Position numbers and translations under genes: made by a program | Shown here: positions 1-33,142 of the stretch, one piece after another | Layout of the letters: each line of letters starts with the position of its first letter | Position numbering within the stretch: the first letter of the stretch is position 1 | Origin: a virus | Taxonomy: Duplodnaviria > Caudoviricetes | Reading direction: 5' to 3' (one strand) | DNA length: 33,142 nt | Virus record (IMG/VR): IMGVR_UViG_3300025381_000061 | Coordinates: 1 to 33,142 of that record | Notes under the pieces: model-generated | The model's input: only the letters and a program-made list of their open reading frames with translations | Told to the model about the DNA's origin: nothing | Database searches by the model: none

Positions 1-253
1 CCCCAGTGGTCGGCAGATAGTTGGCAAACTGAGTCTGCGTCAGGTGGTAGTACTGATTCGACTGACCACCTTGAAGCCCGGCCAAGTTATTGTGCTGGAT
101 CGTGTTGCCAGCGCCGTTCTGGTTAATATACTGCGTGAGGTCGAGGAACCACTTGAGCCAGATCGGATTGAACTGACCTTTGTTGGTTTTTTCGTCAACA
201 TTAACCGGATCGGCGTAAGTTGGTGGCGGCTGAAAGACGGTTGGGTTGCTCAT
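1..253 (-). CDS. Virion tail protein (partial, runs off the left edge); occupies the P22 gp26 needle/fibre position
   Basis: ATG at 253 overlaps the stop of the upstream hub gene (ATGA); translates MSNPTVFQPPPTYADP...WLKWF...HNNLAGLQGGQSNQYYHLT; not in the ORF track. Confidence 0.75.
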   Translation of the reverse strand, partial: MSNPTVFQPPPTYADPVNVDEKTNKGQFNPIWLKWFLDLTQYINQNGAGNTIQHNNLAGLQGGQSNQYYHLTQTQFANYLPTTG

Positions 254-2043
254 AGCGTCCCAAGATCGATCTGCATCTCCACAGCCTGGATGCGAAGCGG
301 TGCGCTGGTCGCCTGCCTAAAGTGGTAGGCCCGGCGACGGAATGTGCCGCAGTCAGTCAGCATAGGACGAGTTTTGCTCATGTCCACCGTCCTGAAGTTG
401 CTCCAGGTCTGGTAATCATCGTCCGAGTAGCGCACCTGCACCACGCTGCCGTTGGTCTGGTCGCCAATGAAGTCCATGATCTTAATGTACTTGCGCTTGC
501 GAGTGCCGCCGTCATAGTTCGGGGTGTACACGTCAAACGTGATGGTTTTGCCATCGTCGGTCGTGTTGGTGATCTCTAGCTCGTACATTTTGCCGTTGGT
601 GGCGTGCTGAAAGATCGCTTGGTTGTCCGACACTGTGTAGGTGGACGAGATAAAGGGTAGGTAATTGCCCTGATAGTCGGTCCACTGATACCACTGACGA
701 CTTGTCAAATCAAAAACCAAAGACAAGTTGGAGTTGACCAAGGTCACGCAGTAGAACCGGTGGCCACCGACCCGAGCGCACCACGAGTAAACGGTGGTGT
801 AGTCAGCCTGCTGTAAGAGCCGGTCAATTGGTGGTGTCGAGATCTGGCTGGCCTTCAGGTTGTCCATCATGTAGACCGAGTTACCACCATCTTTGGCGCT
901 CGAGATCCAAAAGAGTGACCCTTCCATCGATGCCACGCTGCCAGCGCTGCGGCAGCCGACGCTCAGCTTACCGCCCTGCACGGGACCCAGCGGTGAGCCT
1001 GATGCGTTGCCAGCGTCGTAGAAGATCTCAATTGAGTAGCTCTTCATGGCGATGATGTAGACCAGCTGCTTGGCCAAGAACACAGCAGGGTCAGCCTCGA
1101 TCTGCGCCACAAGGTAATTGCCATCGGGCCAGACTTGCGGGTTGTTGGTGTCAGACGACCAGATGGCCGCTTTCTTGGTCATCACGTTGATGTAGCCATC
1201 AAGGTAAGTCACGCCAGGAACCTGGTTGGTCGGGAAGTTGGCGCTGACGGTGATGGGCTGCGCCGTGCCGGTGGCCGTGGCGCTGTTGTTCAACGTGACC
1301 TGTGTGCTGCTGTCGATCGAGGTGATGTAGGTCAATGCAGGCAGGTTAGCGCTGACCACCGCCATGCCCACGGTCAAACCGGTTGTGTTGGGGCTGATGG
1401 CAGTGATTTGAAGCGATCCGCTGGTCGTTGTGCCGGTGACATAGAGATCAGCAGTGAACGAGATCGCTGTGCCGGTTGCCGTGGCTGCGGCGCTCAGGGT
1501 AACTGTTCCGCTTCCCACACTCGAGATGGTCGTATTGGTCGGCACGTTTAGACCATTGACGCCTTGACCGGCCACCAAGCCTGTGGTGCTCGAGACAGAT
1601 GTGATGACGTTTGACCCGCTGGTCGTGTTGCCGGTGAACATGACCGTGGTGGTCAGCTGGATCTGCACCAGACCGTTCAGTGGGTCGTAAGTGTAGCCGT
1701 AGGTTCCATTTTGGAGCACCAGCTTAGGCGTCGCACCCAAGCAGGACGCGAATGTGTAGACACCGGACGTGTCGACAGTGCCGGAAATGGCCACGCCGTC
1801 CTTGTACAACTTGTTGCCAAAGATCGTGTAAAGGCTGCCGTTCCAGTTGTACGAGCCCAAGCCGGCAGCTGCTGTGGAGATGCTGCCAGCCGCGTAGTAA
1901 GAGAACCCAGGGCGCTTGTAGACCTCAATCTCGCCGTTGGACCCTTGCTCCACGTAGCCATTGATGATTTTGGCGTCGCGGTCGGTGGTCTCGTCCCGGT
2001 TCGAGGGTTTGACGGCTAACGGCAAGCGTTGTGGTTCGCCCAT
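250..2043 (-). CDS. Tail hub / packaged-DNA stabilisation protein (P22 gp10-like) with two inserted beta-rich repeats
   Basis: N-terminal VYKRPG, DGY..., SIEIFYDAG, FDLTSRQW and C-terminal YSDDDYQTWS...CGTFRRRAYHF motifs typical of gp10-like proteins; follows the gp4-like gene. Confidence 0.8.
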   Translation of the reverse strand: MGEPQRLPLAVKPSNRDETTDRDAKIINGYVEQGSNGEIEVYKRPGFSYYAAGSISTAAAGLGSYNWNGSLYTIFGNKLYKDGVAISGTVDTSGVYTFASCLGATPKLVLQNGTYGYTYDPLNGLVQIQLTTTVMFTGNTTSGSNVITSVSSTTGLVAGQGVNGLNVPTNTTISSVGSGTVTLSAAATATGTAISFTADLYVTGTTTSGSLQITAISPNTTGLTVGMAVVSANLPALTYITSIDSSTQVTLNNSATATGTAQPITVSANFPTNQVPGVTYLDGYINVMTKKAAIWSSDTNNPQVWPDGNYLVAQIEADPAVFLAKQLVYIIAMKSYSIEIFYDAGNASGSPLGPVQGGKLSVGCRSAGSVASMEGSLFWISSAKDGGNSVYMMDNLKASQISTPPIDRLLQQADYTTVYSWCARVGGHRFYCVTLVNSNLSLVFDLTSRQWYQWTDYQGNYLPFISSTYTVSDNQAIFQHATNGKMYELEITNTTDDGKTITFDVYTPNYDGGTRKRKYIKIMDFIGDQTNGSVVQVRYSDDDYQTWSNFRTVDMSKTRPMLTDCGTFRRRAYHFRQATSAPLRIQAVEMQIDLGTL

Positions 2044-2052
2044 CACTCATCC

Positions 2053-2790
2053 TTATCTGAAGCTTGACACAGCGTAACCGGTACGCTGATCCGGTGCGAA
2101 GCTGGTCGGTGCATCTTCCACGTCCCAGTCCTCGAGCATCATGCGGAATTGATTGGCACGACGCTCACACCGGTCCATGATAGCCTGTGGCTGACCAGTT
2201 GCCAACTCATCCGCGAGACCCCAGCGCAGACCCATAGCCCACTCAGTCGGGAAAGCCATGTCGTCAGTCAAACTGACCATGTTGGCCACTTGGGTCTGCG
2301 TGACAAGGTGAGCCTGGCCGGTGGCGGCGTTGGCGTCAGGAATCAGCCAGAACGAGACCTGCAACTGGTACTGCTGCTTGTTGACGAAGTACGAGTTAAG
2401 CTGGCCCTGCTGGTTGACCTGGGACAAGGTGACCCAGTCATGCCATGATAATGGGATCAGGGGACGGCGCACTTGGGTCTGATCAAGGTAGTAAGCCTCG
2501 ATGATCCGGGTGGGCTTGGTCAAATAGCCCGTGCTGACGCTGCCGTTGGGGTAGGTCGGGGTGTAGGTGGCTTGGCCAGGGATCAATGTGATGGCGATGT
2601 CTTCAATCAACCAGAGCTTGAGCCCCTGCGTCTGCCACAAGTTGGCTACGTCATTCATGCGAGTCAGCCCATCGGCGTATTGTTCGCTCGTGGGCTGGTC
2701 GCCGTCTTGAATGAGCCCGGCGTCTTTGTACGCCATGCGGATGATCCGCTGGGCCGTGAGGTAGTTGGTTTGTGGGGTAGGGGTGCTCAT
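2053..2790 (-). CDS. Head-tail adaptor (P22 gp4-like)
   Basis: TAQRIIRMAYKDAG...GLTRMNDVANLWQTQG and FPTEWAMGLRWGLADEL motifs; start reassigned to ATG 2790, which overlaps the upstream stop. Confidence 0.75.
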   Translation of the reverse strand: MSTPTPQTNYLTAQRIIRMAYKDAGLIQDGDQPTSEQYADGLTRMNDVANLWQTQGLKLWLIEDIAITLIPGQATYTPTYPNGSVSTGYLTKPTRIIEAYYLDQTQVRRPLIPLSWHDWVTLSQVNQQGQLNSYFVNKQQYQLQVSFWLIPDANAATGQAHLVTQTQVANMVSLTDDMAFPTEWAMGLRWGLADELATGQPQAIMDRCERRANQFRMMLEDWDVEDAPTSFAPDQRTGYAVSSFR

Positions 2791-3068
2791 AGTACGACCA
2801 CCTGTGCGTTGACGGGAACTGCTTGGCTGAACGTGATTGTAGTGTCGTTCGTTCGAGTGTAGCTTTGCCCGTAGATCTGGAAGATCCCGTTGATGAACAC
2901 TTGACCCACCACAGTCGAGGGCACAGTGAATACGGTCTGTCCTGAAGTGGCCGTAAAGACTGTAGGAGCGGTAGATCCGCTGATTGCCTGAGTCACTGCG
3001 TTTAGCCACGCAGCTGACACCGGGGGTCCTACAAGGTCAACATACGTAACGTTTAGAGGGTTGCTCAT
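2787..3068 (-). CDS. Small virion adaptor protein (anchor peptide plus one TATxGQTxF...VFING docking-type domain)
   Basis: 93 aa; AAGGA RBS; SAAWLNAV resembles the N-terminus of the 603-aa tailspike. Confidence 0.6.
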   Translation of the reverse strand: MSNPLNVTYVDLVGPPVSAAWLNAVTQAISGSTAPTVFTATSGQTVFTVPSTVVGQVFINGIFQIYGQSYTRTNDTTITFSQAVPVNAQVVVL

Positions 3069-3079
3069 GGTGTTGTCCT

Positions 3080-4612
3080 TTACATTGTTTCCACGGTGAA
3101 ATCATCTAAATACAAGCTGCCACTAAAAGCATACAAATTAAAAGCAATAAAGAAATAATTTGCCCATGACGGTACAACTCTATCCATTCCAGATGATAAC
3201 TGCGTCCAGTCAATAGGTGAACCAGAATTTCCGATTCCAAACGTATCAAAAGTTACTGAATTTCCAATTGACGGGATACCGCTTGACAAAGGCCCGTTAA
3301 CCAAACAAGCTCCAGAGGTCACATAACATTGACCAGATGCAGCAGGAAATTTGTACCAACCAGTAAACGCTGCCCTAGAAAAAGGATTAACTGGTACTAC
3401 TAAAATAAATGAGCCATTTGATGCACCACTTGTTTTAGTGATTTTTAATGACTGCGTCCCACCATGTGAGTATGTAGAACTTATAGCTAATGCTATGTTT
3501 GAACCAGTAAAACGATTTGTAATTGCTGCCGTATCACTATTTATTGACCACCAATCAGCAATGGACGCAGTTTCAAACCCACTATCAGATAACTTATTGT
3601 TGGCAACAGGAGATATTTTGGATGGCAAATATGAAACGCCGTAAGAACGCACTTCAGAAACTTGCACAGTACCATTGCCAGAATCCAAAACATTATTAGT
3701 GTTTTGAAGATTGAACATGAAAGCATCATTGATAACAACAGATGAGGAATCTGTGTTAAAAAAGCCATTTTGTGCTAATGCGCCAACACTTCCATTCTGT
3801 TGCAATCTTCCGCCAAACATCGACAATGTTGAATTGTTAGACAGACTAGCAACAACATTTCCCGAGCCAGCATCATTACATTCCCACCAAGTGCTATGCA
3901 GTTCAGTAACGCTATTGTTTGTCGCAACTAATGATTTAGTGTTGTAATCTAAAGAACAATTTGTTAACTGAAGTGCACCTGTATTGCAATTGTTGGAAAT
4001 ACCAAGCACATTGTCATAGATAGCACAATTTACAAATGATATGCGTTCACCATAATTTGAGCCACCAGAAATAATGTATACACCAATTGCACATTGCCCA
4101 ATGTTTACATTGATGTAAGACTGAATATATCCACCACTATAAATAGTAATTCCATAACCAAAGCCGTACACAATGCAGTTCATTACTGAAATATGTGCAG
4201 TATTTGCTTTTAAACCAACAGTTGTCGTTCCTGCCGCTGCACCACCGCCAGCTTTGCCATTTCCTAGCAAAATAAGACCATCAATTTTTTGTGCAATTGC
4301 ACTTGGTGAAGTAAGATCAGATGGTGTTAAAGTTGATGTATTGGTTAAATTTATAGCAACTTGCGTTCCTGTGATACTACTAAAATCCAATATCGCATTG
4401 TCACCTAGCAAAGACTGATTCCCAAGATTAACAGTTATGCCAGGACTGCAAAGATATGTACCTTGAGGAATGTAAACAGTTTGGTTGGTTGCCAAAGCCG
4501 CACTCAAAGCTGTGTAGTTAGCCGCCGCTGTTCCGCTTGTAGAAAAGCCATAATCAAGGGCATTTACATAAGCACCGTTGATCATTGAATAAGAGACTTT
4601 GGTCAAAGACAT
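3080..4612 (-). CDS. Tailspike / depolymerase: right-handed beta-helix with C-terminal carbohydrate-binding-like domain
   Basis: VNALDYG...TVYIPQGTY pectate-lyase-3-like start, Asn/Gly/Ile ladder, C-terminal SGFET...HGGTQSLKIT...LYLDDF. Confidence 0.85.
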   Translation of the reverse strand: MSLTKVSYSMINGAYVNALDYGFSTSGTAAANYTALSAALATNQTVYIPQGTYLCSPGITVNLGNQSLLGDNAILDFSSITGTQVAINLTNTSTLTPSDLTSPSAIAQKIDGLILLGNGKAGGGAAAGTTTVGLKANTAHISVMNCIVYGFGYGITIYSGGYIQSYINVNIGQCAIGVYIISGGSNYGERISFVNCAIYDNVLGISNNCNTGALQLTNCSLDYNTKSLVATNNSVTELHSTWWECNDAGSGNVVASLSNNSTLSMFGGRLQQNGSVGALAQNGFFNTDSSSVVINDAFMFNLQNTNNVLDSGNGTVQVSEVRSYGVSYLPSKISPVANNKLSDSGFETASIADWWSINSDTAAITNRFTGSNIALAISSTYSHGGTQSLKITKTSGASNGSFILVVPVNPFSRAAFTGWYKFPAASGQCYVTSGACLVNGPLSSGIPSIGNSVTFDTFGIGNSGSPIDWTQLSSGMDRVVPSWANYFFIAFNLYAFSGSLYLDDFTVETM

Positions 4613-4626
4613 AATTGTTCCTTAAA

Positions 4627-4971
4627 TTAAGCAGTTGCCCAAGGCAAAGCAGGTTTAATTACAGTAGGGTTAATTTGAGCAGCTAAGTCAGCATTGATAG
4701 CTGATTCAATAGCTTCTTGATTGACACCATTAGACCAGCACCAGCCAATCACTTGAGCTTTAGTAAGTTGAGCAAAAGGCGTAAAAGAACCATTAACTTC
4801 TGGTTCTGGAAATGTGCAACTACTGTAAATGCTGCTGTTAAATTCTTTATTGTTAACAATTTCAGAACCAGTAGCACGCCATCCAGCGGTCAGAACCACT
4901 TGAGTAAAACCATTGATGGTTTGAGTTGATTGTTCAAGCCAATCAATAGTCCAGTTGATAGTAGCCGCCAC
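4627..4971 (-). CDS. Tail-fibre-associated small protein (possible assembly chaperone)
   Basis: 114 aa, FTPFAQLTKAQVIGW...LPW pattern commonly found downstream of tail fibres; GTG start with GAAAGG RBS. Confidence 0.65.
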   Translation of the reverse strand: MAATINWTIDWLEQSTQTINGFTQVVLTAGWRATGSEIVNNKEFNSSIYSSCTFPEPEVNGSFTPFAQLTKAQVIGWCWSNGVNQEAIESAINADLAAQINPTVIKPALPWATA

Positions 4972-4989
4972 GATTAACCTTTCAATTGA

Positions 4990-6225
4990 TTAGGGGTGAG
5001 ATGCTTTGTAAGCATCAAATTCTGCTTTAAGTTCTTTGATTGCAGCAACCAAAAGCGGGATTGTGTCGGTATACGACAAACTTAAAGTACCAATTTTATC
5101 TTCGTTCACTTTAATTGCTTCTGGCAAAACTGCATTGACATCTTGTGCAATTAAAAATGGTCTGCGGACACCATCTGCATCAGTTTTGTATTTCCCTATA
5201 ACAGTACGCAGCGTTGAAACTTTGTTAACAGCATTGGTAATAGGTTCAATAATGTCTTTAATTCTTTCATCAGAAAAAGAAGACCAACTGTTGCCGTTTT
5301 GATATAAAACAACACCCGCAGTTCCACCACCAGAATAAACACTTGTATTACCGTTATTGTTTGATATAACAAACTGTTTTCCAGAATCGTTATATGAATT
5401 TATTGCTATTGCGCTTGTTTGACCGCCACCACCAAAAACGGCTGTGGCATTTGCTACGGTATAGACTGTTGCGCTGCCATAGGTCTGTACAACACCAGAA
5501 GAGTTAATAGTAAATCTAAGCGCAGAATTTGCCCAATCATAAATTTGAAAGTTTAAACCTGTTCCTCCTGTTGTAATGTTGTTGCCAATAAGCCAACGGT
5601 TTCCAGATGAGCCTACAAGTTGAATTTGAATGTTGTCGTCAGAACTGTTTGAATTTTGTAGTCTTAATAAACTAGCAGTAGCTCCGCTAGCGTGAATAAG
5701 TGCGCTAGGGCTATTAGTACCGAGGCCTAAATAATTTGCGCTTGTAAGGCGCATACGTTCAGAAAATGATTCAGAACCTTGTGAACCTGTGTATGTATAA
5801 AAAGCAATACCAGTTCCAGATAAGCTGGTTATTGCACCACCACCGCCAGCAGCAGTACCAAATTGAAAACCACCACCAGCAGAATTTACAGCAGAAAATC
5901 CAACAGAGGTTCCGCTAGAGCCTGTTGTTGTACCAACAAGCAATTGGCTTCCCGTAAATTGTAAAACAGACCCCGTAGCAAGCGAACTTGTAGAGTTTGC
6001 ATAAACTACACCACCAGAAGTAAAGCTGGTCAATCCTGTACCGCCATTAGCACCAGAAAGAGGTGTAGTTGTCAAAGACAATGACGCTGCACTTACAGCT
6101 CGACCAGCCGTTAAGTTAGCTACGCTAACGCTATCAGTTACACCAGACTGATTGATTGGCACAATTTCACTACCCGACAATGGAGTAGTGGCTGACGATA
6201 ACGCTGATATTTTGGTGTTAGCCAT
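4990..6225 (-). CDS. Tail fibre with C-terminal intramolecular chaperone (peptidase S74)
   Basis: Gly/Ser/Thr-rich body, ERMRLTS..LGLGTNSP repeat, SDERIK cleavage motif, LIAQDVNAVLPEA...LVAAIKELK. Confidence 0.9.
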   Translation of the reverse strand: MANTKISALSSATTPLSGSEIVPINQSGVTDSVSVANLTAGRAVSAASLSLTTTPLSGANGGTGLTSFTSGGVVYANSTSSLATGSVLQFTGSQLLVGTTTGSSGTSVGFSAVNSAGGGFQFGTAAGGGGAITSLSGTGIAFYTYTGSQGSESFSERMRLTSANYLGLGTNSPSALIHASGATASLLRLQNSNSSDDNIQIQLVGSSGNRWLIGNNITTGGTGLNFQIYDWANSALRFTINSSGVVQTYGSATVYTVANATAVFGGGGQTSAIAINSYNDSGKQFVISNNNGNTSVYSGGGTAGVVLYQNGNSWSSFSDERIKDIIEPITNAVNKVSTLRTVIGKYKTDADGVRRPFLIAQDVNAVLPEAIKVNEDKIGTLSLSYTDTIPLLVAAIKELKAEFDAYKASHP

Positions 6226-8036
6226 TATTGTGCCGCCAAGTAGCTGCCAGAAATGTAAAACTTAGATGTTGAGCCTATGTTGCTGTTAGTGATGGACGAT
6301 TGCGTTCCACCTGTATCAGTAACCAAAGCAATTGAGCTGCTATTGTCATTGATAAACCAACCAAGCACACCCGTGTATGTGCAGTTAATAGCTTGGACAG
6401 GGCCAGTTGCTCCATACACACCAGTTGCAACAGATGCAGCATCAGGCATACTTCCTAAATTAACTGATACCGAACCTGTACCACTAACAGAACCATTCAA
6501 TTGAATTGTTATGTCAAAGAAAATTCGTTTGCCAACTCGGGTATAAAAACCTTCTTGAATGTTATACGCTGACTGTACTGTGCTACCAACTGATATGGTT
6601 GGGGTAAACGAGCCTGTAATTCCGTAAATACTATCGACATTGCCAATTGTTTGTGCGGTTACTGAGTTTGCATTTCCAAGAAAAATTGAACCATACACCG
6701 CTTGGTTGTTTGATACTACATTGGTGTTTGGTGCATATATAGCATAGCCATTAGTAATGCCTGAAGTTTGGTCAATGTAATTGTTTGAAATCAAATTTGA
6801 GCTGTAACTAACAAGCATTTGGTGAACACCACTTGCCGTGTTAGAAGCATTGCAACCATATATGTAATTGTTAGAGATTACAGAGTTGTTGTAGTCCAAA
6901 GCCATGCCTGATTGCTGGCAGTTTCTAGCATTGTTTCCAACAAATTGAACAAACGAACCATCAGCATAAAAGCCTGTACCATGATTGCCATAAGTCATGT
7001 TGCCAATGACTTGATGACGTGCATCAATAGTTCCAGTATGAGGATAGTCCGAACTTAAATCAAACCCATCGTAATACTGAAACATAGTTGTATTGCCAAT
7101 GAACTGCATGTGATAGCAACGGGCATCTACGCCAGCAGTCGTACCTTGGTAGGTTTTGATGCCCGATTCACCGCAATAAGAAATAATGTTGCCTTGGGCT
7201 AAACCATCAAAGTTTCTGGCAAACGTGATACCTGAATAGCTTGCGTAAGTAATGTTGTTGTTGATCGCAGCGTTGCGCTCGCCTTGCTGATTGTTAATGT
7301 TCCAAAAAACAATACCACCAACATCAGCAGCACCCCCTTGGAATGTGCAATCTCGAACTGTTGAGTAAGTTGCATCATGGATGCTAATAGTTACAAACAA
7401 ACCATAAATGCGACTTACATTAATGTTTGTTGCATTGCCGCCAAAATAAATTACAGGGCCGATTGACGTATAAGTAGGTGTCGGAGAAAGATCATTGTCA
7501 TTTACCGTTGGTTGATACCCTGCATGACTACCAGCACTTGACGTATACGGTGTTGGATTAGATGCCCAAGTTGTTGTATTACGGCTAATGATTGAGGGCC
7601 ATGTAATGCTTTGCAAATATAAGTTATCAATGCTTGAGTTATTTCCAGAAGTTACATTGATAACAGTTGAATCATTTTTAATGATAGATTCAGCGCCAAC
7701 CCCACGCCAAACCACGGTTCCTGTGTAGGTAACTGAAGAAAGCATTTTGTAAGTGCCAGCAGGGAAGAACACGGGTTTACCCGTATTGGTAGCAGCTTGA
7801 ATAGCTGAAGTGCTATCGCTTAAACCTGTAGGGTCAGCGCCAAAATCCAAAACACTTACAGACTCTTGCAACTTAGCTTGAACCGTAGTGGTTACTGCGC
7901 CTGTGCCGCCTTCGTTGTACTGAATGCCTGCTGCGGCAAGCGGTGTGGGGAAGTTGCCGTTGTAAACGGCGTCGTTGACGTCGTTCAGCCAGGACGAAGC
8001 GATGATGGTTCCGCTGTTGAAAACTGTTGAGCTCAT
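6225..8036 (-). CDS. Tailspike / depolymerase (beta-helix) with N-terminal virion anchor
   Basis: TVQAKLQESVSVLDFGADPTG.SDSTSAIQAA...VFFPAGTY; beta-helix repeats; C-terminal YTRVGKRIFF fibre-tip-like domain. Confidence 0.88.
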   Translation of the reverse strand: MSSTVFNSGTIIASSWLNDVNDAVYNGNFPTPLAAAGIQYNEGGTGAVTTTVQAKLQESVSVLDFGADPTGLSDSTSAIQAATNTGKPVFFPAGTYKMLSSVTYTGTVVWRGVGAESIIKNDSTVINVTSGNNSSIDNLYLQSITWPSIISRNTTTWASNPTPYTSSAGSHAGYQPTVNDNDLSPTPTYTSIGPVIYFGGNATNINVSRIYGLFVTISIHDATYSTVRDCTFQGGAADVGGIVFWNINNQQGERNAAINNNITYASYSGITFARNFDGLAQGNIISYCGESGIKTYQGTTAGVDARCYHMQFIGNTTMFQYYDGFDLSSDYPHTGTIDARHQVIGNMTYGNHGTGFYADGSFVQFVGNNARNCQQSGMALDYNNSVISNNYIYGCNASNTASGVHQMLVSYSSNLISNNYIDQTSGITNGYAIYAPNTNVVSNNQAVYGSIFLGNANSVTAQTIGNVDSIYGITGSFTPTISVGSTVQSAYNIQEGFYTRVGKRIFFDITIQLNGSVSGTGSVSVNLGSMPDAASVATGVYGATGPVQAINCTYTGVLGWFINDNSSSIALVTDTGGTQSSITNSNIGSTSKFYISGSYLAAQ

Positions 8037-8452
8037 GGTTGGTATCCTACTGTGGCGCAGTCAGCAGAACCGTAGTCTGCTGTACCCCAAGCGCCTTGTA
8101 AAGTGCAAAATGACGGGTATGTGCCTTGCGGCCCCGGAACGTATTGAAAATCTTTACCGGCGATCATACAGCCTGGATAGGCCAGGCCAGGCATCGCAGA
8201 GATGCCCTGCATCGTGCACACCAGCACGAATGCGTCGCTCTGAGGCTGTGCCCAAGGCACAGTCTGATTGTCGGGCAGGCCGCGGACAAAGTCCTGTGGC
8301 TGGCGCTCTTCCCAGTGCTCTGGACAAACGTAGTACCCCTGCCAGTACTTCTTGAGCTGCGAAGCCTTCCGCTTCGCGCCACACTCGAAGCAGACGGCGT
8401 TGTAATCCCCTAGACGGAGATAATCAGCTTCACCACGGCCAGGAGCTGCCAC
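8033..8452 (-). CDS. Cys-rich (CxxC) hypothetical virion-module protein
   Basis: CFECG...YVCPEHWEERQPQ; coupled to both neighbours. Confidence 0.7.
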   Translation of the reverse strand: MAAPGRGEADYLRLGDYNAVCFECGAKRKASQLKKYWQGYYVCPEHWEERQPQDFVRGLPDNQTVPWAQPQSDAFVLVCTMQGISAMPGLAYPGCMIAGKDFQYVPGPQGTYPSFCTLQGAWGTADYGSADCATVGYQP

Positions 8453-8453
8453 A

Positions 8454-8798
8454 TTACACGCCCATTAAGCAGGTCGTAGCAGCGGTCGCAGCGGTCGTTC
8501 TGCACCGCACGTAACGCCAAGCGCTACCACCCGAGTTTTCAACAATTGCGCCACTGCCTGCGCCAGCAAGAGTGATCGTGCTCGAGGCAGTCGTGCCGGT
8601 GATAGGACACCAGTTGGTGTTGTCAAGCGAGCCTTCGATCACTGCGGTGGCCGCAGCAGCCGAAATCAGCTGGAACACGCAGATGATCGAGTCTTTGTAA
8701 ATGCTGTTGCCGGTAGCAGGTGCGCTGATGCTCAGATCACCGCTGCTGTCCATGGGCATGTGTCGGGGCGATGTGCCGCCAATGAGAGTTACGTCCAT
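8454..8798 (-). CDS. Hypothetical structural protein
   Basis: 114 aa; IEGSLDNTNW...WRYVR pattern; AAGGA RBS. Confidence 0.7.
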   Translation of the reverse strand: MDVTLIGGTSPRHMPMDSSGDLSISAPATGNSIYKDSIICVFQLISAAAATAVIEGSLDNTNWCPITGTTASSTITLAGAGSGAIVENSGGSAWRYVRCRTTAATAATTCLMGV

Positions 8799-8807
8799 GA
8801 TGATTCC

Positions 8808-9149
8808 TTAAATTCCCATTTTTGTGCAATCAAGCACCAAGTGAAACGCACCTTCGCCTGACACCTCGAGCCACAGCGATTGATTCTGTGAGCTCGGCTG
8901 CAAGCTGTCGAACTGATAATAGTTCAACAGGCCACGACCCTCGACCGGCAAGACCAGACCGTCATCAGTCCAACCAAACCGGACCTTGACGCCGCTTTCG
9001 CAAGCGTACTGGATCTGATCCAGCTTGATACCGGTTGGGTTGTCCTGGAGGTGCTCACGGCCAAGGATCACGGTTTGTTCAACCGGACCTTCGCCCCACA
9101 CCATCATCACGGTGTTTTTCTTGCCGTCACGAGTGATCTTTGTTTGCAC
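8808..9149 (-). CDS. Hypothetical structural protein
   Basis: 113 aa, in-operon spacing, GTG start. Confidence 0.65.
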   Translation of the reverse strand: MQTKITRDGKKNTVMMVWGEGPVEQTVILGREHLQDNPTGIKLDQIQYACESGVKVRFGWTDDGLVLPVEGRGLLNYYQFDSLQPSSQNQSLWLEVSGEGAFHLVLDCTKMGI

Positions 9150-9161
9150 TTGGATTCTCGA

Positions 9162-9917
9162 TTAACGTTGGATTTCCTGAGCAGCCACCACAAAGTCCAA
9201 AGACAACGTTTCGGTTGTCACAGGGGTGATCGCAAAGTAAGGAGTCATGACCGAGTTGGTCAAGGTGGTTGCCGAAGAACCGATGGTAGGCGAAGCAACA
9301 CGTGCGGCCAACTGGTCAGCAATAAAGATTTCCAGGTCAGTGCCGTTGTAGACAAAGCCGACGTCCAAAGCGGTTCCGCTGGTGATGGTGGCCAGGTTGC
9401 TCACCAAGGTGGTAGCAGTGCCGCCAACGGTCGAAACTAGGCTCAAAGAAGTCGAACCGGCAGCCTTTTTGATCAGCAAGCTGTTGTTGGTCGACACAGT
9501 GCCACCGCTCGATGCAATCAAGCCCATAGACAGGACTTGGGTTGCAGAGGCAACAGCAGAGCACTTGAAGTTGGTTTCAAACCACAGCTTTTGGCCAGCG
9601 ATGAACTGGAAACCAGCGCTGGCTTGGTATGCAGCAGTTGCAGTGCCAGAACCACCGGGGGTAATGACGCCCACGCCGCCCAAAGCGTCGCTGGTGGCCA
9701 AGGTGGAGCTTGTGCCAGTCACGGTCCAGCCGTTGTCTTTCACGAAAAAATCGGTGTAGTAGGTGGCCACAGCATACCAGTTGGTCTGGTTGATGGGGTC
9801 AGTCAGGGGGTTAGAGCTCGAGCGAACGGGGCTCGGCATGGGGTAAGAAGCAAGGGTGCGACCTTGAGGCTGAGTTGAAATGCCGTAGGTCAGTTTGGTT
9901 GCGTATCCAGAACTCAT
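9162..9917 (-). CDS. Putative capsid-associated/decoration protein, beta-rich
   Basis: 251 aa Ser/Thr/Ala-rich; strong AAGGAG RBS; first gene after the capsid terminator. Confidence 0.6.
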   Translation of the reverse strand: MSSGYATKLTYGISTQPQGRTLASYPMPSPVRSSSNPLTDPINQTNWYAVATYYTDFFVKDNGWTVTGTSSTLATSDALGGVGVITPGGSGTATAAYQASAGFQFIAGQKLWFETNFKCSAVASATQVLSMGLIASSGGTVSTNNSLLIKKAAGSTSLSLVSTVGGTATTLVSNLATITSGTALDVGFVYNGTDLEIFIADQLAARVASPTIGSSATTLTNSVMTPYFAITPVTTETLSLDFVVAAQEIQR

Positions 9918-9966
9918 TTGTAATCTCCTTTACGTTTGAGTCGGTTGTGGCGATGTGCCTTGCGCG

Positions 9967-9994
9967 ATTGTAGAGAATTTCCAGCGTTATGCAA
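9967..9994 (-). promoter_or_regulatory. Putative sigma70-type promoter for post-capsid genes
   Basis: Minus strand TTGCAT-16 bp-TACAAT just downstream of the capsid terminator. Confidence 0.45.
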
Positions 9995-10001
9995 GAACAA
10001 T

Positions 10002-10027
10002 AAAAAAGCCCGGCGAACCGGGCTTTT
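10002..10027 (-). terminator. Intrinsic terminator after major capsid (potentially bidirectional)
   Basis: AAAAAAGCCCGG-CGAA-CCGGGCTTTT; TTCG loop and U6 tract on the minus strand. Confidence 0.9.
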
Positions 10028-10046
10028 CGATAGATCAGGTGATCTA

Positions 10047-10964
10047 TTAGGGTCCGTTAGAACCGAAGATACCACGGGGGTCCGAAGCACCGACGCTGAA
10101 GCGCATGTAAGTAGCGGCTTTGGCGTTTTTGGTGTCGAAATCGTTGTCTTGGTCGAACATGGGACGATCGCGCCAGAACATTTGCATACCGTTGGGGCAG
10201 TTGGTACGAATGAACCAAGCGTGCGGGGCGGTGAAGTAATGGTTCAGCTTGATGCCTTTGGGGAAAGCGTTCACGGCCTTCAACACGTTAATGTTGTTGT
10301 TGGCAGTGTTCGATTGCAACACAGACTTCAAGATGCGGTTGGCGTTGTAGAACTCTTGGCGAGGAATGTGCAGCGACTCAGGCATGATGTTGATCAACAG
10401 ACCGCGATCATTTTGAGTGCCCATGATTTGAATGGTCAAATCTTCCAGAGCGGCTTCCGACAAGTCGGCAGCGGGGCTCAGTGCGTTCGAATACGTACCG
10501 CCAGTTGCGTTGACGTGGTTGGTCGAAACCAAAGCAGCGCCGTCGGCAGTGGTGTAGTAGGTGGTGCTGAATGCGTTGTTGTACAAGAAAGCAGCAGCGT
10601 TTTCGATCGTTTGGTTGATCGAGAAGGCGTTGGCTTTTGCACGACGCATAGAGACTTCTTCGTACAAGTTGTCGCGCAATTCTTCGTAGGTCACGATGTA
10701 GCCCAGTGCGTAAGCAACGTGGGTGTAGGTCGTAACGATACCTTGAATTTCCGAGTCGTATTGAATCGGAGCGCCTTGGGCTTTGACGGGAGCCAATCCA
10801 AAGCCGGTAACTTCAACATCTTGCTCGTATGCCTTGTCGGAATCGAGTTCGTTGTAGAGGTCGCCGTATTCTTTGGCGTGCTCAGCGTAAATCTGACCCC
10901 AAATTGCATGAATCCCTGGCCAAAGTAGCTTCGGGTGTGTACCTGTGTTAATGACGCCTGCCAT
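10047..10964 (-). CDS. Major capsid protein (HK97 fold expected)
   Basis: 305 aa; KLLWPG, GFGLAPVK.QGAPIQYD, DGAALVSTNH, NHYFT.PHAWFIRT, DPRGIFGS motifs; AGGAG RBS; followed by a terminator. Confidence 0.9.
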   Translation of the reverse strand: MAGVINTGTHPKLLWPGIHAIWGQIYAEHAKEYGDLYNELDSDKAYEQDVEVTGFGLAPVKAQGAPIQYDSEIQGIVTTYTHVAYALGYIVTYEELRDNLYEEVSMRRAKANAFSINQTIENAAAFLYNNAFSTTYYTTADGAALVSTNHVNATGGTYSNALSPAADLSEAALEDLTIQIMGTQNDRGLLINIMPESLHIPRQEFYNANRILKSVLQSNTANNNINVLKAVNAFPKGIKLNHYFTAPHAWFIRTNCPNGMQMFWRDRPMFDQDNDFDTKNAKAATYMRFSVGASDPRGIFGSNGP

Positions 10965-10982
10965 GGTACTCTCCTTTCTTTA

Positions 10983-11597
10983 TTAGATGCCAGCGGTACC
11001 GGTGCCGGTGCCGTAGACGTGGTTGTTGATCTTGCAAAGCACCTTGGCGTAGTTGCCAAAAGCGTTATTGGAAGTACGAGTCAGGCCCATCAGCTTCAAT
11101 TGCAAGGTTGCGCCGTTACCAGCAGTGCTTGGATCAAGCTGCCAGCCAGACAAGTAACCGTTGCCAGTGCCAGACAACAAGTTGGCGTTTTGGCCAATGT
11201 TGGAAGCAGCCAAAGGAGTACCGCCGTTGCCAGAATCCTGAACTTCAAAGATGATGTTTGGATCGTCAGCAACCATGACATACCAGGGGTTGGTATTGCC
11301 ATCGCCACCAGCAGGGTAGTAAATGATGTTCAGGTTGTTGGGGTTAGCGATCAGACTCTCATAACGTCCAACGCCGACCACAGCACCAATGATTGCATTA
11401 CCAGTGCCAGCAGTAGCCAAAGTAACACCAGCCACACCGTTCGTGTCGGACGTGCCAGACAAGGTTACGGGGTCACCGATATACAAGGAAGTGCCATAGT
11501 TATAAGCGACGCTATACAAGCGCGCTTGCCCGCTCCAGGGGGAGCCGTTCAGGTACTGTACGGGCGACAGACCAGCCGGTTTATTTACGTTTGCCAT
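10983..11597 (-). CDS. Head decoration / minor capsid protein
   Basis: MANVNKPAGLSPV...IGDPV...VADDPNIIFEVQ; directly upstream of capsid; GGAG RBS before ATG 11597. Confidence 0.65.
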   Translation of the reverse strand: MANVNKPAGLSPVQYLNGSPWSGQARLYSVAYNYGTSLYIGDPVTLSGTSDTNGVAGVTLATAGTGNAIIGAVVGVGRYESLIANPNNLNIIYYPAGGDGNTNPWYVMVADDPNIIFEVQDSGNGGTPLAASNIGQNANLLSGTGNGYLSGWQLDPSTAGNGATLQLKLMGLTRTSNNAFGNYAKVLCKINNHVYGTGTGTAGI

Positions 11598-11630
11598 TAA
11601 ATTCTCCAATACAGAAGATGGACACTCCGA

Positions 11631-12161
11631 TTATGCTTGACGCCGCTTCGGAGTAAACATGTTTGCCACCGCTTTACGATTGGCTTCTGGAACGTAGCGG
11701 TTATCAGACCCATTCGGGTTGCCACCAACATCCCCACCACCGCGCAGCGTTGACGCGATTTGCTCATTTTTTGACTCAAGTGCTTGCTGATCTTCTTCCC
11801 AGTATTCGAGTGGGATTTTCATCAAATACAAGCGTTGTTCTTTGCCGTCTTCGCCAGTATCGCTACCCGCAACAAGACTGACTCGACTGCCCATGTCTGT
11901 ATTTCCGTTTTTGGAGGCATCATCGGCTAAGCCGGTGTTTACTACATCCACCTCATCGGATTCGACAAAAGTGTACCCGCCTTTCATCGCTTGTGCAATA
12001 CGTGATGGAGTGCCCATCATCCAGTGCAAGTGATAGCCAGGAATTTCAGGGACCGACAGCTTGAGCTGCGCGGTCGACATCGGGATACGTTTTTTGTCTA
12101 CTGCGGACTTCTCAAATGAATTTGCCGGATTCTGGGCGGCTTTGTGATTGCGGACTTGCAT
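11631..12161 (-). CDS. Conserved head-module hypothetical protein
   Basis: IPGYHLHW...GGYTFV...LYLMKIPLEYWEEDQ; between scaffold and decoration genes. Confidence 0.7.
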   Translation of the reverse strand: MQVRNHKAAQNPANSFEKSAVDKKRIPMSTAQLKLSVPEIPGYHLHWMMGTPSRIAQAMKGGYTFVESDEVDVVNTGLADDASKNGNTDMGSRVSLVAGSDTGEDGKEQRLYLMKIPLEYWEEDQQALESKNEQIASTLRGGGDVGGNPNGSDNRYVPEANRKAVANMFTPKRRQA

Positions 12162-12163
12162 GA

Positions 12164-12988
12164 TTAAGCTCCTTGGAAATACAGATTAGCGTAATAGCTG
12201 CGCCATGCAGCCATGTCTTTGAAGGCACGACCCTCGCCGACCAATTTTTTACCCTGACGATCGCAGGTCTCTTTGGCGTCAGCAGGCAAATCGCTGAACG
12301 ACTTACCACCGCCGCCGCTGGCTCCAGAAGTCTCGCTGGAACGTGCACCACCGACTTTGTCGGCGCGCGGAGCACGGCCCTCGAGCTCTTGAAGCACGCG
12401 ATCAAAAAAAGCGCGACCTTGCAAGTTATCGTTTTCAGGGTCAGAACGCAAGACCTGGGCGATGCCCATGGCCTTTTGGGTTTTACGCTGATCTGTACCA
12501 AACCAGGTGTTCTCACTCATCCAAGCAGCCAAATCGGGGTGCATTTGCTCTTGCTGCGCGGGTACAGCAGCTTGAGGGGCTTGGGGCGTGGGCGCAGCTG
12601 CTTGGTTCTTCAGCTCTTGAAGTTCCTCTTGCAGCGCGATTTCACGGTCCACATCACCGTCGATTTTGGCTTGCTTCAGTTCAGCCATGACCTCGCGGCG
12701 TGCCTTTTCGACAGCTGCTTTGGTGGCATCGGCATGGACTTTTTGAAGTTCAGTTATGGACTCCTGGGAAGCGCTAAACAGATTTTTCATCTTGTTCAAC
12801 TCTTCAGCCTGCTGTTTCACGAGCGTTTCAAGGCGCTCGTTGTTCTTACGCAGGATGGGCATCACAGTGTGACCGCGCTCCACGAAAGTATCAGCGTCAA
12901 CCCAGCGATTAGGATCTCCCTTGAACTCTTCTTGCGGAACCCAGCCCAGTGTACGGGCTTCTTGCTCGACGTTCACTTCACCTTCCAT
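12164..12988 (-). CDS. Capsid scaffolding protein
   Basis: EARTLGWVPQEEF.G...WVDADTFV, long coiled coil, W.SEN.WFG; position upstream of capsid. Confidence 0.7.
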   Translation of the reverse strand: MEGEVNVEQEARTLGWVPQEEFKGDPNRWVDADTFVERGHTVMPILRKNNERLETLVKQQAEELNKMKNLFSASQESITELQKVHADATKAAVEKARREVMAELKQAKIDGDVDREIALQEELQELKNQAAAPTPQAPQAAVPAQQEQMHPDLAAWMSENTWFGTDQRKTQKAMGIAQVLRSDPENDNLQGRAFFDRVLQELEGRAPRADKVGGARSSETSGASGGGGKSFSDLPADAKETCDRQGKKLVGEGRAFKDMAAWRSYYANLYFQGA

Positions 12989-12990
12989 GA

Positions 12991-13302
12991 TTATTTCTCC
13001 CCAGTGATCTTGCAGAAAATATCGCGGTCATTGACCAACCGATAGCGCTTGCCATCGAGTGGGCCGGTGGCCATGTAGCCTGACATTTTGGCAATCAATA
13101 CCTTGTCGCCAGGGGCTGCACGTGCGGGTTCGTCAGGCCAACAGGCGGGGCCTATCTCCACGACGATGGCGCGTTGTTCAACCATCAAAGTTCGGTCTTG
13201 AACGAAGTCAGGGATCTCGATCAACGAGTCCTTTTTCTCCGGCTCATAGTGTTTGATCAACACTGCACGGCCCAAAGGGGCCAAACCACTTTCATTCTGC
13301 AT
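12991..13302 (-). CDS. groES: GroES-like co-chaperonin (Cpn10)
   Basis: LAPLGRAVLIK...IEIPD...AIVVEIGP...PGDKVL..K.SG...GKRYRLVNDRDIFC matches the Cpn10 pattern. Confidence 0.8.
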   Translation of the reverse strand: MQNESGLAPLGRAVLIKHYEPEKKDSLIEIPDFVQDRTLMVEQRAIVVEIGPACWPDEPARAAPGDKVLIAKMSGYMATGPLDGKRYRLVNDRDIFCKITGEK

Positions 13303-13540
13303 TTTCTAACTCTCCTTCAAGTTGCTCATACTCAATACCGATCATTCGATCGATGGCTTCACAGTTCCCGATTGCTTTCGCATTCGAGATCGCTGTTGCG
13401 AACTGGGACTGGTCCGTAAACGCACCAGACGCCCATTGATCCTTTAACTCAGACTGCCATGCTCGCAGGATTTTGTGCAGAGCTTTGGTGCACGGGTGTT
13501 CCCTCCACTCTTTCCATTCCTGCTCGTGAGGTAGTTTCAT
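13292..13540 (-). CDS. Hypothetical head-module protein
   Basis: 82 aa, EWKEWREHPCTK; GGAG RBS; 5' end overlaps the portal 3' end by 92 bp. Confidence 0.7.
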   Translation of the reverse strand: MKLPHEQEWKEWREHPCTKALHKILRAWQSELKDQWASGAFTDQSQFATAISNAKAIGNCEAIDRMIGIEYEQLEGELENAE

Positions 13541-15536
13541 TTGGCTGCTCCATTGACTTCATCATTAACTCAGCACGCGAGCGCAAAGACTCGTCGTGCA
13601 CCTTCAGAGCACCGATTGCCGCCTCGAACGCAGCAATCTGGTGACCTGTCTCCACGCCGCCTGCATCGGCGATCAGTTTGGCGGCCTGAGCCTCCAACTG
13701 AAGTATCTTTGCCGAGTTCAAACGTCGTTGTTCCATCAAATCGGCGGTGAATTTCTGCATATCGGCCTGTAACTTCATTTGGCTCATTTGCAGCTTCATT
13801 TCCTCGACTTGAACCTTTGGATTCTTCGGGGGCGGCATTTTTTCTGGACCAGGGTAGTACACCTGCCAGGCATCGATGTGCAGCGCCTTCAGATAATTTT
13901 GTTCCACTTCCACCAAGTTGTAGCCAGGCGTGCTCATGGCGGCCTGTTTCAAGGCCATGGCCTGCTGCATACGTTGACGATCGGACGTGACGTTGGGGTC
14001 GGCGACCGGAGAGATCCGGTTTGGGTCGCCTTGGTAGTCTTCGCGCAGGACTTTCATCTCGGCGTCGCCAAAAACGGTCACTGTGGGCAGGAAAATCGAG
14101 TTCAGGCGGTACAGTTTCTTGTACTCTTCCTTCATCGAACGCCACACACGCTTGTAGATGGCGTTGTAGATCCGCAAACCCTCTTCAACCATGGTCTGAG
14201 TGGTCGTAGCGGGGGTGTTTTGGCCAGGATTTTCGCCTGCCAGGGTGTCTGTTGAGCCCGAAATGCGCTGTGTGTAGTTGATGAGCAGCGACAAGAGCTG
14301 CAACAGCACGTTTGAGGGCTCTCTGACGGGCAGAGGGAAGATATTTTTCCGCAAATCGTCGCCTGTAGAGTCCACACGCTTCCATTCCAAGGGTGCAAAG
14401 GTGTATTGACCGCCTCGGATCTTGGCTCCGCGGCCCAAGAAGCCGCCGCCAGAATTGCTCATCGTGCCAGCGTCGATCAACTGGTTCAAAATCGAGTTCA
14501 CGGACTCATTCAATGGGCCCAGCAGCACGCCAAAGCCGATGTCGTAGACGCCGCCGTCCGGGCTGGGGATGAAACCGTACTTCGTGAAGTACTCTGTCGG
14601 CATGATCCGAACAATTTCACCCTTGTAGTTCTTGACAATCTGCTTCATGTCGTCCACACGAGACACGATACGCAGCACAGCGCGCGATTGGTACTCGATG
14701 GTGACGATGTAGGGCTCTTTGTAGCCGTCCTTGTCCAGGTCCATCCACATGTGCTGCTCGAGCATTGTGTAAGGAGTGCTGTCGTCGGTCATGGGAGGGT
14801 TCAGACCGTTGCGGTTGTCCTTGTAGACAGTGTCCCGATCGGTCAGGGGGACCGCAAAGCTCTTGTACCAGTTCTCTTCGCGCACGTCGCAATACACGCC
14901 GGTCATGATTTTCTCATGGATCTCGTTGCGGTACATGGGGATGATGTGGGTCTTACGGGCGCAGTCCTCCACGCTCTTGGCGTAGTAGTCCATCACCATG
15001 TCCTGGGCCATCACCAGATCGGACACGTTATGGCCTTTGAGGCCGCTGTGGTAAGTTTTCTTGAACGCGCAACCTACGATTGGGATGTTGATCAGCAGAC
15101 GATCGTGCTGTTCTTCCCAAGACTGATCTTCTTCCAGCAGCTGGTAACTCATGTGCGCGCCGATACGGCGGCAACGCTGCATCTCGATGCCTTGAGGGTC
15201 GTCACCGTGGGGGCGATACTTGACAATCTCGGGGCCGTTCAGGATCGTTGGGTAGGCGCGCGAGTGGAACTGCATTGTCGCAATGGTGACAAGCGGGAAC
15301 GCGACGTTGGCGCAACCGGCCCAAGGGAAGTTCTTGTCTTTCGAGATCTGCATGGCCAGGTCCATAGCGGCTTGGGTGCGCTTTTTCCACTTCATGCGGG
15401 ACTCTTCGTCGCGCTGGTAGCCTTCAAAGATGTTGACGCCCAGGGCTTTGAGCTCGTCCTCGGCAAACAACTCGGCAAGGTTGGGCGACTGAATGGTCTT
15501 CTCGTCGAGCTTGATCTTGGTTTGAAATTCCATCAT
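13449..15536 (-). CDS. Portal protein
   Basis: 695 aa directly after TerL; KNFPWAGCANV..P, GCAFKKTY, NQLIDAGT, C-terminal coiled-coil barrel as in P22-like portals. Confidence 0.9.
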   Translation of the reverse strand: MMEFQTKIKLDEKTIQSPNLAELFAEDELKALGVNIFEGYQRDEESRMKWKKRTQAAMDLAMQISKDKNFPWAGCANVAFPLVTIATMQFHSRAYPTILNGPEIVKYRPHGDDPQGIEMQRCRRIGAHMSYQLLEEDQSWEEQHDRLLINIPIVGCAFKKTYHSGLKGHNVSDLVMAQDMVMDYYAKSVEDCARKTHIIPMYRNEIHEKIMTGVYCDVREENWYKSFAVPLTDRDTVYKDNRNGLNPPMTDDSTPYTMLEQHMWMDLDKDGYKEPYIVTIEYQSRAVLRIVSRVDDMKQIVKNYKGEIVRIMPTEYFTKYGFIPSPDGGVYDIGFGVLLGPLNESVNSILNQLIDAGTMSNSGGGFLGRGAKIRGGQYTFAPLEWKRVDSTGDDLRKNIFPLPVREPSNVLLQLLSLLINYTQRISGSTDTLAGENPGQNTPATTTQTMVEEGLRIYNAIYKRVWRSMKEEYKKLYRLNSIFLPTVTVFGDAEMKVLREDYQGDPNRISPVADPNVTSDRQRMQQAMALKQAAMSTPGYNLVEVEQNYLKALHIDAWQVYYPGPEKMPPPKNPKVQVEEMKLQMSQMKLQADMQKFTADLMEQRRLNSAKILQLEAQAAKLIADAGGVETGHQIAAFEAAIGALKVHDESLRSRAELMMKSMEQPNETTSRAGMERVEGTPVHQSSAQNPASMAV

Positions 15537-15547
15537 GTTGAAACCTT

Positions 15548-17017
15548 TCAGTAGCCGGTCACTTTAGAGCGGCCCATTGTACGTTTAGGACTGTTGCTGC
15601 GCGCTTCAATCTCTTCGTCATCGTAAAAATCTTCTTCCTCGAGTTCGGACATGGTCTCGAACCCCTTGACGAGGAGCGCGGTGGAGTCGAACTGGTCATC
15701 CTGCGCGGCGTCGCTAAAACCCGTGAAGCGCAGCAGCTCGTTCTCGTAGGTCGGATACCAGGACGCATCTTTGTCGTACTTCACGCCGCCAGCGCGCATG
15801 TGTTTCTGGAGTGGGCGGCCGCGAGTCGCTTTGTCGCGGGTGGGCAGAATCGGCTGGCAGTTGATCCAGCGGTCGCGCACCTGCATCTCTTTGTAGAGGG
15901 TCGGGGCCACGCTTTTCCAGATCACGCCGTCTTCAACAAAGAATACGGCCGGGTTCCAGCGCTTTTGGATCGAGAACATCTCGTTGATCCACTCGAGTGT
16001 GTCCCACCGGCCCAGGCGCTGGTCGACCACATGGATGAAGTTCTCCACGCACTTGCCGCCCACGGTGAACGAGGTGCGGTTGGCCTTGTCTTTCTTCGAC
16101 ACGGCGAAGTCACACCCGACGGCGTAAATCTTTTCGCGGTCGTGGTCGCTCTCGTCCATGGGCAAGAAGTCGTCGCTCCGCAGGTACGCCTCGGAGTTGT
16201 CCATCGGGTCGTTTAGGTACTCCTGCGAGTAGCCGCCGGCGTCGCCCTGCTCGATGTAGTCTTGCCGGATGGACTTGAGCCGCTCCTCAGAAAACTGTTC
16301 CGGCCACAGGATCTCGGTGAAGTCGTCGAACCCGTTGTGGGCCTTGTACAGCTTGGAGGTCCAGGTCTTGGCCTTCATGAGCTTGGCCAGCAACGAGTCC
16401 TCGTGCAGGATCGTGCCGTGCACACGGACGACACCACCGCGGCGACGGGTGGGGAGCACGGCGCGCAGGAACCAGCGTTGAAAGCGGTCGCGCGAATCCT
16501 TGTTCTCGATTTGGGCGTCGTCTTCCAAGTCATCGCAGACGATCAGGCCGGGCCGCTTGCCGTTCCACTTCAGACCCCGCATCTTTTGTCCCGAGCCCTT
16601 GGCGATGATCCGGCACTGGTGGCCGTCTTGGAACTCGACAACGATGTCGGTCTTCATGTCGACCGTGAACGCCTTGATCTTAAACTGAGCGATCAGGTCG
16701 TCGTTCTCCCTGAGTTCTTTGGCGATGTCAGCCAAGTGGCTCATGGCCAGGTCTTCTGTGGCCGACACGATGACGATGAAGTCCTGCTCGCGAAACAGGG
16801 TCACGGCCAGCACGTAGTCGTGGGTGAGCGCGGTGCTCTTGGCATGACTACGGGGAGCGGCCACGGCGCAGAGCTCCGAGTCACCGCAGTACATGCCCCA
16901 GCACTCCCGGTGGAACTCAGGAGTCGGCTGGGGGTTGTCGTACATGGGTGACAGGAACGTGCCAGCGAACGCCTCGATCAGTGGGGCGCTCAGCTTGACA
17001 CGGTTCACTGCTGACAT
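15548..17017 (-). CDS. terL: Terminase large subunit
   Basis: Walker A APRSHAKST, Walker B IVCDDLED, GTILHEDS, nuclease GCDFA and DDQFDS. Confidence 0.95.
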   Translation of the reverse strand: MSAVNRVKLSAPLIEAFAGTFLSPMYDNPQPTPEFHRECWGMYCGDSELCAVAAPRSHAKSTALTHDYVLAVTLFREQDFIVIVSATEDLAMSHLADIAKELRENDDLIAQFKIKAFTVDMKTDIVVEFQDGHQCRIIAKGSGQKMRGLKWNGKRPGLIVCDDLEDDAQIENKDSRDRFQRWFLRAVLPTRRRGGVVRVHGTILHEDSLLAKLMKAKTWTSKLYKAHNGFDDFTEILWPEQFSEERLKSIRQDYIEQGDAGGYSQEYLNDPMDNSEAYLRSDDFLPMDESDHDREKIYAVGCDFAVSKKDKANRTSFTVGGKCVENFIHVVDQRLGRWDTLEWINEMFSIQKRWNPAVFFVEDGVIWKSVAPTLYKEMQVRDRWINCQPILPTRDKATRGRPLQKHMRAGGVKYDKDASWYPTYENELLRFTGFSDAAQDDQFDSTALLVKGFETMSELEEEDFYDDEEIEARSNSPKRTMGRSKVTGY

Positions 17018-17199
17018 TAGGCTGCCTTCTTAAACACCGGAAACCCAGTGTTCTGACTGGGGGCTGCTTTGCCCTTGAGCACCCACTCGAGTGCTTCAAT
17101 CGCGCCTTGGGCGTAGAGCGCTGCGGTCTCACCCTTTAGCTCGTGGAGCTTCTCGATCTCGGTGACCAAGGTCTTGATGGGCACTTCGACGCAGATCAT
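17017..17199 (-). CDS. Small hypothetical protein (60 aa)
   Basis: MICVEVPIK...QGAIEALEWVL; ATG 17199 overlaps the upstream stop; stop overlaps the TerL start. Confidence 0.6.
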   Translation of the reverse strand: MICVEVPIKTLVTEIEKLHELKGETAALYAQGAIEALEWVLKGKAAPSQNTGFPVFKKAA

Positions 17200-17504
17200 G
17201 GTGTGCTCACGATGGCGAGATATGTCTGGATGATGGGCGAGTTGCCAAGGCTTGTTTGAGCCTGGCAGGTGAGCAAATAGATCGTGCCCTCCACGCCGCC
17301 CGTCACCTTCTGGTACACCTGACTCGGGGCAGTGATACTGACCGAGCTGATCACAGCCGAAGGTGTCGAGTCGTTGCCGCTCCACACTGTGGCCGTGGTC
17401 GCAGCGCTTGAGACCGTTTCACCGGTTTGAAGCTGAGACAGAAAGTCAAACAGAATTGTCTGAGTCGCTGCCTGAGCTTTAGGTGGGATGACGATCTGGC
17501 TCAT
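17196..17504 (-). CDS. Putative fibre-tail adaptor-like Ig-fold small protein
   Basis: K...TILFDF...L.TGETVSSA...[18 protein letters not shown] pattern. Confidence 0.55.
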
Positions 17505-17674
17505 CGGCTGCGACCTGCCGCGCGCTTCATGGGCTTAGCGGCAATCTTGGCCCCGCTCTTACGAGCCTGGGACAGTGACGCAGCGACTGCCTGCTTCTGA
17601 GGGTAACCGTGTTTCATCATTTCATTGATGTTTTTTGACACGGTTTCTTTGGACTTACCTTTTTTCAGAGGCAT
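17501..17674 (-). CDS. Small basic protein (57 aa)
   Basis: [41 protein letters not shown]...; AGGAG RBS; ATGA coupling to the next gene; below the ORF-track cutoff. Confidence 0.8.
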
Positions 17675-17684
17675 GGTGTTCTCC

Positions 17685-18140
17685 TTAGAGGATCTTCTTC
17701 AGCCGGGCAAACAGGTCGTCGATGTTCTCCATCAGGTGGACGAAGAATGTCTTTTGGTGATGGTGAGGTGCAGCCTCGTTCATGTCAGCCAGCCAGCTCT
17801 TCACTTCAGTGGCGACAGGGTGCTCGGGTTCTACAACGGGAGCAGGAGCAGGTGCTTCAACGGGTGCAGGTGCTTCAACTGGAGCAGCCTCAACTGGAGC
17901 AGCCTCAACTGGAGCAGCAGCCACGGGCTCACTGGACGACGGTGCAGCATCAGCTACAGGTGCGGGTGCAGGAACATCCACAGGAGCAGCAGCCACGGGA
18001 GCGTCAACCACAGGAGTGGGATCAGCAGCAGGAGTAGCAGCAGGAGCTGGATCAGCAGGAGCTGCGGCTTCAACAACAGCATCCACAGGGGCCGCAGGAA
18101 TAGTCTCAACGGCTTCAACGGTTTGGTCAATATCGCTCAT
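17685..18140 (-). CDS. Ala/Pro-rich low-complexity protein
   Basis: [12 protein letters not shown]...(PVEAA)n; start reassigned to ATG 18140. Confidence 0.7.
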
Positions 18141-18144
18141 TTGT

Positions 18145-18381
18145 TTACCCCAGTGCCATACGGTGGTGTTGACGAACAGCATCGGCGTCGGTGGGCTCGT
18201 ACTGCTGGTTCATCGGGTTGACGTTCATGATGTTCGACGACTTACCGGCCTGGTACGCCATACCTGCCTTATCAGCGGGGTAGCGCACAGCTGGGCCCTG
18301 TGGGGGCTTGGTCGTCTTTGCCGGTTTTTGGTTGGCCATGCCCTTGACGGGTGTTGCCATCATCTTACTTTGCTTCGACAT
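18145..18381 (-). CDS. Small basic hypothetical protein
   Basis: 78 aa (start could be 18363); in-operon position. Confidence 0.6.
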   Translation of the reverse strand: MSKQSKMMATPVKGMANQKPAKTTKPPQGPAVRYPADKAGMAYQAGKSSNIMNVNPMNQQYEPTDADAVRQHHRMALG

Positions 18382-18943
18382 CGATAGCTCCTGAGTTATC
18401 TCGTGGACGGAGCGCCACGAGTCGCTTAGCGAGATTATCTAGGTGATTGCTCTCGATGACAACTGCCGCCGCTTTGGCCTGGCCCATCCCCATCGCTTTA
18501 GTCGAAACCTCCAGCGCCTTAAGCACCAAATTGTCCGACACCTGATCTGCCGATTTACTGAGCTTCTCGTGGATGACGTCCAGGGAGCGGTTGACTACCG
18601 CCTGGAGTCTCTCCTCCGTGGACGCAATGATGATCGGGTTGATCACCTCGTCGCGGCGCTTCTCGAGCAGTCGCTTAAACGCAACACTGTTGATGATCAG
18701 GTTGGTCCACGAGGGGCTAAGCCCATACTGCTCACCCAGCTCCGCAGTAGTCATTTCAGGACGAGCAAGGATCGTGTCCACCATCGCTCGGTGAACATTG
18801 TTCAAAACCTTGGGACCTTTGGGAGGGACTGGCGCAATCTGCTTCATCGGCAAATCGAGGTCCAGATCCGGCACATTGAATTGTGGCGCAGATAAAAAAT
18901 CCGGCAGGTCCGTGGTCGACTGATTAACTTGGGTGTCTTCCAT
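18365..18943 (-). CDS. Probable terminase small subunit (HTH protein)
   Basis: HTH-like HRAMVDTILARPEMTTAELGEQYGLSPSWTNLIINSVAFK followed by a helical region; first gene of the late operon upstream of TerL. Confidence 0.6.
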   Translation of the reverse strand: MEDTQVNQSTTDLPDFLSAPQFNVPDLDLDLPMKQIAPVPPKGPKVLNNVHRAMVDTILARPEMTTAELGEQYGLSPSWTNLIINSVAFKRLLEKRRDEVINPIIIASTEERLQAVVNRSLDVIHEKLSKSADQVSDNLVLKALEVSTKAMGMGQAKAAAVVIESNHLDNLAKRLVALRPRDNSGAIDVEAK

Positions 18944-18950
18944 GTCCGCG

Positions 18951-18978
18951 AGTTTAGTTCGAGTTTGCTGCTTGTCAA
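18951..18978 (-). promoter_or_regulatory. Putative sigma70-type late-operon promoter, near-leaderless
   Basis: Minus strand TTGACA(18978-18973)-16 bp-TAAACT(18956-18951), 7 bp before ATG 18943. Confidence 0.55.
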
Positions 18979-18995
18979 CAGGTTTTTATTTTGTC

Positions 18996-19630
18996 GTGAC
19001 AAATTGACTCACGTTGGGGTGGTTGGCTTTGGGAATTTAGGTATCTGGTGTGTCTGGTGTGTCCCGTGGGTCTCTGTGATCAGGGTTCAAAATTTTGCAA
19101 AAAAATTCACGGGGGTCATATAGATATTTTTGGGAGCCCAGATTTTCCCCCCGCCCCCCGAGAATCCGGGCCGCCGTTATACCGGCCCCCGGGGATCGAA
19201 GCGCGCCGGGCCGCCCGGGATCATGGGGGCCGATTCGGCCGGGACCCCGTGGGGGCCGGGCTCGGTGTAGCGCGTGACATATTGACTCGGACCCCATGAG
19301 CCCATGAGCCCCGGCCGGGTTACCGGATACCGGCCCCACGGTTACGGGATCCCGTGGGTCCGGGGAACCCCAGCCCCCATTTCACCTTGATAGTTTTTCA
19401 CTATTGATCCGAGCAAATTAATAGATCGCTTCAATGATCATAAACCCAGCGGGGCACGATCCCCCGGCCCCATGCGATAGAATAACCCACGGGACCAAGC
19501 GCGCCCCCAGCATGTGACAAATTGACTCCGCGCGTGAACACTTTTATTTTCATTCGAATTAAGATCCCCCGGACACTAAATATATATAGTGAAAAAATAC
19601 ACCGCGCGCGCGGAGTCAATTTGTCACATG
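18996..19630. repeat. Four copies of 15-bp box GTGACAWATTGACTC; the last two form a 24-bp perfect inverted repeat
   Basis: 18996-19010 (+), 19274-19288 (+), 19514-19528 (+), 19613-19627 (-); IR arms 19511-19534 and 19607-19630. Confidence 0.92.
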
Positions 19631-19668
19631 ATCCAATTGTAAAGAATTGTAAAGCACGCACAAACCAA

Positions 19669-19696
19669 TGGACACATGGTCCCGGGGATGTACAAT
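19669..19696 (+). promoter_or_regulatory. Putative early promoter
   Basis: TGGACA-16 bp-TACAAT, preceded by tandem AATTGTAAAG x2 (19635-19654) and followed by hairpin ATGCACCGG/CCGGTGCAT (19704-19727). Confidence 0.55.
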
Positions 19697-19732
19697 GCAA
19701 CACATGCACCGGACAAACCCGGTGCATACTTT

Positions 19733-19759
19733 GTAACCGTAACCCGTAACCGTAAGGAT
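19733..19759 (+). repeat. GTAACC(C) intergenic linker, copy 1
   Basis: GTAACCGTAACCCGTAACCGTAAGGAT, ending in the RBS of the first early gene. Confidence 0.95.
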
Positions 19760-19764
19760 TGAAA

Positions 19765-19878
19765 ATGAGCTTCGATACATTTTGCAAATACACCGCTGGG
19801 GCCGCTTTGGTTTTGCTCGGCTTAACCTTGGTTTTGTCAATCGTGACATTCTCGGCCGCTTTTACTCTGGGGGCTTGA
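19765..19878 (+). CDS. Small membrane peptide (37 aa)
   Basis: MSFDTFCKYTAGAALVLLGLTLVLSIVTFSAAFTLGA; TAAGGA RBS; not in the ORF track. Confidence 0.7.
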   Translation: MSFDTFCKYTAGAALVLLGLTLVLSIVTFSAAFTLGA

Positions 19879-19880
19879 TC

Positions 19881-19979
19881 ATGTACAAAGATTTAACCCT
19901 TGATATCGCTTTAGCTTTGATCATTGCTGCAGTGCTTTGCGTGCTGGCATTGTCCTATTTTGACGTTTTGACCAAGTAA
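19881..19979 (+). CDS. Small membrane peptide (32 aa)
   Basis: MYKDLTLDIALALIIAAVLCVLALSYFDVLTK; GGGGG RBS. Confidence 0.7.
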   Translation: MYKDLTLDIALALIIAAVLCVLALSYFDVLTK

Positions 19980-20002
19980 CCGTAACCCGTAACCGTAAGG
20001 AT
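19976..20002 (+). repeat. GTAACC(C) intergenic linker, copy 2
   Basis: 27/27 identical to 19733-19759; supplies the upstream TAA stop and the downstream RBS. Confidence 0.95.
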
Positions 20003-20007
20003 AAAAA

Positions 20008-20310
20008 ATGAAAAACGATACCCCAGCAATTTTGAGCGCTGCAGTCGATCGCTTAGCCGTTATCAAGGCCACGATCGCCGAATTGAAAACAGAAGAAAAC
20101 AATTTAAAACAATCGTTGATCGATAGCGGGGCCGCTATCGTCGACGGGACTCTACACCGCGCCGCGGTGTCCTATTGTGACGGCCGCACGTCGATCGACT
20201 GGCAAAGTATCGCGGCTAAATTTAACCCCAGCCGTCAATTGATAACGGCCCACACGTCGACGGGGGATCCGTTCTATTCGGTCCGCGTGTCCGCACGTAA
20301 GGGGGCTTGA
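20008..20310 (+). CDS. Early hypothetical protein (N-terminal coiled coil)
   Basis: 100 aa; TAAGGA RBS. Confidence 0.8.
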   Translation: MKNDTPAILSAAVDRLAVIKATIAELKTEENNLKQSLIDSGAAIVDGTLHRAAVSYCDGRTSIDWQSIAAKFNPSRQLITAHTSTGDPFYSVRVSARKGA

Positions 20311-20312
20311 TC

Positions 20313-20594
20313 ATGAAAAAACAATTTAACCCATTTTTTGAGGTTTCGAGCCGATACGGTGCACCAATGGGCCGGCGTGGGGATAACCCGGCGAATTTGG
20401 CCGGTGTAAAGCGTTTACATGCCCGTCACCAAGGCGGGGGCGACGGATACGATAAGGGCGGGGCTTACTGGGGCACGCCGTGTAACGTGTGGGGCGTGTG
20501 GGCTCGGATCGACGGCGAGCCGTGTGTGGTTTATGTACGGGCGAATTCTAGAACGGCCGCTATCGATATGGTCCGCGCGGGGGATGCATCATGA
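20313..20594 (+). CDS. Early hypothetical protein with YGAPMGR / YDKGGAYWG motifs
   Basis: 93 aa; motifs recurrent in phage early proteins; ATG 20313 after GGGGG RBS. Confidence 0.8.
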   Translation: MKKQFNPFFEVSSRYGAPMGRRGDNPANLAGVKRLHARHQGGGDGYDKGGAYWGTPCNVWGVWARIDGEPCVVYVRANSRTAAIDMVRAGDAS

Positions 20595-20932
20595 GAATTT
20601 TGGCCACTAAATTGAGAAACCAATTTTCGAGCGCGTACACCGTAACCTTGAAAAATGTAATTATTAACGGCGACAAACGCGGATGCACCGGGTTTATATC
20701 GCGCGGGGATGCGATCGTGTACGTCAACACCGAGCTATTCGGACCTCAAGGGTACTTGTACCGCACGGCCGAGCACTTGAAAGACTACACGGGCGGACAG
20801 AATCGCTGGGCCCCGGACCTTGAATCATTGGTGAAAAGAATCACGGACCTATTGACGGCCGAGTCAATACGTAAGCGCGCCGGGATCCCGGCGGACAATT
20901 TGATCGTGTACACCGTGGGGGATTCAAAATGA
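20591..20932 (+). CDS. Early hypothetical protein with KDYTGGxN motif
   Basis: 113 aa; ATGA coupling at both ends. Confidence 0.8.
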   Translation: MRILATKLRNQFSSAYTVTLKNVIINGDKRGCTGFISRGDAIVYVNTELFGPQGYLYRTAEHLKDYTGGQNRWAPDLESLVKRITDLLTAESIRKRAGIPADNLIVYTVGDSK

Positions 20933-21609
20933 AATATCATTTCATCCGCGAATCGGGAAACCGAAAAACCGGCCCAATACCGGTTACTTACTCCGAGCGG
21001 GAAACGTGCCCAGAATCGTGCCCTCATTACCGCTCGGATTGTTACGCCGAAGACTATTACACGCGCTTATCATGGGATAAGGTCCCCCAGCGTGGGGGTG
21101 AATTGTCCGCGCTTTGTGAATCCGTGGCCCAGTTACCGGCGGGGCAATTGTGGCGCATGAATGTGGCCGGGGACTTACCCGGCCGCGGTGAATCCGTCGA
21201 TCCCGTGGCACTTGGTCAAATTGTCCGCGCGAATATCGGCCGCCGGGGGTTTACATACACTCACAAAAAATCCGCGGATGCCATAACGTGGGCAAAGCAT
21301 GCGACGGACTGGGGGTTCACCGTGAATTTAAGCGCGGATGATGCCGGCGAAGCGGATATATTAGCGGACCTTAATTCTGGGCCCGTGGTTTGTATTGTGC
21401 CCATGGATACCCCAGAAAAGACACAAACCCCCGGGGGCCGTTCAATCGTGGTTTGTCCCGCACAAACCCGGGACCATGTGACGTGCGAATCGTGTGGGCT
21501 TTGTGCGCGTGCGAATCGGGCCGTTATTGTGGGTTTTCGTGCCCATGGATCCAAAGCGAAACAAACCGATAGTAAAGCGCGCCGAATTATTCCAATTGCC
21601 ACGGCGTAA
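20929..21609 (+). CDS. Cys-rich GP88-like putative Fe-S / radical-SAM-related protein
   Basis: SGNRKTG...TCPESCPHYRSDCYA, WRMNVAGD, GFTYTH, NLSAD, CPAQ...TCESCGLCA...GFRAHG. Confidence 0.65.
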   Translation: MKYHFIRESGNRKTGPIPVTYSERETCPESCPHYRSDCYAEDYYTRLSWDKVPQRGGELSALCESVAQLPAGQLWRMNVAGDLPGRGESVDPVALGQIVRANIGRRGFTYTHKKSADAITWAKHATDWGFTVNLSADDAGEADILADLNSGPVVCIVPMDTPEKTQTPGGRSIVVCPAQTRDHVTCESCGLCARANRAVIVGFRAHGSKAKQTDSKARRIIPIATA

Positions 21610-21631
21610 CCCGTAACCCTTAACCGTAACC
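21605..21631 (+). repeat. GTAACC(C) intergenic linker, degenerate copy 3
   Basis: CGTAACCCGTAACCCTTAACCGTAACC, starting at the stop codon of the upstream gene. Confidence 0.85.
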
Positions 21632-21657
21632 CCCGGCCCATGTGGCCGGGCTTTTTT
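21632..21657 (+). terminator. Intrinsic terminator in the early operon
   Basis: CCCGGCC-CATGT-GGCCGGG-C-TTTTTT. Confidence 0.85.
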
Positions 21658-21675
21658 GATCCTTGAAAGTGAAAA

Positions 21676-21873
21676 ATGAAATACACCGAAGCCGAATATA
21701 TAAACGCGGGGTATCGATACGAGCGGGCCCCCAATAGGATCACGGGCCAAGCCGTGGCCGCTTTGATCCGGACCATGCTTGAATCCGAATCGATCCCGGA
21801 CCGGGGCGAAGCTCGCCGATTAATTGAGCTGGGCCGGGCCGAAGCGCGCCCACGCGCCCACGCGCACGCATGA
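21676..21873 (+). CDS. Early hypothetical protein
   Basis: 65 aa, MKYTEAEYINAGYRYERA...ARRLIELGRAEAR. Confidence 0.7.
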   Translation: MKYTEAEYINAGYRYERAPNRITGQAVAALIRTMLESESIPDRGEARRLIELGRAEARPRAHAHA

Positions 21874-21877
21874 GCCC

Positions 21878-22066
21878 ATGAGCACCCCCGCCCCCACGCG
21901 CCCACGCGCACCCGTGGCCATTGGGCCCCCTACGCGTGCGCCCACGCCTACGCGCACCCCCGCGCCTACGCCTGCCCAGGTCTGGCCGTTCCCACGGGCG
22001 ATCCTGCCCACGCGCCCCGGCGCGCCACTGTTTAACCCTGACAACTTCGAAGAGGCCCCACTATGA
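21878..22066 (+). CDS. Pro-rich hypothetical protein (62 aa)
   Basis: MSTPAPTRPRAP...VWPFP...FNPDNFEEAPL; ATGA coupling to the next gene; composition partly dictated by the motif array. Confidence 0.5.
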   Translation: MSTPAPTRPRAPVAIGPPTRAPTPTRTPAPTPAQVWPFPRAILPTRPGAPLFNPDNFEEAPL

Positions 22067-22407
22067 CCCTGCCCGATTGGATGAACCCACCCACGCCCAC
22101 GCGTGCGCCTACGCGCGCCCCTGAGCCCCCACGCGCCTACGCGTCCACGCGCACCCCTGAGCGCAAGCGCATACCGCTCCACGCGGATCCAGGCACGCCC
22201 AAACGCGTGTCGGACCTACGCGCACGCATGGGCCTGTCACTCAACAAAATGTCGCGCCTGATGGGCGTGGAGAATGCCACCTATCGCAAATGGGAAACCG
22301 GCGAACGCATCCCCACGGCCGCGGCTACGCGCCTGATCGACATCATGGAGCAGATCGAGACCCACGCCCCCGCGCTCCACGCGCGCCTGATCGCGGAGGT
22401 GATGTGA
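22063..22407 (+). CDS. Xre/Cro-type HTH DNA-binding protein
   Basis: LRARMGLSLNKMSRLMGVENATYRKWETGERIP. Confidence 0.85.
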   Translation: MTLPDWMNPPTPTRAPTRAPEPPRAYASTRTPERKRIPLHADPGTPKRVSDLRARMGLSLNKMSRLMGVENATYRKWETGERIPTAAATRLIDIMEQIETHAPALHARLIAEVM

Positions 22408-22547
22408 TGATCGACGACGACTACGACTTCGACCTCGAGGAGCTGCGCCAGGAGTCGCGCGCAGCCAGGTGGCTACACCGCCGGCTGCTCGACCACCCGG
22501 ACCCACAGGACCCAGACTACCCTGAGCTGGAGGATGACGAGGAATGA
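22407..22547 (+). CDS. Small acidic protein (46 aa)
   Basis: MIDDDYDFDLEELRQE...HPDPQDPDYPELEDDEE; GGAGGT RBS; TGATG coupling. Confidence 0.7.
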   Translation: MIDDDYDFDLEELRQESRAARWLHRRLLDHPDPQDPDYPELEDDEE

Positions 22548-22891
22548 CCCCGATCTCACTCGCCGATCGCCTACGCGCGCTCCTACGCGCGCACCCTGAA
22601 GGGCTGCGGGTCCTAGCGATCCAAGGTCATCTGGGGGGCGACTACCGAACCTCGATCGCCAACTGCTTGCGAAGGATGCCCGACGCCTACGTGAAGGACT
22701 GGGTCTGGCAAAGGACTGGCTGGGCTGCCGTGTGGGCGGTGGTCTACGACAAACCCAAGCCACAGGGCAGGCCGATCACTCGTCCTGATCCTCCAGCCCC
22801 TTCACGCGCCTACGCGCATGGGGGGCCAGCCGGTAAATCTCGTCAAGCTGGCGCTGTTTGGCCGCCAGCACTGCCGCGCGGTGGCCCTTGA
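22544..22891 (+). CDS. Hypothetical protein, possible winged-helix
   Basis: LRALLRAHPEGL...LRRMPDAYVKDW...AVWAVV; ATGA coupling; 3' end overlaps the primase gene convergently. Confidence 0.6.
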   Translation: MTPISLADRLRALLRAHPEGLRVLAIQGHLGGDYRTSIANCLRRMPDAYVKDWVWQRTGWAAVWAVVYDKPKPQGRPITRPDPPAPSRAYAHGGPAGKSRQAGAVWPPALPRGGP

Positions 22892-25238
22892 ACATGGTCA
22901 AGAGCTTGGGGTTGATGGCCCACTGGGCGAAGTGCTGATTCTCTTTCGTGCCGTCGTCCACGCGGATCACCCAGGTGGCCTGCTCTAGCAGCGCCATCGC
23001 GCCGATCACCATCTGGTCGGCCTGCCACTGGCTCACGCCCTCCACCTGCCTACGCGCGGACCTCTTGATCTCGCCCAGGGTCAGGGTTGACTTGTCAGCG
23101 TGCTGGATCACATAGTCGGCCACCCACGCGTCAAACGAGTTGCCGCCCACCTCGCCCAGGGAGTAGCGCAGCGCGGGGATCACATAGTCCTTCACCACGC
23201 GGATCACGCGCTCCACGATCTCAGGCCCGACCACAATGTCGAATGGCCGCTCCATGAGGTGGAACAGGATGATCAGCCTGCCGGTCGTGCCCTCGATCTT
23301 GCCAAACGCGGTCATGAACGAGTCAGGCGACGACAGGATGCGCTCGTCCTTCTTTGCGGTCTCATACCAGCGCTGGAACTCGCGGAACACCTTGTGGGCA
23401 GCCGGAGAGAGCTTGTAGGTCTGGGCCGGTAACGCGTAAACCAGGCGCAAAGTCTGCTCCCACTGGGCCTTGTTGGTCATGAACTCGGGGATGGGCTCAC
23501 CCAGTCGCGTCTTATCACCTCGCAGGATCGCAGGTATGAACCGCTGGAGCAGGCCATCACTGGTCAGGCTGGCCAGATTGTCGCGGTACACTTTGGGCTG
23601 GATGTTGCCGTAAATCGAGACAGCCAGGTTCTCGCAGTGGATCGACCCGGACCCCACCCGGTCCATGTCGTATTTTTCTGACTCGTAGCTGACAACCCAG
23701 GCTGAGCGATCCTCGCCGCTGGTCTTGTCGGTGAGCTTCTTCACCCAGCTGTTCATTTCGTCCAGGTAGCACAGCAGGCCCCGAGGTCTCTCAGCAGCCT
23801 GGCGCACGAGCTTCTGGGATGTTACGTCATTGACAACGATACGCACCGGCGTCGGGGCTGGCGGGAGATCGTTGACGACCGGTGCAGCCGATGGGTCCAG
23901 CTGACCCTCTGGTGTCTTATGGTACTCAGTGAAAGCCTTGTGCGCGGCCTCGTGGGCTGCCTCTTTGCCTTCCCAATCGAGCATTTCCTTCTTGTATCTT
24001 GGCGCGTCTTCTGATTCAATATCACGTAGCGCCGACAGCATGGGTCTGGAGCCTGGACTCTTTTTGTCTGCTGGATCCCCAATCGTCATGAGCCAGAGCA
24101 CCGGCGGGACCTGAAAGCCTGGCATCAACTCAAGTCGGATCTCAGCGTCGACAACCCCGCAGACAGCCGACAAGCCTGCGAAGAGCGGGACCAAAGGGTC
24201 ACAGCCCACACTTTCCGATACCTGCTGAGCCCTGGTGGCCAGCACAGATGGCCACAGCGACAGATCGATCTCAGGAGCCGGGGGCTTGAGCCCGGACATC
24301 ACCTCGAGCGGTGCGTCTGGCGACTCGATGGACTTGAACAGTTCTGATGCGTCTGGCATGGGCCTGCTCCATCCGTGCTGCTTGGCAATGTGAAAAAGTG
24401 TCCCGAGCTTGACACTGTTGACCTTGTCGGTCTTGAAGCTGTTCCACTGTGCAATGAGGGTGCGCTCTCCAGGGTACTTGGGCGAGGGCATCGACCACTC
24501 GTTCCAAAGCGAGAGCGCCTGATCGAGTTGATTGGTCTGCGACCCGGCCCAGTTGAGCGCCATGCCGACATGCACCCACTCTTCCCTTGAACAGTCTGGA
24601 TTGATGGCCTCCATGGCCTGGCGAATCTCTTCCCATGACGCATTGATGGCGTCCCCAGTGGTCAGGTTTCGCACCTTGTCCGAGTCAAGGAGCTTTTGCC
24701 ACAGATCGAGCAGAAACTGAGGGATGATCGGCAGCCGGGTCCAGTGACCCCGGCCTGCCCAGCGGTACGGTTGCAGGGTCTCAGGGTGAATGGATGGGGG
24801 CAGGACATCCTGCACCGTGAGACCGTTGGCCGTGCTGGAGCGCAGCTCGTAGACCGTCTGGCCATTGACCAAGACCTTCTTTGATGGCAGCGACAGACCA
24901 AAGGGCATGGAGTAGAGCAGCTTGCCGTGGCCAGCCTTGCCCGACTCGATGATAACGGCGTCCGGTGCGTCGTAGAGGGTCTTAAGATCGATGCCCTGGG
25001 CGATTGTTGCGTCCCAGTTGTCGATGTCAAAAGCCATCGTGCCGCTGTAAGCATGGGCAAGCCCGATGCCAAAGCCCGGCGGCAGCTGGGTCTGGTCCTT
25101 AAGTGCTTGGGTCTTTTGGTTCCAGCCTGCGGTGCGGGGTCCCTTGGTCCCTTGGGGGATCGGTACAAGTGACCAACCGTGGCGAATATAAGCATCGACT
25201 GATGCGGGGTGCTGTTGAACTGACTGTACAGGTAGCAT
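22776..25238 (-). CDS. Primase-polymerase / PriCT-2 / DUF3987 (YfjI-like) helicase fusion
   Basis: YIRHGWSLVPI..GTKGP...AFDID (Prim-Pol); REEWVHVGMAL...GTLFHIAKQHGW (PriCT-2); GDPADKKSP, LLCYLDEM, GNIQP, DGLLQRF (DUF3987); ATG 25238 preferred over TTG 25283. Confidence 0.85.
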   Translation of the reverse strand: MLPVQSVQQHPASVDAYIRHGWSLVPIPQGTKGPRTAGWNQKTQALKDQTQLPPGFGIGLAHAYSGTMAFDIDNWDATIAQGIDLKTLYDAPDAVIIESGKAGHGKLLYSMPFGLSLPSKKVLVNGQTVYELRSSTANGLTVQDVLPPSIHPETLQPYRWAGRGHWTRLPIIPQFLLDLWQKLLDSDKVRNLTTGDAINASWEEIRQAMEAINPDCSREEWVHVGMALNWAGSQTNQLDQALSLWNEWSMPSPKYPGERTLIAQWNSFKTDKVNSVKLGTLFHIAKQHGWSRPMPDASELFKSIESPDAPLEVMSGLKPPAPEIDLSLWPSVLATRAQQVSESVGCDPLVPLFAGLSAVCGVVDAEIRLELMPGFQVPPVLWLMTIGDPADKKSPGSRPMLSALRDIESEDAPRYKKEMLDWEGKEAAHEAAHKAFTEYHKTPEGQLDPSAAPVVNDLPPAPTPVRIVVNDVTSQKLVRQAAERPRGLLCYLDEMNSWVKKLTDKTSGEDRSAWVVSYESEKYDMDRVGSGSIHCENLAVSIYGNIQPKVYRDNLASLTSDGLLQRFIPAILRGDKTRLGEPIPEFMTNKAQWEQTLRLVYALPAQTYKLSPAAHKVFREFQRWYETAKKDERILSSPDSFMTAFGKIEGTTGRLIILFHLMERPFDIVVGPEIVERVIRVVKDYVIPALRYSLGEVGGNSFDAWVADYVIQHADKSTLTLGEIKRSARRQVEGVSQWQADQMVIGAMALLEQATWVIRVDDGTKENQHFAQWAINPKLLTMFKGHRAAVLAAKQRQLDEIYRLAPHARRRVKGLEDQDE

Positions 25239-25281
25239 ATAATTGACTCGTCTAATGGTGATTTCGCAGTTGCCTGACTTC

Positions 25282-25316
25282 AAGCCCCGGCCCTACCAGG
25301 TCGGGGTTTTCTTTTT
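25282..25316 (+). terminator. Hairpin with T-tract in the primase / replication-operon intergenic region
   Basis: AAGCCCCGGCC...GGTCGGGGTTT followed by TCTTTTT; also lies in the primase leader on the minus strand. Confidence 0.5.
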
Positions 25317-25343
25317 GGTCACATAAAAAATTTTAATTTGTTG

Positions 25344-25373
25344 TTGCACATTGTATCAGAAGTGTGTTACGAT
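25344..25373 (+). promoter_or_regulatory. Putative promoter of the replication operon
   Basis: TTGCAC-18 bp-TACGAT with extended -10 TGn and an AT-rich upstream tract. Confidence 0.5.
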
Positions 25374-25396
25374 TGATTCAACAAACGGAAATTTTT

Positions 25397-25603
25397 ATGG
25401 AAACCGTCGAAACCAGATCAAAATTTTTGACCATCAGGGTAAATCCCGATGTTCATAAGTCGTTCCGACTTAAGGCAGCAGCATACGGAGGTGTGTCTGA
25501 GGTCTTGAGGGAGCTCGTAAGTGCGTTCATTGATGAGCGCGTAATTGTTAGTCCAAACCCTGAAAGAAAGAGTATTTATCATGTCACTAGAAGCCAAAAT
25601 TGA
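25397..25603 (+). CDS. Ribbon-helix-helix (Arc-like) regulator
   Basis: KFLTIRVNPDVHKSFRLKA...VSEVLRELVSAFI; ATG 25397. Confidence 0.7.
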   Translation: METVETRSKFLTIRVNPDVHKSFRLKAAAYGGVSEVLRELVSAFIDERVIVSPNPERKSIYHVTRSQN

Positions 25604-25994
25604 AGCTCTGACGCAAGTCATGACCCGCATCGCCGTCGCCCTCGAGTCGGCCAATGTAGCACCAGTCGAACAAGTTGTGCAAGCTCCACAACCCGTGGTA
25701 CAAGCGCCCGTTATTGTGGCTGCACCAGCGCCAGCACCTGTTGCTGCACCTGCTCCCGTCATGCCCGCGGCTCCCACCTTCATCGCTCCCGCACCCGTGG
25801 CAGCTCCAGTGGGTGCACCGTTTAACGATGGCAAGGGCCTGATCGAATACGTCATGACCGCCTACAAGGCCATGGGTGCTGAAAAAGGTGCTCAGATCCA
25901 AGGCGTGCTGTCCACCCTGGGCTACAGCAACATCAACGACGTGAAGCCCGAGCACTACTCGGCTCTGTACGCAGGTGTGGAAGCGCTGAAATGA
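25581..25994 (+). CDS. Hypothetical protein typical upstream of DUF2800 genes
   Basis: MSLEAKIEALT..., Ala/Pro linker, C-terminal LGYSNINDVKPEHY. Confidence 0.75.
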   Translation: MSLEAKIEALTQVMTRIAVALESANVAPVEQVVQAPQPVVQAPVIVAAPAPAPVAAPAPVMPAAPTFIAPAPVAAPVGAPFNDGKGLIEYVMTAYKAMGAEKGAQIQGVLSTLGYSNINDVKPEHYSALYAGVEALK

Positions 25995-27301
25995 GCACTC
26001 ACTCGTCACTGTCACCCTCCAAGGCGGTGCGCTGGCTTGCCTGTCCCGGCTCGATCCGGGAAGAGGCCAAGTACCCCGACGAGGAGAGCGGCGCGGCCGC
26101 TGTTGACGGTACTCACTCTCACACAGTACTTGAGAACTGCATCATCGGCGGCCTGGCTGACCCCAGCATCGCTATTGGCAAGAAGTTCAAGGACCATGAG
26201 GGCGAGTTCGTGGTGGACGAAGCGCGCGCTGACCGTGTGCGCCTGGCCATCGACTACATCAAGGAGCGCGGCAAGGAGCTCGGCGCTGATTGTGAAGTGA
26301 TCCCTGAGCAGAAGGTCGACCCGGCGCACTACCTCGGCCGCAAGGACATGTCTGGCACAGCTGACGTGCAGATCCATGCCTTCACCGCCCGGGTGCTCGA
26401 GGTGATCGACTACAAGGACGGCATGAACTACGTGCCCGTCCAAGACAACCCTCAACTCGAGCTCTACGGTCTCGGTGCACTGGCTGCGCTGAAGCTGCCG
26501 ATCAATGGCGACTATCCCTTCGACAAGGTGCGTCTGACCGTGATCCAGCCCAAGCTGCTGCTCAAGGGCATGAACCCGATCAGCCACGTCGAGATGTACG
26601 TGAACCAGCTGCTCGACAAGATCGGCAAGTACGTGATCGGCGGGATGCGGGTGGACGACCCCCAAGCGCCCCTGATCCCTGGCGACGCGCAGTGCAAGTA
26701 CTGCAAGGCCAAAGGGTGCTCCGCGCGTCAGGACAAGGTCATGGACGCCATGGGACTGTTCCAGCCGGTGGCCCAGCAGGCCGAGCAAGCACTCGAGATC
26801 TCGCAGCAAGCCGCTGACAAGGACCCGGCCAAGATGGACGATCAGCAGATCCGTCAGATCATGGAAGCCGCGCCTTTGATGCGTCAACTGCTCGAGGGTG
26901 TGGAAGCCGAAGCACTGCGCCGGTTTAAGGCTGGCCAGAGCATTCCAGGTCTGAAGGCAGTCTATGGTCGCGGCAGCCGCTCGTGGTCATTTGCTGACGA
27001 GGACATGGCCGAGAAGCTCATGAAGATGGGCATCCCGAAGGCGTCGATCTACGAGGTCAAGTTGATTTCACCGGCCAAGGCCGAGAAGCTCACCTGGACC
27101 GCGAAGAAGAGTGGTGTGGAGGTCAAGAAGCAGCTCACTGAGCGTCAGATCAAGACCATGCACACTGAGTATGTAACGAAGATGGCCGGTAAGCTGACCA
27201 TCGTCCCCGAGTCTGATGATCGTCCTGCGGTCGTCATGAACGCTGCACCATTATTCAGTGCAGTGGAAGAAGTACCGGCATTGCCGGATTGGTTAAAGTA
27301 A
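25991..27301 (+). CDS. DUF2800 Cas4-like PD-(D/E)XK nuclease
   Basis: HSSLSPSKAVRWLACPGS, GTADV, VIDYKDG, NPQLELYGLG, CKYCKAKGC. Confidence 0.9.
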   Translation: MSTHSSLSPSKAVRWLACPGSIREEAKYPDEESGAAAVDGTHSHTVLENCIIGGLADPSIAIGKKFKDHEGEFVVDEARADRVRLAIDYIKERGKELGADCEVIPEQKVDPAHYLGRKDMSGTADVQIHAFTARVLEVIDYKDGMNYVPVQDNPQLELYGLGALAALKLPINGDYPFDKVRLTVIQPKLLLKGMNPISHVEMYVNQLLDKIGKYVIGGMRVDDPQAPLIPGDAQCKYCKAKGCSARQDKVMDAMGLFQPVAQQAEQALEISQQAADKDPAKMDDQQIRQIMEAAPLMRQLLEGVEAEALRRFKAGQSIPGLKAVYGRGSRSWSFADEDMAEKLMKMGIPKASIYEVKLISPAKAEKLTWTAKKSGVEVKKQLTERQIKTMHTEYVTKMAGKLTIVPESDDRPAVVMNAAPLFSAVEEVPALPDWLK

Positions 27302-27314
27302 CTTTGGAGTAATC

Positions 27315-27962
27315 ATGTCAGATATTATTTTGTTGTCAGATGTTCGTTTGTCTTTCCCCCACTTGGTCGAGCCCCAAAAGCAAGTCAATGAACAAACGGG
27401 TCAAACCCGTGTGTCCTACAACTGCGAGTTCATCATGCCCCAAGAGCACCCTGGTTTCCAGGCGTTCTTCAAGCGCTACGGTGAGCTGGCCTTGGACAAG
27501 TGGAAGGAGCACGCCAACACCGTGATGGGAATGATCCAGAACGATCGCAAGACCCGCTGCTTTGGTCGTGGTGAAGAGAAGGTCAACAAGAAAACTTTCC
27601 AACCCTACGACGGCTACGCTGGCAACGTGTTCATCACGGCTGGCCGGGACCAAGCTCCCCAGATCATCGAGGCCAACGGCCAACCGATCGATCCCACCAA
27701 CACCATGGCTTACCAGATGCTGACTCGTAAGATGTATGGCGGCTGTCGAGTCAACGCCGCGGTCAAGCCTTGGATTCAGGACAACAAACATGGCCGCGGC
27801 ATCCGTTGCGACCTGATCGCTGTCCAGTTCTTCAAGGATGACACCCCGTTCGGCGAAGGTTCTGTCGATGCGTCTAACTTGTTCGGCGCTGTTTCCAACC
27901 CTGCCCAAGCTATCCCCTCACCCGGCGGCATGGGTCTGCCACCTTTCATGACTGGAGTCTAA
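27315..27962 (+). CDS. DUF2815 single-stranded DNA-binding protein (T7 gp2.5-like)
   Basis: VRLSFPHLVEP, MYGGCRVNA, GIRCDLIAVQFFKDDTPFG. Confidence 0.9.
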   Translation: MSDIILLSDVRLSFPHLVEPQKQVNEQTGQTRVSYNCEFIMPQEHPGFQAFFKRYGELALDKWKEHANTVMGMIQNDRKTRCFGRGEEKVNKKTFQPYDGYAGNVFITAGRDQAPQIIEANGQPIDPTNTMAYQMLTRKMYGGCRVNAAVKPWIQDNKHGRGIRCDLIAVQFFKDDTPFGEGSVDASNLFGAVSNPAQAIPSPGGMGLPPFMTGV

Positions 27963-27963
27963 G

Positions 27964-28152
27964 ATGATTTTTAATTTCTCACACACCGACATCGAGCTGC
28001 GCGAAGTGATCCAGGCTCTCGAGCACAAAATCCAAACCTTGCAGACCCTGTTGCAAAAGATGGTAAACGAGGCCAACGTGCAAGCAGCACCCGCGATTGC
28101 ACAGCAGACCGCTGAGCCAGCTGCTGAAGAGTCGCACGGCGGCTCGATCTAA
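27964..28152 (+). CDS. Small coiled-coil hypothetical protein
   Basis: 62 aa; GGAG RBS. Confidence 0.7.
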   Translation: MIFNFSHTDIELREVIQALEHKIQTLQTLLQKMVNEANVQAAPAIAQQTAEPAAEESHGGSI

Positions 28153-28157
28153 GAGTA

Positions 28158-28249
28158 TGGGGGCTGTTAAGCCAGCATTCGAGGATGTCGACACAGGGAA
28201 TTTTCTGGCTTTCTGCCCTGTCTAGCTGAAGACCAAATCGAGGTCCCCA
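28158..28249 (+). ncRNA. Candidate pseudoknotted structured RNA
   Basis: Closing stem TGGGGGC/GTCCCCA, inner stem ACAGGG/CCCTGT whose loop CTGGCTT can pair with upstream AAGCCAG. Confidence 0.55.
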
Positions 28250-28258
28250 CCTTTAATC

Positions 28259-28324
28259 GGGGGAAACTGTTGATCGGATATGTGGGTGCGCCCGGTACAG
28301 CGCCGCCGATGACACGAGTACCCC
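28259..28324 (+). ncRNA. Candidate structured RNA hairpin with GAA/AGUA (loop E / sarcin-ricin-like) internal loop
   Basis: GGGG-GAAA...GAGTA-CCCC, with TGTT/GACA, ATCGG/CCGAT and GGTGC/GCGCC stems. Confidence 0.5.
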
Positions 28325-28342
28325 ACCTTTTGAGTAAAAGTA

Positions 28343-30181
28343 ATGAGTAATGATTTTGTCTATGACTGCGAAACCTATCCCAACGTGTTCACGCTGGCGG
28401 TGGAACATGCCCAAGCACCTCTCCACTGGCTGTTCGAGATCTCAGACCTACGCAATGACAGTCGTGAGATCGTTGCGTTCCTACAGTACCTCAAGCAGAC
28501 CAACTCGCGCATGGTCGGCTTTAACAACCTGGGGTTCGATTATCCCATCCTACACACCCTGATCCGCATGGGTTACAGCGACGCCAAGACCCTGTACGAC
28601 AAGGCCCAGGCGATCTTTGACTCTCAAGACGACGAGAACAAGTGGTCGCACCAGGTCAAGCCCACCGAGCGTTACGTCGAGCAGCTGGACTTGTACAAGA
28701 TCCACCACTTCGACAACAAGGCCAGGTCCACCGGCCTGAAGGCCCTCGAGTTCAACATGCGCTCAGACAGCATCGAGGACCTGCCGTTCAAGCCCGGCAC
28801 GGTGCTTACTCCCGAGCAGCTGACCGTGCTCAAGCAGTACAACCGGCACGATGTCGCGGAGACCAAGAAGTTCATGCACGTCACCTCGGACATGATCAAG
28901 TTTCGCGAGAAGCTGTGCGCGCTTTACCCAGGCCGCGACTGGATCAACTACAACGACACCAAGATCGGCAAAGAGTTTTTCACCATGAAGCTCGAGGAGG
29001 CCGGTGTGCCCTGCTTTGACTACAGTGACAAGGGCCGCACACCCCGCCAGACCAAGCGGCCGGTCATCCACCTGAAGGATGCCATCCTGCCCTGGATCAC
29101 GTTTAAGAGCCCCGAGTTCACTCGGGTGCTGGAGTGGTTCAAGCAGCAGTCAATCACAGAAACGAAGGGAGTTTTCAATGACATCGTCGCACGTGTCAAC
29201 GGGTTTGATTTTGTATTTGGTCTTGGTGGTATACACGGTTCAGTTGAGAGCGAGGTCATCGAGTCAGATGGAGAAAACCTTATCGTCGATTTGGACGTTT
29301 CTTCTTACTACCCTAATCTCGCTATCGCTAATGGCTTCTACCCAGCCCACCTTGGAACCACCTTCGTCGACATCTACCGCAACCTCTACGAGCAGCGCAA
29401 GACATACCCCAAAGCCAGCGCGGAAAACGCGATGCTCAAACTCGCACTCAACGGGGTCTACGGGGACAGCAACAACCAATTCTCGGTGTTCTACGACCCA
29501 CTCTTCACGATGAGCATCACGCTCAACGGCCAGCTGCTGCTGTGCCTGTTGGCTGAGCTGATCATGGAGTGGACCGATGCCCAGATCATCCAGGTGAACA
29601 CGGACGGCATGACCGTTCGCATCCCGCGGGGCCAGCTCGAGGACCTGAGAAAGACCCGCGTTCAGTGGGAAGCCATGACCAAGCTCCAGCTCGAAGAGGC
29701 GCTTTACAAAGCCATGATGATCCGCGACGTGAACAACTACCTGGCAGTCTATGAGAGCGGCAAGGTCAAGCGCAAGGGAGCCTACGAGTACGAGATGGAC
29801 TGGCATCAAAACGCCGGTGCTTTGGTGGTCCCCAAGGTGACAGAGAAGGTGCTGACCGAGGGCGCGCCGATCCGCCAGACCGTGGAGCAGTGGCCAGAGA
29901 TCATGGACTTCATGCTCCGGGCCAAGGTTCCCCGCTCGAGTTATCTCCAGTGGGGTGAGCAGCAGGTGCAAAACATCAGCCGCTACTACGTGGCCAAGGG
30001 TGGCAAGACCCTGACCAAGTGGATGCCCCCGCTGGCCAAGGACCCGACCAAGTGGCGCGCAATTGGCATCGAGGCCGGGTGGACCGTGCAGGTCTGCAAC
30101 GACATTCGAGATGCTGTGCTGCCAATAGATTTTGACTATTACGTAAAGGAAGTGGAGGCGTTATGTCTGGGACTCGCGTGA
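28343..30181 (+). CDS. Family B DNA polymerase with 3'-5' exonuclease
   Basis: ExoI YDCETY, ExoII GFNNLGFDYP, ExoIII YNRHDV; motif A DLDVSSYYP, motif B KLALNGVYG, motif C QVNTDG, KRKG. Confidence 0.92.
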   Translation: MSNDFVYDCETYPNVFTLAVEHAQAPLHWLFEISDLRNDSREIVAFLQYLKQTNSRMVGFNNLGFDYPILHTLIRMGYSDAKTLYDKAQAIFDSQDDENKWSHQVKPTERYVEQLDLYKIHHFDNKARSTGLKALEFNMRSDSIEDLPFKPGTVLTPEQLTVLKQYNRHDVAETKKFMHVTSDMIKFREKLCALYPGRDWINYNDTKIGKEFFTMKLEEAGVPCFDYSDKGRTPRQTKRPVIHLKDAILPWITFKSPEFTRVLEWFKQQSITETKGVFNDIVARVNGFDFVFGLGGIHGSVESEVIESDGENLIVDLDVSSYYPNLAIANGFYPAHLGTTFVDIYRNLYEQRKTYPKASAENAMLKLALNGVYGDSNNQFSVFYDPLFTMSITLNGQLLLCLLAELIMEWTDAQIIQVNTDGMTVRIPRGQLEDLRKTRVQWEAMTKLQLEEALYKAMMIRDVNNYLAVYESGKVKRKGAYEYEMDWHQNAGALVVPKVTEKVLTEGAPIRQTVEQWPEIMDFMLRAKVPRSSYLQWGEQQVQNISRYYVAKGGKTLTKWMPPLAKDPTKWRAIGIEAGWTVQVCNDIRDAVLPIDFDYYVKEVEALCLGLA

Positions 30182-30348
30182 AGGATGCACCGTATTTTGA
30201 AACTTGGAGCCATGAAAACCTGGCCAAGTTCGCCAAAGAACAGTACGAGCAAAACATTGCTCTGAACGAGGCGCTGGCTCAGCTGCGCCTTGACCTGAAA
30301 GACGCCATCAAATTAATGAGAGAAGCCAATGCTAGAAAAACAGATTGA
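30163..30348 (+). CDS. Small hypothetical protein
   Basis: 61 aa; GGAGG RBS; FETWSHENLAKFAKE plus coiled coil. Confidence 0.7.
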   Translation: MSGTRVKDAPYFETWSHENLAKFAKEQYEQNIALNEALAQLRLDLKDAIKLMREANARKTD

Positions 30349-30610
30349 AGGCGCTGTCTGCGACTACGCCAAGGCCAAGGGCATCCTGGCCTACAAGTTC
30401 ACCTCACCCGCTCGAGCTGCTGTGCCTGACCGCCTGTTCATCACACCTCGGGGCACGTTCTGGTTCTGCGAGTTCAAGCGCACGGGAGCCAAGGCCACCG
30501 AAGCTCAGCAGCGTGAGCACGACAAGCTGCGTATGCACAACGTCAACGTGTTCGTGATTGACAGCGTGCAAGAAGGCAAGTACATGGTTGATTTGATGGG
30601 TGCGTCTTAA
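30329..30610 (+). CDS. VRR-NUC domain nuclease
   Basis: MLEKQIE, KFTSP...VPDRL, FCEFKR.G...Q. Confidence 0.9.
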   Translation: MLEKQIEGAVCDYAKAKGILAYKFTSPARAAVPDRLFITPRGTFWFCEFKRTGAKATEAQQREHDKLRMHNVNVFVIDSVQEGKYMVDLMGAS

Positions 30611-32016
30611 TGCTGACACCTAACTTACTCCACGACTACCAAAAGAAGGCGGTCAACTTCCAGTGCACCCACCCTAACTCGATGCTGTGGCTCGACATGG
30701 GTCTGGGCAAGACCGTGATCACCCTGACCAGCATGGCGCACCTGATCCGCACTCAGTTTCTAAAAGGCGTCCTGATCGTGGCTCCGATCCGGGTCATCCG
30801 GCTGGTCTGGCGTCAAGAGGCTGTGAAGTGGGAGCACACCAAGCACCTGCGATTCAGCATGGTCATGGGCAACAAGGACCAGCGCACCAGGTCTTTGCTG
30901 CGCGAGGCCGACATCTACCTGATCAACTACGAGAACCTCAAGTGGCTATCGGAGACCCTGCACACCTATTTCGTCAGCAAGGGCAAAGAGATGCCCTTCA
31001 CCGGCATCGTGTGGGACGAGATCAGCAAGATGAAAAACAGCGCCACAGACCGGGTCAAGGCGACCAAGAAGATCCTGGACAAGTTCGTCTGGACCACTGG
31101 GCTCACCGGCACACCGGCCAGCAACGGCTACAAGGATCTGCATGGTCAGTTCTTGGTCGTGGACCGGGGCATCCGTTTGGGCACATCGAAGACGGCTTTC
31201 CGCACCCGGTTCTACCACAAGGTCGGGCCGTTCAAGGAGGTGGCCTTTGCTGACACCGAGGAGACCATCAAGAAGTTGATCGGCGACATCACACTCGAGA
31301 TGAGCGCGGAGGACTACAACCCGCTGCCCGACCTCATGGTCAACAACGTGGAGATCGAGATGCCCGAGGCGCTGCGGTCCAAATACGACTCGATGGAGCG
31401 GGAGTTCTTCCTTCGCATGGACAGCGGCGCGGAGGTGGAGATGTTCAACCAGGCGTCTCTTACCAACAAGTGCCTCCAATTCTCCAATGGAGCCATGTAC
31501 CCGGTGGCCGGGATGCCCATGTGGGAAGCGATCCATGATTTGAAGCTCGAAGCCCTTGAGGAGATTATTGACGAGGCCCAGGGCTCACCGATCCTGTGCG
31601 CCTATGCTTACCGGTCCGATGCCGAGCGCATCATGACCAAGTTCAAAAACCTGCGCCCGATCAACCTGACCGAGTGCAAGAGCGAGAAGGATCTGAACAA
31701 TGCCATGACCCGCTGGAAGGGCGGTGACTGTGCGTTGATGATCGGTCACCCGGCGTCGATGGGTCACGGCATCGATGGGTTACAGAAAAATGGCCACATT
31801 CTCGTGTGGTTTGGGCTCAACTGGAGCTTAGACCTGTACGAGCAGTTCAACGCCCGTGTGCGGCGTCAGGGCCAAGGAGCACCTGTCATTTGCCATCGCA
31901 TTCTGATGCAGAAAACCCTGGATCAGGCTCAAGCGTTGGCACTTGACGACAAGGCGCAGACCCAAGCGGGTCTCAGAAATGCAATCAAGCAATACAGACA
32001 GTCAAAAGGAGTTTAG
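30610..32016 (+). CDS. SNF2-family helicase
   Basis: LHDYQ, DMGLGKT, WDEIS, LTGTP, HPASMGHGIDGLQ, QFNARVRRQGQ. Confidence 0.93.
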   Translation: MLTPNLLHDYQKKAVNFQCTHPNSMLWLDMGLGKTVITLTSMAHLIRTQFLKGVLIVAPIRVIRLVWRQEAVKWEHTKHLRFSMVMGNKDQRTRSLLREADIYLINYENLKWLSETLHTYFVSKGKEMPFTGIVWDEISKMKNSATDRVKATKKILDKFVWTTGLTGTPASNGYKDLHGQFLVVDRGIRLGTSKTAFRTRFYHKVGPFKEVAFADTEETIKKLIGDITLEMSAEDYNPLPDLMVNNVEIEMPEALRSKYDSMEREFFLRMDSGAEVEMFNQASLTNKCLQFSNGAMYPVAGMPMWEAIHDLKLEALEEIIDEAQGSPILCAYAYRSDAERIMTKFKNLRPINLTECKSEKDLNNAMTRWKGGDCALMIGHPASMGHGIDGLQKNGHILVWFGLNWSLDLYEQFNARVRRQGQGAPVICHRILMQKTLDQAQALALDDKAQTQAGLRNAIKQYRQSKGV

Positions 32017-32018
32017 TC

Positions 32019-32204
32019 ATGGAAATTAACGACACCACCCGATGCTATCCCCGCACCCTCGAGGAAGCATTCCCCTGGGAGCCCAAGAACGCTGAATGGA
32101 TCGAGAAGTTCGAGGTGCAGCCGCTCGACTACAGCGAATATGTGATCCTTGCTTGTGCGACCATTGTGCTGTTGTGCACACTGGTTCTTGTTTGGAGGTT
32201 GTGA
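32019..32204 (+). CDS. Small membrane protein
   Basis: 61 aa; TRCYPRTLEEAFP and a C-terminal hydrophobic segment; AGGAG RBS. Confidence 0.75.
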   Translation: MEINDTTRCYPRTLEEAFPWEPKNAEWIEKFEVQPLDYSEYVILACATIVLLCTLVLVWRL

Positions 32205-32491
32205 TGAAAACCAAAGAAGCACTGGCACAACCAGAGCCTGAGCCGGTGGCATACCGATACCAAATGCCAGTTGGGGATGGCCATTGGGTTTGGAACTATT
32301 GCACATACCCAGACAACAAAGATGACCCATGTTGCGAACCCCTTTACACCCACCCAAAGGGATGGGTCGGGCTGACGGATGAGGAAACTATGCAAACATG
32401 GGAGGGCATCGTTAAATATACGGCGGGTGAAATGCGAGTAAAAGATTTTGCCCAAGCCATCGAAGCCAAACTCAAGGAGAAGAACACATGA
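32204..32491 (+). CDS. Hypothetical protein, WVGLTDEE...IEAKLKEKNT family paralog 1
   Basis: ATG 32204 with GGAGG RBS; KEALAQPEPEPVA...PLYTHP.GWVGLTDEE. Confidence 0.8.
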   Translation: MKTKEALAQPEPEPVAYRYQMPVGDGHWVWNYCTYPDNKDDPCCEPLYTHPKGWVGLTDEETMQTWEGIVKYTAGEMRVKDFAQAIEAKLKEKNT

Positions 32492-32928
32492 CTAAAGACG
32501 AAGCCCTACGCTTGGCGTTGGATGCGTTGGAGAACCTATTTGGCACTCCACCTACTCAATGGGGTGGAGATGTGGCTGTATGGCGATTAGGCGGTTCATA
32601 TCGGACGCAACAAGCCATCGCCGCCATTAAAGAAGCACTGGCAGCACCTGTGCAGGAGCCTGTGGGGTGGATAAGCAACAAAGACTTTGAACCCATCAGA
32701 ATCAGGATTATGCAAGAGGCTTATGAACTTGCAGACAACAATGACCCTGAAGGCTACAACGCAATCAAAGTAATGTGTGGGGATGTTCAAAAAATGTTGT
32801 CACCACAGCGCACATGGGTAGGGCTGACGGATGAGGAAATACAAGAATGCTTACAAGGTTTGCCAACACAGACCATTGATGTTTACGCAAGACGCATTGA
32901 AGCCAAACTCAAGGAGAAGAACACATGA
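32488..32928 (+). CDS. Hypothetical protein, WVGLTDEE...IEAKLKEKNT family paralog 2
   Basis: MTKDEALRLALDALE...KEALAAPVQEPVG...WVGLTDEE; ATGA coupling. Confidence 0.8.
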   Translation: MTKDEALRLALDALENLFGTPPTQWGGDVAVWRLGGSYRTQQAIAAIKEALAAPVQEPVGWISNKDFEPIRIRIMQEAYELADNNDPEGYNAIKVMCGDVQKMLSPQRTWVGLTDEEIQECLQGLPTQTIDVYARRIEAKLKEKNT

Positions 32929-33142
32929 GACCCAAAGGCCCAGATAGAACGCTGCTGCACTTGTCGATCCCGAGTCACATCAGGCAGCGCCTAGACAATA
33001 TACTGTGGGACCCCTTGGAGAACCGAGTGCCGGTGGGGGCTTACTCGAACTTCTTCATCGAGCGGATCGAGGAGTACACCAACTGGGACATGATCCCCTT
33101 GGAGCAGTTTGGCTTCGAGGAAGATGACTATGTCGCAGGCCC
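32925..33142 (+). CDS. Hypothetical protein (partial, runs off the right edge), possibly RHH-like
   Basis: ATG 32925 with AAGGAG RBS; MRPKGPDRTLLHLSIPSHIRQRLDNILWDPLENRVPVGAYSNFFIERIEEY... open to the window end. Confidence 0.7.
   Translation, partial: MRPKGPDRTLLHLSIPSHIRQRLDNILWDPLENRVPVGAYSNFFIERIEEYTNWDMIPLEQFGFEEDDYVAG

Follow-up and report, generated by a model that had tools for sequence, protein, structure and literature searches.

Why should one block of early genes in the genome of a lake phage be free of short words that its flanking genes use heavily? The block lies in a window of 33,142 nucleotides (the whole stretch of DNA analyzed), a 33-kb linear virus record that is 76% complete. 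The original prediction was that about 2.9 kb next to the terS promoter, purged of CAG-containing words, enters the cell first and is selected against asymmetric or CCWGG-type target sites until its products protect the rest of the genome. We find that the block lacks many asymmetric words besides those containing CAG, and that A and T are scarce in it at the spacings of Type I restriction targets. It is probably the restriction-selected, first-entering leading end of a linear phage genome, adenine-methylating restriction systems of the hosts, Type I and also Type IIB-like, being the likely selecting agents.

Genome Setting of the Block

Freshwater metagenome runs contain the window's DNA, and we found a 43.8-kb contig whose terL and DUF7227 proteins are identical to those of the window. 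The minus strand carries the structural genes and terL (15548-17017), while to the right of the block lie small early-type genes, an HTH regulator, a Prim-Pol gene, and an exonuclease/SSB/polymerase/SNF2 module (Table 1). The closest GenBank phage, the metagenome-assembled DSL-LC05 (PMC10611076), has the same layout, and its annotated terS occupies the place equivalent to the window's gene at 18365-18943, for which the family search gave no match and no family name. A consensus scan for sigma-70-like promoters found 3 matches against 2.4 expected. The A-tract/C-tract element at the left edge is common to contigs L088 and L089, and many relatives (about 650 stretches) have a look-alike of the motif ahead of terS; about 19769-19901/19921 is missing from two strain variants (L234 and L242).

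Table 1. Features of the early block and its borders (positions in the window)
Feature	Position	Strand	Remarks
Putative terminase small subunit (terS)	18365..18943	-	192 aa; normal composition; by position heading the operon to terL
Sigma-70-like promoter match	18951..18978	-	Faces putative terS; consensus match only
Word-purged early block	19086..21965		A-N6-8-T deficit spans 19161-22160
Non-coding leader	19085..19764		Purged like the genes
A-tract then C-tract	19090..19160	+	Left edge; candidate packaging or terminus signal
GTGACAAATTGACTC-type copies	19274, 19513, 19613		In leader; another at 18996
Perfect 24-bp inverted pair	19511-19534 / 19607-19630		In leader
Promoter match	19669-19696		In leader
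Two 46-nt direct repeats (GTAACC units)	19733..20021	+	Before early genes; candidate cassette junctions
Third copy of 46-nt repeat	21605		Partial
Hydrophobic ORF, 37 aa	19765..19878	+	Start chosen by eye
Hydrophobic ORF, 32 aa	19881..19979	+	Recoded orthologues in sister modules
100-aa protein	20008..20310	+	Viral clusters without family name
93-aa protein	20313..20594	+	No family assigned; orthologue in L244
113-aa protein	20591..20932	+	No family assigned
DUF7227 (PF23872) / phrog_2554 protein	20929..21609	+	GP88-like; candidate anti-restriction gene
Terminator-like hairpin	21632..21660	+	Past DUF7227
65-aa ORF	21676..21873	+	Last gene of block
CCYACGCG copies (17, same strand)	21849..23130	+	From right edge onward; lineage-specific
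HTH_3 regulator	22063..22407	+	First gene beyond block

A Sharply Bounded Block Lacks Asymmetric Words

CAGG/CCTG is absent between 19081 and 21971, a gap of 2890 against a next-largest gap of 908 in the window, and TCAG/CTGA between 19080 and 22038 (2958 against 739); both absences are as predicted, and the edges are sharp. Of CAG/CTG itself 25 copies are left, 17 of them as CCCAG/CTGGG, which agrees with the predicted two dozen, two thirds in that context. The block was also correctly described as not AT-rich (GC 0.55), and codon counts confirm the shift away from the usage of the flanking genes: the seven early ORFs contain 23 TTG, 12 TTA, 8 CTT, and 3 CTG codons for Leu and 13 CAA and 3 CAG codons for Gln, whereas outside them CTG accounts for 41% of the window's Leu codons and CAG for 64% of its Gln codons. 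The purge extends, as claimed, into non-coding DNA, with neither CAGG nor TCAG in the 680-nt leader, and the bias is strand-symmetric (AG 82, CT 76; CAG 14, CTG 11).

The absence of CAGG and TCAG lies beyond both a dinucleotide control and the codon control that had been proposed as a check. Dinucleotide shuffles of the block (n = 200) contain on average 13.4 CAGG (minimum 4) and 7.5 TCAG (minimum 2) against 0 of each observed, and ORFs recoded 300 times with their own codon frequencies contain 9.5 CAGG (minimum 2) against 0 and 42.9 CAG (minimum 28) against 21. The CAG trinucleotide is only marginally low by the dinucleotide null (25 against 39, minimum 24 of 200). With a model trained on the block, the best-scoring segment is 19086-21965; this fixes the edges and not the significance, because the training data are the block itself.

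The CAG purge is thus real, but as a description it is too narrow. AG/CT stands at 0.44 of expectation, and further rare words include CAAC (3), CCTC (3), GGAA (5), TCCA (6), GAAC (7), and CATC (9). In the S-W-W-S class the palindromes GATC (27) and CATG (22) are kept, while the non-palindromes CAAC, CTAC (6), GAAC, CATC, and GAAG (9) are low. Of 512 five-mer classes, 86 do not occur in the block, compared with a mean of 29 and a maximum of 42 in 100 shuffles and with 16-56 in stretches of the same size elsewhere in the window.

Palindromes Are Spared and Bipartite Motifs Depleted

Palindromes are abundant in the block, as had been noted, with 97 six-mer palindromic sites against 45 at uniform base use; the 178 palindromic sites have an observed/expected ratio of 1.53, so that avoidance of the orthodox Type II kind is not seen there. 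Most of this excess is a shift toward all-G/C and all-A/T words, and against a maximal Markov model the six-mer ratio is 0.93 for the block and 0.66 for the remainder of the window (0.76 and 0.53 when pooled over relatives). The specific palindrome effect is that palindrome avoidance is relaxed inside the block.

Bipartite motifs are the most depleted enzyme class (0.40): 49 of them give 38 matches in the block against a permuted mean of 84, with 0 of 200 permutations as low. A control that lengthened their spacers failed to separate the block (38 vs. 44-79) from a control stretch (73 vs. 90-129). Far-cutting motifs (contiguous, IIG/III-like) number 32 against a permuted mean of 46.5, a nonsignificant difference (25/200 as low), and 287 methylome-named motifs stand at 0.86 against a permuted 0.83, those ending in AG at 0.47 and those ending in AC at 0.94. 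Relative to the rest of the genome, restriction-type depletion is found for generic Type I geometry and for bipartite motifs. CCWGG-type sites are not supported as the target, CCAGG/CCTGG being among the most enriched 5-mers in the pooled blocks of relatives (3.3-fold).

A and T Are Scarce at the Spacings of Type I Targets

Since bipartite motifs were the most depleted class, we tallied A followed by T across gaps of fixed length. In the block, A-N(d)-T stands at 0.67, 0.74, 0.69, and 0.82 for d = 6, 7, 8, and 9, and at 0.95-1.13 for the other d from 2 to 15. Table 1 of PMC3874165, the part of that source on which we draw, lists 38 Type I enzymes and gives a methyl interval of 6-9 for all 33 with a stated value, the interval lying between two methylated adenines, written A first and T second. 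The deficit is limited to A..T pairs spaced 6-9, in that order, as Type I avoidance demands, and it gives direct sequence support to the Type I part of the predicted selection against asymmetric sites.

Expressed as an index (A-N(d)-T at d = 6-8 relative to d = 10-18), the deficit amounts to 304 against 436, or 0.70 (z -5.7). Markov-2 and Markov-4 nulls give 1.00 ± 0.05 with minima of 0.85 and 0.87 (300 each), so that the block falls below all 600, and codon permutation gives a mean of 0.84 with 0 of 500 as low as 0.695. The mirror T-N-A index of the window's block is 0.85. Recoding the DUF7227 gene yields 0.79-0.81 against 0.655 observed; its amino-acid sequence accounts for part of its own deficit.

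The Deficit Recurs in Relatives That Lack Other Words

We used 80 of 156 matches to DUF7227 and reduced them by k-mer overlap to 50 loci, one being the window phage's own contig; these loci are mutually related, and the counts are not independent. The index is below 0.85 in 47 of the 49 others (48/50 with the window phage) and in 0 of 44 flanks, and the mirror index in only 3 of 50 (relatives' median 0.96). With the DUF7227 gene removed, 43 of 50 loci remain below 0.85, compared with 3 of 156 control tiles. Across loci, index and AG depletion are uncorrelated (r -0.08). Pooling the 49 loci leaves A..T as the sole pairing of 16 with a clear dip, A..C, G..T, A..A, and T..T being raised at the same spacings. 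The pooled dip sets in at the putative terS start (26 loci) and fades about 1 kb past the DUF7227 stop, and it is present in the non-coding leaders of 18 loci (0.72; mirror 0.92).

Selecting 60 loci solely by the boundary motif gives an unbiased sample of the family, and here the spacing dip is weak: 14 fall below 0.85 (0 of 50 terS sides), and the medians are 0.87 with a DUF7227 gene and 0.89 without. Within this sample the deep dip is tied to the HTH/Prim-Pol lineage of the window type (6/7, against 8/53 others). In L089 the early genes dip to 0.66, and no DUF7227-like gene was seen among them.

Relatives carry an equivalent block with other missing words, as anticipated. Contig L088, with a terL 84% identical to the window's, has its block at the same place; this holds 61 CAGG/CCTG, yet almost no AGAC or AACT, and shares 24 missing 5-mers with the window's. 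CAG is likewise not supported as the principle, and its depletion appears, from these comparisons, to be only the dialect of this lineage. Contigs whose putative terS is identical at 189-191 residues bear different modules behind the same left edge: that of L247 is rich in AG (1.34) and has no GCAC, ACGA, or CGTA, and those of L243 and L244 differ again in vocabulary. In small genes shared by the window and L243, 17 of 29 identical residues are written with another codon, against 8 of 191 in terS.

Position of the Block Relative to the Genome End

Lacking many lopsided words and short of A-T pairs 6 to 9 bases apart, the block probably enters the cell ahead of the remaining DNA. We think it improbable that Type I-like restriction selects on a block exposed in another way, for instance because it contains an origin or because a headful series begins there. 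A P22-type head-closure match among the window's genes raises headful packaging as a possibility and so counts against a leading end, leading-region avoidance not being expected under headful packaging according to the relevant part of PMC12455610. Another exposure would also suit the right edge, with its repeat array and Prim-Pol gene, and the want of a fixed contig end for the window phage: L230 stops at 19134 and L231 at 19152, other contigs run through the left edge, and contig ends near the family boundary motif are scattered (12/80 within 600 nt). Nine cultured phages were tested at their early ends, and only S2B and T5 dip; the other seven (T7, LUZ24, phiKMV, CB5A, CRP-345, P-SSP7, and Che12) have no clear dip, with 0.89-0.97 in the first 3 kb, and a profile of PaP1 gave no clear block.

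What speaks for the injected end is, first, that the dip sets in abruptly at the start of the putative terS in loci whose terL genes are unrelated to one another. In S2B, moreover, which has annotated terminal repeats, the best dip segment (index 0.66) lies 48-2856 from the early end, and two contigs of a sister lineage with differing downstream sequence (L074 and L076) begin at one homologous base, at a block's left edge, within an element that continues uninterrupted in two other contigs. The first-step DNA of T5 has an index of 0.90 (z -4.5), against 0.98 in the rest of T5.

That a local bias in mutation, or selection on the structure or RNase sites of early mRNA, produced the pattern without restriction enzymes is distinctly improbable: the strong shift in AG, the repeat-rich leader, and the window's mirror index would fit, but the bias is strand-symmetric, Markov nulls fail to reproduce the dip, the non-coding leaders dip too, and hairpin avoidance would cut T..A and C..G equally, both of which stand at 0.96-1.05 in the pooled loci. 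A recent import keeping its donor's genome-wide bias is very improbable, for although modules of differing vocabulary are swapped among phages with near-identical putative terS, the dip reaches no flank in the 44 loci that have them, is not genome-wide in four complete or near-complete genomes profiled whole, and recurs at the same place in non-homologous modules, and orthologous small genes are recoded per module.

DUF7227 as a Candidate Anti-Restriction Protein

The window's protein matches DUF7227 (PF23872) over the full model (E 3.7e-76; 256 bits, cut-off 27) and belongs to a family of 4086 relatives, its nearest other Atlas clusters being GP88 (PF17338; 0.96). The predicted fold resembles a partial barrel, and the invariant cysteines are C27-C31-C38 and C176/186/189/192. 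The first three form a Cx3Cx6C motif and not the CxxxCxxC of radical SAM enzymes, a superfamily in which non-canonical cysteine motifs exist; the model weakly suggests a radical-SAM-like protein. Profile searches (PHROG, Pfam, NCBIfam) matched no anti-restriction family among the block's genes, the family libraries give no function for GP88/DUF7227/phrog_2554, and a literature search for "DUF7227" found no paper using the name. In P-SSP7, DUF7227 is gene 1, the position where T7 has 0.3, and it lies near the ends of S2B and of cluster A/M mycobacteriophages. We tentatively nominate it as a candidate protector against restriction.

A Proposed Model for a Probable Leading End

It is established that the DNA packaged last is ejected first. 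Packaging would start at the left edge and proceed through terS and terL, so that the block would be packaged last and ejected first, its genes being read away from the genome end. Type I specificities would vary among hosts, so that no single word would be the target; selection would lower the shared geometry together with contiguous words particular to each lineage (here CAG, GAG, CAAC, and GGAA), which, in the hosts of that lineage, may serve as half-sites or as IIG/III/BREX-type sites. An early product, for which the possibly radical-SAM-like DUF7227 protein is the best candidate, would then disable SAM-dependent restriction, and later DNA would need no purge; this is the weakest step and, taken alone, a doubtful one. 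SAM-independent palindromic enzymes would stay active, which fits the six-mer palindrome avoidance over the rest of the genome. SAM removal is an anti-restriction route described in PMC12707154.

Comparison with Known Systems

Leading-region site avoidance is already known from T5 and Murciavirus; the direct Type I spacing signature was not part of the original prediction. In T5/BF23 (Tequintavirus), restriction by Type I and II systems is confined to sites in the DNA injected first (PMC10644984), and the leading-region sensitivity of T5, with the weak A-N7/8-T dip in its first 9.1 kb, resembles our block. T5 is, however, unrelated to the window phage, the block measures 2.9 kb against about 10 kb, and its dip is far deeper (0.70 vs. 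0.90); two-step injection and a stop signal are features of T5, whereas our block is known from its sequence alone. In Murciavirus, only a site in the leading region, the most variable part, sensitizes the phage to the Mme2I Type I system (PMC12455610). That case concerns one motif and one host, while the window family shows a motif-independent geometric deficit and whole-module recoding, and the index of CB5A itself is only 0.92. T7 gene 0.3 (Ocr) and the T3 SAM lyase place an anti-restriction gene at the leading end, much as P-SSP7 has DUF7227 in first-gene place; DUF7227, whose model resembles partial barrels, matched neither of them in sequence or fold, and the T7 left end, unlike the block, has no dip (0.95).

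The survey in PMC6286503 found, in the portion available, orthodox Type II sites avoided genome-wide and no Type I or IIG avoidance at genome scale. The rest of the window-family genomes likewise avoids six-mer palindromes, whereas their Type I avoidance is local and strong and their palindrome avoidance relaxed in the block. For plasmid leading regions, the accessible text of a preprint (10.1101/2025.04.03.647016) reports tests of Type II targets with no systematic depletion, and PMC12455610, in the portion at hand, calls site location previously untested in avoidance work. Our literature search, which covered texts other than supplements, found no report of an A..T spacing deficit or a palindrome-sparing generic Type I purge.

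The broadest reading is speculative, if possible: that leading ends are purged of generic Type I geometry, that modules are swapped and recoded for each host's methylome, that DUF7227/GP88 is a SAM-draining third kind of "gene 0.3" against Type I, IIG, III, and BREX systems, and that the dip locates the injected end of uncultured phages. A motif-free statistic for local avoidance makes the Type I question testable across all phage genomes. For uncultured phages, the A..T dip could mark both the injected end and the mode of packaging; the words missing from each module would predict its host's methylome, and DUF7227, a common and little-studied family, becomes a candidate for anti-restriction.

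Alternative leading modules and the edges of the purged block

We find different leading modules, i.e., early-gene blocks behind the putative terS, adjoining near-identical terS regions in L247, L243, L244, L241, and L089, and each lacks a set of words of its own. L244 and L089 encode very acidic small proteins that could be DNA mimics. Sister modules contain HNH-type genes (in L247, L244, and L088 at 4811-5377, the last a relative with an 84% identical terL), whose word bias is that of the module carrying them.

The left-edge motif, found upstream of terS in ~650 IMG/VR stretches, is a candidate packaging signal common to unrelated terL genes. The CCYACGCG array begins at the block's right edge and extends into the HTH and Prim-Pol genes; L088 has 15 copies, the array was not found in 49 other loci, and the copies are possibly origin iterons or an operator. 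The GTGACAAATTGACTC element, which includes a perfect 24-bp inverted pair (19511-19534/19607-19630), is retained in L243 and partially in L089, and is a candidate operator.

Features of the phage and its relatives
Feature	Position	Remarks
A-tract + C-tract motif	window 19090-19160	also in relatives L106-L225
CCYACGCG array	window 21849-23130	17 copies, one strand only
GTGACAAATTGACTC element, repeated	window 18996, 19274, 19511-19534, 19607-19630	
Tail fibre + tail-spike region	window 3080-8036	AT-rich, 38-46% GC
GroES-like co-chaperonin gene	window 12991-13302	adjoins portal gene
PurD-like ATP-grasp gene, 434 aa	L094 (longer contig, same phage) 2041-3345	match below cut-off

Other regions and cultured phages

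The tail fibre/tail-spike region, probably imported, almost lacks GATC, CCGG, GGCC, and CGCG, a bias opposite to that of the block. The co-chaperonin gene is shared with DSL-LC05, the closest GenBank phage, and the PurD-like gene is flanked by a large virion-type gene and lysis genes.

A shortage of A..T pairs at Type I methyl-adenine spacing (A-N7/8-T) marks the early ends of T5 (1-9100) and Caulobacter phage S2B (last 2.9 kb), the latter providing a cultured model ready for tests of this deficit.

Follow-up and report, generated by a model that had tools for sequence, protein, structure and literature searches.

The window analysed here, the whole 33,142-nt stretch from a freshwater phage with a GC content of 54%, contains a dense array of one short word, and the evidence supports this array being a DNA-level, strand-polar signal that is under selection and written through five genes. 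As judged from the sequence, a Chi-type signal, which the original prediction for this locus overlooked, would best fit its sequence, strand and place. The array and the genes bearing it are:

21851..23210, plus strand: array of 25 YACGCG copies with the consensus CCYACGCGC
21676..21873, plus strand: 65-aa ORF, conserved in relatives, two copies at its 3' end
21878..22066, plus strand: 62-aa ORF, five copies in two frames, C-terminal part similar to an ORF in relatives
22063..22407, plus strand: XRE-type HTH protein (PF01381), nine copies in three frames, three of them in the conserved core
22544..22891, plus strand: 115-aa ORF overlapping the 3' end of the primase gene, four copies, two shared with that gene
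22776..25283, minus strand: Prim-Pol/PriCT-2/DUF3987 primase-helicase, seven copies in the last 150 codons and none in the first 686

The plus strand of the window contains 28 copies of YACGCG, 25 of which lie within the array, at exactly the coordinates first listed for them. The hexamer named originally is correct, but the consensus is longer (CCYACGCGC), and C precedes 23 of the 25 copies. On the minus strand the array reads GCGCGTRGG, comprising 10 exact copies of GCGCGTG and 8 of GCGCGTA, with the remaining 7 diverging more. Both the window and the complete 43.8-kb genome were considered; the proposed per-strand density check placed all 23 forward copies of CYACGCG in the genome inside the array and found the word under-represented outside the array and the leader that precedes it (7 observed against 23–29 expected). 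As had been claimed, the reverse complement within the array is confined to ACGCGT palindromes (21933, 22100 and 22204), and the non-palindromic copies there number 21 forward and 0 reverse (p ~1e-6). Eight non-palindromic reverse copies occur outside the array, five of them in the leader, which holds a single forward copy. Density falls from left to right as described (13, 3, 4 and 5 copies in successive 350-bp bins), and 5 of the 24 gaps between copies have a tandem spacing of 8 bp. Markov simulations using the regional composition gave a mean of 2.1 copies and a maximum of 8 in 3000 runs at order 1, and a mean of 6.2 and a maximum of 17 at order 2; an order-3 model, fitted in large part to the motif itself, gave a mean of 13.4 and reached 25 in 4 of 3000 runs.

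All 25 copies lie inside ORFs and are spread over five of them. The 20 copies in plus-strand ORFs are divided 5/7/8 among the frames, and the seven in the primase gene occupy all three, two copies being counted under both the 115-aa ORF and the primase gene. Codon resampling yielded an excess in the HTH gene (9 copies, 1.2 expected), in ORF 21878 (5, 0.5 expected) and in the last 150 codons of the primase gene (7, 1.0 expected), each with p<1e-4, while none of 15 control genes exceeded expectation. Five of the seven motif places in the primase gene are kept in a relative, one of these five in a shifted register that alters the amino acids. The local-composition and codon-resampling nulls thus confirm an array far above chance that runs in different frames through five genes into the 3' end of the opposite-strand primase, and the codon-level excess, the polarity and the kept primase sites bear out its description as an oriented DNA-level signal.

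The array follows a leader of unusual composition, and this part of the genome, with the terminase and recombination genes, comprises:

15548..17017, minus strand: large terminase subunit, transcribed away from the leader (phrog_38, E 8e-76)
18365..18943, minus strand: probable small terminase subunit, assigned by position only, with no family match; 80% identical homologue in G003
19089..19135, no strand: A/T-tract plus G-tract element at the start of the purge; G003 and family B have one like it
19089..21970, no strand: leader from which asymmetric words have been purged (CAGG/CCTG 0 against 31 expected, CTGA/TCAG 0 against 28, CAG/CTG 25 against 120)
19511..19630, no strand: inverted repeat with perfect 24-bp arms flanking an AT-rich core of 72 bp; its 15-mer also at 18996 and 19274
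19669..19696, plus strand: sigma-70-like promoter match (10/12) before the early genes; 4 such matches found against 2.5 expected by chance
20929..21609, plus strand: DUF7227 leader gene, the largest early gene ahead of the array (PF23872, E 4e-76)
21632..21660, plus strand: intrinsic-terminator-like hairpin about 200 bp upstream of the first copy
25991..27962, plus strand: recombination genes of the phage itself, encoding a DUF2800 exonuclease and a Gp2.5-like single-strand binding/annealing protein

CAGG/CCTG is missing from 19081 to 21971 and CTGA/TCAG from 19080 to 22038. The array had been said to start where the purge ends; it begins ~120–190 bp earlier, and the link between array and leader is upheld by the purge coordinates and by an unrelated phage family (family B, described below). 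In that family 11 of 31 contigs bearing the A/T-tract plus G-tract element end 17–263 bp past it, and the packaging cut or a genome end likely lies within or close to the element. The purged leader is likely the DNA that enters first. In six runs contigs left of ~19.8–20.3 kb were 1.25–1.9x deeper than those to the right, a difference for which strain mixtures account at least in part; contig depth cannot rank places. Such an excess on the left would suit a leftward packaging series and was left unused as evidence. No doubled depth was seen over the array in assembled contigs, which cannot map genome ends.

Within the family of the studied phage (family A), the closest relatives, whose primases are ~80% identical, retain the array, and synonymous sites in the primase gene are among the places kept; it was absent from all 44 distant loci. 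On a primase tree built by a quick method the array is confined to one clade. One distant locus (L009) has seven reverse and no forward copies in the zone. It had also been asked whether relatives carry a different motif at the same place. Among further polar words seen in distant relatives, CCGCCG/CGCCGC and CGAAGC fall largely in a single frame, are absent from the primase 3' end and are likely protein-driven; CCGCGC occurs in mixed frames in four distant loci and remains a lead. No YACGCG array was found in phage DSL-LC05, the nearest named phage, whose gammaproteobacterial host is predicted only, and no clear array in Rhodoferax phage P26218, MW202796, MW202484, MW202753 or MW202825.

Family B, also of podophages, carries CCYACGCGC 1.7–4.1 kb from the same type of boundary and, with respect to the terminase, on the same strand; it was found via a motif search, so that the word was partly selected for, and only the strand, the distance, the purge and the additional copies count as independent of that selection. 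Its array likewise follows a similarly purged leader and straddles the end of the purge, the dense part lying 2.3–3.1 kb from the boundary element; in family A the first copy is 2763 bp from the element in G001 and 2852 bp in G003. All 13 loci with 96–100% terminase identity have 6–11 forward and 0–3 reverse copies in the zone, and when all words were ranked, ACGCG (106 forward, 18 reverse, 8.6 expected) and CCACGCG (31 forward, 1 reverse) came top. Family B has 598 terminase relatives. The array fades at 77–88% terminase identity. The genes found include RecE/RecT-like, RusA and anti-restriction genes. A tblastn comparison with the replication, regulatory and terminase ORFs of the studied phage gave no match, nor was a primase, polymerase or HTH match seen in 35 of 55 ORFs scanned. 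Across G001, G003 and family B the array tracks the boundary element and not the genes, and its consensus, strand and distance are common to two families between which no shared replication or regulatory ORF was found, independently of phage lineage. Since the same array occurs in an unrelated family in which neither the phage's primase nor its HTH protein was found, a host factor is favoured over either, and these comparisons point to the array being read by such a factor.

That the factor is a helicase-nuclease of the AddAB/RecBCD type, for which the array would be a natural Chi-type stop near the packaging cut, is our leading interpretation, held tentatively and at somewhat below an even chance. 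Ten copies are, on the minus strand, exactly the Chi word GCGCGTG of L. lactis, and the Caulobacter AddAB word GCGGTGGT also resembles the array word; because Lactococcus is an unlikely host, the former match may be due to chance. The accessible part of bioRxiv 10.1101/2021.07.08.451572 describes Chi as acting when approached from its 3' side, which here would correspond to an enzyme entering from the leader end; the polarity of 21 to 0 fits Chi only with a free end on the leader side, where it presumably lies. The terminase would cut near 19.1 kb and package leftward, and the abandoned leader end would be entered by the host enzyme moving right. Reading minus-strand GCGCGTRGG from its 3' side, the enzyme would cease degradation and load RecA, and the leader-side end could then recombine with a sister genome, rescuing replication genes and concatemers. 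According to the part of PMC5443536 available, an engineered oriented array of 15 chi sites slows AddAB, with a per-site recognition of ~0.23. With recognition at any one site occurring only some of the time, a large number of copies would be required, and the earliest of them would be the most important. Helical phasing is absent from G001 and G003 of family A, as expected if the word is read by a moving enzyme; family B loci, which are related and not independent, show some 10.5-bp phasing (z 3.9). In lambdoid phages with a recombinase and without a RecBCD inhibitor, Chi is concentrated toward the packaging site, as given in the accessible text of PMC3784561. Both families match this recombinase-positive, inhibitor-negative class as far as they were scanned and with the packaging site where it is presumed to lie; the scanned ORFs yielded no Gam- or Abc2-like inhibitor, although small unannotated leader proteins could be inhibitors. 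Chi function does not require the word to be under-represented elsewhere in the phage genome. A Chi array would work equally well inside the leader, yet the leader holds only its one forward copy, and the near coincidence of the array start with the purge end is left unexplained by a Chi function.

The main rival, possible but rather unlikely, is a checkpoint in staged DNA entry. The purged leader would enter first, and a host protein at the array, either one that binds it at the membrane or a motor moving along DNA in one direction, would hold or restart transfer after the leader genes act, much as the T5 injection stop does. The array starts close to a sharp purge end and straddles it in family B, its distance from the boundary is similar in both families, and the word is avoided elsewhere in the genome, as expected of a position-specific signal. 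The hairpin upstream of the array is placed where transcription-driven entry would stall, but in a crude scan neither G003 nor any of six family-B loci had a terminator ahead of the array. In T5-like phages only the first-step DNA has its restriction sites cut, according to the part of PMC10644984 consulted. However, the T5 injection stop is non-coding and structured, whereas the array lies entirely in coding sequence, extends over 1.4–2.5 kb and shows no phasing in family A; the KOPS word GGGNAGGG showed no enrichment in it, and the binder would be a hypothetical host protein. The more specific proposal that different small podophage families share a host-read polar word which ends the purged leader and gates or restarts transfer, embedded in coding sequence, run by a host motor and with no described counterpart, is slightly less probable still. 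A decoy for a sequence-specific host defence enzyme of a kind that cuts only between inverted sites (type III or type ISP-like), with same-direction copies bound but uncut, seems improbable. Short asymmetric words are typical of these enzyme classes, and the array word is asymmetric, polar and scarce elsewhere, beside a leader purged of short asymmetric words; against this, reverse copies are present in the leader and elsewhere, and both families retain the word although they differ in what else they avoid, GGCC being absent from family B and abundant in the studied phage. Restriction specificities usually differ between strains.

Binding of a phage protein, whether as iterons for Prim-Pol/DUF3987 in a P4- or SaPI-like origin, as HTH operators or as small-terminase sites, is highly unlikely. 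The array does overlap the HTH gene and the primase-helicase 3' end, and within family A it is restricted to one primase clade, but no homologue of these proteins was detected in family B. The suggestions of an origin or priming zone for the primase and of an operator array for the HTH protein are accordingly disfavoured; moreover, the HTH proteins of array-bearing G002 and G003 are 48% identical to that of the studied phage, and the recognition helix of array-bearing relatives is closer to that of array-less ones, so that the motif does not track the helix. Nor are the copies the usually palindromic promoter sites of an operator. The region 21851..23210 showed no inverted repeat set, AT-rich core, palindromic T5-type structure or DnaA boxes, the array lacks phased inverted sets and occurs in family B with no initiator detected, and cumulative GC skew gave neither a usable origin signal nor a clean switch. 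The inverted repeat at 19511–19630 would be a better origin or operator candidate than the array. Of even lower probability is an action on early RNA or on the transcribing host RNA polymerase (pausing, termination or RNA-binding sites): in both families the early genes have the copies on their sense strand, and the copies become sparser downstream, but seven lie in the opposite-strand primase gene, sense-strand genes of family B continue for several kb without the word, and Rfam gave no match at E<=0.1. Finally, the array could be a by-product of C/G-rich repeat slippage in dispensable small genes combined with the codon limits of the purged region, which we also regard as improbable. The frequent 8-bp spacing, the other C-rich, mostly single-frame words of distant relatives and the fact that tandem copies of the array's 8-mer in viral contigs are no commoner than the reversed word (86 and 93 stretches) would agree with it. 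It sits poorly with the retention of lone copies at synonymous sites of the conserved primase gene, with the one forward and five reverse copies of the leader, and with a reversed-pattern control in which 80 loci gave no dispersed coding array.

Searches for a host and for further arrays produced several leads that were discarded. A first pattern scan found 121 loci in 18 of 64 collection parts, most of which were protein repeats or lambda-O-like iterons. Non-coding tandem (CCYACGCG)n stretches occur in unrelated phages, some beside terminase genes, with the reversed word as common (93 against 86); their geometry, 7 window-like and 4 opposite, was dropped as support. When genome contigs were scanned for the pattern, the single find was a 429-bp contig from an Anabaena bin. 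Plasmid searches with GroES and ArdC gave no host indication, and at the one long-contig locus inspected from the metagenome scan no contig bore bacterial genes. The word was not enriched in the three non-host replicons counted, namely a Ralstonia chromid (132 copies, the reversed word having 206; ~60% lie on the leading strand if base 1 is the origin), a Cupriavidus chromid (139 against 194) and an Anabaena bin (255 against 319).

A survey of Proteobacteria, in the part of PMC8022716 available, found no Chi motif for most species. If the Chi interpretation is true, phage genomes would reveal the Chi word of uncultured hosts, a candidate word, strand and place being derived here from two abundant freshwater phage families, and the array would be an unusually dense natural Chi array, running through five genes at a cost in codon and amino-acid choice. 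If the entry interpretation is true instead, small podophages would have a novel staging of DNA entry. Literature searches, thin on subscription papers and made without supplements, returned no description of such an array.

Among known systems, iteron origins of the P4/SaPI type consist of 8-bp repeats beside primase-helicase genes. The array too has 8-bp repeats adjoining such a gene; unlike these origins, it has no inverted iteron set or AT-rich core and is present in a family in which the enzyme was not found. The nick sites of T5, phiKMV and tf are, in the accessible text of PMC3517423, asymmetric one-strand words like that of the array, and the T5 consensus R/GCGCRGG resembles GCGCGTRGG; however, they are spread genome-wide and made by phage enzymes, and the T5 form RGCGCRGG has only two matches within the array. 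The T5 injection stop is a 1.2-kb non-coding stretch that contains inverted repeats, palindromes and paired DnaA boxes and lies within a long terminal repeat (bioRxiv 10.1101/866236, in part). Both it and the array are rich in repeats and sit where restriction-purged DNA that probably enters first comes to its inner end, and in both cases the proposed binder is a host protein (available parts of bioRxiv 10.1101/866236 and PMC10644984). Unlike the T5 element, the array is coding and unidirectional, without DnaA boxes or palindromic structure, and no A1/A2 homologue was found.

Of the Chi words of AddAB/RexAB enzymes (GCGCGTG in L. lactis, GCGGTGGT in Caulobacter, AGCGG in B. subtilis), GCGCGTG is contained exactly in 10 of the 25 copies on the minus strand; eight copies have GCGCGTA instead, seven are further off, and a 54% GC freshwater phage is unlikely to have a Lactococcus host. 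Oriented chi arrays are reported to slow AddAB in vivo. Compared with the Chi clusters of lambdoid phages and P1, which act on RecBCD, the array has the word GCGCGTRGG and not GCTGGTGG, is denser (25 copies in 1.36 kb) and forms a single zone, and the array-bearing phages are podophages with no integrase found and a purged leader attached, while host and enzyme are hypothetical. As far as the available parts of PMC3784561 and bioRxiv 10.1101/2021.07.08.451572 describe those clusters, the array shares with them a short, asymmetric, G-rich word clustered between the replication genes and the packaging site (here a presumed one), an orientation that would suit an enzyme entering the end freed by packaging, and the company of a recombinase with no recognised inhibitor.

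The window is a portion of a podophage genome; G001 (43,785 bp), a longer record from this phage, has overlapping ends and is 100% complete. Its main features are as follows.

Window, minus strand: large terminase, SU10-like portal, GroES, capsid and tail genes
Window: Prim-Pol/PriCT-2/DUF3987 primase-helicase
Window, plus-strand block: DUF2800 exonuclease, Gp2.5-like protein, DNA polymerase and SNF2 helicase
19511-19630: 24-bp inverted repeat around an AT-rich core
21632-21660: terminator-like hairpin

The tail-fibre and tail-spike genes at 3000-8000 form an AT-rich block (GC 0.39-0.44), in which CGCG is absent and CCGG, GGCC and GATC are almost absent; this block was likely acquired. GGCGCC, GGYRCC, CTGCAG, TGCGCA and GCATGC, together with the asymmetric GCGAGC and GCCCGC, are strongly avoided throughout the window genome, and GCGGGC is enriched close to the primase end in several relatives.

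All 25 plus-strand YACGCG coordinates listed for the array (21851-23210) in the original prediction are exact; the whole window contains 28 copies, and simulation from the array region's own dinucleotides gave a mean of 2.1. Reverse copies in the array occur only within ACGCGT palindromes, as described, leaving 21 forward and 0 reverse non-palindromic copies. The motif is not equally frequent elsewhere: all 23 forward CYACGCG copies in G001 are located in the array and both reverse copies outside it, while YACGCG is under-represented outside the array and leader (7 seen versus 23-29 expected). The reversed control word is present in G001 in 12 and 8 copies. Five ORFs, including the primase end, hold all of the array copies, in every reading frame. 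Compared with the numbers expected from codon resampling, there are 9 copies versus 1.2 in the HTH gene (3 versus 0.44 in its conserved core), 5 versus 0.5 in ORF 21878, 2 versus 0.24 in the first 80 codons of ORF 22544, and 7 versus 1.0 in the last 150 codons of the primase gene, the first 686 codons of which contain none. None of 15 control genes exceeded expectation. Thus, the array is a DNA-level signal and not a protein repeat, as had been proposed. Helical phasing is absent in family A (the window phage and its primase relatives).

The closest array-bearing relatives, G002 and G003, in which the primase is about 80% identical, each carry 5 copies at the C-terminal end of the primase, where 50 other distinct loci have 0-2. 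The anticipated conservation was found: five of the seven primase places are kept in G002, one of these in a new register with altered amino acids, against 58% codon sharing at identical amino acids. In G003, 19 of the 21 forward CYACGCG copies fall within a 2.4-kb stretch whose genes partly differ. At 60-70% primase identity, all 44 distinct loci have 5 or fewer forward copies at the array's position, and one locus (L009) has 7 reverse and 0 forward copies there. A related polar word, CCGCGC, fills this zone after the leader gene DUF7227 in L045, L053, L103 and L099, and is also seen in L682 and L675 (9-21 forward versus 0-2 reverse, mixed frames); a weak ACGCGC/YACGCG excess is seen in L036 and L675. 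These could be versions of the signal specific to different hosts.

Before the array lies a leader of ~2.8 kb with a sharp start at an A/T-tract plus G-tract element (19089), located upstream of what is probably the small terminase gene. Asymmetric words, e.g. CAG, CAGG, CTGA, AGA and CTC, have been purged from this leader. The end of the purge is at 21971-22038, and the first array copy lies 120-190 bp earlier; the predicted junction therefore stands as proximity, with the first copies ahead of the purge end. A comparison of window 19089-21970, L043-L106 and loci of an unrelated podophage family (family B) revealed depletion of short asymmetric words in all leaders examined (14 further family-A, 9 family-B). 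The depleted set varies by lineage: CAG/CAGG/CTGA in the window, AGA/CAAG in G003, and CAA/CAAC, AGC and GAC in others. The window leader is enriched in GGCC, CCGG, AATT and CGCG. Direct copies of the 15-mer GTGACAAATTGACTC are found at 18996, 19514 and, with one change, 19274, and an inverted copy at 19613; these repeats (18996-19630) surround a TATATATA/CGCGCG core and represent a candidate origin or operator. A 19-bp CCGTAACC-type repeat at 19737, 19980 and 21611 directly precedes ribosome-binding sites of early genes, and GTAACC/TGTAAC clusters rank top of the scan in relatives L019 and L068. Turnover of small genes in the leader is evident from co-occurring strains, which have a further unit at 19922-20015 as well as an insertion at 20310-20321. 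Its features, and the comparison with T5-like phages, in which restriction sites are cut only in first-step DNA (PMC10644984), suggest that the leader would sit at a genome end and enter first.

Family B emerged when 18 of the collection's 64 parts were scanned for the motif pattern. Of the 121 loci obtained, most were protein repeats; six belonged to this one family (45-47% GC), and further members were then gathered with the family's terminase (598 relatives, of which 80 were kept). Its array lies upstream of the terminase on the same strand as in the window (30 loci with sufficient upstream DNA). Among the 16 loci tabulated, forward copies number 6-11 and reverse copies 0-3 in every one of the 13 whose terminase is 96-100% identical, at a distance of 1.7-4.1 kb from the boundary element; the three at 84-88% have 2-4 copies. 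The zone limits were set after data inspection, and the ranking, which covered all words, placed ACGCG, ACGCGC and CCACGCG at the top. Copies occupy every frame and non-coding DNA (15, 12, 26 and 9 unique contexts), and their consensus, CCYACGCGC, is that of the window. The leader is likewise purged, and where an extra gene separates terminase and boundary, the array moves with the boundary. Of 65 contigs examined, 31 carry the boundary element and 11 of these end 17-263 bp from it. The window's replication, regulation and packaging ORFs have no match in family B; only four tail-region or small ORFs match, in two distant members. RecE-like, RecT-like, RusA and anti-restriction proteins were identified among the 35 of 55 family-B ORFs scanned; these ORFs gave no hit to a primase, a polymerase, an HTH protein or Gam/Abc2.

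In a control scan of 80 loci each, the reversed pattern gave one qualifying locus, a non-coding minisatellite, versus nine for the real pattern (five family B, three from one pentapeptide-repeat contig, one proline-rich repeat); this outcome, one family versus none, lends thin support to the real pattern. The pentapeptide contig (L205-L207) carries about eight tandem genes with a common N-terminal MKTFEET leader. Non-coding tandem (CCYACGCG)n repeats occur in unrelated phages (L369, L372, L398, L370, L396, L418, L352), some adjoining terminase genes or DnaA-box-like words, and are not enriched over the reversed word. In L170, L173, L174, L162 and L187, clusters of CACGCGTG-type repeats, lambda-O-like iterons, precede a GGGAA tract in a probable replication-initiator gene. 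L489 (2,003,191 bp, in viral_contigs), filed as viral, is probably a cellular chromosome.

The array is real, selected, conserved and common to unrelated families; we infer its function. Because unrelated phages have this word in common, at a fixed distance from the likely end, its reader appears to be a host factor. A site for a phage protein is accordingly a very improbable reading: the predicted origin for the adjacent primase is weakened by family B, where the array occurs with no primase match among the scanned ORFs, and the predicted operator for the embedded HTH protein by that family together with the HTH alignment, in which the G002/G003 protein is 48% identical to that of the window phage and has a recognition-helix pattern common to array-less relatives. 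Iteron origin and operator array were rejected as classes on the features tested, as was a T5-type iss.

The reading we tentatively favour, at somewhat below even chances, is a Chi-type signal for a host enzyme, near a putative packaging cut. It leaves two facts unexplained, the word-free leader and the coincidence of array start and purge end. Both favour an entry checkpoint, a reading that is unlikely but comes next in probability; the array lacks the T5 iss structural features (bioRxiv 10.1101/866236). A polar decoy is quite improbable, and so is a by-product; an RNA-level element has the slightest chance. In the accessible literature that was searched, no account of such an array was found.

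As a Chi-type signal, the array would be met by an enzyme that enters from the leader end, travels rightward and would encounter GCGCGTRGG, the minus-strand reading of the consensus, from its 3' side. The leader end would be that left free by a terminase packaging leftward, a direction deduced from terminase orientation; packaging direction and terminase orientation are related in this way in lambda and P22. No enrichment of the word was detected in three non-host replicons (a Ralstonia chromid, a Cupriavidus chromid and an Anabaena bin).

Chi is active only when the enzyme approaches from the 3' side, and the L. lactis Chi, GCGCGTG (bioRxiv 10.1101/2021.07.08.451572), is contained in 10 window copies on the minus strand, 8 others reading GCGCGTA. 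In Caulobacter, recognition by AddAB is about 0.23 per site, and an oriented 15-site array cut degradation, whereas an inverted array did not; clustered sites possibly do not act independently (PMC5443536). Many copies with front-loaded density would make sense at such a recognition rate. In lambdoid phages that have a recombinase and lack an inhibitor, Chi sites cluster toward the packaging site (PMC3784561), and P1 has been proposed to hold Chi near its ends (bioRxiv 10.1101/2021.07.08.451572). In its mode of action the array would resemble the Chi clusters located close to packaging sites, yet it is not classifiable as Chi.
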